A stretch of DNA of 43,190 nucleotides from an uncultured Thermoplasmata archaeon. Lineage in GTDB: Archaea; Thermoplasmatota; Thermoplasmata; Halarchaeoplasmatales; Halarchaeoplasmataceae. The notes beneath the pieces are model-generated. The model was not told the DNA's origin, did no database searches, and was given only the letters and a program-made list of their open reading frames with translations. This document shows, piece after piece, positions 1 through 43,190 of the stretch. The stretch spans positions 1 to 43,190 of the forward strand of contig CAYVTG010000004.1 in NCBI GenBank assembly GCA_964454575.1, read 5' to 3'. Both the position numbers and the translations under genes were made by a program. The number at the start of each line of letters is the position of its first letter. Positions within the stretch are counted from its first letter, which is position 1.

Positions 1-190
1 TACACGAAAAAGTAACAACGGCATAGAACAATAAACCGAACAACAACACATCCAAAACTAAGATGTCGGAAAGTGTATGTGCGGCGAAGAGCGGACCCAA
101 CAGCACGGTAGCCAGAGAGACCAGTTGGATCTTCCATCTGCTAACACGTAAAAAACATCTGATACCTTCTAAGGTATTGTTCTTATTCAT
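1..190 (-). CDS. Membrane protein, probably UbiA-family prenyltransferase (5' part; runs off window)
   Basis: Manual translation from ATG at 190: MNKNNTLEGIRCFLRVSRWKIQLVSLATVLLGPLFAAHTLSDILVLDVLLFGLLFYAVVTFSC, open to the window edge. The 'LRxSR' followed by two hydrophobic helices resembles UbiA N-termini. It lies directly downstream of DUF116. Confidence 0.5.
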   Translation of the reverse strand, partial: MNKNNTLEGIRCFLRVSRWKIQLVSLATVLLGPLFAAHTLSDILVLDVLLFGLLFYAVVTFSC

Positions 191-206
191 AACTCTCAAC
201 AGTCCT

Positions 207-767
207 TTACTGCTTGTTCAGTATCTCTATAACTTTATCGATGCTAACTTTGGTATCTACGCAGCCGTCCTTCAGTAGATGTATACCTTGAGGTATAGTC
301 CCCATCAGTGCAACTTGGTCCATTGTCTCAACCAGTTCCAGATAACAGGCCACGCCTACCACCGCAGCCGGTCTTTCTCTCTTGATTATCTTCTTCACCA
401 GACTCGCCCCGGGTACGATGTAAACTCCCTTGTAACCCAACCTCTCCGCCTCTTCAACGATCTCACCGATAGAACACTTACCGCATTTTTTACATTCATA
501 TCCGTCCTCGGTAAGTTCCGCGACACATTCTTTTGAGTTCCTCAGGCATTGAGGCAAAAACACTAACCTGTTAGAACACGGAGTCCTCTTGAACTCTTTT
601 TCAAAGGCCATATTCTTTATTGCGGTGTAGACAACATCATATCCCTCGGGATCCATATCGAGCCTGGACAGGAAGGATTTGATGGCACTTCCCCGGGTAA
701 AATCCAATCCCGAGCTTGCGGCCTTTGAAATTATTTCCTTCATAGAACTAATTTTTCTTACTCGCAT
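207..767 (-). CDS. DUF116 family protein (Cys-rich)
   Basis: Motifs LPQCLR..C.A, C..CGKC.I, IVPG.S, GVAC..EL and GC.DT are characteristic of DUF116. Confidence 0.85.
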   Translation of the reverse strand: MRVRKISSMKEIISKAASSGLDFTRGSAIKSFLSRLDMDPEGYDVVYTAIKNMAFEKEFKRTPCSNRLVFLPQCLRNSKECVAELTEDGYECKKCGKCSIGEIVEEAERLGYKGVYIVPGASLVKKIIKRERPAAVVGVACYLELVETMDQVALMGTIPQGIHLLKDGCVDTKVSIDKVIEILNKQ

Positions 768-782
768 ATAAACCCTTTGCCT

Positions 783-1880
783 TTATTCGATGATTATCCT
801 CAAGGTGTCTCCTTCCCGTAGAACATGATCTAACCCTATCTGCTGCTGTGGAAACCTTGCCGAAGGCCCCCATATCCGTGCATATCTGAATTTATCTTTA
901 AAATCGCTGTGTAATTTAACACAGACGTCCTCCACTGTAGCTCCGTGTTTTACTATCAAAGGCTCGTCGTCTCCCTTTTCCCCCTGAGGTCTCAGATATA
1001 TACGCATGAAATTCAATGAATCGAAGATGCGATCTTTGAGTTCATCGAGACCACGACCGTCCAGTGCTGAAATATAGATGGGATCCCACTCTTCGATGGT
1101 TTTGGACAATTCATCCAGATCATCTTTGCTGAACAAGTCTTCTTTGTTGATCACCGCGAAGGCCGGCACATAAACCCTGTTACCTCTTAGATGGTCTATC
1201 AAACCGTCCACGTCTATATCATCCCGTATGATTATATTGGCGTTTATGTGCCCGAAGACCCTCATCACTTCTTTTATAACTCCGGAATCCAGGTCAGTCA
1301 GTTCAACTGTACTGGCAACGTCTATCCCGCCACGCTCCTTACGGGATATCATTATATCCGGACCACTTTTGTTGAGTCGTATACCCATGGCCTCCAGTTC
1401 GTCTGCTATGGTATCTATGTCCGGTCTATGCACATCGCATACCATTATTATAAGATCCACAACCCTTACAACAGATAGTACTTCCCTGCCCCTGCCCTTA
1501 CCACTGGCGGCTCCCTTGACAAGCCCGGGTAGATCGAGTATCTGTATCTCGGCACCGTTGTGATGCATTACCCCCGGGATCACATCGAGTGTGGTAAAGT
1601 GATATTCCGCAACTTCACTTTTAGCGTTGGTCAGTTGGTTTAGCAGCGTACTTTTACCAACACTGGGATACCCGACGAAACCGACGGTGGCATCCCCCTC
1701 TTTCTTTACACCATACCCGCCTCCGGATGAAGTTCCCTTACCTTGTTTTTCCTGCTGCTCCTTTAGTTGAGATAGTTTAGCCTTCAATTTACCTATATGA
1801 AACTGCGTAGCTTTGTTGTAGGGAGTCTTCCTTATCTCCTCTTCTATGTTCTCTATCTCTTCCGCTATATCTGGACTCAT
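783..1880 (-). CDS. drg: DRG/OBG-family GTPase with TGS domain
   Basis: N-terminal TPYNKAT..HIG.LKAKL; G1 GYPSVGKS, G2 YHFTTL, G3 DLPG, G4 NKED; C-terminal TGS domain. Start placed at MSPDIAEE. Confidence 0.93.
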   Translation of the reverse strand: MSPDIAEEIENIEEEIRKTPYNKATQFHIGKLKAKLSQLKEQQEKQGKGTSSGGGYGVKKEGDATVGFVGYPSVGKSTLLNQLTNAKSEVAEYHFTTLDVIPGVMHHNGAEIQILDLPGLVKGAASGKGRGREVLSVVRVVDLIIMVCDVHRPDIDTIADELEAMGIRLNKSGPDIMISRKERGGIDVASTVELTDLDSGVIKEVMRVFGHINANIIIRDDIDVDGLIDHLRGNRVYVPAFAVINKEDLFSKDDLDELSKTIEEWDPIYISALDGRGLDELKDRIFDSLNFMRIYLRPQGEKGDDEPLIVKHGATVEDVCVKLHSDFKDKFRYARIWGPSARFPQQQIGLDHVLREGDTLRIIIE

Positions 1881-1948
1881 CGTATTACAGGCCTTCATCC
1901 TGCTACGGCGGATAAAAACTTATCGCAGGAAAAAGCAGCCATAAGGAT

Positions 1949-1963
1949 GAAAAGAAATATATA
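1949..1963 (+). promoter_or_regulatory. BRE/TATA promoter of the 5S rRNA gene
   Basis: GAAAAGAAATATATA lies ~25 nt upstream of the 5S helix I strand. Confidence 0.6.
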
Positions 1964-1992
1964 CCCCCTCTTAGTAATGACCACTTGAGTAA

Positions 1993-2213
1993 TATGACGG
2001 CCAAAGCGGTGGGGACACACCTGGTCTCATCCCGAACCCAGAAGTTAAGCCCACCCGCGTTCTCTGCGTTACTATGGTGCGCGAGCCCATGGGAAGCCTA
2101 GGTCCCTTGCGGACCCCCGGGTCGTTGGCTTAGGTTAGAAGCCTAGCTCCCTACGGGGAGACAGGTAAATCTAACTGTTTGAAGGCCATTTTCGATCCCT
2201 GGCCCGCTGTCAA
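1993..2213 (+). rRNA. rrf: 5S rRNA with ~100-nt insertion (about 2098-2200); mature ends approximate
   Basis: Canonical 5S motifs ACGGCCAAAGC, CATCCCGAACCCAGAAGTTAAGCC and helix IV ATGG-TGCGCGAGC-CCAT GGGAA. Helix I TGACGGC (1995-2001) pairs with GCTGTCA (2206-2212) and is extended by TGAGTAAT/ATTACTCA (1986-1993/2213-2220). A T-run follows at 2227. Confidence 0.93.
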
Positions 2214-2284
2214 TTACTCACTCTACTTTTTATCGATCAATCGATAAGCTAAACTAAAGCTTTAAAAATATTATAACTATGCCT

Positions 2285-3517
2285 TCACTTTATTATCCCA
2301 TAACCGAGTAGATGCCACTTACCGGCTATCCTTCGGCTGATAGATATACGCTGACCCGGATTTGCACACACAGCTCTTTTTAAATTCACTTCGGCTTCGT
2401 TACCTCTTGCCGATGCTACTACACCGACGGTAGCGGCTGTACCCACGATCAACATCAACGGTTCTCTTGTCTTGATGTTCTCTATCTCTATGTCACCGTC
2501 GACACCGACTACACGGTTCAGCAGATGTACTTCCATGACGAATTTTTCGTGTACCGGCGGTAGTTCTCCAGGGTAACTCAGAACGTGTCCCGTAAGAGAA
2601 TCCGCTCTGGTTATCGTCGGATCCATATATGTACCCAATCCGATCAATCCACCGGGTTTCGCTTTTTCCAATGTAATATTACCGGATGTAAGGGACTTGA
2701 TCGTAGTGATGTACCGACCCCATTTTGTCTCGCCTCCGGTATCTTCTTTGTAACCCGGTGCGATCTCGACTTCGTCACCGACAGAAAGTATACCCTGACT
2801 CAGTGAGCCTCCTACGACGCCTCCTTTGAGGTTTTCGATGGAAGTACCTGGCTGGTTTATATCGAAGGACCTTGCTATGTGCATCAACGGCACCGCGTCT
2901 TCATCAAGTTCAGGAGTAGGTATATTTTCCTCGATGGCCTGTATCAATACGTCTACATTAACATCGTGGTGAGCGGAAACTGGTATTATGGGTGCATCTT
3001 CAGCGATGGTATCCTTCACGAATTCCTTTATCTCCATGAAATTTTCCTTCGCCCTCTCCGACGTTACCAGATCTACTTTGTTCTGAACGATTATTATGTT
3101 CTCAACACCTGATATCTCAAGACCCATAAGATGCTCTTGTGTCTGAGGCTGTGGGCACTTCTCGTTAGCGGCTATCAAAAGGATCGCGCCGTTCATCATG
3201 GATGCTCCGGAAAGCATGGTTGCCATGAGTGTCTCGTGTCCCGGTGAATCGACGAATGATACTGTTCTGAGTAATTCGGTCTCTCCACCGCAGTTGGTGC
3301 ATTTCTTTTGTGTGGAATATGCTTGGCTGCCTTCACACTTTGAACATCTGTAAAATGCAGTGTCGGCGTATCCCAATCTTATGCTGATACCCCTCTTTGT
3401 TTCCTCGGAATGTCTGTCAGTCCACTCTCCACTCAGTGCCTTGGTAAGTGTCGTCTTACCATGATCCACGTGGCCTACCAATCCTATATTTATCTCAGGT
3501 TGATAAGGAACCTTCAT
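2285..3517 (-). CDS. eif2g: Translation initiation factor aIF2 gamma subunit
   Basis: [27 protein letters not shown], zinc-knuckle cysteines, [18 protein letters not shown]. Confidence 0.97.
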
Positions 3518-3912
3518 TCACTTTCTCCCTCTTCCTTTCCTAGTAGTTCCGGGATATTTCCGGGACCGTACTCTATGATCTTCATGTTCAACTGTGATAT
3601 ATCTTGTGAAATAGTGTTTCCTCGGACCATCTTCTTACGCTTTGTTCTGTTGGGCGTTGGTCTGAAGCCGATGCCGGCTTGACCCAAGATCTTCTTCCTA
3701 CCGGGTCCGGGGATACCTTTCTTCATGGGCACTCCGTCCTTGTCACTCCCGCCCATGATCATTAACTTATAACCCGGGAGATTTACGAATATTCCATCTA
3801 TTTCATCACCCACTCTGAGACCGACTAGTCTTGCAAAGTGCGTTTTCTCTACCGCTGTCTGGTAGCTTTTCCCTTCTTTAGGGTCTCCGATTACAACCTG
3901 AAGTTCTGCCAT
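3514..3912 (-). CDS. rps6e: 30S ribosomal protein S6e
   Basis: [27 protein letters not shown]; overlaps the eif2g start (ATGA), a conserved archaeal pairing. Confidence 0.95.
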
Positions 3913-3995
3913 TTGAATACACCTTTATGCTATGATGAAGTGGATTAGAGCTACTAATATAAAACTTTGGTGTATCATCCACCCATAAATCAACT

Positions 3996-6410
3996 CTATC
4001 CCATCTGCTTGACTTTAGATACACCGTCATTCTTTTGCACTAAATATTCAACGTCAGCCAGATTGACTATCTCGTTTTCATGTGATACTATGACTATCTG
4101 ATCCGCAGTCACCTTTTCCATAACATCCTTCAAACGTGTCAACTGCTCACGGCTGAAGCCTGTGGTGGGCTCGTCCAGTACCAACAGATTGCTGTTCAGC
4201 CCCAACTCTTTTTTGATCATTGTATTGAACGCCAGCCGGTAAGCCAAGGCTACCGAAGTCCTTTCGCCGCCGCTTATATCGTCCACGGACGTAACATTGT
4301 TGTGAACGGTGATCGCCGGCGCAAAGTTTTCGTCTAGTGTGGCGTTTATATCCGGGTCATCCAGTATCTCGTCGAACCACACACGGAAGTAGGATTCAAA
4401 ATCAGTGTTCAACTGAGCCATCCGATGCTCCTCTATGGCTCGGATACATTCCTTGAAATCGTTGTTGAGCCAAGTTTTCAGATAATCAAGCTCTGCGGCA
4501 CATTTCTTAGATTCCTTCATATCCTTCAATCTATCTTCCAGTGTCTTTATCTCACTTTTTAATCGCTCTATATTTTTACCATGCGAGTTGATTTTTTCCT
4601 TGAGCATACTGGTCTCCCTTATCAGCTCTTCATGTTCTTTCTTGATCTCTCGGTAATCCTCTTCGGAGAACTGTTCATCCAGTTTTTCTAGTTTCGAGCG
4701 TATACTTTTCAGCATATCTTCTGTTTCCTTGAGCTTACCTTCCTTGTCCTTCTTCTTCCTCAGAAGTTCATCTTTCCGAGCGATCTTTTCTTTTAACAAT
4801 ATCTTCCTATCCCTGTACTTACGCAGCTCTTCGCGGTGCTTCACAAGTTCATTCAACTCTTCTTTGGTATGCTCAAACTTATCTATATTATCTTGAAATT
4901 CTTTCATCTTCTTCTCTGCCGACTCTACACTCTTTTCCATATCCGGTAGTTTTGCGAACTCTTTGGACAACCTTTCCATGTCCTTTTTTCTATAGCCGAG
5001 TTTTCTTTCGAGGTTCTTTTTTTCTTCCACGGTTTTACGTATAGTGTTTAGCTCTTTTTCCTTTTCCTCCAACGAGTCGTTTAAGTCAGACAATCTCCCC
5101 TCTACTTCTTCCTTGGATCTCCGCAGTTCATCCAGCATATTCTCTACGTGCTCTTCACTTAAAGATTGCCTGCACTTGGGACATTCTCCTTCACCTTCCA
5201 AACCAGCCATATCTTTGATCTCTTTATCCAAAGAACGTTTCTCCTTTTCGGCGGATTTGATATCCCCCTTCAGGTCAGTTATATCTGCCTGGATCATCTC
5301 CTTCTTATCTGTTAGTTTATCCAGATCACTAGTCTCTTCCTTCAGCGCTTCTATCTCTTCTTTGATCTCTTCCAGCCTTTTTCCTTGTTCTTGTAACTCC
5401 TCCAACTTTTCGGTAGAGTTCTTATGTTCCAAAGACAGTCTTTCCAGCTTTCTTTCCAAGGCAGTCCGTTCTTCGATCTCCTCTCTTACCTTCTCGACCT
5501 CTTTGCTTATCTTCTCGAATTCTTCAACGTACTTTCGTATCTTACCCAACTCTGCCTCCCCTTCCTTTATCTCTTCGAGCATTTTTTCCAGGTCATCTAT
5601 GCTCTCTTTCAGCGATCCGGCCAAGCTCTTGTGTCGCTCCGATCCCGAGAGCGCCTTCTGCTTTTCATCTTTTAATTCCTCCGCTTCCTTGACCTTAACA
5701 GTGGTAGTCTCCAGTGATCCTTTTTTTTCCTTCAAGTCCTTATCTAATTCCTGCTTATCTTCCACGGTTTTTACAAGCTCGTTCTTCTTTACTTCCAATC
5801 TCTCCTGCTCTTCCTCCATCCTCTCCGCTCTTGTAACCAACGTTAGTATCTCGTTTTCCAGTCCTCGCTTCACTACGGATACGTTATCCAGCGCCCTCTT
5901 GTATTCCTCAACATTGAATATCTTCCGTACCGCCTGCAGCCGCTCTTCATCCCTCATGGACAGTATGTTGTTCATCTGTTCCTGCGGAGTGAAAATGCTC
6001 ATGTGGAATGTCTCCACTTTACCTCTGCTCTTTTCTCGCAGTTTAAGAAGCTCAAGTATCTTCTCCCTCATCTCCTCAGGACTCAATTCGGTGATGACTC
6101 CGTCGCATGCCAGATGTGACTTATCTGGTTTCATACCGTTACTGGTCCTCTTTATACTCCTGTAAGCGGTGTAATCCGTATCATCAACGTTGAAAACTAA
6201 CTTCACACTGGCACTGTCCGAATTGTGTCGGGTTATCTTGTCGTAGAATCCCTGGTTGATGGCACCGAAGAGTACGAACTCCAGCCCCAACAGGATGGAC
6301 GATTTACCGGAGCCGATATCTCCCTGAAACAGCAGTATGCCTGGTTTGAAGTCTATGGATTCCTTTACATAACTACGTATATTCTCCAACTCCATATGCT
6401 TGAGCATCAT
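3996..6410 (-). CDS. rad50: Rad50 ATPase
   Basis: Walker A GDIGSGKSS, long coiled coil with central CPKC zinc hook, signature ISGGE, Walker B LVLDEPT, H-loop VSH. Confidence 0.95.
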   Translation of the reverse strand: MMLKHMELENIRSYVKESIDFKPGILLFQGDIGSGKSSILLGLEFVLFGAINQGFYDKITRHNSDSASVKLVFNVDDTDYTAYRSIKRTSNGMKPDKSHLACDGVITELSPEEMREKILELLKLREKSRGKVETFHMSIFTPQEQMNNILSMRDEERLQAVRKIFNVEEYKRALDNVSVVKRGLENEILTLVTRAERMEEEQERLEVKKNELVKTVEDKQELDKDLKEKKGSLETTTVKVKEAEELKDEKQKALSGSERHKSLAGSLKESIDDLEKMLEEIKEGEAELGKIRKYVEEFEKISKEVEKVREEIEERTALERKLERLSLEHKNSTEKLEELQEQGKRLEEIKEEIEALKEETSDLDKLTDKKEMIQADITDLKGDIKSAEKEKRSLDKEIKDMAGLEGEGECPKCRQSLSEEHVENMLDELRRSKEEVEGRLSDLNDSLEEKEKELNTIRKTVEEKKNLERKLGYRKKDMERLSKEFAKLPDMEKSVESAEKKMKEFQDNIDKFEHTKEELNELVKHREELRKYRDRKILLKEKIARKDELLRKKKDKEGKLKETEDMLKSIRSKLEKLDEQFSEEDYREIKKEHEELIRETSMLKEKINSHGKNIERLKSEIKTLEDRLKDMKESKKCAAELDYLKTWLNNDFKECIRAIEEHRMAQLNTDFESYFRVWFDEILDDPDINATLDENFAPAITVHNNVTSVDDISGGERTSVALAYRLAFNTMIKKELGLNSNLLVLDEPTTGFSREQLTRLKDVMEKVTADQIVIVSHENEIVNLADVEYLVQKNDGVSKVKQMG

Positions 6411-7657
6411 CGAGAACCACCTCCAAAATCGATCAGTGACACTTGCCCACCTTTTTCACCACTCTTTTTTTCCTTCGGTGCTTCGATATCGTTTATCAAA
6501 GTCCACGCGTTGCTCCATAATCGTTTTTCGTAGTCGTCCTTTCTTTCACCGTCCGCCTGCTCTACCTTCAATATATCCAGCAGCTCTCCGGCAAAGCCGA
6601 CATCGATACCTTCCGGAGTACCATATTCTTCGAGTAAACCTTCCTCTATCTTTTCGGTGCTCTCTTCGTTGATCTTGATCCTTTCCAGATTCTTCGCCGT
6701 CAGCTGCCGGTTGTTTAACAATACCGTCCCTGCTCCGTTTTCCTCCAATCTTTCCCGTACAGCACTGAAGTCTATATTGTTCGGCTCTCCTTCGGTGAGC
6801 TCACCGTGTATCTTTAGCAAGAATATATCACTATCTATCGGTCCCTCGCTGAGCTCTAGCAGAACCTCATCGAGCTCGCTTGCCTTCATCCCGTCGGCAT
6901 CTATATCCTTCCGCTGGATACTGCATACGTCTAGCTGTACGTATTCCGGAACCCAGTCGTCGACGATAAAGAATCCCCTGTGTTCCTCTTTTTCCAGGTC
7001 CGTATATGAAGAACCGAATGTCGCCCCGGGATAAGTCACGTGGACACCATCTTTATCATGCTCCAACCGTCGGTGTATATGCCCGCCGGCATAGTATCTG
7101 TATCCTTCCGGTAGTACGGAAATAGGCACAGTAGCAGATTCGTGGATATCGGCGGGCTTCATCTCGGCAACCGGCGTATGGAACACAAATATAGCATCTC
7201 CTTCCGGCTCTTGGAAATCCAGCTCTCGATAGTAACTGGCATCCATACGATTCTTCCTGCCGCTCAACCCGGCTATGTATATACCGGAGGAATCCTTCAC
7301 ATGTTCCAGAGAGCCCTCCTCGTGGAGATATTGTACCACCTTTTTGAATACCTCCGCGCTCTCTAGTACATCGATCAAAGAGGCCTTGGCGATGTTGAAA
7401 TCGTGTGAGCCGTAGACCGCGTAGATTCTGATACCCTGGTTCCTGGCATCTATCATGGCCTTTACGGCCCGGTTAACAACGTCCATATCCGGGTGTGGAT
7501 TGTGGAATAAGTCTCCGGCGATGATGATCAATTCTACTTCCCTATCGATGCATATCCGTATGGCCTCTTCGAAGGCCTTCAGATTGTATTCTCTCAATTC
7601 AGGACTGCGCCCGAAAGCACCTAGATGACAGTCTGCCATATGTGCGAACTTTACCAT
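6407..7657 (-). CDS. mre11: Mre11 nuclease
   Basis: Phosphoesterase motifs ADCHLG, AGDLFH, GSHD, FHT, GGHIH; overlaps the rad50 start. Confidence 0.95.
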
Positions 7658-7661
7658 ATCT

Positions 7662-9161
7662 TCACCCTATGAACTCCAGCTTTCTTTTCTTGATACCTTC
7701 TCGTTTCACAACATCATCGAATAGGTCGATCTTTATAGGCACTGCGAACTTGGTGAATATACTGCTGACGATGGCTTCTCCCTTGTCCAGACTCGCGATG
7801 TTCTTACCATCTTTGGAAAGATCCTGTGCAGCACTGCCGATGATCGCCTCTCTTTCGCTCTTCATCTCGTTTCCCAAGATGATCTTAGTGTTCATGTTGG
7901 CCAGTATCTCCCGGGGTATCATGCTGGAGAGCTGAGTTATTGCGATCAGACCGACCCTGAACTTTCTTCCTTCCCTGGCTATCGTATGGAAAACGTTCCT
8001 ACCGCCCCGGTCACCCAGCACCCTTGGAGCTTCTTCGATGACCACGCTGATGGTGGGCTTGTCGTCCAACTCACCGTGTTCTTTGTATTTCTTGTACCTC
8101 CTGAATATCTCGTCTGTAATCATCCCGGCGATGAGTAATTCCTTGTCACCGGACATGGAGCTGGTATCCAGTATCACCTTTTTACCGCTCTCCATGGCAT
8201 CGGCTATATCTCGTATCAGATCGTTTGTCGTCTGGGTAACGAATATATTTCCCCTTGCCCTCACCTCTCCACCATCTGTATGGATATCCAGAGACAACCG
8301 CAGTTTACGCTGTATGACTTCCAGCGTTATACTCTGTATCCCGAAGTTGTCTCCCTGTGGATCCGCGGTCAATATGGCTTCCAACCAGTTACTTCCGTGA
8401 TGATTGTAGAATACATACATGGCCTGGCTCTGAGCCTCAGTAACATCTATTATCCCTCGTAGATTCCACGGTCTGAGCAGCGTGATATTGACCCTGAGGC
8501 TGTATCCACCTTTAGGCGGATTAGGTGAATAGTACAGTACCTTATCTACCGCATCGGGATGGTCCTTTATACCAGGCTCGTTGCGCCCGAAGTATTCGTC
8601 GTGTGGATCTATAACTAGTATCCCGCACCATTCCCTGAGAACCATATCCCAAAGCATAACCTTGACCAGGTTACTCTTACCGCGTCCGGTGGTAGCCGGT
8701 ATCAAAATATGGTGAGAAAGTGCGTCTCTGCCGTTTATATTCACGGGAACGTCGAGAACCGCACTTCCACTCCGAACACGGCCCAGATAAAGACTGTTAG
8801 CCGGTTTCTCCATGAATTCAAAATCGTCGTTATCTGCCCTGTTCACGGTACCGAAAAATCCCGGCAGTGTCTTTGGTATCTTCGGTACTCCGTCCTTCAC
8901 GTGCACAAGAGGCTTCGCCTTAGCCGTCACAAAATTCCTTATCTCCTCCTCCATAAGCGCCGTTTCTTCGTAGCCTTCCAATTGCATACCGCTCATCCTT
9001 GCCAGATCCGTTGCTTCCAGCAGAGTCCCGTAGGCAAGGTCGTAAACCTGCAGTATTATATCGTCTATCGATAACAGATCACCGATCTCTATTATCTGAC
9101 CGCTTTTCTGTCTAACGACGAGCTCGCCGTATTCTCCGCCTATTATCTGTCCTAAAACCAT
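7662..9161 (-). CDS. herA: HerA helicase/translocase
   Basis: N-terminal HAS barrel, Walker [28 protein letters not shown]. Confidence 0.92.
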
Positions 9162-9171
9162 CTTTCTTCAC

Positions 9172-10188
9172 CTAAATATTGCTCAATATATCATGGGCAT
9201 TCATGGAGTTTATCCTGTAGCGCATCGAGCGTCCCATGGCGCCCATGCCTACCGTTTTAAGATATTCTACTTCTTCGTCCGTTACTCTAGCTCTTTTATC
9301 CGCGTCAACGAGACCGTACGGATATCCCAGGAATATTGGATCCCTTGCCTGGAGCGCCAATTCGGCCAATGCCTCTGCGGCGAATCCCTGCTCTCTGTAA
9401 AACTCCGTGCGGAAAACATAATCTGAATCAGGATGATACTTTACCACATACATCTCGCCCTTGTGGTCAGGATGCTTGTTCTCTGCGATAGGATGATAGT
9501 ACCATCTGCCGCTCTCTCTTTCATCTGCCATCATCCTGATGGCCGCAAGCAGCGGATATCCTTTCGTGGTCATCAAGGAACTCGTCTTCGCCAAACCGAC
9601 CATACACACACCTTTCTCCATACAAGCACGGTATACGTCGTCTGCATAGTGCCTTTCTTCCTCTACACTCGTTTGGAGCACTCCGTCCTTCACCAGTATG
9701 TCCCCATCCACCAGATATTCTTCGGTTGCATACTTCATCACCAGCCATTCCAGATATCTTCGTACAGTATGGCCGGCGTTCTTCATACCTCCTCCGTTGA
9801 CATCATCGGCGTTGAGTACAAATTTAAGCTCTTTCAAAGGGATAGACGAATTGATGGGAAATAACTCAGAATGTATCTTATCATCCACCGGCTTAGACAC
9901 CAGATACGCGCTCAGCGGCTCTATGTTCCTCACCCTTTTAGTTCCCTTGAAGAGGTTGAAATACACCCGCAGCAGATGAATACTCTCCGAGGGCGACTCG
10001 AATATAGTGTTGTTGCCTCCGTCCACACTGCACACGACCCGCTCCCCGCCGGCAAGCTCAAAGTCGACAAAATTATCAACAGACAAAGCTACCGTCTCGT
10101 AATATTGTGATTGTTTGAAGTACGGACTGCCCCATTCTCCCGGAGTATAGTCCATCTTTCTCAGCAGGCGCAGTAATTCCTGGATCAT
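9172..10188 (-). CDS. nurA: NurA 5'-3' nuclease
   Basis: VDGG, LVKDG.L, GLAKTS, GYPYGLVDAD..ARV; first gene of the herA-mre11-rad50 operon. Confidence 0.88.
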   Translation of the reverse strand: MIQELLRLLRKMDYTPGEWGSPYFKQSQYYETVALSVDNFVDFELAGGERVVCSVDGGNNTIFESPSESIHLLRVYFNLFKGTKRVRNIEPLSAYLVSKPVDDKIHSELFPINSSIPLKELKFVLNADDVNGGGMKNAGHTVRRYLEWLVMKYATEEYLVDGDILVKDGVLQTSVEEERHYADDVYRACMEKGVCMVGLAKTSSLMTTKGYPLLAAIRMMADERESGRWYYHPIAENKHPDHKGEMYVVKYHPDSDYVFRTEFYREQGFAAEALAELALQARDPIFLGYPYGLVDADKRARVTDEEVEYLKTVGMGAMGRSMRYRINSMNAHDILSNI

Positions 10189-10324
10189 TATACCTATGGT
10201 ATAACCTATGCATACTTAAAGGTTCACGGTGGGGGTGGAGTGAAAGTGAGAATACACAAATTTTAAATTGGTTAGAATCTATGTATTTTTTAAACAAATA
10301 TCGGTGGATAAGTTGAATAAAAAG

Positions 10325-10609
10325 ATGAAAAAGATCGAAGAGATCATCGAAAGTCACAAGCCTATACTCAAAAAAAGGTACAAGGTTAAGGAGATCGGAC
10401 TTTTCGGTTCATATGTTCGCGGAGAAGAACTTGAGGGTAGCGACCTTGATATCTTGGTCGAATTCGATGATACTATAAGTCTTTTTGAATTTGTAGAGCT
10501 GGAGAGTTATTTGGAAGAGATATTGGACATTAAGGTAGATCTGGTCATGGAAAGTGCCTTGAAGCCGAGGATCGGAAGATATATCAAAAAGGAAGTTGTT
10601 TACGTATGA
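10325..10609 (+). CDS. Minimal nucleotidyltransferase (MntA-type antitoxin)
   Basis: GSYVRGEELEGSDLDILV matches GSx10DxD; VDLV motif; ATG at 10325. Confidence 0.92.
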   Translation: MKKIEEIIESHKPILKKRYKVKEIGLFGSYVRGEELEGSDLDILVEFDDTISLFEFVELESYLEEILDIKVDLVMESALKPRIGRYIKKEVVYV

Positions 10610-10953
10610 GTAGAGATTACGGAGATTACCTAGAGGATATTTTGTACTCGATAGATGCTATAGAAGAATTCACATATGGACTAGATTTAGAAGACTTTTT
10701 AGAAGACAAAAAAACTGTTTTTGCGGTTGTTCGCTCCTTTGAGATAATAGGCGAAGCAACTAAAAACATTCCTTTTGATATCAGAGAAAAATATCCTTAC
10801 GTTCCATGGAAAAATATGGCTGGAATGAGGGATGTGGTAATACATGGATATTTTGGTGTGGATAACGCAGTTATCTGGAAAACGTTAAAAGAAGATATAC
10901 CCGGTTTGAAAGGAAAAATCAAAAGAATCCTTGATGATCTCGACACAGGTTAG
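10606..10953 (+). CDS. HEPN/DUF86 ribonuclease toxin (HepT-type)
   Basis: EIIGEA and RDVVIHGY (Rx4HxY); ATGA overlap with the MNT gene. Confidence 0.92.
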   Translation: MSRDYGDYLEDILYSIDAIEEFTYGLDLEDFLEDKKTVFAVVRSFEIIGEATKNIPFDIREKYPYVPWKNMAGMRDVVIHGYFGVDNAVIWKTLKEDIPGLKGKIKRILDDLDTG

Positions 10954-11010
10954 TCAAAGTTTGACGAACAGTCATCTTGTATAAAGGTATAATATAATTG
11001 AAACTATAAT

Positions 11011-13983
11011 TTAGTCACCATTCTTCCTGAACTTGGTCTTTCTTTTTTTGCCTATTATCGCCGCTACTATAGCTACCGCTATTACAGACATCATCAATAT
11101 AGGCAACCGGTAGTGTGTTATCAATCCGACGATGCCGGATGTTTCTTCGGCCGCTTCCCCCCCATCGGGCCCTTCCACAAGGATAGTTAAATAGTCTCTT
11201 CCCGATTGGAATCCCCCTTTTGTAGCCGCGAATTCAAGAGTATATCTCTGTAAACTGCCCGCTTCAACTCCCTGCGCATGGAATGTCACTGTAACGGTCT
11301 CACCATTTGATATATGTAAGGGAAAGCTTTCTTCAAACCCCGGATCACCTACATTGGGATGTATCATCACCGTGATGGATACGTTTTCTACTTCATCAGG
11401 GGAATTCAATTCCAGCGTTATGTTCGACTTTTCATCGTTTTGAATTATATCATAGTCCACTTTTGCATCTAGAGATAATATTGGTAGATTCTCCGGATAT
11501 ACCTTTATCATAATAGTATGGGACTCCCCACTTTTAACCAATCCTACTTGTAATGTTACAATTGTAAAGTCATATACATTCGGTGCGGTAAAAGTAGCGT
11601 TCAAAACACCCATGGAATCTGTAATAGGCTCACCCTTTGTCTCGAATAGAGCACCCTGATCTGTATGTGTTGTGGTCAGTACCAACTCTTGGTCAGGCAT
11701 GGCATAGCCATTTTCGTGGAACAACCGGATAGTAACATTGTGTTCTGTTCCCAGGCTGACAGCAGATGGGGCTGAGACGGAAATTGTCAGATCCGAAGAA
11801 ATTCCCTTTCGAACATATGCATATGAATATAGGTTGCAGATACCACCGGGCCAGGGAACCCAACCGGTCCATTCATTGCGATATGTATGAACATAGCTTC
11901 TGGAATACAATACATTGTAAGGAAGTTCCTTTGATATGATACCTTGGAGCTGCTTGACCAATTTAATCCTTCTATCTGGATCCATCTCTTTTTCTGCTTC
12001 TTCGATTATCCTATCGAATTCTTTTGACCTTAACCCCGGGTAGTTATGACCTCCGGACCTGTCGTTTCTAGAATGAAAAAGAGATTCTAAAATTGTCAAG
12101 GATTGGTATTCTGTTATCTCCCATCCTCCTATGTAAACATCAAAATACGCTCTACCTGGATCTAATTGATTATCTATAAAATATTGTAAAATATAACTAT
12201 ATACTTGTATCTGCACACCACATTCTTTACGAAGGGTGTCGACAACAAGCTGGCCCACTTTAGCCTCATTGTAATATGAACCCGGAGTATATAAATAGAA
12301 TGTACTAGTGTCTTCATAGATGTTACCATCAGCATCTCTTCGGGGTATGGGATATACCGCAGGGGCATCTTCTGCCTTCCAAACTGTGTTGAATCCGTTA
12401 AATTCGTTTCGCCAAATCTCGTTCTGTTCTTCCAATAATTGTTTGGTCATCCCCAAGTCGTGTGCATATCTTTCCACGGTCGAATTATGATACTGAGCGT
12501 TATCCGGCGGTACCACAGACCATCCTACCGAACCAAAACCTTGCAGATAATTATTCACTATGTACGATTTATCCGTCGCATGGGTGATCGCCTGTCTAAA
12601 CTTTAGACTTATATCTTCTCCGTACCAAGTACCCAGTTCTTCTCCAGCCCCGGGATAATCCTTGTAACCGAAGGCTGGTTCCCTCATGTTAAATCCCATA
12701 TATGTAAAACCGAAATTAGGTGTAGACATAATATCCAAATCGGGATGTTGCTGAACACGGGAGATATAGCCGGAATCGATCGGCCACGATAGTACATCCA
12801 AATCTCCTCTTTCAAGAGCTATAACCGCAGAGTCAGTGGTACTTCTTATCAAAAACCGTAACCCGTCAATGTTTGAACGATGATCAAGTCCTTTCAAACT
12901 CATACCATAAGGTCGATGGATATCTCTTGAGCCGTCTACCCAATAATCCGGATTCTTGATCAATTCCGAGCCTATACCAGGATCCCATTCGTGCCACATG
13001 AATGGACCGTTGCCAACTATCACTTTGCGCTGGTCCTCTATGCTGCCTCCTTGCCCCAGATCCCGGCTAAGAGCATAATTTAAACCTGTATCCACCAATG
13101 TATGTTCTGCCCATACTTTCATGGATAAAGGCATCGGTAAAGTCGTTAGATAAAACATTGAGTAAGGCCTCTCCAGTTCAAATCTGATACTGTAATCGCA
13201 CATATGCCTGTCTGGATCTTCAGGCATGGAGTACAGCTGCATTCCCTCGTACATTCCAGTACCGCCATTGACCACCCAGTTGCTGTCTCCGGCATCTCTT
13301 CTATCACCCAATGGTTCTTGGACAAGAGGCAAGAAACCTGACATATACTGTGGCGCATCCCATTGTAACATCTCTCCGGAGAAGACCACATCGTGGGCAG
13401 TTGCTTGTCTCATTTTACTCATGGGCATGGAGAAGGACGGGTTCTTCGGAGACTGCCACGTATCGTCTTCCCATGCATCCGCCCGGTGGAACAATATGCC
13501 AGCCCTGATCCTTACTATAACTTCGAGGTTTCCGCTGGGTAAAGCTTCGTTTTCTACAGTGTCCGGGTTTGGATCTATATATGCCTGTGAAGGATCGTAA
13601 ACTCCGTTGACGTAATTTAACGATGGATCGTAGGTCCCCTCTCCGCTGGGTCCCACGGGGCTCCAATCGTATGCCATCCAGGGGATCACCAATTGTGTTT
13701 CTTCGTGATACATACTCAAACCGCTGTATATCGGATCCCTGGCAGCCATGGAGCTCCAAAAGTTCTGTATGGTCAGAGGGTTTAGATTCTCGATGGGACT
13801 GTGAATTCCTATCTTCAGATAGTTCTCTGAACGTGTCGCTGAATCATAATCTCTTTTCGGGATCTGCTGTGTACCGGATGCTACGATACTGGTTATTATC
13901 AAAAGAACTACGATGGATATTGAAAGAATTACGAGTGCGTTACTGATTTCCTCCCGTGAATAGGATTTGTTTTTTTTCATCAT
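11011..13983 (-). CDS. Family-5 (OppA/DppA-like) ABC substrate-binding protein with C-terminal Ig-like domains and membrane anchor
   Basis: N-terminal TM/signal, LNPL, TA.DV.FS, GNGPF, NPDYW, FRQAI.HA.DK; beta-rich C-terminal extension; TM helix plus basic tail KKRKTK. GGTGG precedes ATG 13983. Confidence 0.85.
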   Translation of the reverse strand: MMKKNKSYSREEISNALVILSISIVVLLIITSIVASGTQQIPKRDYDSATRSENYLKIGIHSPIENLNPLTIQNFWSSMAARDPIYSGLSMYHEETQLVIPWMAYDWSPVGPSGEGTYDPSLNYVNGVYDPSQAYIDPNPDTVENEALPSGNLEVIVRIRAGILFHRADAWEDDTWQSPKNPSFSMPMSKMRQATAHDVVFSGEMLQWDAPQYMSGFLPLVQEPLGDRRDAGDSNWVVNGGTGMYEGMQLYSMPEDPDRHMCDYSIRFELERPYSMFYLTTLPMPLSMKVWAEHTLVDTGLNYALSRDLGQGGSIEDQRKVIVGNGPFMWHEWDPGIGSELIKNPDYWVDGSRDIHRPYGMSLKGLDHRSNIDGLRFLIRSTTDSAVIALERGDLDVLSWPIDSGYISRVQQHPDLDIMSTPNFGFTYMGFNMREPAFGYKDYPGAGEELGTWYGEDISLKFRQAITHATDKSYIVNNYLQGFGSVGWSVVPPDNAQYHNSTVERYAHDLGMTKQLLEEQNEIWRNEFNGFNTVWKAEDAPAVYPIPRRDADGNIYEDTSTFYLYTPGSYYNEAKVGQLVVDTLRKECGVQIQVYSYILQYFIDNQLDPGRAYFDVYIGGWEITEYQSLTILESLFHSRNDRSGGHNYPGLRSKEFDRIIEEAEKEMDPDRRIKLVKQLQGIISKELPYNVLYSRSYVHTYRNEWTGWVPWPGGICNLYSYAYVRKGISSDLTISVSAPSAVSLGTEHNVTIRLFHENGYAMPDQELVLTTTHTDQGALFETKGEPITDSMGVLNATFTAPNVYDFTIVTLQVGLVKSGESHTIMIKVYPENLPILSLDAKVDYDIIQNDEKSNITLELNSPDEVENVSITVMIHPNVGDPGFEESFPLHISNGETVTVTFHAQGVEAGSLQRYTLEFAATKGGFQSGRDYLTILVEGPDGGEAAEETSGIVGLITHYRLPILMMSVIAVAIVAAIIGKKRKTKFRKNGD

Positions 13984-14048
13984 TTCCACCTAACATCATG
14001 TATATTATTTTACGTTTATTTATACTTTTCTTAAATAATCTAAAGATT

Positions 14049-14107
14049 AAGCTTTAATTAAATAATACCTTAATACCATAAAGCTTTAATACTATTATAC
14101 CTTAATA
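14049..14107 (+). repeat. Two 27-bp direct repeats (32-bp period) in the divergent promoter region
   Basis: AAGCTTTAATtaaataATACCTTAATA (14049-14075) versus AAGCTTTAATactattATACCTTAATA (14081-14107), 23/27 identical. Confidence 0.75.
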
Positions 14108-14113
14108 TGAAAC

Positions 14114-14383
14114 ATGGATCTGGACGAATTCAACCACACCGCAAGGATACTTGGTCGTAAGCACGTTCCCGCAGTACTCCGGAAGATATCCCACAAGGGA
14201 ACCATCAAGGCCAGCGACCTTGCATCTTACGTTGGTATAACCGTGGCTACAGCAGTGAGCTACCTGAACGACCTTGAATCCATAGGGATTCTAGAAAAAG
14301 ACCATGTTCAAGGGGAAACCGGTGAGATATGGATCTATAGGATCGCCGATCCAAAGATTTCCTTGGAGACGGTCATCGAATGA
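14114..14383 (+). CDS. ArsR-like winged-helix transcriptional regulator
   Basis: ASDLASYVGITVATAVSYLNDLESIGIL helix-turn-helix followed by a wing (IWIYRI). Confidence 0.75.
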   Translation: MDLDEFNHTARILGRKHVPAVLRKISHKGTIKASDLASYVGITVATAVSYLNDLESIGILEKDHVQGETGEIWIYRIADPKISLETVIE

Positions 14384-14749
14384 AGCCTGATGTATATGCA
14401 CATAGTGTGCAAATACACCCGTAAGCATATATGGTCTAATAGTATATATAGTAACGTATCTGCCTAATAGTAAGCTTATATGGGTTAACACTCAATATTG
14501 CGTCATCAACACAAAACCACAAACGAACATTAACAAGCGACAAATTAACAATACTGTTTAACGCAACATGTTATTAACAATTATCATTAACACACACCTT
14601 TGCAATAACACCGCAAAACACCCCTAAATAACAAAACTTTACAAGAACCTTTTTTTTCACTGCAGACCCTAGGGTAAACAACGGAAATTTGCCCTTTCGT
14701 GAAGTTTCACTAGTGAGCCCCCACAACGTATATATACCCCAAATAAAGG

Positions 14750-14777
14750 ATGTCGTAAAATGTATCTTATACGACGT
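14750..14777. other. Candidate tyrosine-recombinase (Xer/dif-like) site
   Basis: ATGTCGTAAAA-TGTATC-TTATACGACGT: 11-6-11 layout, arms 9/11 inverted match, spacer close to the TGTATA spacer of E. coli dif. Confidence 0.55.
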
Positions 14778-15115
14778 TAAGTATTTATACTAAAACCTAA
14801 GACGTCGGATTTACTAATACAAATTACGAACATAATTTTTTCGAAAAAATTTCCCGGAAAAACAAATATATTCTGTAAAATATCTAAGTGCAGGAAAATC
14901 CGGCAAAGATCTTCCGAAAACACAATTGTAGTATAAATGCATAACAATGGGTAACCCTATCATCGCATTAAATAAACCACTAAACCAAACAGCCAAATAA
15001 TAAATAATAAAAAACAATTCACGAACATGTTGAATATACACAAAACCACGATTTACCCATACACCAATAATATGTATACCTTTACCACAACCGCACAAAT
15101 AATACTTTAAAACCA

Positions 15116-15517
15116 TTAATCATAATATTTCAGCCAATCGCCGGACCTGATCAAGTACTCTTCCTTAGCAAAAGAACTACGTAGTTTTCTACCGGCTACG
15201 TAACAATAGGCCTTGGTCTTCTTACCGTCGGAAAGTTCTACCTTTACGATGGTCCGTTCGAAGAAAGGCTCTGCCTGGCTTGCACCTTCGATTATGTCAT
15301 ACTTGTCCAGCAGGGTATCTATCTCACTACAAACAAAGAGTTTACCTTTCACCCGTCCGTCTCCTTCGAGAACAAGGAAGGGAAAACCCTCTACGGCATA
15401 AAGAGTTCCTTTAACGCTTGCTGTTTTAGTTTCCTCTATATATCTTGAAGCGTTTATCCCGTGGCTGGGCTCCTCATCTTCGAAAAGGAGGGTTCCGTAC
15501 GCGAATAGATTGTTCAT
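15116..15517 (-). CDS. Gamma-glutamylcyclotransferase (AIG2-like) family protein
   Basis: LFAYGTL, FP.LV, V.G.L, D.IEG, A.CY; start at MNNLFAYGTL. Confidence 0.85.
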   Translation of the reverse strand: MNNLFAYGTLLFEDEEPSHGINASRYIEETKTASVKGTLYAVEGFPFLVLEGDGRVKGKLFVCSEIDTLLDKYDIIEGASQAEPFFERTIVKVELSDGKKTKAYCYVAGRKLRSSFAKEEYLIRSGDWLKYYD

Positions 15518-15618
15518 GCAATACCTTATTATGCATACATCGTGCATATATAGTTATCGAACAGATATCAAAAACCGATGCGGATAGACTTTTATATTGC
15601 ATCCCAATAGACGAAGGA

Positions 15619-16674
15619 ATGGTAACTGGTATCCTTGAAGAAGACAAAGTTATAGTATCCGACGAAGGCGACGGAAACACGCTCTACAACAAAGGATACT
15701 TCGGTAAGCCTATGTCCGGAGGCGGATTGGAACTAGAGCTCTACGAAGCCCTGCATCTAAAAGAATCTAATCGGCTGGACATACAAGATGTAGATGGTAC
15801 CGAACTTTCCCGAAACCAATTGATGAAAAAGCTTGTGGTCATGGATCCAAGGATGGTAGTTAATTATCCCGTTTACAGTGAGATGAGATCCCGAGGATAT
15901 ATACTAAAAAGCGCATCCAAACCTGCAGATTTTCGTGTATTCCCCAGAGGAGGCGGACCCGGTAAATCCCCATCCCAGTATTGGCTGGTGTCAAAGGCGG
16001 AAACAGATACATTCTCCATCAAAGAGTTTCAAGATATCTCACACCGGATCTATCAGATAAAGAAAAAACTCATCACCGGATTGTTGGATGAAGAAGGTGA
16101 TGTAACTTATTACGATATATCGACTATTGACTTAAAAGGAACGACAAAAAAGTTTCAATTGAATTCCCCCATAGAAGGTATCGTATTCGGTGATAAATGT
16201 TACCTCGGCGAAGAAGGTCTTACACTACATGAACAAGGATTCTTCGGACACGAATACGACGGTGGGCTCCAACTATCACTCGTGGAGACACTATTTCTTA
16301 TGGAAGAAGATGTTCTCACGGTAATGGAGGGCAAAAACGCGAAACCCATGGACAAAGCATCATTGAAGAAATATGCAGACAACATCCAGAAGGATTTTCC
16401 ACTTCGTTATACAATATACAAGGATCTTAGAACTAGAAAGATGATACCCAAGACAGGATTCAAGTACGGTACGGCTTTCAGATGCTATGTGGGGAATCCT
16501 GACGAATATCATGCAGAATTCATGATCCAACCGGTAGAACCGGAATTCACATGCAGCTGGTATGACGTTAGTAGAGCTGTTCGTGTTGCACACACGGTAA
16601 GAAAAACATTTGTTTTTGCAAGAAATACGAAGGAAGGAACAGTTTATCTGAGGATAAAAAGGCAAACACCCTGA
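15619..16674 (+). CDS. endA: tRNA-splicing endonuclease, two-unit (alpha2) type
   Basis: Duplicated LEL.EAL / LSLVETL units; the C-terminal unit has KTGFKYG..FR.Y, H and VRK catalytic residues; start at MVTGIL. Confidence 0.92.
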   Translation: MVTGILEEDKVIVSDEGDGNTLYNKGYFGKPMSGGGLELELYEALHLKESNRLDIQDVDGTELSRNQLMKKLVVMDPRMVVNYPVYSEMRSRGYILKSASKPADFRVFPRGGGPGKSPSQYWLVSKAETDTFSIKEFQDISHRIYQIKKKLITGLLDEEGDVTYYDISTIDLKGTTKKFQLNSPIEGIVFGDKCYLGEEGLTLHEQGFFGHEYDGGLQLSLVETLFLMEEDVLTVMEGKNAKPMDKASLKKYADNIQKDFPLRYTIYKDLRTRKMIPKTGFKYGTAFRCYVGNPDEYHAEFMIQPVEPEFTCSWYDVSRAVRVAHTVRKTFVFARNTKEGTVYLRIKRQTP

Positions 16675-16678
16675 TATC

Positions 16679-16963
16679 TCAGTTTTCCTTCAATTTTTCT
16701 CCCAGCTTTATCAAAAATTCGTGTTTAGATATATTCTGTTTAGCGATGATGATCCGTCCGTTGTTTTCGTACCAAGTCCTGGGATGACTTGCATTCTTTT
16801 CAACACGGTTCGGTATCTCGTAAGAATTGAGTACCTTGTTTATCTCTTCGACGGTGGGACCTTTGACGGCGATAGTTTTTGGTACTCTTCTACACTCAGA
16901 TCTTGAAAATCGTTTATCAAAGTACTCCGGATAGATCACCCAAGTCTTCCTTTCCCTGGCCAT
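16679..16963 (-). CDS. srp19: Signal recognition particle protein SRP19
   Basis: VIYPEYFD...SRSE.RRVPK..AV..PT.EEI, HPR.W, GRI. Confidence 0.92.
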   Translation of the reverse strand: MARERKTWVIYPEYFDKRFSRSECRRVPKTIAVKGPTVEEINKVLNSYEIPNRVEKNASHPRTWYENNGRIIIAKQNISKHEFLIKLGEKLKEN

Positions 16964-16964
16964 C

Positions 16965-17345
16965 CTAATCCTCTAGGGAAATAGCGTTTATAACACCATC
17001 TTTACCGGGCTTCGATGTTATCTTGGCTCTACCCCGGGGCGTGTCGATTATGGCACCCTTTGTGAGGATATTCCTCTGAACGTAGTTAGGATTAGCCGGA
17101 TTCTCTACGACGTTTTGGATCATAACACGGACTACCTTTCCATCGGACGTTGAAAGATTAGCATGTTCCGCACCCATGACCTTTGTCTTTTGTCTTCCAC
17201 CTCTTCCTCTCATAGACTTATTTTTATGTGTGGCTATCACCGCAGGATGAAAATCTGTTCCTAGCTCGAACTTCCTCTTTTTGCGGTAGTGTCTGCGTCG
17301 TCCGCCGGTTATCTTTCTTCTTGATTTTGCTTGCCACATCGTCAT
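16965..17345 (-). CDS. rps8e: 30S ribosomal protein S8e
   Basis: SRRKITGG, RKKRKFELG, RGRGG, NPAN..YV.RN.LTKGAII.T, PG.DGVINA. Confidence 0.96.
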   Translation of the reverse strand: MTMWQAKSRRKITGGRRRHYRKKRKFELGTDFHPAVIATHKNKSMRGRGGRQKTKVMGAEHANLSTSDGKVVRVMIQNVVENPANPNYVQRNILTKGAIIDTPRGRAKITSKPGKDGVINAISLED

Positions 17346-17377
17346 CTTTAGGCCTCAGGAACGTTTCAGTATAAGTG

Positions 17378-17974
17378 TCATATATAAGGCTTTTCCTCTT
17401 CCTCATGTATAAAATGGATGGATGATACCAATAGAGCGGCCATAAAAAGTGAGAAAACCACACCGCCTAAGATGCCGGTAAAAGTTCTCATGGGATTGTT
17501 ACTCTCGTAATCCGTCAGCAGCTGAATAAATCCATCTGCAGCCATGGGCGAGATCAACGCTGCACCGAAGAACACCATCACCAACCTCTTCTTCATAGGG
17601 GACAGATGCTCTGTTTTCATGGGGACCAAACTCAACAGCATATCTTTGTAGTCTTCCTTCGGATCAACGAACATCATCACAAAGAATCCCATGGTCAATC
17701 CGATAAAGATCCCCACACAACGGGCACAGACAGGTACCTGGTTACCGTTGATAGAATATGATCGTTCGTGCATCTGATGACAGTTGAAGTCGCTGAAAGT
17801 GTAAACGGCTGCATGATACGGCGATAGCTCGCGCCATAGGTCCATGTAATCGACCCGGTTCGCAGCACCGCTCAACCCCTCTACAGTTCCCGGTTCCATG
17901 GTAAGGGGTGCGATGAAAAGACTTGAAGTATATAAAAATGCTAAAATGAACAAAACGAGTGATACCCTGTTCAC
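17378..17974 (-). CDS. DUF2085 membrane protein
   Basis: CHQ..ERS...NG.Q.PVCARC.GI, DG..Q, SNN.MR..TG. Confidence 0.85.
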   Translation of the reverse strand: MNRVSLVLFILAFLYTSSLFIAPLTMEPGTVEGLSGAANRVDYMDLWRELSPYHAAVYTFSDFNCHQMHERSYSINGNQVPVCARCVGIFIGLTMGFFVMMFVDPKEDYKDMLLSLVPMKTEHLSPMKKRLVMVFFGAALISPMAADGFIQLLTDYESNNPMRTFTGILGGVVFSLFMAALLVSSIHFIHEEEEKPYI

Positions 17975-17975
17975 T

Positions 17976-19214
17976 TCATTCAGTTTTAAAATGCCTCAAC
18001 ACCTCCAAGAGTGTTTCCCTTTCGACGGTGGACTGTTCTCCACTCTTCATATTCTTGATGGTCACAGTCCCCGATTTAACTTCGTCTTCTCCGACCAGTA
18101 TAGAATATTTGAAACCGGTTCTGTCTGCGTAAGAAAGAGACTTCCCAACGCTCCTGTCCATCAACTCTATATCCGTAGGGAGATCGCTGCATCTCAAAGT
18201 TGTAAGTATATCATAGGCATATTCCATACTCTCTTCACCTATGGGTATAAGATAATACGTCTCCCTGGAAACATCTTCTGCTTTGCCCTCTTTTTCCAGG
18301 GCCAAAAGGGTCCTATCGAATCCTATGGCGAATCCTTTGGAAGATACCTCAACACCGAATATATCTCCGAGAGCATAATCTCCGCCACCGCAGATCTGTT
18401 TTTCGGCTCCGAGACTCTCGGCTTCCATCTCAAAAACCACTCCTTTGTAGTAATCCAAACCTCGTACGGTACTCAGATCTACTTCATATCTTTCCGGGTC
18501 TATCCCGTAGTTCTCCAAACAGATCTGTACGTCCTGCAGATATTCGACGGTAGAAGTATCATTGATAAGACTGTTCACTTCTTCCATATCTGAGTTCAGT
18601 ATCGTATTCAGCTCAGACTTCAGTTCTTCCCTACAGTCTATGTCATCCAGTGATCCGTTATCTATCGCATGATAAAAATCAGCTGACTCTTCGGTCATAT
18701 CCCGCTCTTCGAAGAAAGTCTCCAAGATACCGAGATGCGATATATTAAGCTTAAAATCGTCAAGTCCCGCTCTCCTCATACACTCATATGCTAGAGCTAT
18801 GTTCTCAGCATCCGCCCTTGGCGTGTCCGGCCCTATAAGTTCGGTGCCGAACTGCCAGAATTCCCTGTAACGCCCGGCCTGAGGTCGTTCATACCTGAAT
18901 GTGGGTCCGAAGTAGTACAACTTTATCGGTTTTGGCCTTTCCCTTAAACCATCGGCGTACATCCGGATCACCGGAGCGGTGAACTCTGGGCGCAGCGAAA
19001 GCTCACGTCCGCTCTTGTCTTTGAATGCATAAAGGTTTTTCAAGATCGACGGACCGGACCGCTCTACGAATAATTTGGTGTGTTCGAAGGTAGGTGTAAG
19101 TACCTCTCTGTAGCCGAAGCTTTCGCAGGTCTTCCGGAATACCTCTTCCAACCTTGTTCTTATCTCCATCTCTTCCGGGAGCAGGTCCCTGGTTCCTCTA
19201 GGTCTATCTATCAT
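17976..19214 (-). CDS. hisS: Histidine-tRNA ligase
   Basis: PRGTRD, LRPEFT, FRYERPQAGRYREFWQFG.E, RGLDYY, CGGG.Y, anticodon-binding domain. Confidence 0.97.
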   Translation of the reverse strand: MIDRPRGTRDLLPEEMEIRTRLEEVFRKTCESFGYREVLTPTFEHTKLFVERSGPSILKNLYAFKDKSGRELSLRPEFTAPVIRMYADGLRERPKPIKLYYFGPTFRYERPQAGRYREFWQFGTELIGPDTPRADAENIALAYECMRRAGLDDFKLNISHLGILETFFEERDMTEESADFYHAIDNGSLDDIDCREELKSELNTILNSDMEEVNSLINDTSTVEYLQDVQICLENYGIDPERYEVDLSTVRGLDYYKGVVFEMEAESLGAEKQICGGGDYALGDIFGVEVSSKGFAIGFDRTLLALEKEGKAEDVSRETYYLIPIGEESMEYAYDILTTLRCSDLPTDIELMDRSVGKSLSYADRTGFKYSILVGEDEVKSGTVTIKNMKSGEQSTVERETLLEVLRHFKTE

Positions 19215-19250
19215 CTGATTCCACCTATCGTGTAGACATATATAAGTTTT

Positions 19251-20666
19251 TTAAGAATAGTGGTCCGTCTCCAGCTTGGAAACGCTTTTAAATATATATA
19301 AGAAGTAAACGGTAAAGAACGAAAAAAGAGCGATGATACCCATGGAAGTGAAAAGCGTATTCCTCTTGGATTCAATCTGTTTTTCAAGTAAAAATTCTGA
19401 CTCGGGCACGCGTATGTGATGGTATCGATCATAGGCATCGAAACGCTCCTGTCGGTTGTGCATAAACAGATGTAAAAGCGATGGAAAATCCCTGTCTGCC
19501 CAGTGTGGGTCAACGAAGGATATCTGCATGTTTGTTCCGCCGGTGAGCATGATCCCGATATAAACATGGCCTTCGTCTGTCAGATAGCCTGGGATGATCC
19601 TGGAAGAACGTATGGTAAAAACATGAAGATTTTTAACGCTCGGATTATTCGATCGATTCTTTGCAGCATAAAATGCATCGTAATATAGGTAAGTATAATC
19701 CATGCAGTTAACGTTTTCTTCCTTTGATAATTGTATCGAAGTGAACTCTTCGATGATCTCCAGGAATTCAGACGGTCCTGCCTCTTGGAGCCGTCTGCTG
19801 TTGTCGTCCGAGTCGTACCATATATCGAAACCACAGGGTGGCTCAACCAATTCTCTTTCTAGTACCCCGTGGATGTATTCGTACACGGTGCCCATCCCGG
19901 GCTCTGCCTTTAATCCGTGATAAGGCAACAGTCGGCCTGAATCCAGACGTATACTCAGATCTCTGGAAGATATATCGTTCAGTTCTCTCAGTACATATCT
20001 TTCACTGTCCGGTGAATTCCTGTCTTCGAAACACGTTATTATCTCTTGAACATCCGCATATTCCAAAGCTCTGAAATAAACATTGAGTTTGAAGCGCTTG
20101 TTTTCCATAACACAATCGCTCACCGTTCCGGTGACCACGGTTTCACCGTCTATGGCACCGTAAAGATCTCCGTATGTAGTTATCTCTACCTGAAGATTTG
20201 TTGCGTTCTCAACGAGCTGTTGAAGTATTTCGATGTCGCCCGTCTCCTGTGTATCGTTGTTTACGAATCCGTTGAAAGTAACCTTCAAGTTATTGTAATT
20301 TTGAGTGAAGTTGTATTCCGCCTTGATATCTCCCACCTCAACAGAGCCGACGGGATTCAAAGATTCAAGTCTCCATGTTACCGGTGTATAGAAGTACGAA
20401 CCCATTCCGGCATTGTCAAGTATATCTCGCGTGGTCAAAGTGTTTGCTGCCTCCGCGGTACTAACATCGATATTTCCGTCTCCGTCCTCCATATAAGCGT
20501 GATAATCTATGAAACCAAATACGGAAGTCAGGACGATGATGATAACAAATAAGGATACGATCAGTATAGAAAACACTCTATATAATATAGGATGATGCCC
20601 TTTCAATAGCTGAAACCATTTGACCATCCCCTTACCGGGCACTATAACGTCCTTGATGTTTTTCAT
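19251..20666 (-). CDS. Membrane-anchored protein with putative transglutaminase-like domain
   Basis: N- and C-terminal TM helices; NCMDY, GHVY and FVDP occur in the Cys-His-Asp order of the transglutaminase-like fold. Confidence 0.55.
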   Translation of the reverse strand: MKNIKDVIVPGKGMVKWFQLLKGHHPILYRVFSILIVSLFVIIIVLTSVFGFIDYHAYMEDGDGNIDVSTAEAANTLTTRDILDNAGMGSYFYTPVTWRLESLNPVGSVEVGDIKAEYNFTQNYNNLKVTFNGFVNNDTQETGDIEILQQLVENATNLQVEITTYGDLYGAIDGETVVTGTVSDCVMENKRFKLNVYFRALEYADVQEIITCFEDRNSPDSERYVLRELNDISSRDLSIRLDSGRLLPYHGLKAEPGMGTVYEYIHGVLERELVEPPCGFDIWYDSDDNSRRLQEAGPSEFLEIIEEFTSIQLSKEENVNCMDYTYLYYDAFYAAKNRSNNPSVKNLHVFTIRSSRIIPGYLTDEGHVYIGIMLTGGTNMQISFVDPHWADRDFPSLLHLFMHNRQERFDAYDRYHHIRVPESEFLLEKQIESKRNTLFTSMGIIALFSFFTVYFLYIFKSVSKLETDHYS

Positions 20667-20719
20667 GGAAAGCTAGTTTGTATTACGGTTAAAAACAATA
20701 TAGGTTTTTTGTACGGTGC

Positions 20720-21847
20720 TCATCTCAATCTTTCCACTGCCTTTTCAAGCAGTTCTAAGCCCACGGAGAATGAAAATCTGACGATATCGTCCCCTTTATC
20801 ATGGTAAAAACTGCTGCCTGGAACCACTGCCACTTTTTTTTCTCGAACCAAATATTTTGCAAAGTCTATGTCGTTCATACCGAAGGAATCTATGCCTGCC
20901 ATCATGTAGTAGGCGCCGTGGGGCAGTATCGGCTCGAATCCAATATCCGTAAGATTATCGAACAGAAAATCCCTGGCCTCTCTATAACTCGCCAACATCT
21001 TTTCGTAGTATCCATTGGAGATATGTTCTACCTCTTTGAGTGCATCTTGGAAAGGGGTCGGTGCACATATAGTTGTATAGTCGTGTACCTTTCTTATCGG
21101 TACCATCAATTCTTTCGAAGCGGAAGCGTACCCTACCCGCCACCCGGTTACAGAGTAAGTTTTGGAAAAACCGTTCAAAGTCACGGTCCTTTCCCGCATA
21201 CCGTCAAGATTGCCTATGGATATATGATCTCCCTCATAAACGATCCGCTCGTAGATCTCATCGGAAAATACAAGAACGTCGTTATCCACACAAAGATCTC
21301 TGATCAGTTCCAGCTCTTCTCGCCGGAAGACCTTTCCCGAAGGATTGTGAGGTGTATTCAATATGATGGCCTTTGTGTTCTTACCTATCTTGGCTTTCAG
21401 ATCCTCTTCGTTTAACCCGAGCTCCCTATCGATGTCGGTATAAACCGGCTTACCGGATGCCAGTGAAACCGCCGGCACATAATTTTCGTAGTGGGGCTGA
21501 AATATCAACACCTTTTCACCGCTGTCTACATGGGCAAGAACGGAGGACATCAGAGCTTCACTGGTACCGCATGTAACTGTTATCTCGTTTTCCGGATCAT
21601 AACTCATCCCGTTGAAATCCGCTAACTTTTTTGATATATATTCTCGGAGTTCCCTAAGACCCCAAGTTATGGAATACTGATTTTTGTTCTTAAGACTCTC
21701 GAAGACTGCTTCCATCACATCTTTCGGTATAGGATACCCCGGATAGCCTTGAGATAGATTCACAGCATCGTATTTCTCCGCTTCTCTTGTCATCTCCCTG
21801 ATGACCGACTCAGGAAATCCCTTTACCCTTGATGCCTCTCGTTTCAT
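20720..21847 (-). CDS. Class I/II PLP aminotransferase
   Basis: NLSQG.P, NTPHNPSG, SDEIY, SKTYSVTGWRVG, VRFSF. Confidence 0.93.
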   Translation of the reverse strand: MKREASRVKGFPESVIREMTREAEKYDAVNLSQGYPGYPIPKDVMEAVFESLKNKNQYSITWGLRELREYISKKLADFNGMSYDPENEITVTCGTSEALMSSVLAHVDSGEKVLIFQPHYENYVPAVSLASGKPVYTDIDRELGLNEEDLKAKIGKNTKAIILNTPHNPSGKVFRREELELIRDLCVDNDVLVFSDEIYERIVYEGDHISIGNLDGMRERTVTLNGFSKTYSVTGWRVGYASASKELMVPIRKVHDYTTICAPTPFQDALKEVEHISNGYYEKMLASYREARDFLFDNLTDIGFEPILPHGAYYMMAGIDSFGMNDIDFAKYLVREKKVAVVPGSSFYHDKGDDIVRFSFSVGLELLEKAVERLR

Positions 21848-21848
21848 A

Positions 21849-22796
21849 TCAATCGGAATAAATATATGTGCCTTCCTCTCCTTTTAAAGCATCTCCCAGA
21901 CATTCTGGAGACGTGATCAAGACCTTCTTACCTCCATTCTCTAAAAATCGGATCGACGCCTTGATCTTCGGACCCATGCTACCGGGTGGGAACTGTCCTT
22001 CTTCAAGATACTTACGTGCCTCAGCTACAGTCATCTCAAAGACAGGAGTTTGGTCTTCCTTGTTAAAGTTCAGATAGACCCGATCCGGTCTTGTTAGCAT
22101 TATAAAGAATTCTTCTTCTATCTCAGTAGCCAGCACTGCACTGGCAAGGTCCTTGTCGATGACCCCTTCGATGCCCTTCAATCCATCTTCGGATTCGACT
22201 ACCGGTACACCGCCTCCGCCGGCTGCGATTACGATATTGCCCTTTTCACCGCTGAAAACGAGTTCCTTTATCGAGTGTGATTCCACTATCCTCTTAGGTT
22301 CGGGAGAAGGTACTATCCGTCGGTATCTATTATCCGATGTTTCACCCATGCTCCAACCCTTTTTTTTCTCGAGTCTTTCAGCTTCTTCCTTCTCGTAGTA
22401 CGGGCCTACGAATTTTGTCGGATCTTTGAATGCCGGATCATGGCCGTCCACAACTACCTGGGTAACGATGCAGCATATATCTCTGTTGATCCCCCTCCGT
22501 ATCAATTCATTTTTTAGAGTGTGTTGGAATAGATAACCGATCTGACCCTGTGTTTGAGCTACACATACATCCAGGGGCAGCCGAGGAACTTGTCCCGCGG
22601 CGATATCGTTTTGTAGTAATATATTACCGACATGGGGGCCGTTGCCGTGGGTGAGAACCAATTCGTAGTCGTCCAATATCATTTCCGCTAAGATCTTACA
22701 AGTTACCCTTATATGCTCTAACTGCTCTTCTACTGTGCCTTTATCTTCAGGACGAAGTAGTGAATTACCTCCTAGAGCAACAAGAGCGGTCTTCAT
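21849..22796 (-). CDS. arcC: Carbamate kinase
   Basis: ALGGN, THGNGP.VG, PTKFVGP, AAGGGGVPV, VIDKD, GSMGPK. Confidence 0.95.
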   Translation of the reverse strand: MKTALVALGGNSLLRPEDKGTVEEQLEHIRVTCKILAEMILDDYELVLTHGNGPHVGNILLQNDIAAGQVPRLPLDVCVAQTQGQIGYLFQHTLKNELIRRGINRDICCIVTQVVVDGHDPAFKDPTKFVGPYYEKEEAERLEKKKGWSMGETSDNRYRRIVPSPEPKRIVESHSIKELVFSGEKGNIVIAAGGGGVPVVESEDGLKGIEGVIDKDLASAVLATEIEEEFFIMLTRPDRVYLNFNKEDQTPVFEMTVAEARKYLEEGQFPPGSMGPKIKASIRFLENGGKKVLITSPECLGDALKGEEGTYIYSD

Positions 22797-22901
22797 AAGG
22801 AATTTCGCATATAGTAAGGATGTATATAAATTTTATACCGATTTTAAACAAAAACATGATATACTCCGATATCTTCCAAGCAGTGATAGGACAGTGTTAA
22901 A

Positions 22902-23297
22902 ATGTGTGCAGATAGATTAGAAACATTGGAAAATGAACATCCCCTAAGGGATTACAAGATAACCATAGATTGTCCGGAGTTTACATGTCTGTGCCCCGAG
23001 AAGAGGGACCAACCGGACTTCGCGGTCATCACACTCACTTACGTACCCGACAAGAGGCTCATAGAACTCAAATCCTTGAAATATTACCTTACATCTTACA
23101 GAAACAAAGAGATCTACCATGAAGCTGCAACAAACCAAATATTCCAGGATCTGGTGGAGGCCTTGGAGCCCAGATATCTAAAGGTAAAAGGTGATTGGAA
23201 TGTTCGGGGTGGAATTACGACAAAAGTCGAAGTCGAGCATTTCGGAGAAGATTGGAAAAATTCACAAAAAGTGATCTCACACTACCACGAGTTATAA
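22902..23297 (+). CDS. queF: Unimodular (type I) QueF-like preQ0 reductase
   Basis: PEFTCLCP...QPDFA (catalytic Cys/Asp), QueF motif ELKSLKYY, YHE, RGGI. Confidence 0.8.
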   Translation: MCADRLETLENEHPLRDYKITIDCPEFTCLCPEKRDQPDFAVITLTYVPDKRLIELKSLKYYLTSYRNKEIYHEAATNQIFQDLVEALEPRYLKVKGDWNVRGGITTKVEVEHFGEDWKNSQKVISHYHEL

Positions 23298-23318
23298 AAA
23301 AAGGAGAGAAGGGGGAAC

Positions 23319-24164
23319 CTACTGTGCGTAGGTTTCCAAGAACGAATCCAGCCTAGGAATTGAATATTCTTTCGATACATCCTCTTCTTGAGCCGTCATC
23401 ATAGTTGTCTCGGCGGTACTATTTACTTCCGCTAAGTCCGGTTCCACCTTGGAATAGATTTCATTTTGGGCTTCGGTAGATACTCCACATTGCGTAAAGA
23501 ATTCAACCAGACAGCCAAGCTGTAAACGCTTGACCACCTGGTGAAGCATCCTTCCCGAAAGCTGCATAGCCTCTTTCGGTGTTTTGTCTGCATACATCTC
23601 TACGATCTTGTCGTTTTCGAATACAGTTGTAGCGTTGCTGATCTTAGACAGTTCCTTCAAAGATTTTGTTGCGAGATGATATCTATCACCTTCTACGGAG
23701 AAAGGCATAACTGCGTATGACACTACCAGTTTACCGTTCCTCTTAGCAAGATCTGCGACCACTTTCGAAGCACCAGATCCGGTTCCACCGCCGAGGCCAG
23801 CAGCGATCACAACTATGTCCGCTTCCTCAAAGGAGTTCAATATCTGTTCTTCGTACAACTCGGCCGATCTCTTTCCAAGGATAGGGTCTCCTTGAGCACC
23901 ATTTCCCTGGGTGAGCTCGCTTCCGATCAACATCTGTCTGTTCACGTCGAGTCCGTTTACCACGGTTTTATCCGTGTTTATACCTACGGTCTTTACGTTC
24001 GACATCTTCTGTTTAGTTATGTACTCCACAGTGTTGCATCCACATCCACCAACGCCAATGACATGTACATTCAAACCTTCTAAAAGTTCGTCTACCATGT
24101 CTGCTATGGCGCCTTCCATCTCATTTCCCGTTATTTCCCGGGATTCGGTCTTATTGTCGTTCAT
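23319..24164 (-). CDS. FtsZ/tubulin-family GTPase domain protein lacking the T7 loop and C-terminal domain
   Basis: GVGGCGCN, INTD, G.GA.GDP.LG, AGLGGGTGSG, PFSVEG, END; acidic tail with no NxDxxD motif. Confidence 0.85.
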   Translation of the reverse strand: MNDNKTESREITGNEMEGAIADMVDELLEGLNVHVIGVGGCGCNTVEYITKQKMSNVKTVGINTDKTVVNGLDVNRQMLIGSELTQGNGAQGDPILGKRSAELYEEQILNSFEEADIVVIAAGLGGGTGSGASKVVADLAKRNGKLVVSYAVMPFSVEGDRYHLATKSLKELSKISNATTVFENDKIVEMYADKTPKEAMQLSGRMLHQVVKRLQLGCLVEFFTQCGVSTEAQNEIYSKVEPDLAEVNSTAETTMMTAQEEDVSKEYSIPRLDSFLETYAQ

Positions 24165-24215
24165 TTGGCTATTCCTCCGAATATTTCGTTTGCCTATGCG
24201 TGGTTTCCCACGATC

Positions 24216-24608
24216 CTATCTCTGCAGATACTCACGGTCCTTTTCTTTATGGACCTCAAGGATCCCTTCCACTCTTCCACCTATCTCGCCGTATAAACGT
24301 AATTTTGATTCGATCTCTCCAGCATCGATGGTCAATAAACCTCTCTTGACCAGTTCCTGCAATGCGTGCTCCCAGCTGTTGAAATAGTCCAAGGAGATAA
24401 GGTAGTGTATAGAATGCTTGAACCGTTTTGGTAGATGTATTCTACCCGGAACTTCGGTCTCGCCGCTTCTGATACTGTGACGAGAGATATACTCCAAAGC
24501 TGCCTCTCTTATGAACTCAGATCTGTTTTTGAAATCATGTCTCGCTATGAACGAATCGACGATTTCCAGGTCTTCGTCAGACACCCGCAGTGATATCTTG
24601 CTTTCCAT
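24216..24608 (-). CDS. Ribbon-helix-helix (CopG/CdrS-like) regulator
   Basis: KISLRV...DL..VD.......F.NRSEFIREA; immediately upstream of the ftsZ homologue; ATG 24608 follows AGGTG. Confidence 0.8.
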   Translation of the reverse strand: MESKISLRVSDEDLEIVDSFIARHDFKNRSEFIREAALEYISRHSIRSGETEVPGRIHLPKRFKHSIHYLISLDYFNSWEHALQELVKRGLLTIDAGEIESKLRLYGEIGGRVEGILEVHKEKDREYLQR

Positions 24609-24870
24609 TTTTTGCACCTGCCTGCCCTACTGTTTTAGGCGGCGTATTACATTTGTCCGCCGTTTTTAGTTAGGGCGTAGGACATACCCCTATTGTTAGG
24701 TACCTATATAAAAGTTTTCATCGCCATCTATTTTTTTAATTTACACAGGCATCCACGTATACTTGTAGTACATTATAATTGATGTCATACTTAAATTCTT
24801 CTATCGATCTGCTATTTTTCGAATAAGTTTTATATACGATACGTCACTGCCAGGAACAGGTGAAAAAGAG

Positions 24871-25410
24871 ATGCTAAATGTATACAGATGTTGGATATGT
24901 GGGGAAACCTACTTGGGCGAAGAGCCCCCGTCGGACTGCCCCTTTTGCGGTGCCGACAGAAAATTCCTGAAGCCCGGCGAAGAGTACGAATACCCGGACG
25001 TAGAGTTGACCGAAGTTTCCAAGAAAAATTTAGAAGCCGCATTGGAATTGGAAGTAGATAACGCAACTTTCTATTTCTGTGCATACAACAGATCGGACGA
25101 TCCGAAAAAAGAAGGCATGTTTAAGAGGTTGGCTAAAGTAGAGTCCGAGCACGCCGAAGCGATATGCATGTTCCTTGATATCGATGAACCTAAGATAAAC
25201 AAGAACTCGGAAGACTGCTCGCACCACTTCCCGGACCTTTTAGAAGACGCTAAAACTAGAGAGACGGGAGCGATAAATCACTACAAAAAGTTCGCTGCAG
25301 AAGCCGAAGAACCACGTGTTAAGGAATTCTTCGAAGCCATCGTCGAGATCGAGACAGATCATCTTGAATTACACGCACACGAGATCGAAGAGTTGGGCGA
25401 AGAACACTAG
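24871..25410 (+). CDS. Rubredoxin-ferritin-like fusion (reverse rubrerythrin-like)
   Basis: N-terminal CWICG...CPFCG followed by two E..H diiron helix pairs (ESEH, ETDH). Confidence 0.85.
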   Translation: MLNVYRCWICGETYLGEEPPSDCPFCGADRKFLKPGEEYEYPDVELTEVSKKNLEAALELEVDNATFYFCAYNRSDDPKKEGMFKRLAKVESEHAEAICMFLDIDEPKINKNSEDCSHHFPDLLEDAKTRETGAINHYKKFAAEAEEPRVKEFFEAIVEIETDHLELHAHEIEELGEEH

Positions 25411-25490
25411 TTCCGAAACACAAAATTTATTTCACCCCTCTCTCTGTGGGCTGTCCGGCAGATGGTTAATTCAAACCATCTTTAGCAATC

Positions 25491-25695
25491 GCCATCGTAG
25501 CTTTCTCACAATCTAGAACGAAGATTCCAAGAAGCTAAGATGACTCACTCCGTTCGCCATCGTAGCTCAGTCGGAATTTAAACAGCAAATTCCAACAACC
25601 TACGAAGGCTCATTCCATTCGCCATCGTAGCTCACTCGGAAAAACGAACAGATTTTTCCAAGAAGCGACGATTCGTTTCACTCGCCATCGTAGCT
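25491..25695 (+). repeat. Tandem array of tRNA-Thr 5'-end duplications separated by ~52-nt structured units
   Basis: GCCATCGTAGCT starts at 25491, 25556, 25621 and 25684 (the tRNA itself); periods 65/65/63. Confidence 0.92.
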
Positions 25696-25755
25696 TAGCG
25701 GTAGAGCGGCTGGTTTGTAACCAGCAGGTCGGGGGTTCAATCCCCTCCGATGGCT
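25684..25755 (+). tRNA. tRNA-Thr(TGT)
   Basis: Acceptor GCCATCG/CGATGGC, anticodon arm GCTGG-tt TGT aa-CCAGC, T-loop TTCAATC; CCA not encoded; T-rich tract follows. Confidence 0.96.
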
Positions 25756-25765
25756 TCTTTCTTTT

Positions 25766-26069
25766 TAACCCCACTTATCTTGGTTTCTAAACAATGAGGG
25801 CATTTCATGATGAACCTTCCCCCAGTCCTTATCCTCGATATGCCTATAGTTGAAATCCAGGTCTTCTCGAGTGTCTTTGATCGAGAGAGATGAGGAATTT
25901 GTAATTCCTCTAGATCAGAAAGCCGTGGTGTATCTAGATAGATGAAGTTCATCGCAGTTCCTCCGTATAGAGACAGCCTTTTCGATAAGAATTCAGATTT
26001 CTTTATCGAATCTAACATATCACATAATCGCCTCATCTTTTCCGTTATTTCATCCGAGTAACCATTCAT
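25766..26069 (-). pseudogene. AbiEii-type nucleotidyltransferase toxin remnant (50-nt insertion, truncated)
   Basis: LYGGTAMNF...PRLS in one frame continues as EDLDFNYRHIEDKDWG in another frame after 50 nt, then hits a stop near 25766. Confidence 0.85.
25867..25916 (+). mobile_element. 50-nt structured insertion related to the tRNA-array units
   Basis: Removing it rejoins RLS|EDLD. It carries a GA-hairpin-GA motif and GAGGAATT-TGT-AATTCCTC. Confidence 0.65.
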
Positions 26070-26876
26070 TCAAACACCTCTCAGAAGATCTTCTAGATGT
26101 TTTGGTACGTAAAGTCCCCATCTTTTTTTTAATTCGCTGGAAACATCTCGATCGATGTAAACGGGTTTCCATCCAGGAGTCGGTCTTAGGGGTTTTAATT
26201 TTTCTTTTTCGATATGTTCGTAGTAAGGTGATCGATCTCGTAGCATCTCCAAAACATATCCGCACTTCAGTTCTAAAGTCTTGTTATTGTAGCTTGAAAG
26301 TACATCCTTTATGTTCTTTAGAGAGATACCTTTGAGGTTCGCAAGACTTTTGAGACATTCCTCCCAACCTCCGCAGAGATCGGTTCTGGAAAGGCAATCG
26401 ACGAAGGTTCTTTCAAGATCCGTTACTTTCAAACTTGTGTTTTTGTATTCGATGGACGTGATGTGCCCGAGGTGGTGTTTATTTACGACGGGGATGTAAC
26501 CGACCCCTTGAAAATCAAATCGTCTGAACCTATTTTTTTTCGCTACTATGATGAAGATCCTGGTGAAAGCGGAATGTGCCGAACCGTGTAATTCTAACGC
26601 GGTGTGATATCCCAGGGCATCGCATTTTTCGAGTTTGTTGCCGACTAAGTATCGGTCCGCTTGAAAATCTTCTTCCAGTTTGTCCAAAGGAATACCATAG
26701 TACAAGCCTTTCCTGACCTTCTTTAACTTCGCTTCTTTGATGAGCTTGTGTAGATATTTTCTGTAATAATATTCGTCCTCGACATCGAATACCTTTTTTG
26801 AGATATGCTTCAGGTCTTGGACGTTGACGACCTTCCTCTTCAGGACCTCTTGGTAAAACCGTTCTTTTTTGTTCAT
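26070..26876 (-). CDS. AbiEi-type antitoxin / transcriptional regulator
   Basis: N-terminal wHTH (L.KVRKGLY), YHTALELHG, VTDLERTFVDCL.R..LCGG.EE, GY.LE; directly upstream of the abiEii remnant. Confidence 0.88.
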   Translation of the reverse strand: MNKKERFYQEVLKRKVVNVQDLKHISKKVFDVEDEYYYRKYLHKLIKEAKLKKVRKGLYYGIPLDKLEEDFQADRYLVGNKLEKCDALGYHTALELHGSAHSAFTRIFIIVAKKNRFRRFDFQGVGYIPVVNKHHLGHITSIEYKNTSLKVTDLERTFVDCLSRTDLCGGWEECLKSLANLKGISLKNIKDVLSSYNNKTLELKCGYVLEMLRDRSPYYEHIEKEKLKPLRPTPGWKPVYIDRDVSSELKKRWGLYVPKHLEDLLRGV

Positions 26877-26904
26877 CTGGATCCCCTTTTGTAGATGTGA
26901 TGCA

Positions 26905-26995
26905 TTATGTTCTCTTATATTGGACATTAAAGAACATACTTACATATAAGTTTTTTGTGGTTCTGTTACGTAATGTTCTACCATATGAGACATTA
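26905..26995. promoter_or_regulatory. Two related 25-bp imperfect inverted repeats flanking the abiEi TATA box
   Basis: TTATGTTCTCTTATATTGGACATTA (26905-26929) and TAATGTTCTACCATATGAGACATTA (26971-26995), 19/25 identical; minus-strand CTTATATG lies between them. Confidence 0.65.
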
Positions 26996-27148
26996 TATGA
27001 AACGATCACATTCAATTTCATCGAAAAAAAGTTCGGTGTGGTCTGCCGACGTGCGCTGTGAGAGATGGAAGTGTTCTTGATGTTATCCCTATACCCCGTT
27101 GCTTGCTGCGGCTGGGAGGTTCATTAATAAACGTGATTTTTAAAGAGC

Positions 27149-27183
27149 GTTCTGGATAGCGAATGCAGTGAGCTATTGTGAAC
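27149..27183 (+). repeat. Solo GA-NN-GNA-NN-GA hairpin of the tRNA-array family
   Basis: GTTC.. ATAGC GA AT GCA GT GA GCTAT ..GAAC. Confidence 0.6.
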
Positions 27184-27263
27184 AGTTGCTATTTTTATAC
27201 CCCTTCATAAACCCATAAACCTTAAAGAAAGAATTATATACAAGTTGTTTCATATTCTCGTTC

Positions 27264-29411
27264 ATGGTGAAAATAACTAGCTTTTGGGTCAAACAGGCCT
27301 GCGTGTTACTGGTGATCCTCATGCTATCCAGTATGGTCGTTGTAGGGTCGGAAGGCGATTATGGACTGTATTACGAGGATCCGCAGGAATACCTAGATTT
27401 TCCGGATGTGGACCTGAAGAGTTTGAGCTCACGGGTGGAAAATGACTATCTCGTCATCGAATTGAAAACATACGGTAAAATATCGTACGAACCCGAGTAC
27501 TCCTATTCCATATATAACTCATATTCTTCATCCGAACAATACTGGTTTGACTTTTATTTTAGCGATGGCGAAGGTACCTTATATTACGAATCAGGGGACT
27601 TTTTTATAGAACTAAACAACGTATGGGATGTTTCCGACGACACCCTTACTGTGCGGGTCTCACTTCAATACATCTTTACACCTGAACAATTCGACCTGAG
27701 CGCATCTGCAGATTATTTCCCTTTGGATAATTTGTACGGATATATTTCAGATAATATCAATTGGGAACCCTTTTCATTCTTCGACAGTTCGTACAACTTT
27801 GACGAAGCGATCCCCATGGATATACCAGGTACTGCGGGAGGAATGCTGGAAGAAGAGGATAGCTGCGTTTACACTTTTGAACTTGAGGCCGGGACGGGCG
27901 TACAGATCGAGATGACGGCGAGTTTCAAAAGCTGGCCCTATTTTACCATATTCAACTCCGAAAAACAATATATTACCAGTTCGATGACGGAGGGAAGGAG
28001 CAGCACGTTGACCTTTGTACCCCAAACAGATGGAATTTACTATCTCGGTATCGATGGCTGGTCGGTATCGGGAAGATACAAGATAACAACATCCTTGCGT
28101 GGTCTGAGCGGAGAGGATTATCAAAAAGGATCGCAAGAAAATGTTCCATGGCAAACCGGAGATAGTTGGACAGCGGGTGTCTATATCAGTACAGACGAAA
28201 TTATGTCTATGATGTTAGCCGGTGACAAGTACTGGGAGGACGAGTTTATACATAAATACTCCTCGGATGGTGGTTTGGCCCATTTTATGGTTGTCACCTA
28301 CGCAGGCAAAGAGGGCGACGGCTACAAGTTCGACTACGAGAGCAGACTTTACTGCGACATGAGCCTGAACATGACTTTCCCCTCAACGATGTATTATTGG
28401 GAGAGTGACGATAGTTTCGAAGAGTACATGAACTTCAGCGTTATTGCAGACATCAGCTACGAAGGCAGCATCTGGTTGGGATTTTACGAGAACGGACAAG
28501 GCGATGCCTATTACGGGATAGAAAAACAGACCATAAGTCTGAACGCTTCGTTCGATATATATTCTGAGATGACTTTTTCCGACTTCTGTTCGGGTACGGA
28601 TTGTGGCTATTACAGATTCGAGTCTCGTAGTATAAATAAAGTTGATCTTGATCTTACAAAAGAGAACACTCCCGGGATACCGTTTTTACCGGCAGAGGAC
28701 AGATCCGTTGAAGTAGATAAAAAAGTTTCCACAACCGTCACGGGCCATTCTTATACACATACCCGAACCAGTTTCAATTCTTCAGATGCCGACTTTTTGG
28801 ATTTTTACACGGACGATATGGATCATACATATGATAATGATTTTAACGACTCATACACATGGTATTACATCCTTGAATATGATTCCGAAACGAAGATAGC
28901 TGAAACAACTCCTGCCCTCACAGATCCGTTTTCATATCTCTTCATGGGTATGTATCAATCCTACGGATATGTCGACGGCGTGGCCATCGAGGACTCACAT
29001 AATGAATGGTTGGACCAACCCCCGTCAAAAGCAACCTACCATCCCGATAGCGGCTTCTATTCTGCCTTCGAACTTCCACTGACCCCATTCGGCAGTAGCG
29101 GCGTGCCGATGGATGCATCAGTTGGTGGAGGCTTTATGCTCAGTTCGCTCGCAATGACGGATATCTCACCGGGCCTATCCATTGGAGGCACTTCTCAAGA
29201 TGAAGCAAATTTATTCTTTGATGATCCAGAAGAATACATGAGTATGAAGGAAGCTGGACAAGCCGGTTCTGATCCCCTTCCATTCATAATCATCTCTCTG
29301 GCCCTTGTTTTTATAGCCGCTGTATCTGTGGTGTTTGCCTGTGAGCTTCGTAAGATGAACGCACAGCAAAAAGAAGAGGTAGAAACACCTTATGAATACG
29401 GGGAGGAATAA
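27264..29411 (+). CDS. Large acidic secreted/surface protein with PPC-like beta domain and C-terminal TM anchor
   Basis: Signal peptide; YTFELEAG..VQI, F.PQTDG.YYLGI and GRY.I resemble the pre-peptidase C-terminal domain; D/E/Y/S-rich; terminal TM helix. Confidence 0.65.
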   Translation: MVKITSFWVKQACVLLVILMLSSMVVVGSEGDYGLYYEDPQEYLDFPDVDLKSLSSRVENDYLVIELKTYGKISYEPEYSYSIYNSYSSSEQYWFDFYFSDGEGTLYYESGDFFIELNNVWDVSDDTLTVRVSLQYIFTPEQFDLSASADYFPLDNLYGYISDNINWEPFSFFDSSYNFDEAIPMDIPGTAGGMLEEEDSCVYTFELEAGTGVQIEMTASFKSWPYFTIFNSEKQYITSSMTEGRSSTLTFVPQTDGIYYLGIDGWSVSGRYKITTSLRGLSGEDYQKGSQENVPWQTGDSWTAGVYISTDEIMSMMLAGDKYWEDEFIHKYSSDGGLAHFMVVTYAGKEGDGYKFDYESRLYCDMSLNMTFPSTMYYWESDDSFEEYMNFSVIADISYEGSIWLGFYENGQGDAYYGIEKQTISLNASFDIYSEMTFSDFCSGTDCGYYRFESRSINKVDLDLTKENTPGIPFLPAEDRSVEVDKKVSTTVTGHSYTHTRTSFNSSDADFLDFYTDDMDHTYDNDFNDSYTWYYILEYDSETKIAETTPALTDPFSYLFMGMYQSYGYVDGVAIEDSHNEWLDQPPSKATYHPDSGFYSAFELPLTPFGSSGVPMDASVGGGFMLSSLAMTDISPGLSIGGTSQDEANLFFDDPEEYMSMKEAGQAGSDPLPFIIISLALVFIAAVSVVFACELRKMNAQQKEEVETPYEYGEE

Positions 29412-29516
29412 CAGAGTTGGAAGTATTCATGATAAATATAGGCATTCAATCCAACGGATTCTACCTTCTAAAACAGTAGTAAAATTTATTAACTAAATAA
29501 TGTATATCGTTATTAA

Positions 29517-30278
29517 ATGAGCAAAATTTACCACCTTACACCGAACGAGCAGTGCCTGATGGATATCGCCGCAGACGCGGATGTGATCGTCACCGAGGAT
29601 ATCATCCAAGCTTTACAGGACGAAATCCCTACCCAGAGTGTGAGGAATGCACTGTCGTCTCTTGCGGAAAAAGGACATATCTTCCGTGTTAAGAGAGGTA
29701 TATATCTACGCTGTGAGGAACCGGGTTCACCGGTGATAGAGGATCCGAAACAGTTGGCACTTCACATATTCGAAGGATACATCGGTTTTTCCTCTGCACT
29801 ACAACATTGGGGATTGCTTGAATACGAATCCTTCGACGTTTTCGTAGTATCCAAGAACAAAAGTGGCAGCAGAGATATCGGCGAATATGTGATACATTCA
29901 GTTTCCATGGGCGAAAAGGCTCAAGGTATGGTATTCGACAGAGGGATATACGTTTCAACGTTAGAGAAGACGATTTTCGACTGCATATACAAACCTCAGC
30001 ACGCAGGGGGCTATCCGCTCGTCGTCAGAGCCATTGCAGAATCGGATCCGGACTGGAAAAAAGTTCGTCACTGGTTCCACCTGCTGGCAAGTGATTCGCT
30101 TTTTCAGAGAGCCGGTTACCTACTCTCCATAGCGGGAAATGCACCGGGATGGTTACTGGATGATTTCAGATCTGAGTTGAAACACAGATCACGATTAGAC
30201 CCTTCAGGGAGAAACAAAGGCCGGTACATAAAAGAGTGGGAACTGATAGATAATGTGGAGGTATGGGATTTTGGTTAA
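29517..30278 (+). CDS. AbiEi-type antitoxin
   Basis: wHTH (RVKRGIY), YIGFSSAL.HWGL, STLEKTIFDC..KP.HAGG, RAGYLL. Confidence 0.88.
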   Translation: MSKIYHLTPNEQCLMDIAADADVIVTEDIIQALQDEIPTQSVRNALSSLAEKGHIFRVKRGIYLRCEEPGSPVIEDPKQLALHIFEGYIGFSSALQHWGLLEYESFDVFVVSKNKSGSRDIGEYVIHSVSMGEKAQGMVFDRGIYVSTLEKTIFDCIYKPQHAGGYPLVVRAIAESDPDWKKVRHWFHLLASDSLFQRAGYLLSIAGNAPGWLLDDFRSELKHRSRLDPSGRNKGRYIKEWELIDNVEVWDFG

Positions 30279-31050
30279 GACAGAGCGTACCATAAGGCAG
30301 ATATCCGCAAGATCAGGACTCGGTCTGAAATTCATCTCTAAGGATATGTTCCTGACAGATGTGATAAAATATCTGGAAAGCGCGCTGGATGACTCATATG
30401 TACTCAAAGGAGGTACGGCGATATCCCGTGCAGGATATCTATCCAATCCGAGATTTTCCAAGGACATAGACCTGGATCATTACGGAGAGAACGATCAACA
30501 TAAAACGGCCGATCAGCTCTTCGATATGTTGAAAGATCTCGATAACTTTTCCATAAAAAAACCGAGATTCCAGGGAGTATCCATACGGTGCGATGCTTAC
30601 TTTGAAAATCACTTTGGAGAGAAGGACAGGATCAGGGTCGAAACCACTTCTCTCGAAGGTAATCCACCGAATGAAGAAAAAGCATCTAAAACACTGCTCC
30701 AATCTCCCTTCTGTTTGGGTAAAGCAAGCCTGATACGCACATATTCCAAGGAGATACTTTTCGTTCAGAAGATCGATGCCCTGTCGGGAAGGATGGACGG
30801 TAAAGATATCTTCGATCTGGTAGGCATGTGGTCACAAGGGATCTCACCGGAGAAATTAACGAATATTGAAGATAAGAGTGCAGATGAAATTGTAGATAGA
30901 GCTTTGATCAATCTGAAGAAGATGAAATCTGACATAAACAGCATAGGTAACTCTGCGAACCATTTCATACCTAGACGGGAAAGACCCAACTGGAAGATAA
31001 TGGCGGCTGAACTTGAGACCATATTGAAAGACCTCAGGGCGCAACCATAA
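30271..31050 (+). CDS. AbiEii-type nucleotidyltransferase toxin
   Basis: LKGGTA, RFSKDIDL, K..AL..R..GKD.FDL; TTG start after GGAGGT, overlapping the abiEi stop. Confidence 0.88.
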   Translation: MVKTERTIRQISARSGLGLKFISKDMFLTDVIKYLESALDDSYVLKGGTAISRAGYLSNPRFSKDIDLDHYGENDQHKTADQLFDMLKDLDNFSIKKPRFQGVSIRCDAYFENHFGEKDRIRVETTSLEGNPPNEEKASKTLLQSPFCLGKASLIRTYSKEILFVQKIDALSGRMDGKDIFDLVGMWSQGISPEKLTNIEDKSADEIVDRALINLKKMKSDINSIGNSANHFIPRRERPNWKIMAAELETILKDLRAQP

Positions 31051-31058
31051 AACTCCCG

Positions 31059-32036
31059 TCAGTACCCTCTTTCCAAGTCCACAACGTTCCGCTCTTTGCC
31101 TTTGTTCAGATCGTTCAATATATCGGCTAGGTCGTCCATACGCTTTTTCTCTCTGCCCTCAACGTGCGTCGACATGTGAGGGCTGAACAATACATTATCG
31201 AAACGATGCAGCGGGTACTCGGATGGAAATGTGTTGGTCCGTGACTCTACGTCCGGTGGATATATCCACCATGTGTCGATGGCGGCACCACCGATTTTAC
31301 CAGATTCAAGAGCGTCGTAGATAGCTTCTTCGTCTATCACAGGACCTCTACCCACATTGACGATATGAACACCGTCTTTCATGGAGCCGAATTCTTTGTG
31401 ACCCAGCATACCTTCGGTCTCTTCGGTCAAAGGCAGCGTGACTACGATGAAGTCTGCTTCCGGTAATAAATCCGGTAATTCATCATTCTTTGCGAGATGA
31501 TCTATCTCCGGCGCTACACCCCCGCTACGATTCACAGCCGTAACCTTCATCCCAAAAGCTTTGCCTATCTTAGCCACCGCTTTACCTACTGCGCCGTATC
31601 CGAGTACCAATAGATATTTCTCCTCCAAGGACACACCCATAGAGTGCTCGTATCGTGGGGACCAATCTCCCTTCTTCATCTTCTCGTGAACAGGACACAA
31701 CCGCTTGGCGGAAGCGAGCAGTAGTGCCCATGCGTGCTCCGCCACGTAGCCGTAATTGAAATGAGAATTGATGATAGTTAACCCAGGGTGATCCGGCAGA
31801 ACTGTTTTGTCCTGTGAAGGTATACCTGCAAAGGGTATGATCACATACTTCAGCTTCGCCGCTCTTTCCAAAAATTCTTTTGGAATTCGTGCTCCGATGA
31901 TAGCATGGAATTCATCTGCCCGCGACACGAGTTCATCCTCCGTCGTGATATTGACGATCTCTATACCGTCGTCTAGTTTTTCTCTAAGATGTTCAAGTAG
32001 ATCTTCTTCCTTTTGATCCTTGTACAATACTTTCAT
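31059..32036 (-). CDS. D-isomer-specific 2-hydroxyacid dehydrogenase
   Basis: VAEHA, GYGAVG, LPLT.ET, NVGRG, AAID.W, SPH. Confidence 0.92.
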   Translation of the reverse strand: MKVLYKDQKEEDLLEHLREKLDDGIEIVNITTEDELVSRADEFHAIIGARIPKEFLERAAKLKYVIIPFAGIPSQDKTVLPDHPGLTIINSHFNYGYVAEHAWALLLASAKRLCPVHEKMKKGDWSPRYEHSMGVSLEEKYLLVLGYGAVGKAVAKIGKAFGMKVTAVNRSGGVAPEIDHLAKNDELPDLLPEADFIVVTLPLTEETEGMLGHKEFGSMKDGVHIVNVGRGPVIDEEAIYDALESGKIGGAAIDTWWIYPPDVESRTNTFPSEYPLHRFDNVLFSPHMSTHVEGREKKRMDDLADILNDLNKGKERNVVDLERGY

Positions 32037-32119
32037 CTATTTTCGGTGAATACTTACAGTAATAAATATATCACCCCTGCAGCGAAGAAGTAATATATCC
32101 CCGTACGAGTCCAAGACCA

Positions 32120-32311
32120 ATGAATATCACCGTTAAAGGAAAGAAAGAACAGGAATTCCCAAATGGAACTACAGTTGAAGATGTGATCGAATCGCTTGGA
32201 TTTCACAAAGATTCTGTGATAGTTTTATTGGACGATACACCGATCCCTATCGATCAGGAACTCGAAGATGGGGCTGAGATCAAGGTCATCCCTGTTGTTT
32301 CCGGTGGATAG
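32120..32311 (+). CDS. Ubiquitin-like sulfur carrier (ThiS/MoaD/SAMP family)
   Basis: 63-aa beta-grasp protein ending in VVSGG. Confidence 0.88.
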   Translation: MNITVKGKKEQEFPNGTTVEDVIESLGFHKDSVIVLLDDTPIPIDQELEDGAEIKVIPVVSGG

Positions 32312-33122
32312 GCTCCCTCTTGGGTAGTCTCAAAATATTCATTATGTTCTCGTGGAATTCAGGCATCAGCTCGAAGACTGCGAAAAGTAATATCATCAAT
32401 ACGATGACAGAGCCGGTCTTAGCGATCTGATTGTGTGCCATATCGAAGGATGTGATACCTTCGTAGCTAAGATATATAACAAGAACGTTACGAGCTACAT
32501 TGGCTATGTACAATGCCGGCAGCACGATCAACAGAGCTTTGATCTTTTGCGCTTTAACCGCAGTGGTGGTATATATCATGGAGAACGCCGGTGCAAAGGT
32601 TTGAAGCGCCGTGCATGCAAGGATTATATTGATGCCCGATCCCTGTATCGAGACCATAAGGTCTTTGTTATTTACTCGATACCACATTGGATTCCCTGCA
32701 TAATTTATAGGTCCGGAGGTAAAGGAATACCCCATCCACTGCAGCACCGCTGCGGTATGATCCGCCACCACTTTGATGAGTGCTCCGGATACAGCCGGTA
32801 CTCTCTGTATCAAGTAATAGATCAACATAGCTATTGATATCGAACCTGCCAGGAATCTCATCACTTCGGGATCTTCGGACCACTCTCGGGATAGGTATTC
32901 GTGGTATGCGAAGTAAACAAAGAGTGGCAATGCTATCAAGCACAATGCGGCGTTTACATGGTCCGCGATCGAGAGGAAATAAGGCGTTTCTGCTACCCAA
33001 AACGATCCGAGTAGAACATATGCCGTTATCCGGGTTTCGTGCTTAAATCGTTTCCAGAAGCACCCGTACAGCATCAGGATAATTCCGATCCAGAGGAAAA
33101 CGTCTGTGTACCTGAGTAACAT
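32286..33122 (-). CDS. artA: Archaeosortase A
   Basis: Multi-pass membrane protein with IILACT (catalytic Cys), N.ARN and F.MAHN..AK.GS. Confidence 0.82.
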   Translation of the reverse strand: MLLRYTDVFLWIGIILMLYGCFWKRFKHETRITAYVLLGSFWVAETPYFLSIADHVNAALCLIALPLFVYFAYHEYLSREWSEDPEVMRFLAGSISIAMLIYYLIQRVPAVSGALIKVVADHTAAVLQWMGYSFTSGPINYAGNPMWYRVNNKDLMVSIQGSGINIILACTALQTFAPAFSMIYTTTAVKAQKIKALLIVLPALYIANVARNVLVIYLSYEGITSFDMAHNQIAKTGSVIVLMILLFAVFELMPEFHENIMNILRLPKREPIHRKQQG

Positions 33123-33178
33123 CTTATGACTCCTATTATCACTAACTTAGCTACTAACTTGTAGATAAAGATAACGTA

Positions 33179-33251
33179 TAGCCCCGCCCGGATTCGAACC
33201 GGGGACTCAGGCTCCAAAGGCCTGAATGATTGACCGCTACACTACGGGGCT
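33179..33251 (-). tRNA. tRNA-Gln(TTG)
   Basis: Acceptor AGCCCCG/CGGGGCT (A1-U72, typical of archaeal tRNA-Gln), anticodon arm CAGGC-ct TTG ga-GCCTG, T-loop TTCGAAT. Confidence 0.96.
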
Positions 33252-33382
33252 AGTGAACGAAGTGAGCTAGTGCCGTAGAAGGAGGAATCTGTGATTCCTG
33301 CGCACTACGGGGCTTTTGTGTTGCAAAACCCCCGAGTATTTGGAATTGCTACTCAATTCCGAAACACTACGGGGCTTTTGTG
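33240..33382 (-). repeat. Tandem array of tRNA-Gln 5'-end duplications separated by ~50-nt structured units
   Basis: Top-strand CACTACGGGGCT at 33240 (tRNA), 33303 and 33365; periods 63/62. Confidence 0.9.
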
Positions 33383-33426
33383 GAACTTTGCACTCAGTTG
33401 AGACAGTGGTCTTTAATAAATATTTT

Positions 33427-35166
33427 TCATAAGAACAGCACTATCAGCGTTGTCGCAAGAGATTGTACTGCGAAAGTCAATGCAAGTGTAAGTGGTACCA
33501 TCTGGTAGATGGTCTCGGCCACCGCGTTCAAACGGTGTGAACCAGTGGGACCCATGAGTGAAAAGTTACACAGTTCTCCGGTGAGCACACCCATCTGAAC
33601 AAGCTCTAGATCAGATATGGCTCTTTCAGTTACTTCACGTACATGATCTTTGATCTCGTTATGATCCATCACTTCTCCAACCGGATTGTAATCCTTAGTA
33701 AGTGTATTGACCTCATGGCTGTCGGATGTCATCACTTCGGAAACATCTATTATATCGGATATCTCTTCCTGGATAGCCTCTCTTAATCCTTGAACCATGT
33801 TGTTACCATCGATAAGAATGAAGGCATTCTTTTTACCATCGGCCTCGAAGACTGCAGCTTTGATACCTTCTCCACCTATTCCGTCAGACTTTTTTAATCC
33901 TTTTTTAGCCGCGACACCAAGTTTCACATCTGTTTTTTTCAACTCTTTGACATCGTTCATCAGATCGTTTGTGACACCCATCAAGCTCCTGTAGCGTCTA
34001 GAGGGATAATATAACTCTAGTGCACCCCGTTGGATACAGTTGTGAGTATCGACGAGTGCCATATCAAGGAAGCCTTTGTTTACAGCTTTCAAGCTGATTA
34101 TCTCTCCTACAGGTGCATCTATGTCTTCGGTAGGCTTGGGAGAAAAAGATGCAGTTAAAAATAGTCCATCGCCGAACATCTGAGCACCTCCTGCAACCTG
34201 TTTGTATTTAGTTAAAAATGAAGTCCCTTTCCGAGAATATTTAAAGTCATTGAAGCGTTTATCTATATCCTCTGTCAATAACTTACAATCCTTTTCCTTT
34301 ATAGGATTTTGTACATGTGTCGACGGGCCGTGGAACGTGAAAGTCATACCGAATTTATCCTCTAACTCTTCAGCCACTATTTCACTTAATCTTGAACCGG
34401 CTATGCCTTTGATCGGACCCGGATGGATGCACGGTACAACGAATAACCCCTTCGATCCTCTTTTCGATTTGAAGGAGAAAACAGTATATTTTACATCTCC
34501 TTTTATCGCGGTTTTCTTGAATACATCCTCAAGTTGTACCTCACCCACTTCTTTTCCTTTGAGTACTTGAAATGCGATCCTCAGCATGTCCATGGTGGAT
34601 ATACCGAAATCCCTTAGAAAAGGCCTGTTTACGATGGCCATGAAAACCACTATCGATGTGAGTCCTATCAGAGAGATTACGAAGAAATAGATTATATCCA
34701 AAAGATTTATACGATAATAATAATGGATGATGGGAAGTGCTATAATAGATTGGAAAAATGCATATGGAAGAGCTTTGAATACGTGTGCGATAAACAAAGT
34801 TCGGATTATCAGGTATCTCAAAGACAAGGGAACTGCATAAACTGTGATCAATATGATCTTAGTACTCAAACTGAAATTCAAGTAGATCAGAGATAAAAAT
34901 ATTATCACTCCCAAAGATACGATGGCTATCAAAGTAGATTGCCCGAAGTTTATATCCTCTTGATAACCCTTCAGTAAGGGCATCGTGATAGCTGCGAGAA
35001 ATGTAGGGATAAACAACAAGAAAAAAGTCTGGACAAGGCCTTGGACATCGTTTGAAAATATGATCAAACCGGCGACAAGACTCAATATCAACATCGAAGG
35101 TATCTGTATGTAGAGTGGTGGAGACTTAAAAAAATTCAATCTGTGTTTGTGTGCGTGTACAAGCAC
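33427..35166 (-). CDS. DUF2070 membrane protein
   Basis: N-terminal TM helices, then HPGP, H..STH..NP, DTHN, DGNN, TSDSH.VN and a C-terminal TM helix. Confidence 0.85.
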   Translation of the reverse strand: MLVHAHKHRLNFFKSPPLYIQIPSMLILSLVAGLIIFSNDVQGLVQTFFLLFIPTFLAAITMPLLKGYQEDINFGQSTLIAIVSLGVIIFLSLIYLNFSLSTKIILITVYAVPLSLRYLIIRTLFIAHVFKALPYAFFQSIIALPIIHYYYRINLLDIIYFFVISLIGLTSIVVFMAIVNRPFLRDFGISTMDMLRIAFQVLKGKEVGEVQLEDVFKKTAIKGDVKYTVFSFKSKRGSKGLFVVPCIHPGPIKGIAGSRLSEIVAEELEDKFGMTFTFHGPSTHVQNPIKEKDCKLLTEDIDKRFNDFKYSRKGTSFLTKYKQVAGGAQMFGDGLFLTASFSPKPTEDIDAPVGEIISLKAVNKGFLDMALVDTHNCIQRGALELYYPSRRYRSLMGVTNDLMNDVKELKKTDVKLGVAAKKGLKKSDGIGGEGIKAAVFEADGKKNAFILIDGNNMVQGLREAIQEEISDIIDVSEVMTSDSHEVNTLTKDYNPVGEVMDHNEIKDHVREVTERAISDLELVQMGVLTGELCNFSLMGPTGSHRLNAVAETIYQMVPLTLALTFAVQSLATTLIVLFL

Positions 35167-35192
35167 GGGATCTATTACATCTTCTTTTTTGT

Positions 35193-35930
35193 CTAACTCT
35201 TTATCTGCGATATCAAACCCTCTATCGTTTTCTTCGTCCCTTTTGTTTCTTCGATGACCGTTCCGGTAACTATCACATCTGCACCGGCCTTGGCTACCGC
35301 TCGTGCTTGTTCCAGAGTTCGTATCCCTCCCCCCACTATGAGGGGTAATCCAACTTCTTCTTTGACCGCTTTGATCATCTCCACGGGTACGTGTTCTGTT
35401 GCACCGGATCCGGCCTCTAGGTAAATTAGCTTCATACCGAAGTATTTTGCTGCCAGTGCATAGTCCACGGCGAGTTGAGAGTCATCCCGCGGTATCAGGT
35501 CCGCTTTTCCCACTTTACCGACGGTCATACCGGGCTCCACCAAGAGGTATGCCATACCCAACGGCTCTATCCCCATCTTCTTTATCGCCGGTGCACCCTT
35601 TCTTTGTTCTCCGATTATCTTGTTTATATCAGTTGAGTTCAGCATACTCATGAAATAGATGGCATCTGCGTATTGAGAGATAGCTCCGGCATGTGTTGGG
35701 AATAATATCACCGGTATGTCAACTACTTCTTTGATGGCCTTTACCGTGTTGTCAACGTTCTCTTTAACCACACCAGTTGAACCTCCTACCATCACAGCAT
35801 CACTGCCGGCTTCCTCTAGTGTAACTGCTATCACTGCAGCATCTTTTGGAGGCTGCTCGTCGGGATCGATGAGTCCCATATGCATCTTTCCGTTTTTTAT
35901 CCTGGTGTTTATGTACTCCATGACTTTCAT
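35193..35930 (-). CDS. Geranylgeranylglyceryl phosphate synthase (GGGPS)
   Basis: H..LIDPD, MVGGSTG, PVILFP, YLEAGSGA, VGGGIR, VTGT; start at MKVMEY. Confidence 0.95.
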   Translation of the reverse strand: MKVMEYINTRIKNGKMHMGLIDPDEQPPKDAAVIAVTLEEAGSDAVMVGGSTGVVKENVDNTVKAIKEVVDIPVILFPTHAGAISQYADAIYFMSMLNSTDINKIIGEQRKGAPAIKKMGIEPLGMAYLLVEPGMTVGKVGKADLIPRDDSQLAVDYALAAKYFGMKLIYLEAGSGATEHVPVEMIKAVKEEVGLPLIVGGGIRTLEQARAVAKAGADVIVTGTVIEETKGTKKTIEGLISQIKS

Positions 35931-36751
35931 AGTATACCTCCGAAAAGGAAGGCCAGTAAAGCAACGACCATACCTAGTTTGATGAAATTCTGGGTTCTTT
36001 TCGGTTCTTTGAAGATAAACAGCGAGTATATAAAGATTATATCTGCAGCGATCACCAGTATCAGATAATGTACCGAGAGCAGCCCTTGGATATATGGGTA
36101 AGGCGATATGCCCACTGCAGCGATGATGGTCACTGCGGCTGATATCTTCGCCCACTTTACACCTATCCTTTTTGGCAGTGTCTTCCTTGTAAAATCACCC
36201 CTAATATCCTGAATATCCTTTGCTATCTCACGGCCTACGGTTGCCAGGAAGGCTAGCACCCCCAAGACCAATGGAACCTCTAGATGGCCGTATATGGCCC
36301 CGGCGAAGACGAACAAAGACCCGGTCAACCAAGCGATGGATGCGTTCCCCGGTAGGCCCGTGCTTTTCAATCTTAATTCATAGGATATCATCAGGACTAC
36401 GCTGATCACGACTATTATCTGCGGAAGATACCAAGGAAGAAACAGCGACAGCAGTATGGAAATAACAAACAATGCTGCTGCGAAACGAAGTGCTCCTTCG
36501 GGACTCACATCCCCTGCCGGTATCGGTCTTTCCGGATGATTGATCAGGTCCTCCTCTCTGTCATAGTAATCGTTCAGGGCGTTTCCAGCGGCGGTGAAGC
36601 TCGAAACCACCAGCATCCCGAGTATGGTGAATACAGCCCTTTCCAAGGTTGGACTTTCCAATCCGTATAAGGTAACCATGATTATGGGTATGCTGACCGA
36701 GGCCAGTATGCAATTCAATGGTCTAGCCAATCGGATATATGGATTTTTCAT
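35927..36751 (-). CDS. Digeranylgeranylglyceryl phosphate synthase (UbiA family)
   Basis: RP.N, NDYYD...D.INHP.RPIPAG, REI.KDI.D..GD, TLP; ATGA overlap with GGGPS. Confidence 0.92.
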   Translation of the reverse strand: MKNPYIRLARPLNCILASVSIPIIMVTLYGLESPTLERAVFTILGMLVVSSFTAAGNALNDYYDREEDLINHPERPIPAGDVSPEGALRFAAALFVISILLSLFLPWYLPQIIVVISVVLMISYELRLKSTGLPGNASIAWLTGSLFVFAGAIYGHLEVPLVLGVLAFLATVGREIAKDIQDIRGDFTRKTLPKRIGVKWAKISAAVTIIAAVGISPYPYIQGLLSVHYLILVIAADIIFIYSLFIFKEPKRTQNFIKLGMVVALLAFLFGGIL

Positions 36752-36856
36752 CCTATGTGTCGAAGACCTCGACTATTTTATATTTTTGGCAGTTTTTCCA
36801 CCGATTTGACAGTAATGTTTTAATACAGAGTATTGTTAGCCATTCATCTTCTCAGC

Positions 36857-36917
<61 letters not shown>

Positions 36918-36932
<15 letters not shown>

Positions 36933-37187
36933 TACCAATTTTTCATTTTTCGAGGCCGGGATTTGTTTCACGAGCTAAGACACTTCTTAGCGAGCGGTTA
37001 GAATGTTGAACGAAGTGAGGCATTCTGAGTTGAATCCGGCCGGGGCGCCATACCGATTTTTCATTTTTCGAGGCCGGGATTTGTTTCACGAACATGAATA
37101 CGTTTTATTCATGTGAGCGCACTGAATAATGAGCGTAGCGAGTTATTGAGTACAGAAGGCTGGCCGGGGCGCCATACCAATTTTCAT
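36918..37187 (+). repeat. Tandem array of tRNA-Asp 3'-end duplications with structured variable units
   Basis: GGCCGGGGCGCCATACC at 36920, 37038 and 37162 (periods 118/124); the first two copies share ~55 nt. Confidence 0.92.
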
Positions 37188-37236
37188 CTACCTGACAGAT
37201 AAATCTCTCATTTTGGGAAATGAAGAACCAGCCTTA

Positions 37237-38139
37237 TCACTTCCAGTCAACGTACTTTTTGTCCCTGAGTTCCATTATCAGATTTATAGCGGCGGTGGCG
37301 CCTTCACCCACCGATGCACTTATCTGTCTCACTCCACCCGTGCAGTCGCCGGCTGCATAAACCCGAGGCATACCGGTGAACTGTTTATCATCCACTACCA
37401 GTGTATTGTCTTCGATAGGTATCCCTAGACTCTTGGCGAAATCAAGAGAACCGCTGGTACCTTCAGCTATCATAAGTCCGTCCATTTTTTCGACACCATA
37501 CGGCATCTCCAATCCTTCTAATTCATCCTTACCCAGCACACTGATGATTTCGTCCTTTACCACAGGTATATCTTCAATTTTCAGTTTTTTAAGGAGACTG
37601 TCAGCAGCATCCAGGTCGTTACCGTTGGTGAATATTTTGATATCTGAGGTATACTCAAATAATTCTAAAGCCTCTTTGATCACCAGGTCTTCGGAACCGA
37701 TGAGTCCTACTTTGCGGTCCTTGAACAGAGGGGCGTCACATGTAACACAGTAGCTAACACCTTTTCCCTCCAGTTCTTCGATCCCCTCCAGTAAGGGTTT
37801 TTTATGCTGAATTCCCGGTGCTATGATCAGACCTTTTCCTTTATAAGAGTTTTCAGCGGTTTTGACTACGTATTTATCACCTTCGAGCTTAACCAACAGT
37901 GCCCTGTCTCCAACAACTACAGTCCCAAATCGTTCAGCTTGATTTATACCTCTGTCCAGTAATTCCGAGCCGGAGATTCCTTCCGGAAAACCCAAGTAGT
38001 TGTCTATCTTTTTCGCCTTTCTAAGCAGCTTATCCGGCTCATCCAATATCACCGTAGAAAGCTCCGCTCGGGATGTGTATATCGCCGCTGAAAGTCCTGC
38101 TGGCCCGCCTCCGATCACGATAACGTCATAGTCCTTCAT
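37237..38139 (-). CDS. trxB: Thioredoxin-disulfide reductase family FAD oxidoreductase
   Basis: IGGGPAGLSAA, NYLGF, GVSYCVTCD, YAAGD; start at MKDYDV. Confidence 0.88.
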   Translation of the reverse strand: MKDYDVIVIGGGPAGLSAAIYTSRAELSTVILDEPDKLLRKAKKIDNYLGFPEGISGSELLDRGINQAERFGTVVVGDRALLVKLEGDKYVVKTAENSYKGKGLIIAPGIQHKKPLLEGIEELEGKGVSYCVTCDAPLFKDRKVGLIGSEDLVIKEALELFEYTSDIKIFTNGNDLDAADSLLKKLKIEDIPVVKDEIISVLGKDELEGLEMPYGVEKMDGLMIAEGTSGSLDFAKSLGIPIEDNTLVVDDKQFTGMPRVYAAGDCTGGVRQISASVGEGATAAINLIMELRDKKYVDWK

Positions 38140-38257
38140 ATGTTTGTCCTCGCATCTATTATCCATCTTGTGTGAATTAAAGGTATCGCAGAAAACGGCG
38201 TTAACCGACGTTAACATTAAATACATCGTATATAATTTAGTTTTAAAAGGTGATAAA

Positions 38258-38959
38258 ATGAACGAAAATGGAGAGGAAAAGTCATTCAATATATTGGTGG
38301 TAGACGACGATAAAGATCTGCGTGAGCTGCTGGTCACGTTGATCGGTGGTACTAAAAAGATCAACGCTAAGGTAGTATCCGCATCGTCCGGGGAAGAGGC
38401 CTTGGAAAGATTAGAATCTGAAAACTACGACCTGATATTGGTCGACCAGCGAATGGGCGGTATCTCCGGTACTGAATTGCTATCTACTGTTGCAGAAGAA
38501 CATCCTGAAACCGTCAGGATATTGATCACCGGTTATTCCGATGTAACCACGGCTAAGGACGCCATCAACAAAGCAAAAGTACATCACTATTTGGAGAAAC
38601 CCTGCGACAATGAGGAGATCATATCCACTATATACAGAGAGCTTGAAAGGATGATAGAGAGGAAATCGGCTGATGTATTTAAGGTGGATACCAAAGACGA
38701 AGCTGTTGGACTGTTAGAAGATTTCAAAGAAACTTTTTCGAGTATCTCCAAAATGCATCCCGGTATAGTATCTCTATCCGGAGAAAAGAAGGAAGGTCGT
38801 TATAGTATCCTTATCGAATTCGATGATCCTTCGGAATTTAACAAGTTTTCATTTGAGTTGAGGGAAAACGAAGAGCTACTAAACGTATACAAAGCACGCA
38901 TAGAGGATTTACAGGTATTCGAGAATAGATATCTGGTGACGGTGTCCCTAAAACCTTAG
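38258..38959 (+). CDS. Response regulator receiver-domain protein
   Basis: ILVVDDD, LVDQRM..ISG, ITGY, KP; ATG follows GGTGAT; C-terminal domain not recognised. Confidence 0.88.
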   Translation: MNENGEEKSFNILVVDDDKDLRELLVTLIGGTKKINAKVVSASSGEEALERLESENYDLILVDQRMGGISGTELLSTVAEEHPETVRILITGYSDVTTAKDAINKAKVHHYLEKPCDNEEIISTIYRELERMIERKSADVFKVDTKDEAVGLLEDFKETFSSISKMHPGIVSLSGEKKEGRYSILIEFDDPSEFNKFSFELRENEELLNVYKARIEDLQVFENRYLVTVSLKP

Positions 38960-39095
38960 TTATCTATCCAAGGATGTATCCTATTCATGTGCAGGAAAGC
39001 ATATGTACAAGAACCACGCCTTCGTAGCGATCTCTCAGAGTACTCTAAATTCACCAGTATATGTGGACTGGTGGCAGGTCCATTTTTTAGACAGT

Positions 39096-39119
39096 GATCT
39101 GTTTCACGAACATGGATAC
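39096..39119 (+). repeat. Distal degenerate copy of the tRNA-Asp array repeat
   Basis: GATCTGTTTCACGAACATGGATAC versus GATTTGTTTCACGAACATGAATAC (37078-37101), 22/24 identical. Confidence 0.75.
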
Positions 39120-39153
39120 TATGGTGATTTTCCCATCAGACGAATTTCTGACT

Positions 39154-39450
39154 TCACCAAACCTTTCTCAGATTCTGAAGACCCTGCAGATAATCTTCGT
39201 AATCTATGTTAGCCGAGATGCCGAATTCATTCAGTAGATCTATGAATTCTGTTAAAGGTAGGTCTAATTCATCTGCGCCTTTTCCGAGAGATATCTTTCC
39301 ATCCTTGTATAACTGGAGTACTCTATATTTTCTTCCGTATTCTATCAATTCCCTTGCAGTGGAAGAAAGGTCTTTTCCTTCTTTCTTGGACAGCTTTTTC
39401 AAGATATCCTTTTCATGGTCCGTCAAACGGATACTCATTACTTCGCTCAT
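39154..39450 (-). CDS. UPF0175-family antitoxin
   Basis: RHH-like N-terminus; LYKDGKISLGK.A..L.L...EF...L...GI. Confidence 0.85.
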   Translation of the reverse strand: MSEVMSIRLTDHEKDILKKLSKKEGKDLSSTARELIEYGRKYRVLQLYKDGKISLGKGADELDLPLTEFIDLLNEFGISANIDYEDYLQGLQNLRKVW

Positions 39451-39452
39451 CT

Positions 39453-39953
39453 CTAATACTCACCTCCTTTTATCTTATTTCTGGCATCTTCTATTATATC
39501 GGTTTTATACCAACCAAATTTTTCCAATTTTTTAAGTTTTTCCAACGCTATTTTCTCTTGAATTAAACCTTTCTGTGTAGCTCTTATAAGAAAAGTGATA
39601 CTGGTAGCAAAAGGGATATCCATCAATTTTGCCGTCTTTATCTGTTGTCCGTCATCTGTGGCTATAAGCTCGCCATTTATCTCTTGGTATAAAACCAAGG
39701 TCGAGGCCTCGCCTTTATCCATGTTGAAATCCCTCATGATATCCGTCACTATCTGGATATTTTTAACGGATTTTACTGTGATATTTTTTTTCTCTATCAA
39801 GGATAGTATCACTTTGGAATCAAACATATCTTTTTTGACAGTGGCCTCTTCTTTGACGATACCGGTTATCACTATCTCTATTTCTTTTGACAAACTACCC
39901 AATAAATCTATCTTGGCTAACAGTATCAGCATTGATGCGTCGAAGATCATCAT
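39453..39953 (-). CDS. PIN-domain (VapC/DUF3368-like) toxin
   Basis: IFDAS.LI.LAK, V.EE, DKGEA, ATDD. Confidence 0.85.
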   Translation of the reverse strand: MMIFDASMLILLAKIDLLGSLSKEIEIVITGIVKEEATVKKDMFDSKVILSLIEKKNITVKSVKNIQIVTDIMRDFNMDKGEASTLVLYQEINGELIATDDGQQIKTAKLMDIPFATSITFLIRATQKGLIQEKIALEKLKKLEKFGWYKTDIIEDARNKIKGGEY

Positions 39954-40027
39954 TTCATCGCCGTATACACATGTAGTACGTATGTGTTATATAAAGATAT
40001 CCATGAAATTATGATCCAAGATATATT

Positions 40028-41932
40028 TCACCAGTCATAATCCGGCTCATCCTTTTCTACCATATTACCGCACTGTGGACACCGGATCGAACCGACCATT
40101 CCTGTGGGGGGAGGAGCAGAGAAACCACATGCAGTGCAAGTCATAATCTCTGCTGTCTGACTAGGAGGTGGTGGTGTGCTATCCGGTACTGGAGGAGGCA
40201 CGTATGGTTCCGGAGGCGGTTGATAATTAGGGGGCTGTTGATACATCGGTGATGATTGATATGGATCATCCCGGAACTCTATAGTTCCCAGCTCGTAGAA
40301 GTTACCCCCTGCGGAAAGGATCATGACTGCCGATACGAATGAAAGCACCGCTGAAACTATCAGCAAATAAGCTCCAGAGCCTAAACCCCACGAGATATCT
40401 GCCGTACCATAATCCCCCAGGCTCTCAGTGGTAGAGCCTCCCATGGGTCTGGAAGATATCAGGGATACCAATGACTCTATTTCTACGGGAGCATCGCCTG
40501 CAAAGGCCATCACGATACCGCTGAGCATGACCACGAAAACCAATATTATGATGACCGGTACAAGACTCTTGATACCTCTGCCGATGAACTTCTTACCCAT
40601 CTTGCCGGCTTCCCTCAATCCCAAAGTTCCGAAGAAGAAGATGATGGTGCTGAACAACAATATCCATCCAAAAGCGATGGGCAGTCCCATCATCTGTACA
40701 AGACCTCCGCCTGATTCCAGTCGGTTGAATTGAAGTCCTCTGATACCATTCAACACCAGTACGTCGATTTTACCGTCGGTGGCATAGGGTCCACTTCCTA
40801 TATCAAGCGAAACCGTGTACCAAGGTAGAAAATACCCGATAACCGCTAAAATTATTGCTATCAAACCCAGCATCATACCTAATGTCCTGATAGTATTTCC
40901 ACCGTAAAAGAATGGAAACAATCTAGGACCAAGTGTTCCCTGTTTTTTGTAGAGTTTGTATTTAAACAATATTTTGATGACCAGACCTATGGCCATGAAG
41001 CCTATGATCAAAGCGAACAGATAGTAAACTAACCAGTTGATCTGCAGTATACCTGCTGAGAGTATAGTTAGTTCCGATTCCCATCCCGTAACATCATTCC
41101 AAGGCCTTCCCTCCTGTATGAAACTTGGACCGTGGGGGCCTCTTTCTCCCCTCAATCCTGAATCCGGGCTACCGTAGTCGCCCCAGTGTCCTCCGAACTG
41201 GAGCCAAGGCTGTTGGTCCAGCATCTCTAACTGGTAATCATCCGGCGACAGCACTCTGCCTGAACCCGAGACTTCGTCGTTGGCCATCCCCAGCTTACCT
41301 TGGTAAGGTCTGTAGTAACTTGCATGAGATCCCAGGGCTACGTACACCTTGGGATGGTTTCCTTCACTATCGACCAGCGACCACGAAGCGGTCTCACCGG
41401 CCACGTGCTGTGAATATGCCGCTCTTGTTGGGTTGCCGTTTGCATCGGTGAAAATCGTGATGAATTCCCAATCACCTTCGTGTGTATTCAGTGGACCTTC
41501 GTTGTGTGCGTAGAAGAACCAGTACTGAACGGCGTATCCATCCTGTAATTCAGATACTCGTGCATGGATCGTTGGTGGATACTGGCTCTTGCTCGATAAA
41601 AAATCATCTTCGATCCCGTTGTCATTTATAGTGCCCATACGGTTGTCCAGGTAGTAACCACCGTTGGGGTCTGTGTAGGTAGCCAGCATAGTTCCGGTAG
41701 GCGATGAAGATATCGTCCCTACACCGATCTGGTTGAGATCCGATCGTGATATCGCATACTCAGGCGATACCGGATAGAAGGATTCCTTAGGATGAAGATA
41801 AAGATAGGGCGCCGTTCGCTGTGCCAGCCCCATCGGAGTGCCGTCCCACTGGCCCGTGGTTTGACCTGTGCTCAATGGTAACAAAATAATCGTTAGTAAC
41901 ATGAGCACTGCGAAGATGGTGACTTTTTTCAT
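40028..41932 (-). CDS. Membrane protein with extracellular Vps62-related domain, TM bundle, Pro-rich linker and C-terminal zinc ribbon
   Basis: Signal peptide; APYLYLHPKE.FYP, QYWFFY..N, HEGDWE, YSQH, VALGSHASY; several TM helices; CTACG...CPQCG. Confidence 0.7.
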   Translation of the reverse strand: MKKVTIFAVLMLLTIILLPLSTGQTTGQWDGTPMGLAQRTAPYLYLHPKESFYPVSPEYAISRSDLNQIGVGTISSSPTGTMLATYTDPNGGYYLDNRMGTINDNGIEDDFLSSKSQYPPTIHARVSELQDGYAVQYWFFYAHNEGPLNTHEGDWEFITIFTDANGNPTRAAYSQHVAGETASWSLVDSEGNHPKVYVALGSHASYYRPYQGKLGMANDEVSGSGRVLSPDDYQLEMLDQQPWLQFGGHWGDYGSPDSGLRGERGPHGPSFIQEGRPWNDVTGWESELTILSAGILQINWLVYYLFALIIGFMAIGLVIKILFKYKLYKKQGTLGPRLFPFFYGGNTIRTLGMMLGLIAIILAVIGYFLPWYTVSLDIGSGPYATDGKIDVLVLNGIRGLQFNRLESGGGLVQMMGLPIAFGWILLFSTIIFFFGTLGLREAGKMGKKFIGRGIKSLVPVIIILVFVVMLSGIVMAFAGDAPVEIESLVSLISSRPMGGSTTESLGDYGTADISWGLGSGAYLLIVSAVLSFVSAVMILSAGGNFYELGTIEFRDDPYQSSPMYQQPPNYQPPPEPYVPPPVPDSTPPPPSQTAEIMTCTACGFSAPPPTGMVGSIRCPQCGNMVEKDEPDYDW

Positions 41933-42005
41933 GATTCGATAACATATTTCACTCATATTTAAACCGTACGTAAAAATGATATATCACTATCACCGATGAC
42001 CTGTC

Positions 42006-43088
42006 ATGTCTAAGATATTGGAACTTGTTGAAGAGCATGAGGAGCACAGAGAAAAAGGTATCAATTTGATGGCTTCGGAGAATCACCTATCATCGGAGGT
42101 ACGCAAAGCACTTTCCAGCGATCTCGCCGGCCGCTATCTTTCTGAATACTACGGAGGGACGGAATATGCCCGTGAGATAGTGGAGCACACCGAAGGCCTT
42201 TTCAAGAAATTGTTCGGAGCCAAGTACGCCATCGTCGAGCCTCTTTCCGGTAATATCTGCGACCTGGCGGTGATGTTTGCTTTTTCACGATGCAACGATA
42301 AAGTGGCCATGCTGCCATATACCGCCGGCGGATATCCACTGGGGTTGGAGAAGTTTGAACGGAAACGAGTTTCACTTCCCAATATCCCAAATACCTTTGA
42401 GATAGATGCGGATGGATCGAAGGAAATCTACAAAGAAAACCAGCCTGCACTTACTATACTAGGCGCATCCTATATCCCATTTCCACATCCTGTGAGGGAA
42501 TTCAGAGAATTCGTAGAAAACACACTGGTTTTCGATGCTTCACATGTACTGGGATTGCTGGCATGCGGAGAGTTCCAATCACCGTTCAAAGAAGGAGCAG
42601 AGGTCATCATCGGCAGCACCCACAAGACCTTCTACGGACCCCAGGGAGGTGTAATACTTACCAATTCCGAAGAACACTATCTACGTTTCAGAGAGTTCAT
42701 GGACGTGGACACAGAAACAGGTATCGGCCTTGTTGACAATCCCCATGTCAACCGCATCGCCGCTCTGGGCGTAGCCGCCGAAGAGATGCTGGAAGACCAG
42801 GGATACGGAGCCCGTGTTATCGAGAATGCAAGAAAGCTCGCCGCCGCACTACACGAACTTGACGTACCTGTTAAATTCGCAGACAAAGGATTCACCGCTT
42901 CACATCAAGTATTTTTGGATGTTACACCGGAAGAAGCCGTCAAGCTTTGCCACGGATTGGAAAAGCAGGATATCTTCATCGATACCACCGGCAGGATGGG
43001 CACTGCGGAAGTAACACATCGTGGAGTCACCGACATGGACGGTATCGCCGAAAGCGTGGCCCAGGGCTACTTCAGATTGTTTTCGTAG
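42006..43088 (+). CDS. Serine hydroxymethyltransferase-like PLP enzyme (divergent)
   Basis: NLMASEN, YYGG, DASHVLGL, GSTHKTF.GPQGG, R.GT; only 360 aa, with altered active-site motifs. Confidence 0.8.
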   Translation: MSKILELVEEHEEHREKGINLMASENHLSSEVRKALSSDLAGRYLSEYYGGTEYAREIVEHTEGLFKKLFGAKYAIVEPLSGNICDLAVMFAFSRCNDKVAMLPYTAGGYPLGLEKFERKRVSLPNIPNTFEIDADGSKEIYKENQPALTILGASYIPFPHPVREFREFVENTLVFDASHVLGLLACGEFQSPFKEGAEVIIGSTHKTFYGPQGGVILTNSEEHYLRFREFMDVDTETGIGLVDNPHVNRIAALGVAAEEMLEDQGYGARVIENARKLAAALHELDVPVKFADKGFTASHQVFLDVTPEEAVKLCHGLEKQDIFIDTTGRMGTAEVTHRGVTDMDGIAESVAQGYFRLFS

Positions 43089-43190
43089 TTTAACTATTAT
43101 GTGTAAAATTTCTTTGATGCCCGATCAATCATATTAAGAGACTTGTTAATATTTTCGGGATTCCCATTCTATTTGGGAAAAAGGTGATGT

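Follow-up and report, generated by a model that had tools for sequence, protein, structure and literature searches.

The locus at positions 1987–2219 of the window, by which is meant the whole 43,190-nt stretch of DNA that was analyzed, poses the question of why a 5S rRNA gene with a canonical core should contain 108 nucleotides that are without counterpart in normal 5S rRNA, and whether these nucleotides are retained in the mature molecule or removed from it. The source organism is a halo(alkali)philic member of the class Thermoplasmata that is represented by a metagenome-assembled genome (MAG), as is every genome with which it was compared. According to the main text of the survey by Stepanov and Fox (2021; PMC7812874), expanded 5S rRNAs in archaea are confined to Halococcus, Halalkalicoccus, Halomarina and Halodesulfurarchaeum; the term "Thermoplasma" is absent from that text. 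No report of an expanded 5S rRNA in Thermoplasmata was found in the literature that was searched on 5S expansions and on the lineage names, which included the main text of the survey.

The 5S rRNA gene and its setting

A search with the Rfam model RF00001 matched positions 1993–2114 of the window with 73.9 bits, well above the gathering score of 38, which places the gene in the 5S rRNA family. However, the Rfam alignment contains nine helix I pairs, of which several were flagged as non-standard, so the 3′ end of the match at 2114 is a forced one. The true partner of the helix I 5′ strand TGACGGC (1995–2001, plus strand, as are all elements of the gene described here) is GCTGTCA at 2206–2212, as judged from the sequence and the minimum free energy (MFE) fold. 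The two strands form seven base pairs, including one G-U pair, and the same strands are used in all of the aligned relatives. The length from helix I to helix I is 218 nt in the window compared to 116–118 nt in relatives whose 5S rRNA is normal. The initial annotation had proposed that the 3′ strand of helix I appears only at 2206, giving a gene of ~220 nt rather than ~120 nt, and these measurements bear that out. Helix I is prolonged outwards by a further seven base pairs between GAGTAAT (1987–1993) and ATTACTC (2213–2219), with A1994 bulged. Relatives possess GAGCAAC/GTTGCTC in place of the GAGTAAT/ATTACTC of the window, which amounts to two compensatory double changes, and an RNA contig described below also ends at position 2219. 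Helix I is longer by 2–4 bp in the normal-5S relatives that were sampled, and by seven in one of these.

The remainder of the core is canonical. Helices II and III, together with loops B and C, occupy positions 2006–2058 in both the Rfam alignment and the MFE fold. Positions 2059–2097 comprise the 5′ strand of helix V, loop E, helix IV (closed by a GCGA loop) and the loop E 3′ strand, which ends in GGGAAGC. The columns that correspond to 2059–2097 are invariant or nearly so in alignments both with relatives and with haloarchaeal 5S rRNAs, and the end of the core at 2097, as originally assigned, can be retained. The core sequence (TGACGGCC...GCTGTCA) follows the Thermoplasmata type and not the haloarchaeal one (GGCGGCC...CGCCGCC). 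On the basis of the RF00001 match, the fold and an RNA-library contig that covers 2005–2219, the expanded 5S rRNA is assigned to positions 1987–2219 with a length of 233 nt.

The gene stands alone between a gene for a DRG-type GTPase (783–1898, minus strand) and the gene for aIF2-γ (2285–3517, minus strand). The latter adjoins the 5S rRNA gene at 14 other loci in the order to which the source organism belongs and at none of the loci in other families. The A/T-rich, TATA-like box AAATATATA (1956–1964, plus strand) lies ~25 nt upstream of the first paired base and is read as the putative archaeal promoter of a stand-alone 5S rRNA gene. Similarly, a run of five T residues at 2227–2231 (plus strand) is a putative archaeal terminator; T-runs also are located 10–20 nt 3′ of the 5S rRNA gene in relatives. 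Counting of 5S rRNA copies in the source genome (1.87 Mb, 133 contigs) revealed a single match, and the expanded gene is the sole copy found in an assembly that is 94% complete.

Fold and covariation of the expansion segment

The 108 nt at positions 2098–2205 (plus strand), hereafter the expansion segment, have no counterpart in the normal 5S rRNAs of 17 genomes from other families. The segment is matched by two models: R1, which was built from sequences of the window's order alone, and R2, an insert-only model that matched precisely 2098–2205 with 105.6 bits. On its 5′ side it borders the 3′ strand of loop E, and on its 3′ side the 3′ strands of helix V and helix I. Stepanov and Fox regard a 5S rRNA as expanded when it combines an insertion of at least 13 nt with an intact core, and when the insert possesses helices of its own; the gene in the window shows both.

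The segment comprises two arms. The smaller, ES-a (2101–2115), is a 5-bp hairpin, GGTCC/GGACC, that is paired in 100% of cases within the order, with a G-C pair replaced by A-U in two sequences, and in which both sides have changed at all five pairs between families. The larger, ES-b (2119–2198), is a long unbranched arm whose five stems (2119–2124/2193–2198, 2126–2130/2184–2188, 2133–2139/2170–2176, 2141–2144/2163–2166 and 2147–2151/2156–2160) covary within the order and across families. The arm is capped by a UACG tetraloop (2152–2155), which is UUCG in many relatives, and is interrupted by an AAA bulge (2167–2169) and by an asymmetric internal loop in which GUUUGAA on the 3′ side (2177–2183) faces U2131 and A2132. 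This loop is almost invariant in the order and appears as YA opposite G-Y-U-N-N-A-A in other families. A kink-turn in the asymmetric loop finds no support on inspection by eye, as the expected G residue varies (G, U or A) in the Thermoplasmata type. By the same inspection a kink-turn is plausible only in some haloarchaeal inserts.

The covariation that was called for among relatives upheld this fold. Among 33 distinct sequences from the order, 96.9% of alignment cells are paired, and 13 of the 32 base pairs have changed on both sides, in 81 cells. The covariation score of this alignment was not reached by any of 500 column shuffles, and pairing within the segment collapses when the partners are slid by a single column. 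Between families, 26 of the 32 pairs have changed on both sides (142 cells), in a 39-sequence alignment that was fitted to the proposed structure and that consequently favors it. The segment alone folds with −44.3 kcal/mol (z = −2.15). Folding of the complete 233-nt RNA gave z = −3.41 with none of 200 shuffled sequences as good, and the MFE structure of the complete RNA retains the core helices.

The initial annotation had envisaged a multibranched insert with three hairpins. Four of the stems that it listed, GGTCC/GGACC, GGGTCG/CGATCC, TGGCT/GGCCA and CTCCC-UACG-GGGAG, do covary. The inner hairpins TAGGTT/AGCCTA and ACAG/CTGT do not hold: only 75.5% of their cells are paired and no compensatory changes were observed. 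The nested alternative, GGTTAGA/TCTAACT around GCCT/AGGT, is paired in 99.2% of cells with 5 of 11 pairs changed on both sides. As the nested stems covary and the inner hairpins are devoid of compensatory changes, the segment is two-armed, with a small hairpin and a single long arm, instead of multibranched.

The manner in which the segment joins the core can be deduced from other families. In families f4, f7, f8, f15 and f16 the 3′ strand of helix V (GGAAC, GGTAA or AGAGC) comes after the expansion segment. Pairing of GGAAC and its variants with GUUCU at 2059–2063 places the insert within the helix V 3′ strand and adjacent to loop E, which would generate a four-way junction composed of ES-a, ES-b and the inner and outer parts of helix V; the junction is a prediction from the modeled fold. 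In the window, the corresponding strand is a remnant, GGCCC (2201–2205), for which three of five pairs are possible (G2059-C2205, C2062-G2202 and U2063-G2201), with U2060 and U2061 positioned opposite C. Because this strand is degenerate in the window's order, the junction there may differ from the four-way model. According to the Rfam alignment, the 5′ strand of ES-a could pair alternatively with the 5′ strand of helix V.

Occurrence, transcripts and alternative explanations

The occurrence of the segment was assessed by several searches. A 23-letter motif that bridges the border between core and insert, scanned in one genome per species, identified 36 loci. Twenty-six are 5S rRNA genes of MAGs named Thermoplasmata or Thermoplasmatota, including Ca. 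Saliniplasma, Ca. Haladaptatiplasma and Ca. Halarchaeoplasma halalkaliphilum, and the other ten, which lie in bacterial coding sequences, were discarded as chance matches. Among 61 related genomes sampled, 57 yielded an RF00001 match. The window's order consists of a single family, designated f1, in which all 33 genomes with a match possess the expanded kind of 5S rRNA: 32 display the insert, and in one the gene ends at a contig edge upstream of the site. The 24 matching genomes from other families divide into seven with expanded genes (f4, f7, f8, f15 and f16; 214–230 nt from helix I to helix I) and 17 with normal genes (116–118 nt). Overall, 37 of the order's 44 genomes yielded the segment. 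The other seven comprise G025, whose 5S rRNA gene is cut at a contig end; G001, G008 and G029, which yielded no RF00001 match; and G172, G175 and G176, which are 53–78% complete and for which the search was with the expansion segment model only. No archaeal 5S rRNA of normal length was seen in the 33 order genomes with an RF00001 match. An apparently normal gene in G014 resides on a bacterial 23S-5S contig and was dismissed as bin contamination.

Sampling was extended to 151 genomes drawn evenly from the class, of which 58 produced a match with R2, exactly one in each case. The positive genomes belong to 11 of 29 families (f1, 15/17; f4, 15/15; f8, 9/10; f15, 3/4; f16, 1/1; f20, 4/4; f22, 2/3; f24, 2/2; f25, 4/4; f27, 1/1; f29, 1/1), to which is added f7, whose divergent insert was missed by R2 in the class search and scored 19.8 bits (E = 0.003) in an unfiltered search. 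Families without R2 matches in this sample include f6 (0/16), f11 (0/15), f18 (0/12), f9 (0/8) and f10 (0/7), among others. Single-contig genomes are available for f4. Even R1 recognized the inserts of other families, with 54.3 and 50.2 bits in f4, 34.3 bits in f16, 31.1 bits in an f25-like contig, 28.3 and 26.3 bits in f8 and 26.7 bits in f15, and with E-values from 4e-13 to 2e-5. The segment measures 108 nt in the window, 100–113 nt in most other families sampled, and about 120 nt in f15. The expanded form is the standard 5S rRNA of the whole order, and the segment is present across many families of the class.

These observations bear on whether the insert is an artefact of assembly or binning, an explanation that had been named beforehand. 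The insert recurs, with substitutions and compensatory changes, in MAGs from many separate series (26 archaeal records), in the metagenome contigs L132, L178, L196 and L206, and in contigs from RNA libraries. Misassembly is contradicted by these independent assemblies, and the probability that remains for it is negligible; the insert is real. It is very improbable, although not to the same degree, that the expanded gene is in decay or without function and that a working gene of normal length has been missed by draft assemblies. That suggestion draws on the state of the source genome, with its 133 contigs and 94% completeness, on the frequent lack of rRNA genes in MAGs, and on 5S remnants with insertions that are described for bacteria in the main text of Stepanov and Fox (PMC7812874). 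However, single expanded genes are found in 37 of the 44 genomes of the order and one each in 58 genomes of the class, including the single-contig genomes G073 and G164, and a normal archaeal 5S rRNA was found in none of the segment-bearing genomes among the 61 that were searched with RF00001. Furthermore, the core motifs are invariant, the covariation denotes purifying selection on structure, and the gene is covered to a high depth in RNA libraries.

The RNA evidence derives from assembled contigs of two metatranscriptome runs that were compared with positions 1960–2260 at 85% likeness. In run X1, from an alkali sediment, a 224-nt contig with a depth of 265 spans 2005–2219 without gaps. It has 11 mismatches to the window in 215 letters and therefore originates from a relative and not from the source organism. 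Depth in this run is even across core and insert (241–318), and the flanks at 1960–2003 and 2224–2260 are without cover. DNA may occur in RNA libraries, and the uncovered flanks speak weakly against that origin. In run X2, from a salt lake, core and insert are covered to 2190, with depths of 4,620–24,150 in the expansion segment bins at 2114–2190, values that cannot be compared with those of the core because the assembly consists of many short contigs from several relatives. The loose ends in this run continue as the inserts of relatives. The search for the long form in RNA data, which had been recommended at the outset, produced a gapless match at the level of assembled contigs as opposed to raw reads.

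The principal alternative regards the insert as an intron or other intervening sequence that is spliced or excised, in the latter case leaving a fragmented 5S rRNA, such that the mature molecule is of normal size. The main text of Stepanov and Fox (PMC7812874) cautions that, where RNA data are lacking, 5S insertions may be excised in the manner of rRNA introns and intervening sequences. Removal of approximately 2099–2200 would produce the 3′ end GGGAAGCC-TGGCCC-GCTGTCA, which aligns with the normal 5S rRNA of f3. A spliced form also is compatible with the contig data, as contigs reveal presence, and RNA ends, strand and rare spliced forms are not visible in them. Nevertheless, no spliced joint was found in the contigs of either X1 or X2, and the X1 contig traverses the insert at the depth of the core (265–318 over its whole length). 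Archaeal bulge-helix-bulge rRNA introns resemble the insert in being extra sequence within an archaeal rRNA gene, but a script scan detected no bulge-helix-bulge with flanking helices at the borders of the segment, the excision candidates at (2094,2199), (2095,2198) and (2097,2201) having 0–1 bp per flanking helix. Moreover, the structure of the insert covaries, and its distal stems, loops and tetraloop are under selection in many families, which would not be expected for a discarded spacer. The RNA contig, the lack of a bulge-helix-bulge and the selection on distal parts favor a retained expansion segment, and a processed intervening sequence, which the initial annotation had offered as one of two options, is disfavored and considered unlikely. 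The other option, an expansion segment in a non-haloarchaeal lineage, agrees with its presence in Thermoplasmata MAGs at the Halococcus insertion site. Taken together, the most probable reading, to which a probability of roughly 0.8 is assigned, is that the locus is the functional and sole 5S rRNA gene of the organism and that its transcript keeps the 108-nt segment at the Halococcus site.

Relationship to haloarchaeal expanded 5S rRNA

In the main text of PMC7812874, haloarchaeal expanded 5S rRNAs are described as a single structural type, in which 108 nt are inserted between positions 104.1 and 105 (Luehrsen, 1981, cited therein; for H. morrhuae the sequence cited is NZ_AOMC01000054.1, 66311–66541), and this site is presented as the sole archaeal insertion site and one that is without steric hindrance. 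The same text explains the patchy distribution in haloarchaea by horizontal transfer, the source of which is given as unknown. The Halococcus morrhuae insert is reported to be retained and to form a four-way junction with a flexible arm on the ribosome, according to Tirumalai (2020; PMC7530397) and PMC7812874. The comparison set for the present work consisted of haloarchaeal expanded 5S rRNA genes on metagenome contigs (L121/L144, L157/L158, L159, L166, L186, L207 and L220). These were drawn from a metagenome pattern search with at least 120 loci, in which 18 of the 120 that were listed are 5S-like and nine of the latter are haloarchaeal expanded genes. Plasmid-borne haloarchaeal 5S rRNA genes matched in the core only, at query positions 6–103.

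Alignment with both expanded and normal haloarchaeal 5S rRNAs supports the earlier proposal that the insert lies at roughly the position of the Halococcus insertion: the site is the same. In both groups the loop E motif GGGAAR (GGGAAA in the haloarchaeal genes) lies 4 nt ahead of the start of the segment, and the helix V 3′ strand comes after its end (L121, L157 and L159). The insert is 108 nt in the window and in Halococcus, and the metagenomic haloarchaeal inserts measure 113–120 nt as delimited here. The architecture also is shared. It begins with a small tetraloop hairpin. A long arm follows, which starts with ~11–14 bp and runs through an asymmetric loop with its longer side on the 3′ strand, a stem of 6–7 bp, a purine-rich bulge of 3 nt and a stem of 4 bp to a distal hairpin. 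In the haloarchaeal consensus fold the tetraloop hairpin is succeeded by ~14 bp, a 3′-longer asymmetric loop, 6 bp, bulges of 3 nt, 4 bp and the distal hairpin. In each case the expanded gene is the only 5S rRNA gene of the genome, the hosts in the window's order are halophiles as are those of the Halococcus type, and annotation mistakes part of the segment for the 3′ strand of helix I, as is recounted for the Halococcus type in the main text of PMC7812874, where expanded genes are noted to be shortened by annotation. The two types differ in host, Thermoplasmata instead of Halobacteria, and in distribution, which in Thermoplasmata is far wider and deeper, with 11–12 of 29 sampled families in several orders. 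Furthermore, the strand of helix V after the segment is degenerate in the window's order and helix I is at least 7 bp longer. Bacterial expanded 5S rRNAs, such as those of Thermoanaerobacterium and others, likewise consist of independent helical modules inserted in an intact core, but the main text of PMC7812874 places their inserts at other sites, including the helix III bulge, loop C and helix IV, and characterizes them as usually shorter, often accompanied by normal copies and patchy at the strain level.

A common origin of the Thermoplasmata and haloarchaeal inserts is possible, as is the independent acquisition that the initial annotation had supposed. In sequence and profile the resemblance is marginal. 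Model R1 found no match on the haloarchaeal inserts. In contrast to the four remaining haloarchaeal loci of the seven, which scored 2.9–5.0 bits, R2 matched L159, L186 and L121 with 15.4, 11.9 and 11.8 bits, in full length and exactly on the inserts, with E-values of 0.006, 0.045 and 0.049 in a targeted search of 3.4 kb and of 0.04–0.3 in 22 kb. The reciprocal model, R3, gave 9–12 bits on the Thermoplasmata inserts (best 12.1 and 11.7) against noise of 13.7. Plain alignment produced z = 2.8 for L159, with 7 of 300 shuffles as high, and values that were not significant for three other sequences; genuine homologues within Thermoplasmata likewise escape this test. Visual inspection shows GCCCAGG...CGC and CCGUU..AACGGC to be common to L159, L186 and families f15, f22 and f25. 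We tentatively suggest, at somewhat less than even odds, that the Thermoplasmata and Halococcus-type segments are one ancient module which arose early in a large branch of the Thermoplasmata, passed laterally to a few haloarchaeal genera, and binds a shared ribosomal component through its asymmetric loop. If so, the patchy haloarchaeal distribution would be accounted for. A conceivable route for such a transfer is lateral replacement of, or recombination at, the 5S rRNA gene in hypersaline anoxic sediments that house both groups.

The data are best read as showing a 5S expansion segment of Halococcus type that is retained in the RNA and is clade-wide in a second archaeal class. The segment folds independently into a small hairpin and a long irregular arm, and in the modeled structure it would form a four-way junction with the two halves of helix V that leaves the 5S core intact. 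The expanded molecule presumably is incorporated into ribosomes and, by analogy with the Halococcus ribosome, its arm may reach outward from the central protuberance on the solvent side. There, the UA/GUUUGAA loop and the A-rich bulge may contact protein or 23S rRNA. The loop is a candidate docking site, and the conserved loops of the segment most likely serve as contact points on the ribosome surface.

An oversized 5S rRNA is far more common in archaea than the literature states. Known previously from four haloarchaeal genera and treated as a curiosity, it is present here in more than a third of the species sampled from a second class, and in every case at the single site that is judged sterically free on the archaeal ribosome. 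A single case is converted thereby into a comparative set in which dozens of covarying sequences report on structure and constraints. Rfam and genome pipelines truncate such genes. The origin of the Halococcus insertion becomes a testable question, and the segment constitutes a natural, well-tolerated, large RNA module grafted onto 5S rRNA that is of interest to ribosome engineers.

Annotation and genomic setting of the expanded 5S genes

Expanded 5S rRNA genes of haloarchaea and of the Thermoplasmata family f4 (L121, L159, L223, and L224) are cut by Rfam to 119–123 nt, and the 5S gene in the window (1987–2219, forward strand) suffers the same shortening error. This gene is not linked to 16S or 23S rRNA genes, and is adjoined by the aIF2-gamma gene (2285–3517, reverse strand). 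The same adjacency recurs at 14 other loci of the Halarchaeoplasmatales (L017–L030) and was absent from the other families sampled. The window also includes tRNA genes for Thr (TGT; 25684–25755, forward strand), Gln (TTG; 33178–33252, reverse strand), and Asp (GTC; 36857–36932, forward strand).

Bacterial sequences recovered in the searches

One genome of the order (G014) includes a binned short contig (C155) on which a bacterial 5S gene (L006) accompanies the terminal part of a bacterial 23S rRNA gene. This 5S gene is bin contamination and not a second archaeal 5S. The 23-letter motif spanning the junction of 5S core and insert also was found in a conserved stretch of bacterial genes (L034, L040, L043, L046, L048, L049, L051, L055, L058, and L060). 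The DNA around these matches reads as coding sequence, and the matched stretch, judged by eye, presumably corresponds to the ...ADEPTGNLD... segment of ABC-type ATPases. The bacterial matches are due to chance and are irrelevant.

Internal loop of the haloarchaeal inserts

The haloarchaeal inserts, which derive from metagenome contigs, comprise two subtypes that are distinguished by the internal loop: CA opposite GUUACAA in L159 and L186 versus CGA opposite UGUCGA in L121, L157, L166, L207, and L220. It is the former subtype that is similar to the Thermoplasmata inserts. In the latter five inserts, a GGACCC/GGGUCU stem with a closing G-U pair is followed by a 3-nt bulge, GUC, and then by GA opposite GA. 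By eye, the sequence of this asymmetric loop reads like a kink-turn, a motif that is bound by archaeal L7Ae. The Thermoplasmata loop (U2131 A2132 opposite G2177–A2183 in the window), likewise judged by eye, does not match the kink-turn consensus.

Prolongation of helix I

The terminal helix I of 5S genes that bear the expansion segment also is lengthened, by 7–10 bp in the order and by 8–9 bp in the expansion-bearing families f7, f8, and f16. The sampled normal 5S genes mostly possess 2–4 additional base pairs in this helix, with seven in one case. In the window, the prolongation is formed by pairing of positions 1987–1993 with 2213–2219 (forward strand) and exhibits two compensatory double changes. 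The prolongation of helix I may be a stem that serves in processing, or else a small expansion, the second in these genes.

Follow-up and report, generated by a model that had tools for sequence, protein, structure and literature searches.

Miniature hairpin units stacked at the ends of tRNA genes in an uncultured Thermoplasmata lineage

Why would the end of a tRNA gene be repeated several times, between short hairpins, immediately beside the gene itself? The window analyzed here (the whole 43,190-nt stretch of DNA from an uncultured Thermoplasmata archaeon) raises this question three times over. As a preliminary description had claimed and our analysis confirms, each of the window's three tRNA genes has a tandem array beside it, with 10-20 nt from the end of the tRNA recurring between hairpin units of 50-125 nt. 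That description read the arrays as a non-autonomous element or DNA-writing process acting at tRNA ends, an interpretation that, taken as a whole, is partly supported.

Arrays and solo copies in the window

Three units precede tRNA-Thr(TGT) (25684-25755, plus strand; ARAGORN and Rfam tRNA), with copies of its 5' end at 25491, 25556, and 25621 and spacings of 65, 65, and 63 nt. The distal unit (25491-25555, minus strand, folding z -2.0) consists of a copy of tRNA positions 1-12, a hairpin, an inverted copy, and a tail, and its orthologue is the sole unit in relatives G004 and G002. Unit 2 (25556-25620, minus strand), common to this genome and relative G001, contains the tRNA 5'-end copy, a GGAATTT..AAATTCC hairpin, an inverted copy, and a tail, with a DNA folding z of -5.3 on the plus strand and -7.7 on the minus strand. 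Unit 3 (25621-25683, minus strand) adjoins the tRNA, and a 63-nt segment covering most of it (25610-25672) is missing in G001 and a related strain.

The 5' end of tRNA-Gln(TTG) (33178-33252, minus strand; ARAGORN and Rfam tRNA) is copied at 33304 and 33366. The adjoining unit, of class B (33253-33315, plus strand), runs from a GAACGAAGTGAG tail through an inverted tRNA 5'-end copy and a GGAATC..GATTCC hairpin to the direct copy. By eye, its interior has the same letters in G001 and G004, and a near-identical copy (92-94% over 128-133 nt in one comparison, 93% over 137 nt in another) lies at a second tRNA-Gln on contig C97. The distal unit, of class A (33316-33377, plus strand), has folding z values of -4.6 and -5.5.

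The array of tRNA-Asp(GTC) (36857-36932, plus strand; ARAGORN and Rfam tRNA) lies on the 3' side, with tRNA 3'-end copies at 37036 and 37162. Unit 1 (36933-37050, plus strand) begins with a T-rich spacer, an inverted copy of the T-loop and T-stem (GGCCGGGATTTG), TTTCACGAG, hairpin 1, and GAGCG, and continues with hairpin 2, which has a GAACGAAGTGA tip, TGAATCC, and the tRNA 3'-end copy. Unit 2 (37051-37184, plus strand), which includes the terminal 3'-end copy at 37162-37184, has an orthologue in G001. Both match R1, a sequence and structure model of the 3' units (36967-37037 at 81.5 bits and 37085-37160 at 65.8 bits). Logan contigs span the Gln array (33217-33428) with zero differences and cover the Thr and Asp arrays in part.

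The preliminary description also placed related units inside abiEii, at 27149, and at 39096, and these hold up to different degrees. A solo relic of a 3' unit, with GAGCG and a hairpin 2 bearing a GAATGCAGTGA tip, occupies 27120-27190 (plus strand) as a weak R1 match (E 3.7e-4), with neither a tRNA nor an end copy alongside. At 39060-39120 (plus strand), 1.9 kb past the Asp array, lies what is probably the remnant of a left unit end, likened to that array by eye only: CCA, a T run, a degenerate inverted copy, TTTCACGA, and the start of hairpin 1 follow in order, and the R1 model search gave no match there. The copy reported at 25867 comes down to a GGAAT..ATTCC hairpin (GAGGAATTTGTAATTCCTC, 25886-25910, no strand assigned, z -2.2 and -2.7) in a truncated AbiEii-like ORF of 110 aa that weakly matches the AbiEii N-terminus (Pfam E 0.065), and its membership in the family is doubtful.

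A lineage-specific family at tRNA gene boundaries

The units are a real family tied to tRNA ends, as had been proposed from the window, and the association extends across the genome. End copies occur at 13 of the 27 tRNAs, every one of them 63-272 nt away; the 18 well-kept copies all lie within this range of their own tRNA, and none was found farther out in searches to 15 kb from the tRNAs. Extra direct copies of tRNA 10-mers peak at tRNA positions 1-13 (8-10 tRNAs) and again in the last ~15 nt (5-8 tRNAs), while internal 10-mers have such copies in 0-3 tRNAs of 27. Duplication is thus limited to the two tRNA ends and is not due to chance. The units form a lineage-specific family of miniature, gene-free elements immediately flanking tRNA genes on the 5' or 3' side. 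Outward from the tRNA, each has a short linker, an inverted tRNA-end copy (clear in 5' units and also seen in some 3' units), between one and three hairpins with stems that vary in sequence while pairing is kept, and a direct tRNA-end copy of 10-20 nt at the outer end; in arrays the units stack head to tail.

The 3' units are captured by R1, which in this genome follows at least 7 tRNAs (Asp, Glu, Lys, Cys, Arg-GCG, Arg-TCT, and the C30 tRNA), always on the 3' side and co-oriented (9/9 where the tRNA is on the contig). After the core comes the cognate tRNA's own 3' end, repeated exactly over 10-18 nt, against a best non-cognate match of 5-9 nt; for the inverted copy, a clear match to the cognate tRNA is seen in just 3 of 9 units. 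Across 17 aligned 3' units, 92.4% of hairpin 2 cells are paired compared with 74.5% when shuffled (0 of 500 shuffles as high), 9 of 12 pairs show changes on both sides, a U.G pair is conserved in 11 of 17, and mismatches number 25 G.T to 1 A.C. The claim that structure rather than sequence is conserved stands in the main, except that the 3' units share TTCACGAG, GAGCG, and TTAGAAT..ATTCTGA. R1 was found in all 17 sampled genomes of one Thermoplasmata family, and 133 other genomes gave 4 weak matches. In relatives, 7 of the 9 best matches follow Asp, Cys, Thr, Gly, or Arg-TCG (ARAGORN calls).

The 5' units share one fold, in which the end copy pairs with the inverted copy around a GGAA..TTCC hairpin (z -2.0 to -7.7). 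Two proposals about these units hold: an arm complementary to the unit's own target, with at least 6 of the first 10 nt paired with the downstream inverted copy in 11 of 14 5' units, and a second GGAA..TTCC hairpin, present in Thr, Gln, and Ala units (in abiEii the GGAAT..ATTCC hairpin stands alone). Across genera, the 5' inverted copy tracks changes at tRNA positions 6 and 9 (CTACGG, CCACGG, CCACCG).

A proposed signature, GA-NN-GNA-N'N'-GA, survives in part. It occurs 143 times in the genome against 65-110 times in 10 shuffles, 17 of the 143 copies fall in the 1.6% of the genome that is no more than 500 nt from a tRNA, and the motif's inner two pairs covary across the 17 aligned 3' units. 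On the 5' side, however, the motif is partly a general leader feature: it overlaps a leader motif, [CT]TCA[CT], that lies upstream of 13 of 27 tRNAs, some without 5' arrays, against a background of 6.5%. The motif strand points away from the nearest tRNA in 15 of 17 near-tRNA motifs, read from coordinates, as had been noted. The antisense strand of 5' units folds more stably in 40 of 48, a count inflated by the C/A-rich sense strand, and sense-strand mismatches comprise 18 A.C versus 8 G.T. On the 5' and 3' sides alike, the folded strand points outward from the tRNA.

Variation among relatives and a candidate recombinase

Close relatives bear out the expectation that unit number varies and that empty sites exist at Thr, Asp, and Gln. 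The Thr array has 3, 2, 1, or 0 units, the tRNA-Asp site is empty in G047 and G042, and the tRNA-Gln site is empty in G002 and G011. A contig from run X3 skips exactly 63 nt of the Thr array, joining 25609 to 25673, and the borders of this difference fall where the inverted copy meets the tail rather than within the repeated tRNA end. Gln unit classes recur across genera in the orders A-B, C-B-A, and B-A-B, which can be explained if units were lost from a longer array, with no need for excision, and related units may have hairpin stems of wholly different sequence with pairing retained. The length of the repeats is not constant (10-26 nt, and 56 nt when the two Asp units are compared), so that no fixed cut is visible. 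At tRNA-Asp of G003 lies a 1.28-kb ORF-bearing insert with the same left end as the units and ~26-nt flanking repeats.

As had been stated, no recombinase, transposase, reverse transcriptase (RT), or Cas1 gene was found in the window, and all matches in the genome are on other contigs. A short XerA-like tyrosine recombinase gene, encoding the catalytic domain only, is present in 44 of 44 genomes of the family. Among other families, five genomes with its orthologue have end copies at 7 of 15 tRNAs examined and five without it at 0 of 15, a contrast that is not independent evidence since the families sharing the gene are probably one clade. The short XerA may be merely the chromosome dimer resolvase, and in several genera no array accompanies the tRNA-Lys that adjoins the gene for it.

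How the units may arise

The best reading, a tentative one that we consider well possible but short of probable, is that the units are non-autonomous cassettes that enter tRNA ends when one DNA strand, in its folded state, recombines there. Each cassette would recombine with the tRNA end in single-stranded form, the stem of inverted and direct copies mimicking the double-stranded tRNA end, much as in integron attC sites or the folded CTX phage attP. A host recombinase acting in trans would swap one strand, and replication would resolve the product, adding one unit and one tRNA-end copy. The catalytic-domain-only XerA-like enzyme, encoded elsewhere in the genome, is a candidate whose role is a guess. 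We assume a single-stranded intermediate because, by our own reasoning, duplex circles of 63-130 bp are implausible. Through the acceptor stem, the 5' and 3' ends of a tRNA gene mirror one another as inverted repeats, which would explain mirror-image arrays on its two sides. Against cassettes, a single recombinase would have to accept upward of 10 distinct ends, the assembled contigs showed no excised form, junction, or recombination event, and simple recombination leaves unexplained how one core gains the inverted copy of each new tRNA end.

That inverted copy would be expected if the DNA wrote itself: a 3' end at the tRNA boundary would be extended outward by repeated fold-back or template switching, copying the tRNA end inverted and direct in turn and creating new palindromes, with arms drawn from the local target and no mobile unit. 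The arrays do alternate end copy, inverted copy, and end copy with loops in between, one core bears arms matching each tRNA, stems of related units differ entirely yet pair, and an outward-reading folded strand on both sides, with mostly G.T mismatches, is what a nascent strand would give. We nevertheless think this unlikely, though worth serious consideration. The cores are conserved rather than random, with the three shared 3' motifs recurring at numerous tRNAs and in all 17 family genomes sampled; Gln classes recur across genera; no candidate polymerase was found, RT being present in 4 of 44 family genomes; and the G.T excess is equally compatible with selection for pairing, while the stability count is inflated by strand composition.

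Another reading, doubtful but still deserving consideration, takes the units for small structured RNAs or RNA-processing modules. Each 3' unit would then represent a short gene or trailer that terminates in an imitation of the tRNA 3' end, each 5' unit a minihelix-like leader, and the end copies functional mimics, serving for example as decoys for, or substrates of, RNase P, tRNase Z, the CCA-adding enzyme, or toxins that target tRNAs. The strong covariation of hairpin 2 with its conserved U.G pair, the co-orientation of 3' units, the AT-rich spacers before and T runs after them (possible promoters and terminators, by eye), the persistence of unit classes across genera, and the likeness of 5' units to an acceptor stem plus one arm agree with this. 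However, the 5' units fold better on the antisense strand, so co-transcription with the tRNA does not fit; oligo-T runs separate each 3' unit from its tRNA; presence and copy number differ among close relatives; and no Rfam match was obtained at E up to 1.

It is very unlikely that the arrays are scars of ordinary tRNA-integrating elements (viruses, plasmids, or islands using tyrosine integrases), internally deleted and then locally duplicated. The 3' copies run from the T-loop through the tRNA end and past it, the extent of classic att sites; a normal integrase adjoins tRNA-Arg in G018; a sporadic 374-aa integrase on C133, the G003 insert, and the position of relics beside AbiE genes also fit. 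Yet none of the 18 well-kept copies lies at kilobase distance, the covarying architecture is uniform at many tRNAs in 17 of 17 genomes, the C133-type integrase is only sporadic, and decay is not expected to give 5'-end arrays with inverted copies.

The HUH connection raised earlier proves weak, and movement of REP/REPIN or IS200/IS605-derived miniatures by TnpA or RAYT (Y1 single-strand transposition) is highly improbable. To our knowledge, IS200/IS605 elements make no target duplication. The hairpins do have GNA loops and G.A brackets, and GTAG, found in many tRNA 5' ends, is given in PMC3733652 as the tag of one REP superfamily. The genome has two Y1_Tnp genes, one ~300 nt past a tRNA-Glu array, but they are part of a 705-bp IS of the ordinary IS200 type, which supplies the genome's only kind of Y1 transposase and whose end hairpins (CCCCAA..TTGGGG) do not resemble the units. 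R1 units occur in 17 of 17 sampled genomes compared with Y1_Tnp in 24 of 44; the 20 family genomes without it include G047 and G007 (95% complete, 12 R1 matches), and the units are restricted to tRNA ends.

Cas1-type, casposase-like integration with target-site duplication, yielding tandem miniature casposons, is extremely improbable: Cas1 was not found in this genome (94% complete) and occurs in 13 of 44 family genomes, repeats range from 10 to 26 nt instead of being constant, unit ends lack terminal inverted repeats by eye, and we know of no 5'-end arrays of casposons. In its favor stands a parallel from Aciduliprofundum boonei, presumably a relative in the same phylum. PMC5137440 describes its casposase as acting at a tRNA 3' end, with the T-loop region required, making a 15-bp duplication and permitting tandem arrays whose newest element adjoins the tRNA.

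No description of these tRNA-end units was found in Rfam families or published literature, in line with the novelty supposed at the outset. Found in stacks next to roughly half the tRNA genes in this uncultured archaeal lineage, a phenomenon larger than the preliminary description reported, the units look like an undescribed mode of DNA addition beside tRNA genes.

Duplicated tRNA gene ends and their setting

Contig C4 (43,190 nt), which is entirely covered by the window, belongs to a MAG (G000) of 1.87 Mb in 133 contigs that is 94% complete. ARAGORN finds tRNA-Thr(TGT), tRNA-Gln(TTG), and tRNA-Asp(GTC) on this contig, and repeats of the cognate tRNA end are present beside each of them, in agreement with the tandem arrays that the preliminary description had reported at all three genes. 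The first 12-13 nt of tRNA-Thr recur in three further copies upstream with 63-65-nt spacing, and the first ~12 nt of tRNA-Gln in two further copies upstream with 62-63 nt spacing. The last ~15 nt of tRNA-Asp recur downstream at 118 and 124 nt, and in the first two Asp copies the match extends over 56 nt at 98% identity.

Across the whole of G000, an exact extra 11-mer of a tRNA end lies less than 800 nt away at 10 of 27 tRNAs, and an extra 13-mer with at most 1 mismatch is found at 13 of 27. All 18 of these 13-mer copies are 63-272 nt from their gene, and none occurs beyond 272 nt within 15 kb of the G000 tRNAs. In a position scan of the 27 tRNAs, duplicated 10-mers fall at positions 1-13 (8-10 tRNAs) and in the last ~15 nt (5-8 tRNAs), and internal 10-mers are duplicated in 0-3 tRNAs, so that the anticipated enrichment at tRNA ends takes the form of duplication limited to both ends. 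Chance is ruled out as the origin of the copies by the motif enrichment near tRNAs, the end-only position scan, and the clustering at 63-272 nt. An assembly artefact is likewise ruled out, since the same architecture recurs in dozens of independent MAGs and in Logan contigs.

Ordinary archaeal genes surround the arrays, including those for GGGP synthase, UbiA prenyltransferase, DUF2070, rubrerythrin, and FtsZ. As stated at the outset, the window holds no recombinase, integrase, transposase, RT, or Cas1 gene; all matches in G000 are confined to other contigs (C44, C133, C5, C21, C93, and C82). There are 2 AbiE toxin-antitoxin loci in the window, the second of which is an intact AbiEi/AbiEii pair (29517-31050). 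At 25737-26069 (minus strand), following an AbiEi gene (26070-26927), lies a 110-aa ORF whose only AbiEii similarity is a weak match at the N-terminus (Pfam E 0.065). This ORF overlaps the tRNA-Thr 3' end and resembles a toxin gene cut off at the tRNA boundary.

Several observations concern assembly and annotation. The tRNA-Lys array on C44 contains a 100-N scaffold gap (positions 2472-2571 of extracted locus L015), contigs C70-C113 are short, and many of the G000 tRNAs are on contigs just 3-10 kb long; short-read assemblies apparently break at the arrays. Two intron-bearing tRNAs, a Lys on C44 and a Ser on C20, were missed by ARAGORN. A tandem array of 101-nt units at G000:C12:33630-35742, like the arrays downstream of tRNA-Ser genes, is interrupted by an insertion sequence whose transposase ORF is long, and the contig end falls within this array. 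At G000:C93:908-1093 (L019), a 388-aa TnpB-like ORF (Cas12f1-like_TNB) lies 1.7 kb upstream of a tRNA-Arg(TCG) with a 5' array.

Architecture and polarity of the units

Read in the sense of the tRNA, a 5' unit, as found at tRNA-Thr and tRNA-Gln, consists of a 9-23-nt copy of the tRNA 5' end that stops at the D-loop or inside it, a hairpin in the center that is frequently GGAA..TTCC, the 5' end once more as an imperfect inverted copy, and a tail of 9-25 nt. All 14 of the G000 5' units of 40-100 nt share this fold (median z -2.5); in 11 of them, 6 or more of the 10 leading nt are paired. DNA folds of the window units have z of -2.7 to -7.7. The inverted copy follows its tRNA: where tRNA-Gln reads ..CCGTAG, ..CCGTGG, or ..CGGTGG, depending on the genus, class-B units (one of the sequence classes of Gln 5' units) read CTACGG, CCACGG, or CCACCG, and they retain a two-base mismatch facing tRNA-Gln C4 and C5 (both by eye). 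An arm complementary to the unit's own flanking target, claimed earlier for the Thr, Gln-proximal, and abiEii copies, thus holds for the 5' units, where the inverted copy tracks the tRNA, but less so on the 3' side: of 9 G000 units there, just 3 have an upstream inverted copy that clearly matches the cognate tRNA.

The tail of the 5' unit resembles a leader motif, [CT]TCA[CT], which 13 of 27 G000 tRNAs have in the 18 nt upstream, versus a background of 6.5%. This motif could represent a leader element, a promoter-proximal element, or the final trace of lost units. TCGTT is often found close to it upstream of G000 tRNA genes. Since [CT]TCA[CT] is also found at array-less tRNAs, the GA motif on the 5' side is not exclusive to units. 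The GA motif first proposed as a shared signature is seen at the tip of the second hairpin of the 3' units; on the 5' side it overlaps the leader motif.

The plan of the Asp 3' unit is kept in at least 8 genera. It begins with a T-rich spacer, an inverted T-loop/T-stem copy, TTTCACGAG, and hairpin 1 (7-9 bp, of unrelated sequences), and continues through GAGCG, hairpin 2 with its GA-NN-NNN-NN-GA tip, and nTGAATCC to a copy of the tRNA 3' end. In an alignment of 17 units from 7 G000 tRNAs and 9 relatives, which is a curated choice rather than a census, 92.4% of the hairpin 2 cells are paired versus 74.5% in shuffles (0 of 500 reach the observed value), slid controls are 34-47% paired, and 9 of 12 pairs have changed on both sides. 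A second 3' unit type, TTCAACTTG..GCAGCGAAAAA..TTTTTGG, is common to tRNA-Lys, tRNA-Arg, and a third tRNA.

R1, a covariance model built from the 3' units, matches 13 places in G000 at E<=0.01. Eleven of these are strong, and all 11 fall within tRNA 3' arrays, which bears out the covariance check suggested in the preliminary description. A tRNA lies upstream and co-oriented on the same contig in 9 of the 11, and the other 2 are at a contig start; each of the 9 is then followed by an exact 10-18-nt copy of the cognate tRNA 3' end, with best non-cognate matches of 5-9 nt. The remaining places are a partial match at a contig start and a weak solo match at window 27120-27190, so the solo unit described at 27149 is recovered but only as a weakly matching relic. 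Among the best R1 matches in relatives, 7 of 9 lie directly after a tRNA (Asp, Cys, Thr, Gly, or, according to ARAGORN, Arg-TCG), and all 9 have cognate end copies by eye.

Both kinds of unit are polar. Strict motifs near tRNAs read outward from the tRNA in 15 of 17 cases, as had been claimed. In hairpin 2 of the 3' units, the tRNA-sense strand contains 25 G.T pairs versus 1 A.C. Among 48 distinct 5' units from G000 and its relatives, folding favors the antisense strand in 40. Counted on the sense strand, enclosed single mismatches number 18 A.C versus 8 G.T; the raw G.U count of 109 versus 26 in 5' units overstates this bias, given that C and A abound in that strand. The folded strand is thus the outward-pointing one at either end of the tRNA. 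Since the acceptor stem makes each end of a tRNA gene the inverted repeat of the other, machinery reading that repeat would act in mirror image.

A search of 5 array loci (16.9 kb in total) against Rfam 15 with E up to 1 returned tRNAs and no other family. By eye, the GA-bracketed hairpins were also compared with box C/D sRNAs, K-turns, and hammerheads, and these readings were dropped, as there is no C box, 3-nt bulge, or CUGANGA core, and Rfam is silent. A tRNA intron, which in archaea would show a bulge-helix-bulge of 4 bp between two 3-nt bulges at its borders, seems unlikely by eye, with a self-complementary AGCT possible in Thr and nothing comparable in Gln.

Distribution of arrays and candidate enzymes

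In the window's family, R1 matches every one of the 17 genomes sampled (2-14 matches per genome); in 133 genomes from 28 other families of the class it gives 4 single weak matches. End copies are found at 7 of 15 tRNAs examined in five genomes of families f5, f9, f12, f13, and f17, in arrays whose sequence differs from R1, and at 0 of 15 tRNAs in five mostly complete genomes of f4, f6, f11, f14, and f18.

Both unit number and site occupancy vary among relatives, as the preliminary description had suggested they might. At tRNA-Thr there are 3 units in G000, 2 in G001, 1 in both G004 and G002, and at least 3 in G005, while other genera have 1-2 units of different sequence and G012 has none. The tRNA-Gln site is empty in G002, of the same genus, and in G011, and the tRNA-Asp site is empty in G047 and G042. 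In X3, a sequencing run with a related strain, a single low-depth contig lacks exactly 63 nt (25610-25672), which is the G001 arrangement, and another single low-depth contig has a different arrangement (a "goes back 47" joint). At 70-75% identity, the Gln units form three classes of differing order: A-B at both G000 Gln genes, C-B-A in G001 and G004, B-A-B in G015, and B-C-B-A in G007. Clustering at 0.62 put all Gln units in one class, and G012, counted among the "no unit" genomes of the class tally, shows a single degenerate unit by eye. These orders fit loss from B-A-B-like arrays and are therefore no proof of excision.

In G003, tRNA-Asp is followed by a 1.28-kb insert with a lipoprotein-like ORF, which begins with the left end of a unit and has flanking repeats of ~26 nt. 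The relics at window 27120-27190 and 39060-39120 hint at gene-carrying segments that once had units at their borders.

G000 encodes two tyrosine recombinases. A 374-aa integrase on the 1.7-kb contig C133 is sporadic in distribution. The other, at G000:C44:9029-9577 (L015 1450-2001, minus strand), is a 183-aa XerA-like protein that consists of the catalytic domain only, lacks an N-terminal domain, and matches positions 90-263 of the 263-position archaeal XerA model. Its gene is divergent from the intron-bearing tRNA-Lys and occurs in all 44 family genomes. The tRNA-Lys beside this gene is without an array in several genera, and a role for the locus as master platform is not supported. The best IntI score in G000 (TIGR02249) is 222.8 bits, below the 265-bit cut-off, for a protein on C133 that is beside no array; the 183-aa protein scores 128 bits against this model.

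Orthologs of the short XerA (at least 68% identity) occur in f5, f9, f12, f13, and f17, which are also the families with arrays of other sequence. Short XerA-like frames of 182-194 aa in f10 have 46-50% identity, and other families of the class have mostly 260-360-aa versions. These tallies include an unpublished genome, G132 (f11), on which no conclusion hinges. Strict co-occurrence of R1 and the short XerA was not found, as R1 matched nothing in the five families that share the gene, and the overlap with arrays across families is a lead rather than a test because these families are probably one clade.

Of the enzymes profiled across the family, the short XerA is found in every genome, Y1_Tnp in 24 of 44, RT in 4 of 44, and Cas1 in 13 of 44, with RT and Cas1 absent from G000. 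The Y1_Tnp matches in G000 are 193-aa open frames in two identical 705-bp IS200-type elements, at approximately G000:C5:17741-18445 (L017) and G000:C21:23799-24503 (L018), whose CCCCAA..TTGGGG end hairpins are unlike those of the units. The HUH enzymes suggested in the preliminary description are therefore disfavored: the resident Y1 genes belong to ordinary insertion sequences with other hairpins, and the units are flanked by tRNA-end copies. The C5 copy starts ~100-130 nt beyond tRNA-Glu and its short 3' array. In a relative, an ordinary 295-aa integrase gene (L079 3532-4531, G018:C29) lies directly after tRNA-Arg(TCG), and a tRNA-Gln bearing a 5' array is 1 kb away from it, indicating that classical tRNA-targeted integrative elements coexist with the mini-units.

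Proposed mechanism and relation to known systems

The mechanism we favor is insertion of cassettes by recombination of a folded single strand, in which the outer stem of the folded unit would imitate the tRNA end. It is favored because the architecture parallels integron attC and CTX-type folded attP sites, because one strand is preferred and arrays stack at an anchor, and because the recombinase is the only candidate enzyme in all genomes. Against it, no intermediate is seen in the assembled contigs, more than 10 different target sequences would have to be handled, and how one core comes to carry an inverted copy of each new tRNA end is left unexplained. As recombination alone does not account for these per-tRNA inverted copies, a second possibility, that units are written by self-templated outward synthesis, stays alive. 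A small-RNA role fits the 3' units, with their covariation, conserved U.G pair, and co-orientation with the tRNA, but does not suit the 5' units with their antisense bias. An origin as scars of ordinary integrated elements is unlikely, as the units are 52-132 nt and, over the 15 kb scanned, every intact end copy is at most 272 nt from its tRNA. Casposase action (no Cas1 in G000, duplications of 10-26 nt, no terminal inverted repeats by eye) is likewise unlikely, and a retro-element origin (RT in few family genomes and not in G000) is rejected.

In integrons, cassettes enter next to the anchor, one attC strand is folded and active, and cassettes without ORFs exist. Like attC sites, the units form head-to-tail arrays at one anchor, are kept in structure over sequence, and seem to have one folded strand with an outer stem made of an inverted and a direct core copy. 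Unlike the single attI beside intI, their anchors are the ends of many tRNAs, on both sides, and their repeated core is tRNA-specific and 10-20 nt rather than GTTRRRY; by eye, the tRNA ends stand in place of the RYYYAAC/GTTRRRY boxes, and a hairpin with an outer stem is present. Integron cassettes usually carry one ORF, whereas units of 52-132 nt have none, with the ORF-bearing G003 insert as the one case. In IMEX elements such as CTX phage, Xer recombinases integrate a folded single strand at dif, re-creating the target and allowing tandem arrays. The units would share with these a folded strand that mimics the duplex target and a host Xer-type recombinase acting in trans, but their target is a tRNA end rather than dif, they are 50-130 nt and gene-free, and the candidate Xer-like protein, known here from its sequence, has no N-terminal domain.

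REP and REPIN palindromes are thought to work as single-strand hairpins. Unlike these dispersed, intergenic repeats of fixed sequence without target copies, the units lie at tRNA ends with tRNA-specific arms. The accessible text of PMC3116915 and PMC3733652, together with general background, describes REPs as short imperfect palindromes, often in inverted doublets. RAYT genes are single-copy and repeat-flanked, and Y1 here is neither, lying in the two-copy insertion sequence; the ends of the units also differ from those of this element, as would not be expected of an IS200/IS605-derived miniature element, which would also leave its target unduplicated. Nor do Y1 genes co-occur with the units.

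To our knowledge, integrative elements have not been described at tRNA 5' ends with inverted copies. Ordinary tRNA-targeted elements partly duplicate the tRNA gene end at the insert border, according to the accessible text of PMC9897764. As in such att sites, 3' copies run from the T-loop or T-stem to the 3' end and trailer, and 5' copies from position -2/1 to the D-loop, but these elements are kilobases long with their own integrase, not stacks of 50-130-nt structured units. Casposons, in the accessible text of PMC5137440, target the tRNA 3' end, need the T-loop region, duplicate the target, and can form tandem arrays. They differ in having Cas1, terminal inverted repeats, and a constant ~15-bp duplication, while the units have no genes, variable duplications of 10-26 nt, and arrays also at tRNA 5' ends. 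The accessible main texts on tRNA gene fragments (PMC9897764) and archaeal integrons (PMC9668308), whose supplementary tables could hold cases, and on casposon targeting (PMC5137440) and Asgard tRNA introns (bioRxiv 10.64898/2026.10.13.758758) contain no stacked structured units at tRNA ends. Such arrays are not described in the full-text literature found, supplements excepted.

The units are read as site-specific miniature insertion cassettes, a kind already known, and there is some chance, well short of even, that their mechanism is of a new class. It is possible, if on balance doubtful, that every tRNA gene end in the clade is the platform of a novel DNA-adding system, either integron-like single-strand recombination with tRNA ends as attI on both sides or self-templated outward synthesis with target-copied arms; either would be a new insertion class guided by the acceptor-stem inverted repeat. 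If the units are actively inserted, DNA would be added by a compact system at sites that are defined and highly conserved, both tRNA gene ends, with target specificity apparently encoded in a short complementary arm. This would bear on the origin of integron-like and Xer-dependent single-strand recombination in archaea, on why tRNA genes are universal landing sites, and on whether a small catalytic-domain-only recombinase can act on folded DNA. The arrays also create tRNA fragments, which annotation tools may miscall, and their unit content is a fine-scale strain marker for these uncultured Thermoplasmata.

Follow-up and report, generated by a model that had tools for sequence, protein, structure and literature searches.

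Tandem hairpin modules anchored on the 5′ end of tRNA-Thr(UGU) in a Thermoplasmata archaeon, with counterparts at other tRNA genes

Introduction

Repeated or tRNA-like sequences beside tRNA genes, and short structured repeats elsewhere, have been described in several forms. The tRNA-Tyr operon tyrT/tyrV of E. coli reportedly carries distal 178-bp repeats together with the rtT RNA (Rfam RtT). Integrative elements leave partial tRNA copies (attL/attR) in archaeal and bacterial tRNA genes. REP/BIME/REPIN repeats and integron attC sites are clustered short imperfect palindromes with bulged bases, and CRISPR arrays are recognized by identical repeats of ~23-50 nt between unrelated spacers of similar length. 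The so-called t-elements are said to occur in plant mitochondria. In Haloferax volcanii, too, a t-element, which is tRNA-like and is cut by RNase P and tRNase Z, lies upstream of the 5S rRNA (PMC4326828).

Here we analysed a 43,190-nt stretch of DNA (the window) from an uncultured Thermoplasmata archaeon (GCA_964454575.1, contig CAYVTG010000004.1), in which three tandem units, each opening with the first 12 bases of tRNA-Thr(UGU), stand directly upstream of that gene. Like the tyrT/tyrV repeats, these are non-coding tandem repeats on a tRNA gene, with one tRNA-end copy per unit and a poorly understood function. However, the E. coli repeats are 178 bp long, lie downstream and copy the 3′ end, whereas the units here measure 63-65 nt, lie upstream in the presumed leader and copy the 5′ end. 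Moreover, the antisense arm that makes each unit a hairpin is a feature of the units here, and the RtT covariance model gave no match to them. Att scars likewise place direct repeats of a tRNA-gene end beside an intact tRNA gene, and such scars can stack; in contrast, the repeats here are 63-65 nt apart with no element, integrase or ORF between them, duplicate the 5′ end, and carry an antisense copy and a covarying hairpin. The t-elements are comparable as non-tRNA precursor structures that imitate part of a tRNA and are potentially handled by tRNA-processing enzymes, but they possess an acceptor stem and a T-arm and do not copy a neighbouring tRNA. The present units lack a T-arm and reproduce sequence of the tRNA that they precede, and both ARAGORN and the Rfam tRNA model found only the gene itself (25684-25755) at the locus, at E up to 10. 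REP/BIME/REPIN repeats and attC sites share with these units a structure conserved over sequence and expanding arrays, but they are not matched to a neighbouring tRNA end, and no link of the modules to a RAYT-like protein or an integron integrase was found.

We found that the array is the local member of a lineage-restricted group of tRNA-end-anchored hairpin modules in Halarchaeoplasmatales-like Thermoplasmata, which either precede a tRNA gene and copy its 5′ end or, in mirror image, follow it and copy its 3′ end. We use this working name, which has no published definition, for tandem units on the strand of the tRNA that combine an exact copy of the adjacent tRNA end, an in-register antisense and one or more inner hairpins. 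The units of the window show all of these features, as do units at other tRNAs and in other genomes. No published description of tRNA-end hairpin modules or leaders was found in the literature searched, and Rfam 15 (all 4227 families), searched at E up to 1-10, gave no non-tRNA match at the Thr locus or at nine further loci that bear modules. Modules with a 5′-end copy inside a tRNA leader are apparently undescribed in the literature and RNA libraries searched.

Results

Architecture of the tRNA-Thr(UGU) array

The sequence GCCATCGTAGCT occurs on the + strand of the window at 25491, 25556, 25621 and 25684, with the 65/65/63-nt spacing that the original prediction had described. The last copy is nt 1-12 of tRNA-Thr(UGU), of which no second gene was found in this assembly (1.87 Mb, 133 contigs, 94% complete). 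With at most one mismatch allowed, the window holds 6 matches compared with 0.11 expected, and none of 100 shuffles reached 6. Exact copies in the whole 1.87-Mb genome number five, namely the four of the array and one on another contig (C29), where it sits in a tRNA-free stretch.

All units have the same order of parts: the sense copy, an internal loop with an inner hairpin, an imperfect antisense and a C/T-rich linker (Table 1). The antisense stretches (AGCTAAGATGAC at 25533-25544, CTACGAAGGC at 25600-25609 and AGCGACGAT at 25664-25672), the linkers (TCACTCCGTTC, TCATTCCATTC and TCGTTTCACTC) and the inner hairpins (AATCT/AGATT, GGAATTT/AAATTCC and GGAAAAA/TTTTTCC, all of them GGAA...TTCC-based) were found exactly where they had been predicted, and the view that the array is seeded on the tRNA 5′ end, with an antisense and an inner hairpin in every unit, proved right. 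The linker is 8-11 nt long, and that of the last unit is the immediate 5′ flank of tRNA-Thr itself, so that the linker sequence also occupies positions -1 to -11 before the tRNA. The sense block of 12-14 nt is 100% identical across the four copies, and the units are only about 72% alike, with about 60-72% likeness in the segments between the exact repeats. Tandem Repeats Finder reported nothing at the locus, because the units are too diverged outside their 14 shared bases.

A first leader hairpin precedes the units, and relatives have a different hairpin at its position. Archaeal termination occurs at oligo-T tracts, and a T-rich trailer follows the tRNA gene. The ORFs examined beside the locus were a rubrerythrin-like, an AbiEi-like, an RHH, an FtsZ-like and a QueF gene; none was found within the array (25491-25683).

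Table 1. Coordinates of the features at the tRNA-Thr(UGU) locus (window positions)
Feature	Position	Strand	Remarks
Rubrerythrin-like gene	24871-25410		upstream of array
BRE/TATA-like box AATTTATTT	25424-25432	+	presumed promoter of the whole leader and tRNA
First leader hairpin AGATGGTT / AACCATCT	25460-25481	+	unrelated to tRNA; predicted in the domain fold
Unit 1	25491-25555	+	sense 25491-25503, inner hairpin 25510-25526, antisense 25532-25544, linker 25545-25555
Unit 2	25556-25620	+	sense 25556-25567, inner hairpin 25573-25593, antisense 25598-25609, linker 25610-25620
Unit 3	25621-25683	+	sense 25621-25632, inner hairpin 25638-25659, antisense 25664-25675, linker 25676-25683 (short)
tRNA-Thr(UGU) gene	25684-25755	+	ARAGORN; Rfam tRNA model, 69.6 bits
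T-rich trailer TCTTTCTTTTTA	25756-25767	+	likely archaeal terminator (terminator-like prediction)
AbiEi-like gene		opposite	downstream of tRNA-Thr

Folding and covariation of the units

We compared 16 Thr units (type 1), taken from the window and from the loci of seven relatives (G001, L027, G004, G005, G020, G024 and G002). When folded alone, 15 of the 16 adopted one architecture (z -2.0 to -6.1), in which an outer stem of sense and antisense, an internal loop and an inner hairpin together make one long hairpin; a degenerate G020 unit did not form it (z -0.4). In the window, the hairpin part of Unit 1 folded at -14.0 kcal/mol (z -3.67) with 11 of 13 arm positions paired, Unit 2 at -18.0 kcal/mol (z -6.14), and Unit 3 at -14.7 kcal/mol (z -2.47) with 8 of 13 arm positions paired and the outer three unpaired. 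The outer arms are in register, as 145 of 192 cells were paired compared with 38-90 when the partner was slid by 1-3 nt. Arm position 2 was paired in just 4 of the 16 units.

In the alignment of these units (A1), 82.5% of cells were standard pairs, compared with 26-44% with a slid partner. Seven pairs had changed on both sides, and the covariation score was reached by none of 500 shuffles. At pair 15-42, for instance, 10 units have C-G and 4 have G-C, and each of the three distal pairs of the inner stem takes 3-5 pair types; no covariation was seen at position 13. The original prediction was to fall if the units proved to be a simple decayed tandem duplication with no compensatory changes, and we found instead that the inner hairpins differ by compensatory changes. 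Conservation extends to unpaired motifs, namely the linker TCAYTCCAYTC and the loop CTCAxTC/CCAAGAA.

The 205-nt stretch from the first sense copy into the tRNA (25491-25695) folded better than its shuffles throughout, with RNA parameters (z -3.1 on the + strand and -4.7 on the - strand) as well as with DNA parameters (z -4.2 and -5.8, respectively). A wobble test on A1, read on the + strand, counted 8 G.U against 20 A.C. The better folding of the minus strand, together with this A.C excess, does not favour selection on the transcript itself.

The Thr locus in related genomes

The gene order common to the family is a rubrerythrin gene, a promoter-like box, the modules and tRNA-Thr(UGU). Relatives of the rubrerythrin lie on MAGs titled Thermoplasmata, Candidatus Saliniplasma, Natronoplasma and Halarchaeoplasma, which come from soda-lake and hypersaline sediments. 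NCBI taxonomy places Halarchaeoplasma in the order Halarchaeoplasmatales. Among the loci fetched, modules were recognisable at the Thr locus in 14 of 16 family relatives and across at least 8 genera; they were missing there in two family relatives (G012 and G021) and in two out-of-family genomes (G037 and G034). Arrays in other genera hold from one to at least five units. The contigs of several relatives end inside arrays.

Comparison across strains, which had been proposed as a check, showed that unit number differs between genomes and within a single metagenome (DNA run X3). The three units of the window correspond to two in the closest relatives (G001 and L027), which have the orthologues of Units 1 and 2 and no Unit 3. 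In each of them, the orthologue of Unit 1 keeps the same arms and linker with the inner hairpin replaced wholesale, and a near-identical orthologue of Unit 2 adjoins the tRNA. In run X3, one contig has a joint (25609>25673) that skips the 63 nt of Unit 3, and another carries an extra unit ahead of Unit 1. Whole units are gained or lost in register, both between genomes and within one population. Two adjacent units of G005 are near-identical, indicating a recent duplication. Unit 3, however, is no copy of Unit 1 or Unit 2 and shares its antisense type with a genome of another genus (G020), so that simple recent duplication fails to account for every unit.

The 5′ strand of tRNA-Thr occurs in the family as GCCATCG, GCCACCG or GCCACTG, and module positions 2-9 equal the genome's own variant in 14 of the 15 genomes with an intact module, G002 being the exception. 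The antisense follows the tRNA in the GCCACTG genomes (AAGTGG), but in two loci with a GCCACCG tRNA (L030 and L031) it still reads GATGG, indicating that the sense arm follows the tRNA more closely than it follows its pairing partner. The arms of distal modules are mutated, and inner hairpin tips are swapped wholesale between genomes with identical flanks. The genes downstream of tRNA-Thr vary between genomes, an AbiEi-like gene being among those here.

A second module type

Modules of a second type are carried by more distant genera and by the present genome at tRNA-Asn. Type-2 modules consist of tRNA nt 1-9, NGA, a stem-loop, NGA, NUA, the antisense of nt 2-6 and an A/U hairpin. G7 is bulged at the antisense, the short A/U hairpin abuts the next copy, and the unpaired GA...GA is invariant. 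Among 16 aligned modules, drawn from tRNA-Asn and tRNA-Thr loci and from an orphan array, pairs form in 85.5% of cells, compared with 40-50% with a slid partner; 16 of 23 pairs have changed on both sides, and the observed score was reached by none of 500 shuffles. Position 10 is always paired (C-G in 8 modules, U-G in 5 and G-C in 3), and its covariation fits a register within the unit. The wobble test on the type-2 alignment (A2) gave the opposite answer to that on A1, with 19 G.T against 10 A.C.

A type-2 covariance model identified 8 strong copies in the genome itself, four before tRNA-Asn and four on contig C35, where the four-unit array is an orphan with no tRNA behind it. In a search of 150 genomes of the class, the model matched 13 of 17 genomes in family f1, 3 of 3 in f2 and 1 of 7 in f10, and none of 123 genomes from 26 other families. 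At the type-2 loci fetched, modules begin with the same 9 nt as the downstream tRNA (Asn, Thr-UGU or Thr-CGU); at one locus whose tRNA has G9, the partner base is altered too. A common order within arrays is type 2, then type 1, then the tRNA. In addition, a 55-nt type-2-like element occurs as three solo copies, which are 94-97% identical and lie in unrelated surroundings (C28, C26 and C93).

Modules at other tRNA genes

The original prediction regarded repeated duplication of a 5′ end as unusual. Our survey shows neither tRNA-Thr nor the 5′ end to be a special case, as this design recurs at the 5′ or the 3′ end of 19 of the 34 tRNA genes identified with the Rfam model. An exact copy of a gene's own first 9 nt was present within 400 nt upstream of 12 of the 34 genes, with 0 in the downstream control and 0 with a reversed seed. 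Similarly, an exact copy of a gene's own last 9 nt was present within 400 nt downstream of 9 of the 34, with 0 upstream and 0 with a reversed seed. More than half of the tRNA genes here are flanked by stacked, structured repeats of their own ends. In a complete genome of another family (G037, with 37 tRNAs found), neither copy was present at any of the 23 tRNAs tested.

In the 3′ modules, an antisense of the 3′ end of the tRNA comes first, then a CACGA-hairpin-YGAGCG element and a hairpin of the GTTAGAAT type; the sense copy comes last and is followed by the T-rich trailer that belongs to the tRNA itself. When GGAA..TTCC hairpins were screened for flanking arms, the result was noisy (115 compared with 81 in the control); 102 of 426 strand-specific matches lay within 450 nt of the 34 tRNA genes, flanks that make up ~1.8% of the genome. 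A model of the Thr units only (R1) proved too specific to this tRNA, as it found the three units of the window, one weak match and no other in the genome. Ungapped antisense scoring did not discriminate cognate from non-cognate tRNAs, and by duplex energy the cognate 5′ end ranked best in only 2 of the 19 units scored and among the top two in 6; as the antisense scores did not discriminate, the genome-wide claim is based on the exact-copy counts. A general type-1 alignment across tRNAs (A4) was structurally inconsistent, and therefore no third model was built.

Promoter, processing and folding of the predicted precursor

In 10 of 12 related loci, the stop codon of the rubrerythrin gene is directly followed by the motif NWTTTATYT, which precedes the modules in every case and lies at a distance of 85-260 nt from the tRNA. 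By its likeness to the archaeal TATA consensus, this box is a putative promoter. Since the only conserved promoter-like box stands upstream of the modules, the array is probably transcribed as a leader, and the 205-nt stretch would then make up most of a roughly 230-nt leader of tRNA-Thr(UGU). A gene for RNase P RNA is present in the genome (186 bits). A metatranscriptome run (X13) yielded one 80-nt contig at depth 2, too little to show transcription or processing, which covers 25540-25605 and crosses the junction of Units 1 and 2 with one mismatch.

The original prediction had each antisense pair with the downstream copy. This register appeared only in the predicted equilibrium fold of the full precursor, whereas the growing transcript is predicted to pair each antisense with the upstream copy of its own unit; every nascent prefix paired S1:A1, S2:A2 and S3:A3. 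In the full-precursor minimum, the sense arm of Unit 2 pairs with the tRNA 3′ strand and the antisense of Unit 2 with the sense arm of Unit 3, at -96.7 kcal/mol compared with -90.5 kcal/mol for closed modules plus the cloverleaf (~6 kcal/mol apart), in a model that leaves out tertiary structure, modification, salt and kinetics. At equilibrium in the same model, the spare sense arms are predicted to pair with the tRNA 3′ strand with probabilities of 0.18, 0.37 and 0.37, and the probability of the true acceptor stem is 0.02 with the array compared with 0.96 with an 11-nt leader. When the antisense arms were shuffled, the acceptor-stem probability was 0.001, and none of 60 shuffles reached the native value.

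Discussion

Our tentative preference, to which we give a probability of roughly 45%, is that the array is a tandem repeat that has its anchor at the tRNA end and perpetuates itself; on this reading it would be largely selfish or neutral and would reside in the discarded section of the precursor. Unequal crossing-over or gene conversion between the tRNA-end copies would add or remove units, and the same recombination would keep the sense arms identical to the genome's own tRNA. The change of units in register and the identity of sense arms and tRNA both fit such exchange. The modules would be transcribed as part of the pre-tRNA, and the RNase P cut at +1 would discard them. A spare 5′ acceptor strand, if free, would compete for the 3′ strand of the tRNA, and selection may therefore hold every copy in a hairpin that it forms co-transcriptionally with the antisense of its unit. 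Such sequestering could explain the compensatory changes without any positive function of the modules. The antisense arm may keep the spare 5′ copy harmless in this way; as the antisense arms fail to rescue the tRNA in the equilibrium fold, this harmlessness would rest on the kinetics of folding.

Several observations were weighed on either side of the selfish or neutral repeat. The conserved unpaired motifs suggest specific recognition, of which a purely neutral repeat has no need. The persistence of modules at the Thr locus across at least 8 genera was counted against a selfish or neutral origin, as was the pairing of arm position 2 in only 4 of 16 units. For dispensability we counted the absence of modules in 2 of 16 relatives, the decayed distal arms and the replaced hairpin tips. 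If the repeat is selfish, the discarded flanks of pre-tRNAs would be a new niche for repeat DNA, and the arrays would represent a new mode of concerted evolution of tRNA genes and their flanks.

A functional pre-tRNA leader, in which the modules act in cis as RNA devices to control or assist the maturation of the tRNA, is the strongest alternative, though we consider it somewhat unlikely. The modules could provide extra RNase P entry sites whenever the tRNA 3′ strand pairs with an upstream sense arm; alternatively, they could switch registers, with the last antisense capturing the 5′ strand of the tRNA and gating formation of the acceptor stem. Such a role is consistent with the place of the modules between the conserved promoter-like box and the tRNA, with their retention at the Thr locus in 14 of 16 family relatives and with covariation that keeps the structure in type-1 and type-2 modules alike, as well as with the conserved unpaired motifs and a linker identical to the tRNA's own leader. 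The two alternative registers are at most 6 kcal/mol apart, and the predicted equilibrium pairing of the 3′ strand with a sense arm would rebuild the acceptor/T-arm stack at each copy; the RNA-library contig over the junction of Units 1 and 2 adds a weak argument. However, G012, G021 and all out-of-family genomes searched are without modules, so tRNA-Thr does without them there. Moreover, the number of units is unstable and distal modules decay, the mirror arrays at 3′ ends stand behind T-rich terminator-like tracts, orphan arrays and solo copies occur without any tRNA, and the wobble bias toward the transcript strand is not consistent between module types.

The more specific proposal, that the modules are a new cis-encoded RNA class which imitates the ends of its own tRNA and governs its maturation by register shifts, appears unlikely to us. 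If true, the shifts would time or gate the access of RNase P, or of tRNase Z at the 3′ arrays. Functional modules would constitute a tRNA-specific device for the control of maturation, and salt-adapted Thermoplasmata would have a tRNA-specific control of tRNA supply that is kept by concerted evolution.

Improbable, in our judgement, is a mobile module of folded DNA, that is, a tiny non-autonomous element moved as a single-stranded hairpin by a recombinase or transposase encoded elsewhere, in the manner of integron attC sites, REP/RAYT or the ends of IS200/IS605. The antisense arm would then guide the element to its tRNA-end target or provide a half-site there. The three solo 55-nt copies (C28, C26 and C93) and the orphan C35 array agree with mobility, as do the arrays at both tRNA ends, the cassette-like exchange of hairpin tips and the better folding of the hairpins on the bottom strand; furthermore, each junction amounts to an inverted-repeat site made of antisense, a conserved 11-nt spacer and sense. 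On the other hand, the type-1 units of tRNA-Thr are not found elsewhere in the genome, the antisense is tRNA-specific, so that a generic element would need rebuilding for each target, and no recombinase gene was found beside the array. Co-occurrence with a Y1 transposase, as for a MITE or an IS200/IS605 relative, was not seen, since the distribution of Y1 genes shows no correlation with that of the modules: all 3 genomes of family f2 carry modules and none of the 3 has Y1_Tnp, and Y1 is present in many families free of modules (for example 5 of 5 genomes in f3 and 9 of 12 in f18). A double-stranded circle of 63 nt is also implausible.

That the units are merely a decayed tandem duplication, or att scars of integrative elements, with a structure under no selection, is highly improbable. 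The tandem layout, the partial tRNA copies and the variable number of units agree with it, and so do the genes downstream of the tRNA, which differ between genomes and here include the AbiEi-like gene. However, units of 63-65 nt leave no room for an element or integrase, the same architecture recurs at many tRNAs and in many genera, and the antisense is in register (145 of 192 cells, 38-90 when slid). A decayed duplication without structural selection is contradicted by this register of the arms and by the compensatory changes in both module types, with covariation that none of 500 shuffles reached.

We attach practically no weight to a CRISPR-like memory array with the tRNA 5′ end as its repeat: the regular spacing, the repeat/variable/repeat layout noted in the original prediction and a unit number that varies between strains are CRISPR-like, but the likeness ends there, as the presumed spacers are mutually homologous hairpins that fold alike rather than acquired sequences, which contradicts this reading, and the units have in common the 5′ end of the tRNA itself, an exact repeat of a mere 12-14 nt, plus the linker. 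Rfam CRISPR repeat models gave no match at the gathering score in 25000-26200. A sub-threshold match of 20.7 bits, which is at chance level, lies at 26165-26199, within the AbiEi-like ORF. In practice, the modules break assemblies at tRNA loci and can mislead the annotation of tRNAs and of CRISPR arrays.

Hairpin modules at tRNA genes

Genome-wide, GGAA..TTCC hairpins with a perfect stem clustered strongly near tRNA genes in G000, the source genome of the window: of the 426 strand-specific matches, 102 were no more than 450 nt away from one of the 34 tRNAs. Together, the flanks of these tRNAs account for about 1.8% of the genome. We identified two 5′ modules upstream of tRNA-Gln(UUG), 62 and 63 nt long, both of which open with the tRNA-Gln 5′ end (AGCCCCGTAGTG) and carry an inner GGAAT..ATTCC hairpin and an antisense arm. 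Four related modules were found at tRNA-Gln(CUG) on contig C97 of the same genome.

A mirror-image design, in which the 3′ end of the tRNA is copied, was found downstream of tRNA-Asp. Here, the tRNA 3′ end together with its T-rich trailer is repeated at intervals of 118 and 124 nt (36918, 37036 and 37162), and the units contain the antisense of the tRNA 3′ end (GGCCGGGATTT), a GTTAGAAT-type hairpin and a CACGA-hairpin-YGAGCG element, the stem of which is completely different between both units. The tRNA-Thr locus of the closest relative (L026 of G001) has a 3′ module just downstream of the tRNA. It consists of a split T-arm copy (GGTCGGGGGTTCA ... GATCCCCTCCG), the T-loop position of which is occupied by inserted CGA-hairpin-GAGCG and GGGGAAC..GTTCCCC hairpins. 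No 3′ module is present at tRNA-Thr of the window.

Features identified in the window and elsewhere in G000
Feature	Location	Strand	Remarks
Two 5′ modules	window 33252-33376	-	upstream of tRNA-Gln(UUG) 33179-33251; design as at tRNA-Thr
Mirror-image array	window 36918-37184	+	downstream of tRNA-Asp 36857-36929
AbiEi-like antitoxin gene	window 26070-26927	-	Pfam AbiEi_1, 25.4 bits
110-aa ORF	window 25737-26069	-	comes after AbiEi-like gene
Orphan array, four type-2 modules	C35:53-262 (locus L061)		no tRNA behind array
Three solo copies, ~55-nt type-2-like hairpin element	C28:6781-6870, C26:17103-17166, C93:806-859
RNase P RNA gene	C35:7580-7947		186 bits to archaeal model

Type-2 and type-2-like copies away from tRNA genes

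Modules of the second design (type-2: tRNA nt 1-9, a stem-loop and the antisense of nt 2-6) also form an orphan array, the 3′ flank of which, with AAGGAC..GTCCTT and CACATC..GATGTG hairpins, was found again on contigs C9 and C33. The three solo type-2-like copies are 94-97% identical, and their flanks are unrelated. The copy on C93 lies inside a long open frame, the translation of which reads at its end as a putative TnpB-like C-terminus.

Neighbouring genes and RNase P RNA

The 110-aa ORF, for which the Pfam scan returned no match, lies on the strand opposite to tRNA-Thr, and the 3′ ends of the two overlap. Relatives vary in the genes downstream of tRNA-Thr. The RNase P RNA gene of G000 probably carries insertions, because it is 368 nt long compared with the 288 positions of the archaeal model.

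Follow-up and report, generated by a model that had tools for sequence, protein, structure and literature searches.

A 50-nt stretch inside what is left of an AbiEii gene is, with a probability of about 0.8, one copy of a miniature non-coding mobile DNA element made of two hairpins, here called E50, lodged in a gene that was already truncated. Filled and empty alleles of this insert both exist in nature.

The AbiEii locus and its insert

The window, meaning the whole stretch of DNA that was analysed (43,190 nt), is one whole contig of a metagenome-derived genome bin of 1.87 Mb in 133 contigs, with a GC content of 45% and a completeness of 94%. These are the features of the window on which the analysis draws:

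25491..25683, plus strand: three units of 63-65 nt in tandem, each combining the first ~14 nt of tRNA-Thr with a hairpin body of 49-51 nt
25684..25755, plus strand: tRNA-Thr(TGT), its 3' end 10 nt from the end of the AbiEii stub
25765..25866, minus strand: 3' part of the AbiEii remnant, EDLDFNYRHIEDKDWGKVHHEMPSLFRNQDKWG and a stop codon; beyond DWG the homology fades
25865..25886, plus strand: hairpin H1, TCTCGA-gtgtctttga-TCGAGA, containing the conserved motif CTCGAGTGTCTTTGAYCGAGAG
25867..25916, equally 25865-25914, no strand assigned: the 50-nt insert (E50), from the paralogue alignment and an empty-site contig
25892..25910, plus strand: hairpin H2, GAGGAATT-tgt-AATTCCTC, of the GGAA..TTCC type
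25917..26069, minus strand: AbiEii remnant, 5' part, 51 codons, M...GGTAMNFIYLDTPRLS; PF08843 at E 0.065, under the cut-off
26070..26927, minus strand: AbiEi antitoxin-like gene, 285 aa, apparently intact; PF09407 (AbiEi_1) at E 1.8e-5 and 25.4 bits, above the cut-off
33253..33377, minus strand: two units upstream of tRNA-Gln, of which unit 1 starts CGCAGGAATCACAGATTCCTCC

The minus-strand ORF 26069..25917 reads M...LYGGTAMNFIYLDTPRLS and begins like AbiEii (...KRLSLYGGTAMNFIYLDTPRLS), and past the 50 nt another frame (GAA GAC CTG...) reads EDLDFNYRHIEDKDWG.... The two AbiEii pieces, joined by X at the break, were aligned with 11 paralogues, out of 13 PF08843 matches in the genome. PRLS-L-DIDFNYR and PRLS-V-DIDFNYR are the readings of the two closest, and deleting exactly 50 nt restores both the frame and the spacing. 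A first-pass annotation of this DNA had claimed that deleting 25867-25916 restores PRLS-EDLDFNY, and this was borne out, the spacing being that of the closest of the 11 aligned paralogues; the alignment with homologues that it had proposed as a check gives an empty site, the paralogues having no extra sequence there. The insert separates the S codon of the RLSxDLDF motif from the E codon. The boundaries slide by 2 nt (TC, plus strand), which makes 25865-25914, 25866-25915 and 25867-25916 equivalent, and at most these 2 nt are repeated at the insert boundary, in agreement with the earlier statement that no long target duplication is present.

In its canonical orientation (plus strand) the insert runs as hairpin H1, the spacer GAGAT, hairpin H2 and the tail TAGATC. 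As single-stranded DNA, TCTCGA (25865-25870) would pair with TCGAGA (25881-25886) in H1, and GAGGAATT (25892-25899) with AATTCCTC (25903-25910) in H2. The predicted fold energy is -10.9 kcal/mol (z = -2.24), and equally good folds were obtained in 4 of 200 shuffles. The annotation had one arm pairing with the flanking gene; the first TC of the TCTCGA stem may indeed be flank, but it may equally be element. A MITE is defined by terminal inverted repeats together with a fixed target-site duplication; the ends of the insert, TCTCGAG and CTCTAGA, form an inverted repeat at 6 of 7 positions only. For the conserved end tag of REP systems, GTAG or CGTC, the window's copy has CTAG.

The proposal that the insert inactivates a toxin had to be given up. 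Even when the insert is left out, the host ORF has 84 codons, against open frames of 256-328 aa in the full paralogues, and it terminates 10 nt short of the 3' end of tRNA-Thr. With the 50 nt removed, the N-terminal nucleotidyltransferase motif of AbiEii, GGT...R(L/F)SxD(I/L)DF, is present in the stub, which matches PF08843 over profile positions 9-34 of 238 only (E 0.065, 13.6 bits against a 22.5-bit cut-off). The empty allele described below retains the same truncation, and the orthologous locus in the relative G021 has AbiEi and then an AbiEii stub only, truncated earlier. Since the gene is a stub regardless of the insert, in the empty allele and in G021 too, the insert landed in a remnant, and it is of no consequence for toxin function at this locus. 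The G021 ortholog was also considered as an empty site and was uninformative, its AbiEii being cut even earlier. The AbiEi-like gene has an ortholog in G021 (68% nucleotide identity), and a second AbiEi/AbiEii pair, intact, lies at 29517-31050. Among the 13 AbiEii (PF08843) matches in the 1.87-Mb genome, hairpin mini-elements lie in or abut three AbiEii loci.

Logan contigs from four microbial-mat runs of one study (X1-X4) were compared with positions 25400-26400; such contig data show which alleles exist, not allele frequencies. Record 22 of run X4 (186 nt) covers 25760-25864 and 25915-25995 with 0 other differences, which is a skip of 50 nt. Record 3 of X1 (534 nt, 25632-26165) has the insert with 0 differences, and so do records 8 and 12 of X2. 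X4 is a run dated three years later, and its library type, like that of the other runs, was guessed ('DNA?'); its longest contig is 89,730 nt, so a DNA assembly is probable. The earlier claim that the 50 nt are inserted DNA is thus supported by an empty-site allele with identical flanks, seen in one metagenome contig that is most likely DNA. So exact an empty site suggests either that the element arrived very recently or that it is excised precisely. The tRNA-Thr units vary between strains as well: in X3 contigs one 63-nt unit is missing and an extra one is present (window 25491-25683).

Because the genome is a 133-contig metagenome bin, one might ask whether the insert arose in assembly or as filler DNA from a single repair event. 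That is scarcely credible, given that contig sets X1 and X2 independently show the filled form with 0 differences, and that close 50-nt modules occur in other genomes, for instance in G019 (33 nt at 97% identity).

A length that is not a multiple of three, together with a frame that is restored exactly on removal, might also be expected of an intervening sequence neutralised at expression, either as an intron removed from the RNA or by a ribosome hop or frameshift, with the DNA unchanged. For the insert this is unlikely. Its AbiEii host is a stub with nothing to rescue, and the joined form was seen in an assembly that is most likely DNA (X4). The last exon codon, TCT, is unmatched near resumption, and frame 0 is free of stops. 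The hairpin begins 6 nt into the insert. A ribosome hop at AbiEii was rejected on the same comparison, as TCT faces CGA and the last 6 codons contain no match.

The hairpin family at tRNA genes and elsewhere

The annotation had matched the last hairpin to tRNA-Gln unit 1, and this stands: the degenerate 18-mer GAGGAATYTGTRATTCCT has 2 matches in the window (25892 and 33282) and 0 in 100 shuffles, and the two H2 copies differ by a paired T-A/C-G change. The start of Gln unit 1, CGCAGGAATCACAGATTCCTCC, resembles CGCAGGAAGC..., a subtype of the 50-nt insert in relatives. The bodies of the tRNA-Thr and tRNA-Gln units are 49-51 nt long, and an E50-like spacer and hairpin occur within a unit behind tRNA-Arg on contig C24. 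Kinship between the insert and the tRNA units therefore holds in part: they share a module, a size and an architecture, but not overall sequence identity, and the 12-14-nt duplications of the tRNA units are absent from the gene inserts.

Across this genome, which has 39 tRNAs, GGAAT is the commonest 5-mer of perfect 7-bp hairpin stems (64 of 1197), and 36 of 75 GGAA..TTCC hairpins lie within 600 nt of a tRNA. Extra copies of the first or last 11 nt were found within 600 nt for 15 of the 27 tRNAs examined, mostly at a spacing of ~63 or ~125 nt, and the duplicated tRNA ends are separated by hairpin bodies of ~50 nt. They are spread over the following contigs:

Contigs of this genome (G000) with duplicated tRNA ends: C2, C4, C5, C7, C14, C22, C24, C40, C70, C91, C93, C97, C113

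Three side observations concern the same surroundings. The intron-containing tRNA at C5 18550-18647 of this genome (G000) has an insert with GGTCAAAGACA, equal to 11 nt of the E50 H1 loop region, which may be chance. The loop motif GAACGAAGTGAG / GAGCGTAGCGAG (window 36933-37190 and 33253-33377) occurs in hairpins by tRNA-Asp, tRNA-Gln and several other tRNAs. One IS200 copy adjoins an intron-bearing tRNA with hairpin arrays.

The position of the AbiE remnant right against the 3' end of tRNA-Thr, in a genome with duplicated ends at 15 of 27 tRNAs and two tyrosine recombinase genes, could suggest att-site debris, left by integrase recombination at tRNA-Thr from an integrated element carrying the AbiE pair. 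We regard this as very improbable. A distance of 110 nt separates the insert from the tRNA, with which it has no sequence in common; one allele is cleanly without the insert while both flanks are unchanged; and copies of this module are found in genes of other kinds and in arrays between genes, where 0 of 21 loci have a tRNA within 1.5 kb.

The reading as a mobile element draws on relatives. No second copy of the 50-mer or of the H1 motif was found in this genome (94% complete), so no donor copy is seen; blastn-short of the insert against its own genome gave, at best, matches of 18 and 16 nt within coding sequence, which were set aside as chance. Among 44 family genomes, 14 have the H1 motif CTCGAGTGTCTTTGAYCGAGAG, at 22 places in all, against a single match for a reversed control pattern, and a DNA search of 41 genomes found the two-hairpin module in G019 (33 nt, 97% identity), G016 and G002. 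H1 is followed, 2-6 nt on, by a hairpin with paired stem changes (GGAAGC, GAGGAATT, TGGAAAAT, AGAATAA, AGGAT). There are 16 distinct H1+H2 modules with co-varying H2 stems; when 15 modules were aligned with MAFFT, the 3' arms were put out of place. Matches to the pattern CGAGAGAGATGAGGAAT (<=2 mismatches) that have no hairpin are mostly chance, in coding sequence, and were discarded.

Most family copies lie in intergenic arrays. None of the 21 module loci has a tRNA within 1.5 kb, and the 10 loci sampled have ordinary genes on their flanks; being free of tRNAs and lying between ordinary genes, the arrays are REP/BIME-like. Many family hairpins have GCAG or GTAG ahead of GGAA. The window's insert is a 46-nt core plus TAGA, and those of relatives are TA+core+TA or GA+core+TA, all 50 nt, with an opening point that differs between the window's copy and theirs by 2-4 nt. 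Boundary repeats measure 0-2 nt in 21 of 22 inserts, and the left flanks (..CTC, ..CTA, ..TCT, ..TAC and ..TGG in the mRNA sense) have no fixed word.

A sister subfamily, E54, is 54 nt long (GAACAAAACC-GAAG-GGTTTGT, then GAGGAATTT-GTCA-AAATTCC) and occurs at several places in this genome, listed here with no strand assigned:

C93 806-859 (L102): E54 in a TnpB gene, in frame; the gene matches guided_TnpB at 137.9 bits and is the only TnpB of its type
C26 about 17084-17178 (L103): E54 in an AbiEii paralogue, in frame, with TGA
C28 (G000) about 6782-6845 (L104): E54 at the 3' end of an AbiEii paralogue
C35 63-270: E54 as four tandem 54-nt units

The 18 E54 codons of the C93 TnpB are absent from 4 of 4 homologues in relatives. 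The right end of the TnpB element (C93 1201-1303) has an outer stem around GAGGAAGC and GAGGAATT hairpins, the GAGGAATT stem being the same as that of the insert, and C88 6586-6785 is a miniature composed of the two ends, left and right, of the TnpB element. Altogether the data support the insert's membership in a family of two-hairpin modules of ~45-56 nt spread through this Thermoplasmata family. The earlier suggestion that the family can enter non-tRNA targets is supported by copies in TnpB, in AbiEii paralogues and in the Zn-ribbon/Cas4-like gene of the next section.

As for an enzyme, the Y1 (IS200, PF01797) transposases of this genome belong to two identical elements, at C5 17897-18241 and C21 23955-24299, whose end hairpins (CCCCAA..TTGGGG) are unlike those of the insert. 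A RAYT/REPtron partner was rejected for this reason, these two IS200 copies being the only Y1 genes. Genes for Cas1, an IS110-type DEDD transposase or a reverse transcriptase were not found in this genome (94% complete), nor was any candidate mobilising enzyme linked to E50; the tyrosine recombinase genes number two.

Interrupted copies of a Zn-ribbon/Cas4-like gene

One multi-copy gene, found in 26 of the 44 genomes, shows a sub-threshold match to an IS1/IS1595-type Zn domain at its N-terminus and weak hints of RecB/Cas4 likeness at its C-terminus. At its codon boundary YHHL|KLN (site 134), 18 of 22 copies examined are empty, and this genome's partial copy is empty too. Exactly 50 nt are inserted there in G055, G053, G016 and G002, and also in G019 (five genomes). 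On a tree of the 22 copies the 4 filled ones are scattered, and the starred branches are compatible with a single origin. Eight copies are interrupted:

L060 (G002 C28): at least 8 junctions
L038 (G042 C4): 3 junctions
L043 (G016 C72): 3 junctions
L061 (G053 C19)
L011 (G019 C109)
L047 (G003 C43)
L055 (G014 C56)
L070 (G055 C131)

The breaks in these copies were mapped by ungapped tblastn with a best-split rule. This resolved 21 inserts at 10 sites, after residues 51, 134, 152, 163, 185, 203, 215, 247, 261 and 278, each 44-56 nt long (one is 99 nt) and with at least two hairpins. Insert lengths are 3n+1 or 3n+2 in 19 of 22, many with stops. The site-152 insert is common to six genomes, and 2 of its 15 predicted pairs show compensatory changes. 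The loop motif of the tRNA-associated hairpins (GAACGAAGTGAG / GAGCGTAGCGAG) is also found in the relatives' site-152 insert. Other genes with inserts of ~50 nt, for which the first-pass annotation had proposed a search, are this one, with at least 10 sites, TnpB and an AbiEii paralogue.

The coding blocks between the inserts are complete, and they are free of stops in 7 of the 8 copies. Family-conserved residues are retained at 87/91 to 85/85, with G014 as the exception (87/96), the values for intact copies being 0.79-0.99. Nei-Gojobori dN/dS between an interrupted copy and its nearest intact copy is 0.04-0.11, compared with 0.05-0.13 among seven intact pairs, and branch dN is not raised in the interrupted copies; many dS values are saturated, and weight is placed on the two best-conditioned pairs only (dS 0.74 and 0.84). 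With the blocks kept and dN/dS as in intact copies, either the insertions are all very recent or function is not abolished, and uniformly recent insertion is hard to reconcile with inserts that are shared and diverged. The inserts in this gene may therefore be removed or bypassed.

From this we are led to consider that E50-type elements are true intervening sequences of archaeal protein genes, tolerated through removal or skipping, a reading that we put forward tentatively and hold to be somewhat short of even odds. Tolerance could come from frequent precise DNA excision in a polyploid cell, like that of ciliate IES or the seamless excision of IS200-type elements; from RNA splicing that does not use the BHB motif; or from ribosome hopping or frameshifting. 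The clean polymorphism among the mat runs would agree with frequent precise excision at the DNA level. The AbiEii insert would then be a stray copy of an intervening-sequence system, and its polymorphism a glimpse of the DNA-level step.

The interrupted gene also bears on the account in which the insert is neutralised at expression, with at least 10 interrupted sites, complete blocks and dN/dS of 0.04-0.11 against 0.05-0.13 in its favour. A BHB intron has two 3-nt bulges with a 4-bp helix between them and both splice sites in the bulges. The pairs that this calls for (exon -6..-3 with intron n-5..n-2) are absent: a hand check found the four required pairs neither at the three allowed AbiEii boundaries nor at sites 134, 152 and 278, and a BHB intron was rejected. 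Rfam, ribozymes included, gave no match at E <= 1 for the 4 loci searched. A match between take-off and landing codons was found at site 134 only, in 4 of 5 of its copies. There CTC would be the take-off codon, CTC stands again two codons ahead of resumption, and TAG follows directly after the first CTC (G055, G053, G019), an arrangement that recalls the take-off and landing of T4 gene 60 as the available portions of the sources describe it (PMC8211752; bioRxiv 10.1101/2022.08.31.505936). Among 72 flagged sites in this genome where a hairpin cluster splits a pair of long ORFs, 0 are split by an E50/E54-type module, a weak negative that counts against neutralisation at expression; with no long housekeeping ORF split here, tolerance is not obviously general. 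One of the 72 sites has a single GGAAA hairpin (C33).

The Zn-ribbon/Cas4-like gene was itself considered as a REPtron-like partner and rejected, as an E50-like signature past the junction was present in only 2 of 22 copies scanned. Two further matches of that scan are the site-134 insert itself, and upstream hairpin arrays are present in only some copies.

Mobilisation, known systems and meaning

For the insert as a mobile element, the proposed course is a precise insertion at the DNA level with a duplication of at most 2 nt (TC). E50 would be non-autonomous and probably moved in trans by an enzyme. The same length with a shifted cut point, seen in one permuted copy, would fit a small circular and probably single-stranded intermediate of the IS200/IS605 or REP/RAYT type, which would join ..CCTCTAGATC to TCGAG... 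One mechanism may not cover both the tRNA units, with their 12-14-nt duplications, and the gene inserts.

The preferred reading of the finding is a new archaeal form of miniature hairpin mobile DNA, seen as a presence/absence polymorphism. Full-text literature searches turned up no account of elements like these in archaea, Thermoplasmata included. PATE and MITE derivatives of IS200/IS605 and TnpB (IS1341-type) elements have subterminal hairpins, precise ends and no target duplication. E50 likewise has hairpins and precise ends without target duplication, and the hairpins of the TnpB element share the insert's stem. It differs in that its hairpins are unlike those of the resident TnpA and that no conserved target tetranucleotide was seen; known PATEs, moreover, are far larger than 50 nt.

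Rickettsia palindromic elements and intragenic REPs lie in frame and are translated, whereas the lengths of 19 of 22 inserts here are 3n+1 or 3n+2 nt and many contain stops. Both, mentioned in PMC3733652, are the nearest precedents for selfish palindromes within genes, and E50 resembles them as small palindromic selfish DNA in coding genes whose products seem to survive. With REP/REPIN-RAYT systems, as far as that portion describes them (PMC3733652), the E50 family has in common that it consists of short non-coding multi-copy palindromes, found in intergenic clusters and occasionally in genes. Within the same limits of the source, stem variants with paired changes are a further likeness, and the many copies here with G[CT]AG just 5' of the stem recall the GTAG tag. 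The differences are an archaeal host, a unit that is a fixed pair of two different hairpins (~50 nt), the strong link to tRNA gene ends, and the fact that this genome yielded no RAYT gene present in single copy with these hairpins on its flanks.

Bypass elements offer a second comparison. T4 gene 60 and the mitochondrial byps are, in the available portions of PMC8211752 and bioRxiv 10.1101/2022.08.31.505936, mobile hairpin-bearing coding gaps, the gap of gene 60 being 50 nt. E50 resembles the latter in its length of 50 nt, its hairpins and its probable mobility. The Zn-ribbon/Cas4-like gene is like them in having many gaps in one gene with the coding sense preserved, but matched take-off and landing codons are absent at AbiEii and at every site but one. 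Archaeal BHB introns occur in the protein gene cbf5 according to the portion of PMC2738675 available, and in both cases a protein gene of an archaeon is interrupted by a short stretch whose length is not divisible by three (PMC2738675); the differences are that the bulge-helix-bulge geometry is absent at the mapped boundaries and that the empty form exists most likely as DNA.

E50 would rank among the smallest mobile DNA units known, one that is both present and absent in nature. The hairpin units that accumulate at tRNA genes of archaea are also able to insert into protein genes, with ends exact to the base and without leaving a footprint. Annotators should bear in mind that what is recorded as "frameshifted pseudogenes" in these lineages may instead be intact genes interrupted by 50-nt inserts. 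The wider pattern in relatives is a more interesting result than the AbiEii insert: if it holds, archaea tolerate many frame-breaking inserts within a working gene, which would amount to an intervening sequence of a new kind or to a novel system of precise excision or bypass.

Follow-up and report, generated by a model that had tools for sequence, protein, structure and literature searches.

Which process places copies of the start of a tRNA gene in front of that same gene, and do such copies form working parts of the precursor RNA or repeats that turn over at the level of the DNA? This question is raised by the tRNA-Gln(UUG) gene of an uncultured Thermoplasmata archaeon, which lies within the window, i.e. 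the whole stretch of 43,190 nucleotides that was analysed. An initial annotation of this locus had proposed that the 5'-end of the gene is repeated at 63/62 spacing. Indeed, the first 12 nucleotides of the tRNA (AGCCCCGTAGTG) occurred exactly at 33240, 33303 and 33365, the latter two copies being located 63 and 125 nt upstream of the gene on the same strand (spacing 63 and 62), with 0.04 matches expected and none of 100 shuffles of the window reaching the three matches observed. The following features were retrieved:

33179-33251, minus strand: tRNA-Gln(UUG) gene (ARAGORN; Rfam tRNA model, 61.6 bits)
33240-33251, minus strand: nucleotides 1-12 of the tRNA (AGCCCCGTAGTG), part of the tRNA gene and master copy of the repeat
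33252-33302, minus strand: proximal cassette, type B, delimited by sequence and folds
33252-33265: tail or loop of type B, with plus-strand GAACGAAGTGA at 33255-33265
33266-33278 (plus-strand coordinates): inverted copy of the tRNA start in type B
33284-33298 (plus-strand coordinates): hairpin GGAATC-TGT-GATTCC of type B
33303-33314, minus strand: first upstream exact copy of tRNA-Gln nucleotides 1-12
33315-33364, minus strand: distal cassette, type A, delimited by sequence, fold, an alignment of 12 homologues and pair counts
33314-33328: small leader helix TTTTG/CAAAA of type A
33324-33337: inverted copy in type A
33342-33360 (plus-strand reading): hairpin GGAATTG-CTACT-CAATTCC of type A
33365-33376, minus strand: second upstream exact copy of tRNA-Gln nucleotides 1-12
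33411-33428, minus strand: BRE/TATA-like element GAAAAATATTTATTAAAG, read from the sequence, a putative promoter

In the sense direction, the GAAAAATATTTATTAAAG element is followed by a leader of about 34 nt, copy 2, cassette A, copy 1, cassette B and the tRNA. The intervals between the copies were 50-51 nt long and non-coding, and in each of them, a GGAA..TTCC hairpin was combined with an inverted, imperfect version of the tRNA start and a tail rich in pyrimidines. Cassette B consisted, on the sense strand, of the hairpin GGAATC-ACA-GATTCC, CTACGGCACTAG (an imperfect inverted copy of CT plus AGCCCCGTAG) and the tail CTCACTTCGTTCACT. The long fold-back of this proximal unit onto the tRNA end (CTACGGGGCTAGT / GAACGAAGTGA / GCTAGTGCCGTAG; 33243-33278) and its GGAATC-TGT-GATTCC hairpin, both reported earlier, were present, as was every other detail that the initial annotation had listed for the locus. 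Cassette A was composed of the hairpin GGAATTG-AGTAG-CAATTCC, ACTCGGGGG and the small helix TTTTG/CAAAA, which runs into the next copy; as had been noticed, this distal unit does not contain the GA-GNA motif, a TGTTG loop replacing the GA..GNA..GA loop of the proximal one. A cassette identical to the proximal type B was present on contig C97 and in congeners. The Gln stretch represents a tRNA-Gln(UUG) 5' leader region filled by two non-coding palindromic cassettes of about 50 nt.

The window contained arrays at two other tRNA genes:

25491-25755, plus strand: Thr array of three units of 63-65 nt, each beginning with GCCATCGTAGCT, followed by tRNA-Thr(UGU) at 25684-25755
36857-37171, plus strand: Asp array of mirror type, consisting of tRNA-Asp(GUC) and then two different multi-hairpin cassettes (36930-37171)

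The Thr array is real, given four exact copies of GCCATCGTAGCT at 25491, 25556, 25621 and 25684; the same search of the window retrieved two unrelated one-mismatch matches elsewhere (0.11 expected). Its architecture is that of the Gln array, in agreement with the initial annotation. Moreover, TCGGAATT..AATTCCAA was common to Thr unit 2 and the distal Gln unit, and local alignment of these two units gave a score of 13, compared with 6.6 +/- 1.3 for shuffled sequences, with one of 2000 shuffles reaching 13. The cross-locus similarity is therefore significant against shuffled controls, the opposite outcome being the one that the annotation had named as fatal to its claim, and unit sequence is shared by different tRNAs in the form of hairpin cores found across loci. 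The statement that each arm tracks its own target held in part: the arms do follow the local tRNA, but a target was not supported, since the 12-mers are direct same-strand copies between the putative promoter and the gene rather than antisense guides, since the complementary arm pairs with the adjacent copy within the array, and since no guide-RNA family matched. As to the Asp array, each of its cassettes ends in a copy of the tRNA 3'-end together with its 44-nt T-rich trailer, these 3'-end copies being CCGGCCGGGGCG at 37036-37047 and a version with one mismatch at 37160-37171. The first Asp cassette harbours the loop GAACGAAGTGAG (37008-37019) on the sense strand of the tRNA, and the same loop occurs in the proximal Gln cassette.

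Two other ways of reading the arrays were considered. A CRISPR-like reading was rejected, the 'spacers' being conserved cassette types common to several genomes and the 'repeat' being the tRNA start. An informal look at the array as an intron of a split or intron-bearing tRNA, inserted at position 12/13, revealed no bulge-helix-bulge.

Inspection of the other tRNA genes indicated that a view restricted to the Thr and Gln loci is too narrow, with at least 12 of 34 tRNA genes affected at the 5'-side, 10 of 34 at the 3'-side, and several families of the class involved. The genome (1.87 Mb, 133 contigs) contained 34 tRNA genes above the Rfam cut-off. Upstream copies of the gene's own nucleotides 1-12 (at most one mismatch, within 500 nt) amounted to 20 at 12 genes (1 of 1022 in a cross-tRNA control), and downstream copies of its own last 12 nucleotides to 12 at 10 genes (2 of 1052 in the control). 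The 5' arrays belonged to Thr, Gln (two genes), Ala (two), Arg (two), Ser (two), Val, Met and Tyr. These counts are minima, because the Glu, Asn and Leu leaders, which display the same hairpin grammar, hold decayed copies. Of 73 GGAA..TTCC hairpins, 34 were located no more than 500 nt from a tRNA gene, in a zone representing 1.8% of the genome; related modules were found away from tRNAs too. Copies of 5S rRNA ends were not encountered near 5S rRNA. Finally, the block formed by cassettes A and B was 93% identical between the Gln(UUG) locus and the Gln(CUG) locus on contig C97, whereas the tRNA bodies of these two genes, as read by eye, differ far more.

Several other arrangements of hairpins and tRNA sequences were observed in this genome. 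On contig C40, a second, nearly complete tRNA-Ala(GGC) copy was located about 255 nt upstream of tRNA-Ala(GGC) (14764-14835, minus strand), with a 48-nt insert in its T-loop that consists of two hairpins of the GGAA..TTCC type; this copy may represent a gene with an intron or, alternatively, a 3' cassette whose first gene end has been lost. On contig C91, a copy of the 5'-half of tRNA-Ser(GCU) (2137-2221, minus strand) occurred 173 nt upstream of that gene, comprising nucleotides 1-12, 13-22 and 26-37, interrupted by two hairpin inserts and ending at the anticodon loop. The 46-nt intron of tRNA-Thr(GGU) on contig C36 (17515-17632, minus strand) contained a hairpin of cassette type, GAGGAA..TTCCTC. 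On contig C12 (33640-35742), an IS element, of which the terminal inverted repeat is CCCAAGTTTGACA, splits a 101-bp tandem hairpin array that was likewise encountered behind two tRNA-Ser genes. Lastly, a 54-nt module of two hairpins was present in frame within a TnpB-like ORF on contig C93 (L095; approximately 790-850), as a tandem array at the start of contig C35 (L096; 40-260), and as single copies on contigs C9, C26 and C28.

All 66 distinct 5' cassettes, collected from the 5' arrays of the present genome and from loci of relatives, were ordered as copy, short linker, hairpin, linker, inverted copy and pyrimidine-rich tail, and in 57 of them the hairpin was perfect over 5 bp or more. The length of the repeated core varied between tRNAs, from about 10 to 24 nt. 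One 21-nt hairpin core, (G)CAGGAATCAnAGATTCCT, was flanked by arms matching Gln, Ala, Arg and one additional type of tRNA; in a single public MAG, it was present at the arrays of Gln, two Ala genes and probably Leu. Type A was examined through an alignment of twelve units (nine genomes and one metagenome contig). The inverted copy paired with the upstream copy, forming a hairpin of 19 bp, in 98.2% of the cells and with the downstream copy in 99.4%, compared with at most 59% when the partner was slid by one to three columns. The two copies fit the inverted arm equally well; where they differ, this arm fits the tRNA-side (downstream) copy better, as judged by eye. In the base helix, which resembles an acceptor stem, nucleotides 3-7 and 9-15 pair with the inverted copy, and true double-sided changes comprised two pairs only in each pairing model. 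The small helix that follows the inverted copy was found in at least six complementary versions (TTTTG/CAAAA, TTTTGT/ACAAAA, AAAGTGG/CCACTTT, AATGTG/CACATT, AATTTGC/GCAAATT and AATTTGT/ACAAATT), and most helices kept a central mismatch opposite tRNA nucleotides 3-5.

The question whether the folded form is an RNA, and of which strand, was approached through wobble pairs and folding energies. All twelve type A sequences allow a G12.U40 pair on the sense strand of the tRNA. Conversely, in 41 helices between inverted copy and copy, wobble-compatible mismatches favoured the antisense strand 22 times and the sense strand 11 times, many of these helices being copies of one cassette. As the sign is opposite in the two kinds of helix, the wobble evidence is mixed and no conclusion on the strand was drawn from it. 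Compared with shuffled sequences, the Gln array folded with z = -6.4 on the sense and -5.3 on the antisense strand, and the Thr array with z = -2.9 and -4.9, respectively. In absolute terms, the plus strand of the Gln array was slightly more stable (-59.6 versus -51.7 kcal/mol), as was the antisense strand summed over 21 junctions (-648 versus -539 kcal/mol). Searches against Rfam gave no match to the cassettes, either at the gathering score or at E-values up to 1.

These absolute energies are among the points that would speak for antisense or guide RNAs, transcribed from the strand opposite to the tRNA and pairing through their arms with the tRNA 5'-end; the GA-NN-GNA-NN-GA capped loop, borne by the plus strand, is another. 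Yet, no promoter-like element was noticed for that strand, the T runs fall on it, and the presumed guide sequence is engaged in pairing inside its own hairpin. Furthermore, neither C/D nor H/ACA boxes were seen by eye, the Rfam searches remained without a match, and loops of the same type occur on the sense strand at tRNA-Asn. We consider guide RNAs of this kind very improbable.

The placement of the promoter-like element suggests that the array is transcribed together with the tRNA. At the Gln locus of all relatives, with anything from zero to four cassettes, this element comes immediately after the stop codon of the ORF upstream. Judged from its sequence, it is probably the promoter of the whole array plus the tRNA. 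Because this conserved element is located upstream of the entire array, the latter is most likely transcribed as a long leader and subsequently cut off. Array-less tRNA genes possess an A/T-rich, TATA-like box about 30-60 nt before nucleotide 1. Similarly, a TATA-like box was found 10-75 nt before the first copy in eight of ten arrays inspected, with none between array and gene, the two exceptions being Ser(CGA) and Ala(GGC). By eye, the first copy occupies the position at which the tRNA starts in array-less orthologues. In the 35 5' arrays (5311 nt), runs of at least five T were less frequent on the sense strand than runs of at least five A (7 versus 17), whereas the reverse was true for the 3' arrays (23 versus 11), of which the units sit beyond T-rich terminators. 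The scarcity of sense T runs in the 5' arrays indicates a transcription constraint, and thus allows a role as RNA. An archaeal RNase P RNA gene was present as well (186 bits).

Such a role would be that of working modules of the pre-tRNA leader, each unit folding into a long hairpin of which the base imitates the acceptor stem, as in t-elements. These modules could serve tRNA maturation or dosage, as an extra RNase P or RNase Z site, a decoy or a folding and stability device, or they could be released as small hairpin RNAs. The placement of the arrays between promoter-like element and tRNA, with the first copy where the tRNA otherwise starts, argues for this reading, as do the 19-bp hairpin of type A beginning with acceptor-stem bases, the G.U pair on the sense strand in all twelve sequences, the covariation of the copies with the tRNA, the paucity of sense T runs and the strong fold of the sense leader (z = -6.4). 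In turn, the 22 to 11 excess of antisense-favouring mismatches, counts that are not independent, and the lack of an Rfam family match argue against it, and arrays are absent from 22 of the 34 tRNAs of the present genome. The occurrence of the same modules in inverted form behind 3' terminators, and apart from tRNAs, is difficult to reconcile with leader modules too. We regard this reading as doubtful, albeit worth serious attention, and a further difficulty emerges from comparison with relatives.

A locus search of 41 genomes gave matches in 38, mostly via the tRNA itself, and the cassette matches came from the same family. At tRNA-Gln, the order of the cassettes was A,B in the present genome (G000) and C,B,A in the congeners G001 and G004, and their number was three in G015, four in G007 and one in G020. 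Cassettes were absent from the orthologous locus of the congener G002 and from that of G011, G023 and G017, belonging to the same family; the G002 locus was treated as orthologous because the same upstream ORF and promoter-like element were read there. Presence, number, order and the type of the tRNA-proximal cassette hence vary, which argues against working leader modules. Type A was found in 10 of 44 genomes of the family (13 further pattern matches were not cassettes) and at one locus only in JGI metagenomes, too few for statistics. When the tRNA start is different in another genus, so are its direct and inverted copies (GTAGTG/CTACGG, GTGGTG/CCACGG, CCCGGTGGTG/CCACCG and GTAATG/ATATTCGG). 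In contigs of related strains from public DNA runs, the Thr array either skipped 63 nt or was longer by a unit of about 65 nt, a weak support for variation in unit number, as each variant was represented by one low-depth contig aligned at 85% likeness.

Beyond the family, a sample of 14 loci (twelve Gln and two Glu genes), taken from 13 further families of the class, was examined, and seven of these loci, in five families, had one or more copies of the tRNA start upstream. An exact search for the 21-mer (G)CAGGAATCAnAGATTCCT in 185,579 species genomes retrieved 31 loci, 18 of which were in MAGs labelled Thermoplasmata or Thermoplasmatota, including Candidatus Halarchaeoplasma and Candidatus Saliniplasma. 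The other 13 consisted of one Poseidoniales, one Halobacteriales, one 'Methanobacteriota' and one Nanoarchaeota MAG, and nine bacterial records that look like chance matches. In the Halobacteriales MAG (L033) and the 'Methanobacteriota' MAG (L041), a GCAGGAATCAAAGATTCCTGC hairpin was located beside tRNA-end copies; as neither MAG belongs to the Thermoplasmata, other halophilic archaea may possess the family, or its hairpin core, as well.

The orientation of the motifs differed between the two gene ends. In 5' arrays, CGGAA..TTCCAA was found eight times in sense and never in antisense orientation, whereas 3' arrays had four antisense occurrences and one sense occurrence. Purine-rich loops of the form GA-NN-GNA-NN-GA, for instance GAACGAAGTGAG and GAGCGTAGCGA, showed the inverse strand orientation: the loop motifs M1-M3 gave eight antisense matches upstream of tRNAs, and the motif GAGCG..AGCGA nine sense matches downstream. 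As hairpins and loops switch strand between 5' and 3' arrays, the family is mirror-symmetric about the gene, with tRNA-Asn, which has GA-NN-GNA-NN-GA loops upstream on the sense strand, as an exception. These purine-rich loops contain GCGNAGC, an unusually stable DNA mini-hairpin. That the family is mirrored about the gene and that its 3' units come after terminators is more in keeping with DNA than with a single RNA role.

At the level of the DNA, one possibility is that the units are mini-cassettes or scars of site-specific recombination, by a tyrosine recombinase using the tRNA gene end as attachment site. The folded palindrome would then perhaps be an attC-like or CTX-phage-like substrate, and gene-free cassettes would be stacked in the way of integrons or Xer-exploiting elements. 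In line with this, identical copies of the gene end separate distinct cassettes in the manner of att sites, the palindromes are imperfect and repeatedly have a central mismatch opposite tRNA nucleotides 3-5, and the same cassette occurs at two loci that have the 12-mer in common; in addition, the genome encodes two proteins resembling XerA or integron integrases, the smaller of which (183 amino acids) is encoded beside a tRNA gene with a 3' array. The repeated core, however, varies in length from tRNA to tRNA as given above, neither cargo nor an integrase lies between the repeats, the integron-integrase model reached 222.8 bits, below its cut-off of 265, and viral contigs gave no matches to two cassette patterns. 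Nor did an informal look bring up an R'/R'' signature of attC. Site-specific recombination of this type seems quite unlikely.

The search for an enzyme yielded an IS200-type Y1 gene in two copies and two XerA-like recombinases as candidates, all unconnected to the cassettes. The only type of Y1 transposase in the genome is an ordinary IS200 (104 bits), which scored 33 bits with the REP_Tyr_transpos model (cut-off 80). One copy is located on contig C5 (L045; 1393-1887, minus strand), has end hairpins of its own (CCCCAA..TTGGGG) and lies about 310 nt behind an intron-bearing tRNA-Glu gene, the leader of which has a decayed cassette array; the second, identical copy is on contig C21. The 183-amino acid XerA-like recombinase comprises the catalytic domain only (C44, L047; 1450-2001, minus strand; 217 bits, cut-off 220), and its gene adjoins an intron-bearing tRNA gene, tRNA-Lys(CUU) according to ARAGORN, with a 3' array. 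The second XerA-like protein, of 374 amino acids, which gave the 222.8 bits with the integron-integrase model (TIGR02249), is encoded on a contig of 1.7 kb without adjacent cassettes. No enzyme or donor element linked to the cassettes was found in these searches, and viral contigs had zero matches both for the hairpin core and for the pattern of the B tail plus the Gln start.

Taken together, the cassettes constitute a lineage-specific family of hairpin modules of halophilic Thermoplasmata, stacked at both ends of tRNA genes. The reading that we favour, to which we give an even chance, is that of fast-turning DNA-level repeats, an archaeal, two-sided analogue of the tRNA-linked repeats of Escherichia coli. 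It is favoured because presence, number and order vary within the genus, because the modules are mirrored at both gene ends, because 3' units sit behind terminators, and because modules occur away from tRNAs. According to the mechanism envisaged for such repeats, cassettes would enter, leave and be reordered through recombination at the duplicated gene end. Direct and inverted copies may be kept matched to the tRNA via gene conversion or template switching against the master copy, which is under selection. As the 5' arrays are placed between the only putative promoter and the gene, they would be transcribed passively as a long structured leader, to be removed presumably by RNase P.

Several points weigh on the other side of this DNA-repeat reading, among them the lack of a linked enzyme or donor element, the zero matches in viral contigs and the paucity of sense T runs. 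The reading also offers no account of how one hairpin core gains arms fitted to different tRNAs. Moreover, the conserved pairing (98-99% versus at most 59% when slid), the six or more versions of the leader helix and the constant G.U pair (12 of 12) are also expected from selection on RNA. A bolder explanation would be an active, self-customising system, in which the core moves between tRNA genes and gains its direct and inverted copies of the gene end by templated synthesis, making it a new type of mobile element targeted at tRNA ends, and/or in which RNase P and RNase Z cut the transcribed units into RNAs mimicking the acceptor stem, which would titrate away nucleases or enzymes that bind tRNA. 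Such a system appears unlikely. Whatever its nature, the family is apparently undescribed; full-text literature searches retrieved no description of such tRNA-end arrays in archaea.

If the arrays are inert, they offer a natural example of concerted evolution, in which short direct and inverted copies track the end of an essential gene, and they indicate that a tRNA gene tolerates a strongly folded leader of 60-330 nt. Should they be mobile, they represent a novel mode of tRNA gene-end targeting; should they function as RNA, archaea would have their first leader modules derived from tRNA. The arrays are relevant for tRNA annotation, as they may appear as gene fragments or as false 'split' or intron-bearing tRNAs, and may cause contigs to break at tRNAs.

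Several known systems resemble this family in part. Integrative plasmids and viruses of archaea and bacteria leave partial tRNA genes as attL/attR duplications, and here too direct repeats of part of a tRNA gene flank inserted DNA, with stacking being possible. In contrast with these duplications, the inserts are about 50 nt long, form regular arrays and include an inverted copy of the site, and no integrase, cargo or donor was found. The extragenic palindromes known as REP, BIME and REPIN, moved by RAYT transposases, share with the cassettes their short imperfect palindromes, the compensatory upkeep of hairpins, the clustering in arrays and a fast turnover, but the arms of the cassettes are customised to the adjacent tRNA gene and no RAYT was found. 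A hairpin imitating the acceptor stem, in a precursor beside a stable RNA, is reminiscent of t-elements, which are tRNA-like processing signals of Haloferax 5S rRNA and plant mitochondria; however, no T-arm mimic was evident, and relatives differ in the units and can do without them. Integrons, archaeal ones included, and CALINs form arrays of cassettes with attC sites between them. Likewise, the present cassettes are separated by imperfect palindromic sites and the genome harbours XerA/integron-integrase-like genes, although no ORF cassettes are present, the repeated core is a tRNA gene end, and the integrase model stayed below its cut-off. Box C/D and H/ACA guide RNAs are set apart by their boxes, of which the cassettes have none by eye, the cassettes being without a family-model match as well.

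The closest parallel is provided by the tRNA-linked repeats (TLRs) of E. coli (Egan and Landy 1978, as cited in PMC8144298). These comprise 22 units at ten loci, most of them without known function, and the units end in 18-19 bp identical to the 3'-end of the upstream tRNA or rRNA gene (PMC8144298). TLRs are transcribed along with their operon, and the placement of the promoter-like element suggests the same for the present arrays. Both systems consist of short non-coding units in or beside tRNA or rRNA operons, carry the end of the neighbouring gene, occupy several loci per genome and have a largely unknown function, and the array at the 3'-end of tRNA-Asp is a direct counterpart of a TLR. 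The units of the Gln and Thr arrays differ from the TLRs described there in that they copy the 5' 12 nucleotides and are located upstream, in the leader, whereas TLRs copy the 3'-end and are located downstream. Furthermore, compared with that description, the archaeal family adds an inverted copy, resulting in a palindrome, and hairpin cores that are common to different tRNAs. The E. coli TLRs, without known function since 1978 by the same account (PMC8144298), gain a much richer comparative system whichever reading of the arrays is true.

Follow-up and report, generated by a model that had tools for sequence, protein, structure and literature searches.

Organization of the tRNA-Asp locus

The window, by which we mean the whole 43,190-nucleotide stretch of DNA analyzed here, is part of a genome (G000, genus g1) of 1.87 Mb in 133 contigs, and the 5S rRNA gene at 1993–2114 (Rfam, 73.9 bits) marks it as ordinary chromosome. 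At the gathering threshold, Rfam recognized in the window only this 5S rRNA and three tRNAs, and no family for the module described here. 3′ of tRNA-Asp(GTC) lie two tandem units of ~120 nt and then a third copy of the tRNA 3′ end (Table 1). Upstream of the array are genes for lipid synthesis (UbiA and PcrB) and downstream is a pyridine-nucleotide disulphide oxidoreductase; no integrase was found with Pfam among these neighboring genes.

Table 1. tRNA-associated repeats and modules in the window, with the evidence for each.
Feature	Position	Strand	Evidence
Mirror-image 5′-end array of tRNA-Thr(TGT)	25491..25683	-	Antisense -74.5 vs. sense -48.1 kcal/mol; weak R1 match, 19.8 bits
Degenerate orphan core, no tRNA end attached	27118..27191	+	R1, 34 bits, E 8.6e-6
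Mirror-image 5′-end array of tRNA-Gln(TTG) (gene on - strand)	33253..33377	+	Copies, folding
tRNA-Asp(GTC), CCA encoded	36857..36932	+	ARAGORN; Rfam RF00005, 58.4 bits
T-rich tRNA-Asp trailer, head of unit 1	36933..36953	+	D1 repeat, sequence
Anti-T-arm piece, unit 1	36954..36965	+	Complementary 12/12 to 36912-36923
Core module copy 1	36965..37038	+	Model R1, 79 bits, E 2.6e-18; pair counts; fold
3′-end copy 1	37033..37050	+	Sequence, repeat search
Trailer 2 (37051-37071) and anti-T-arm piece 2 (37072-37083)	37051..37083	+	Repeat search, complement
Core module copy 2	37083..37161	+	R1, 79.4 bits; comparison with G001
3′-end copy 2 (37162-37174, T-arm part decayed) and 13 nt of trailer	37162..37187	+	Sequence, repeat search

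Each Asp unit runs in the same order: a T-rich trailer, a 12-nt anti-T-arm, two hairpins (hpA and hpB), and the tRNA 3′ end with CCA. The initial annotation had described an array of ~120-nt units that include the tRNA 3′ end with CCA, and the repeats bear this out. A 17-mer made of the tRNA-Asp 3′ end and its flank occurs three times (36920, 37038, and 37162; spacing 118 + 124), against 0.00 expected from 100 shuffles, and the 56-nt unit head (direct repeat D1) is present twice at 98% identity (36918–36973 and 37036–37091), the two trailers within it having one difference. The same annotation pointed to an antisense copy of the T arm. The piece GGCCGGGATTTG, at 36954–65 and 37072–83, is indeed an exact reverse complement (12/12; 0.00 expected by chance) of the T-loop/T-stem 3′ half at 36912–36923, with which it forms the inverted repeats I1 and I2, but the complementarity is in part trivial: the piece contains a T-stem 5′ strand, and a perfect stem is its own complement. 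The non-trivial excess amounts to 5 nt against the T loop plus 2 nt into the acceptor strand. At Asp and His, the anti-T-arm fits the genuine T arm upstream (12/12 and 10/10) better than the unit's own 3′ copy, which homogenization could explain.

Core copy 1 reads (G)TTTCA-CGA, hpA (36974–36991), GAGCGGT, hpB (36999–37027, with the top GA-AC-GAA-GT-GA), AGTTG, and the start of the T-loop 3′ part. The 3′-end copy that follows consists of the T-loop 3′ part, the T-stem 3′ strand minus one C, the acceptor 3′ strand, the discriminator G, and CCA. Core copy 2 has hpA at 37092–37114 and hpB at 37121–37151, topped by GA-GC-GTA-GC-GA, and appears from its sequence to be orthologous to the unit behind tRNA-Asp of G001, a genome of the same genus. 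All four hairpins quoted in the initial annotation are where it placed them, and they have a layout in common, not a sequence. On the sense strand, the two Asp units fold to -34.5 and -35.2 kcal/mol (z -2.5 and -3.1), compared with -24.9 and -24.0 kcal/mol on the antisense strand. Past 37187 the sequence is unique. Among low-depth pieces in the DNA contigs of four runs, one spans 37062–37347 without a change, and none was seen to have a joint at the Asp array. No RNA run containing the locus was found.

Anatomy of the units and their occurrence in the genome

For every tRNA called by ARAGORN in G000 (n = 28), copies of the first and last 12 nt were sought up to 700 nt to either side, with at most one mismatch. 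Upstream copies of the 5′ end were found at 10 of the 28 tRNAs, downstream copies of the 3′ end at 7, and one or the other at 14; the other two tRNAs of the window belong to this set, with three upstream copies at tRNA-Thr and two at tRNA-Gln. Behind Asp, Cys, Arg(GCG), Glu(CTC), Arg(TCT), His, and Lys(CTT), and in an array at the start of contig C18, the units of G000 follow a common plan. A trailer is followed by a T-arm complement, (G)GTTCR-YGA, hpA enclosed between GA..GA, and GAGC-NTT; then come hpB (a TRGAAT/ATTCYG-type stem with a GA-RY-NNA-RY-GA top), ~3 bases, and GAATCC, which the remainder of the T-stem 3′ strand follows; the unit ends with the acceptor 3′ strand and discriminator. 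Each unit closes with the specific 3′ end of its own tRNA, and the junction is always in the T loop (NNA-GAATCC).

In some relatives, the Thr, Ser(GCT), and Gly(CCC) units have just the sense T-stem 5′ strand and TTCA ahead of the core, which makes them simply a T arm with an insert. The plainest description of a unit is therefore a second T-arm-to-3′-end copy in which a core of ~65 nt is inserted in the T loop after nucleotide 57. The module is non-coding and about 105–125 nt long, and the Asp locus has two tandem copies of it plus a terminal 3′-end copy. Most units have an anti-T-arm in front of the core; the front of the commonest variant, GGGAT-GA-GAACCC-TTG-GGTTCR, is an antisense T arm whose halves, judging by complementarity, have two possible partners, the split T arm of the same unit and the genuine upstream T arm. 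Folding by minimum free energy yields a three- or four-way junction with a T-stem-like closing helix and a single-stranded acceptor 3′ strand. At two tRNA-Ser genes, the core is at the same place and inverted.

Other types of unit, at least two in number, also have the neighboring tRNA's acceptor 3′ strand at their end (G000 C2:41540–41820, C5:18497–18523, C13:26622–26647, C44:9790–9850, and C18:290–350). One has GCGAGYCAGTG followed by a GAAAAA..TTTTT hairpin, and the other starts with TTCAACTTGYTTGAAC, followed by GCAGCGAAAAA.

The hairpin core is a conserved structure

For the pairing analysis, 12 cores were aligned with MAFFT, independently of any model (alignment A2), and a covariance model (R1) was built from this alignment. 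In A2, 93.9% of cells in paired columns are paired, compared with 69.1% in shuffles, and none of 500 shuffles reaches the observed value. Both sides change in 17 of the 21 pairs, and controls with slid pairing give 32–44%. A second alignment (A3; 56 hits, 50 distinct rows) yields 93.1% paired against 67.6% in shuffles (0/500) and changes on both sides in 20 of 21 pairs; its rows were aligned to R1, which leans the pair counts towards the structure, and A2 gives the same picture. Over both alignments, slid controls lie at 32–47%. The hairpin core is thus a conserved structure, and the shared layout that the initial annotation noticed in two units is not due to chance.

The pair types comprise 851 Watson–Crick, 70 G·U, and 21 A·C pairs, and the excess of G·U over A·C identifies the tRNA-sense strand as the structured one. 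In the downstream arrays of G000, the sense strand folds better in nine of nine (sum -734 vs. -575 kcal/mol). Three places have a conserved GA..GA, namely the hpA base, the hpB top, and the P1 end; sheared pairing is not readable from sequence. At the 12 array loci, Rfam at E ≤ 1 returned only tRNAs and two chance-level matches lying on tRNAs.

Mirror-image arrays at tRNA 5′ ends

The arrays of tRNA-Thr(TGT) and tRNA-Gln(TTG) lie on the other side of their genes. At tRNA-Thr, the first 12 nt of the gene are copied at 25491, 25556, and 25621, each with a complement and a hairpin, and the strand that carries the structure is the one antisense to the tRNA. At tRNA-Gln there are two 5′-end copies and a GAACGAAGTGA cap at 33255–33265. 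Read on the antisense strand, the 5′ arrays follow the same grammar as the 3′ units: the complement of the first 12 nt plus G, a GA-NN-GNA-NN-GA cap, the complement of the tRNA-end piece, and a TTGGAAT..ATTCCGA-type hairpin. The initial annotation took the Asp array for a 3′-end variant of the same family; this holds, and it is strengthened by the core behind many different tRNAs and by the mirror-image grammar of the Thr and Gln arrays.

In the upstream arrays of G000, the outward strand folds better in 9 of 10 (sum -726 vs. -616 kcal/mol). Since the acceptor stem makes the two ends of a tRNA gene inverted repeats, a process acting on DNA would treat both ends alike, whereas RNA made from the tRNA promoter would not. 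The mirror symmetry suits a DNA-acting process that handles both gene ends in the same way. A single low-depth joint at the tRNA-Thr array that "goes back 52" was seen in one run and is not evidence.

Directly behind tRNA-Thr, at 25737–26927, are two small genes on the minus strand, one with an AbiEi antitoxin C-terminal domain and the other matching no family. Past them, 1363 nt downstream of tRNA-Thr, is the orphan core. In G003, a genome of the same genus, units follow directly on a tRNA with the same 3′ sequence, so the two genes and the orphan core may be an islet inserted in a former tRNA-Thr array.

Linkage to tRNA genes and distribution across archaea

In G000, R1 has 25 matches at E ≤ 1, of which 17 read outward from a tRNA no more than 200 nt away; the remainder are one inward match (Ser(GGA)), two weak ones overlapping tRNA-Glu, four at contig starts, and the orphan. 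Relatives contributed 40 strong matches. A tRNA could be called at 31 of these loci, and in all 31 the core is downstream of it on the same strand; the nine loci at which no tRNA was called are mostly contig starts. The first units in relatives begin 16–71 nt past the tRNA 3′ end. The tRNAs with a module include Asp, Cys, Ser, Thr, Arg, Gly, His/Gln, Glu, Lys, and Ala.

Two of the checks suggested by the initial annotation, a covariance model search and a strain comparison, were carried out. R1 finds the core in 41 of 44 genomes of the same family, in all 10 genera, with up to 18 matches per genome. Elsewhere it is sparse (8/133 other genomes in the class sample and 6/149 other genomes in the phylum sample). 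The six loci inspected in the class outside the family all have the same architecture; four of them are directly behind an ARAGORN-called tRNA (Trp twice, Leu(CAA), and one intron-bearing tRNA), at G070 an uncalled tRNA-Leu-like 3′ end precedes the unit, and at G035 the upstream DNA is masked. Outside the class, three of four inspected phylum loci have the architecture: two behind tRNA-Met and tRNA-Leu(GAG), and a high-GC locus where no tRNA was called; the fourth (G213) is doubtful. The modules apparently form a family, not described before, that accompanies many tRNA genes of Thermoplasmata-type archaea. Our literature search found no description of such modules in archaea, which does not show that the feature is unpublished.

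Turnover within and between genomes

Units of the Asp locus recur in relatives in varying number. G000 has units 1 and 2, G001 has unit 2 and a second unit 2 truncated inside hpB, and G012, from another genus, has unit 1 alone. G004 has two identical units, G024 one unit and a truncated one, and G002 a remnant. The initial annotation raised the possibility that read-through RNA has tRNA-like CCA ends. Where the tRNA-Asp gene is without CCA (G012, G004, and G002), the copies are without it as well; since the CCA of the copies mirrors that of the gene, the copies come from DNA or pre-tRNA sequence and not from mature tRNA.

Trailers are alike inside one genome and different between genomes, a case of concerted evolution. 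The synteny upstream of the Asp locus is kept in G000, G001, and G002, and downstream synteny breaks at the array. Arrays close in partial units with varied cut points. Other loci show comparable features: there are two identical 132-nt units at Cys, and the Ser array of G006 has four units that form a mosaic of hairpins. No clean pair of filled and empty sites with exact junctions was found in the genomes compared. Changes in copy number, homogenized trailers, varied cut points, and synteny breaks are together the turnover typical of a repeat element. On the other side stands unit 2 itself, in which the hpB strands AATAAT/GTTATT of G000 correspond to AATTAC/GTAATT of G001. These paired changes retain the hairpin and, if the two units are the orthologs they look to be, point to selection in place, i.e., to a host function over a passive repeat.

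Origin and maintenance of the module

With confidence no better than evenly balanced, we regard the module as non-autonomous, an element that is tied to tRNA ends and depends for its persistence on the single-strand structure of the tRNA-sense strand. Local multiplication, homogenization, and shrinkage or decay would proceed by recombination between the repeated 3′-end-plus-trailer sequences. Spread to new tRNA genes would use the T-arm sequence that is common to all tRNAs, and the gene-specific 3′ end would be acquired in the process. Because units start about 5–50 nt after the tRNA, the module is most likely carried passively on a tRNA read-through transcript, and this transcript is predicted to fold into a three- or four-way junction with a T-stem-like closing helix and a free acceptor-3′-strand (+CCA) tail. 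The patchy distribution counts for an element. As for an enzyme or mechanism of movement, none was identified among the Y1 elements and tyrosine recombinases of G000.

The main rival, less probable, is a host-functional trailer RNA. Selection would here act on a domain within the pre-tRNA 3′ trailer, or on a small RNA that the trailer gives rise to, with the spread among tRNA genes merely a by-product. Such an RNA might serve as a protein platform on its tandem G·A motifs, as an aid to processing or termination, or as a decoy or guide presenting the single-stranded acceptor 3′ strand (+CCA). Bacterial tRNA trailers with sRNA functions are known. Compensatory changes that keep the structure, also between apparently orthologous units, speak for this explanation, as do the excess of G·U over A·C, the non-Watson–Crick GA motifs conserved at three helix ends, and the position of the units close behind the tRNA on the same strand, with no room for a promoter of their own. 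The conservation of the architecture across the phylum also fits a functional RNA. It is harder to reconcile with a patchy distribution and a copy number that varies within a genus, where the same tRNA may have 0, 1, or 2 units, or with the truncation of many units. In addition, the upstream arrays are structured antisense to the tRNA, which is awkward for an RNA made from the tRNA promoter, and there is no acceptor 5′ strand in cis to serve as a partner.

It is unlikely, in our estimate, that the module is a new kind of self-propagating element with structure and not a fixed sequence as its guide, recognizing hairpins that precede an acceptor 3′ strand, whichever DNA strand they are on, and/or that the read-through RNA, with its free acceptor-3′-strand (+CCA) tail, acts as a guide or decoy for the enzymes of tRNA ends (RNase P/Z and the CCA-adding enzyme). 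The target in such a scheme would be the T arm on the sense strand or the complement of the D arm on the antisense strand, and entry at the hairpin loop combined with a re-made tRNA end would give outward arrays on both sides of a gene, with no known transposase or integrase taking part.

Scars of integrative elements are a considerably more remote explanation. Here, viruses or plasmids entering the region from the T loop to the 3′ end would have left attL/attR-type duplications, and the spacers would be their shrunken ends (mini cis-mobilizable elements). The direct repeat does begin in the T loop and pass the 3′ end into the trailer, like att cores; direct repeats of the tRNA 3′ part bound the insert; arrays coincide with synteny breaks; and an AbiE-like two-gene islet lies between tRNA-Thr and the orphan module. 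However, the "element" would be only about 85–105 nt long, with a conserved core common to more than 10 tRNA species, and there is no integrase in or beside the Asp array. The contigs of G001 and G024 have no second, distal same-strand copy of the 3′ end, although these contigs may simply end. Five viral contigs match a degenerate core pattern, yet none of the five scores with R1 and none has a tRNA. The T-arm 5′ half and the 3′-end copy are separated by the core and not joined as in attR. The initial annotation had itself named att sites of excised elements as a competing origin; we found no element, integrase, or virus with the module.

Least probable of all, to the point that we give it very little credence, is a T-loop intron, relic or working, or part of a split tRNA, in which the interrupted copy would be an alternative 3′ exon, and the core with the genuine 3′ end an intron at 57/58 removed by the splicing endonuclease. 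Non-canonical archaeal introns are known at this T-loop position, and the tRNA-His gene of G000 on contig C30 has a non-canonical D-loop insert of approximately 30 nt. Inserts shared by different tRNAs recall intron transposition (PMC3293823). An intact gene is nonetheless always in front of the interrupted copy, many 3′ copies cannot rebuild a T stem (one C is absent from copy 1, and copy 2 has a decayed T-arm part), and inspection by eye found no bulge-helix-bulge motif at the junctions.

Several more specific identities were rejected. A miniature derived from IS200/IS605 does not fit the resident TnpA element, which has unrelated left-end and right-end hairpins. This IS200-type element (705 bp, Y1 transposase only) is present in two identical copies, at G000 C5:17740–18445 and on C21; the C5 copy lies 130 nt behind the tRNA-Glu(TTC) array, and its end hairpins are of the TTCCCCAACC../..GGTTTGGGGA type. 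G000 has two tyrosine recombinases, one of them next to tRNA-Lys(CTT), with no consistent link to the arrays. The gene next to tRNA-Lys(CTT) is short (195 aa; C44:9029–9613) and tyrosine-recombinase-like, is on the strand opposite to the tRNA, and ends ~75 nt upstream of it; module units are present on the downstream side of this tRNA. A kink-turn or K-loop bound by L7Ae can be set aside by inspection: the alignments have no 3-nt bulge, and the GA pairs abut helices on both strands. Against the box C/D sRNA consensus there is no box C (RUGAUGA), and the box D sequence CUGA occurs only within the hpB 3′ strand. For a Cm56 guide, the anti-T-arm puts C56 at the fifth position before a D′-like ACGA in the short variant, which fails in the commoner variant; moreover, aTrm56 is present in the genome, so that such a guide is unnecessary. 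Hammerhead and H/ACA RNAs were rejected by inspection against consensus motifs, and neither has an Rfam match.

If our reading is true, the tRNA genes of an entire archaeal lineage have a hidden layer of modules that are conserved, structured, and specific to their tRNA; of the 28 intron-less tRNA genes called in G000, at least 14 have repeated ends. The core would define a new structural family of RNA/DNA, strongly covarying and with hundreds of members, fit for formal description. The arrays would also offer a tractable case for studying the duplication, splitting, and rearrangement of tRNA gene ends, with implications for how split and intron-bearing tRNAs arose and for tRNA genes as hot spots of recombination. 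For annotation, they are a warning that tRNA fragments beside tRNA genes are not always att scars.

Relation to known systems

The closest known case is that of the tRNA-linked 178-bp repeats of tyrT-tyrV in E. coli (rttR/tpr). In both, tandem units lie directly 3′ of a tRNA and each repeats the tRNA 3′ end from the T loop. We checked the E. coli locus and found three repeats of 178 bp, running from T-loop AATCC to CCA, with a 35-nt head present five times. The repeats are annotated (rttR, tpr) as giving a small RNA from the tRNA transcript. They differ in being confined to a single locus, in a 178-bp unit with a small ORF, and in having no core common to other tRNAs and no anti-T-arm; mirror-image 5′ arrays are not known there. 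The archaeal modules form a family with many loci, spread across a phylum and sharing a two-hairpin core that covaries, and their units are ~120 rather than 178 nt, with contents that differ by inspection.

Duplications at att sites and cis-mobilizable elements are alike in that tRNA 3′ repeats start in the T loop and extend little past the gene, in tandem accretion, and in rearranged flanks. Sublocation classes of tRNA integration sites also exist. Unlike these elements, the archaeal units are ~100 nt long and gene-less, with no linked integrase, and have a conserved core, structured on one strand, between T-arm halves.

The t-elements, the subject of PMC1920247 and PMC4326828, are processing signals that resemble tRNAs and occur in 5S precursors of Haloferax and in mRNAs of plant mitochondria. 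They resemble our units in being tRNA-derived structures in other transcripts and a source of RNase P/Z sites; they mimic the acceptor stem plus T arm, whereas the archaeal units are without an acceptor 5′ strand and hence have no acceptor helix in cis. The non-canonical introns and split tRNAs of archaea, the subject of PMC3293823, PMC3218864, and PMC4033280, share with the modules the interruption of the T loop and related inserts at different tRNAs. They are unlike the present case, where the extra copy stands behind an intact gene and many copies are unable to yield a working T arm.

Other repeats and tRNA variants in the genome

Other tRNA-associated sequences were observed in G000. A 101-nt tandem repeat family occurs downstream of tRNA-Ser genes (C12:33700–35742, C70:2600–2900, and C20:1–100; loci L029, L020, and L021). 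Its units have two A/T-stem hairpins capped by GAGCNNAGCGA, and the array on C12 is split by a transposase-like gene of ~1.5 kb. The tRNA-His-like gene with the ~30-nt D-loop insert, at C30:18449–18552 (L016), is missed by ARAGORN and found weakly by Rfam (29.3 bits), and its inserted hairpin resembles the hairpins of the 5′ arrays.
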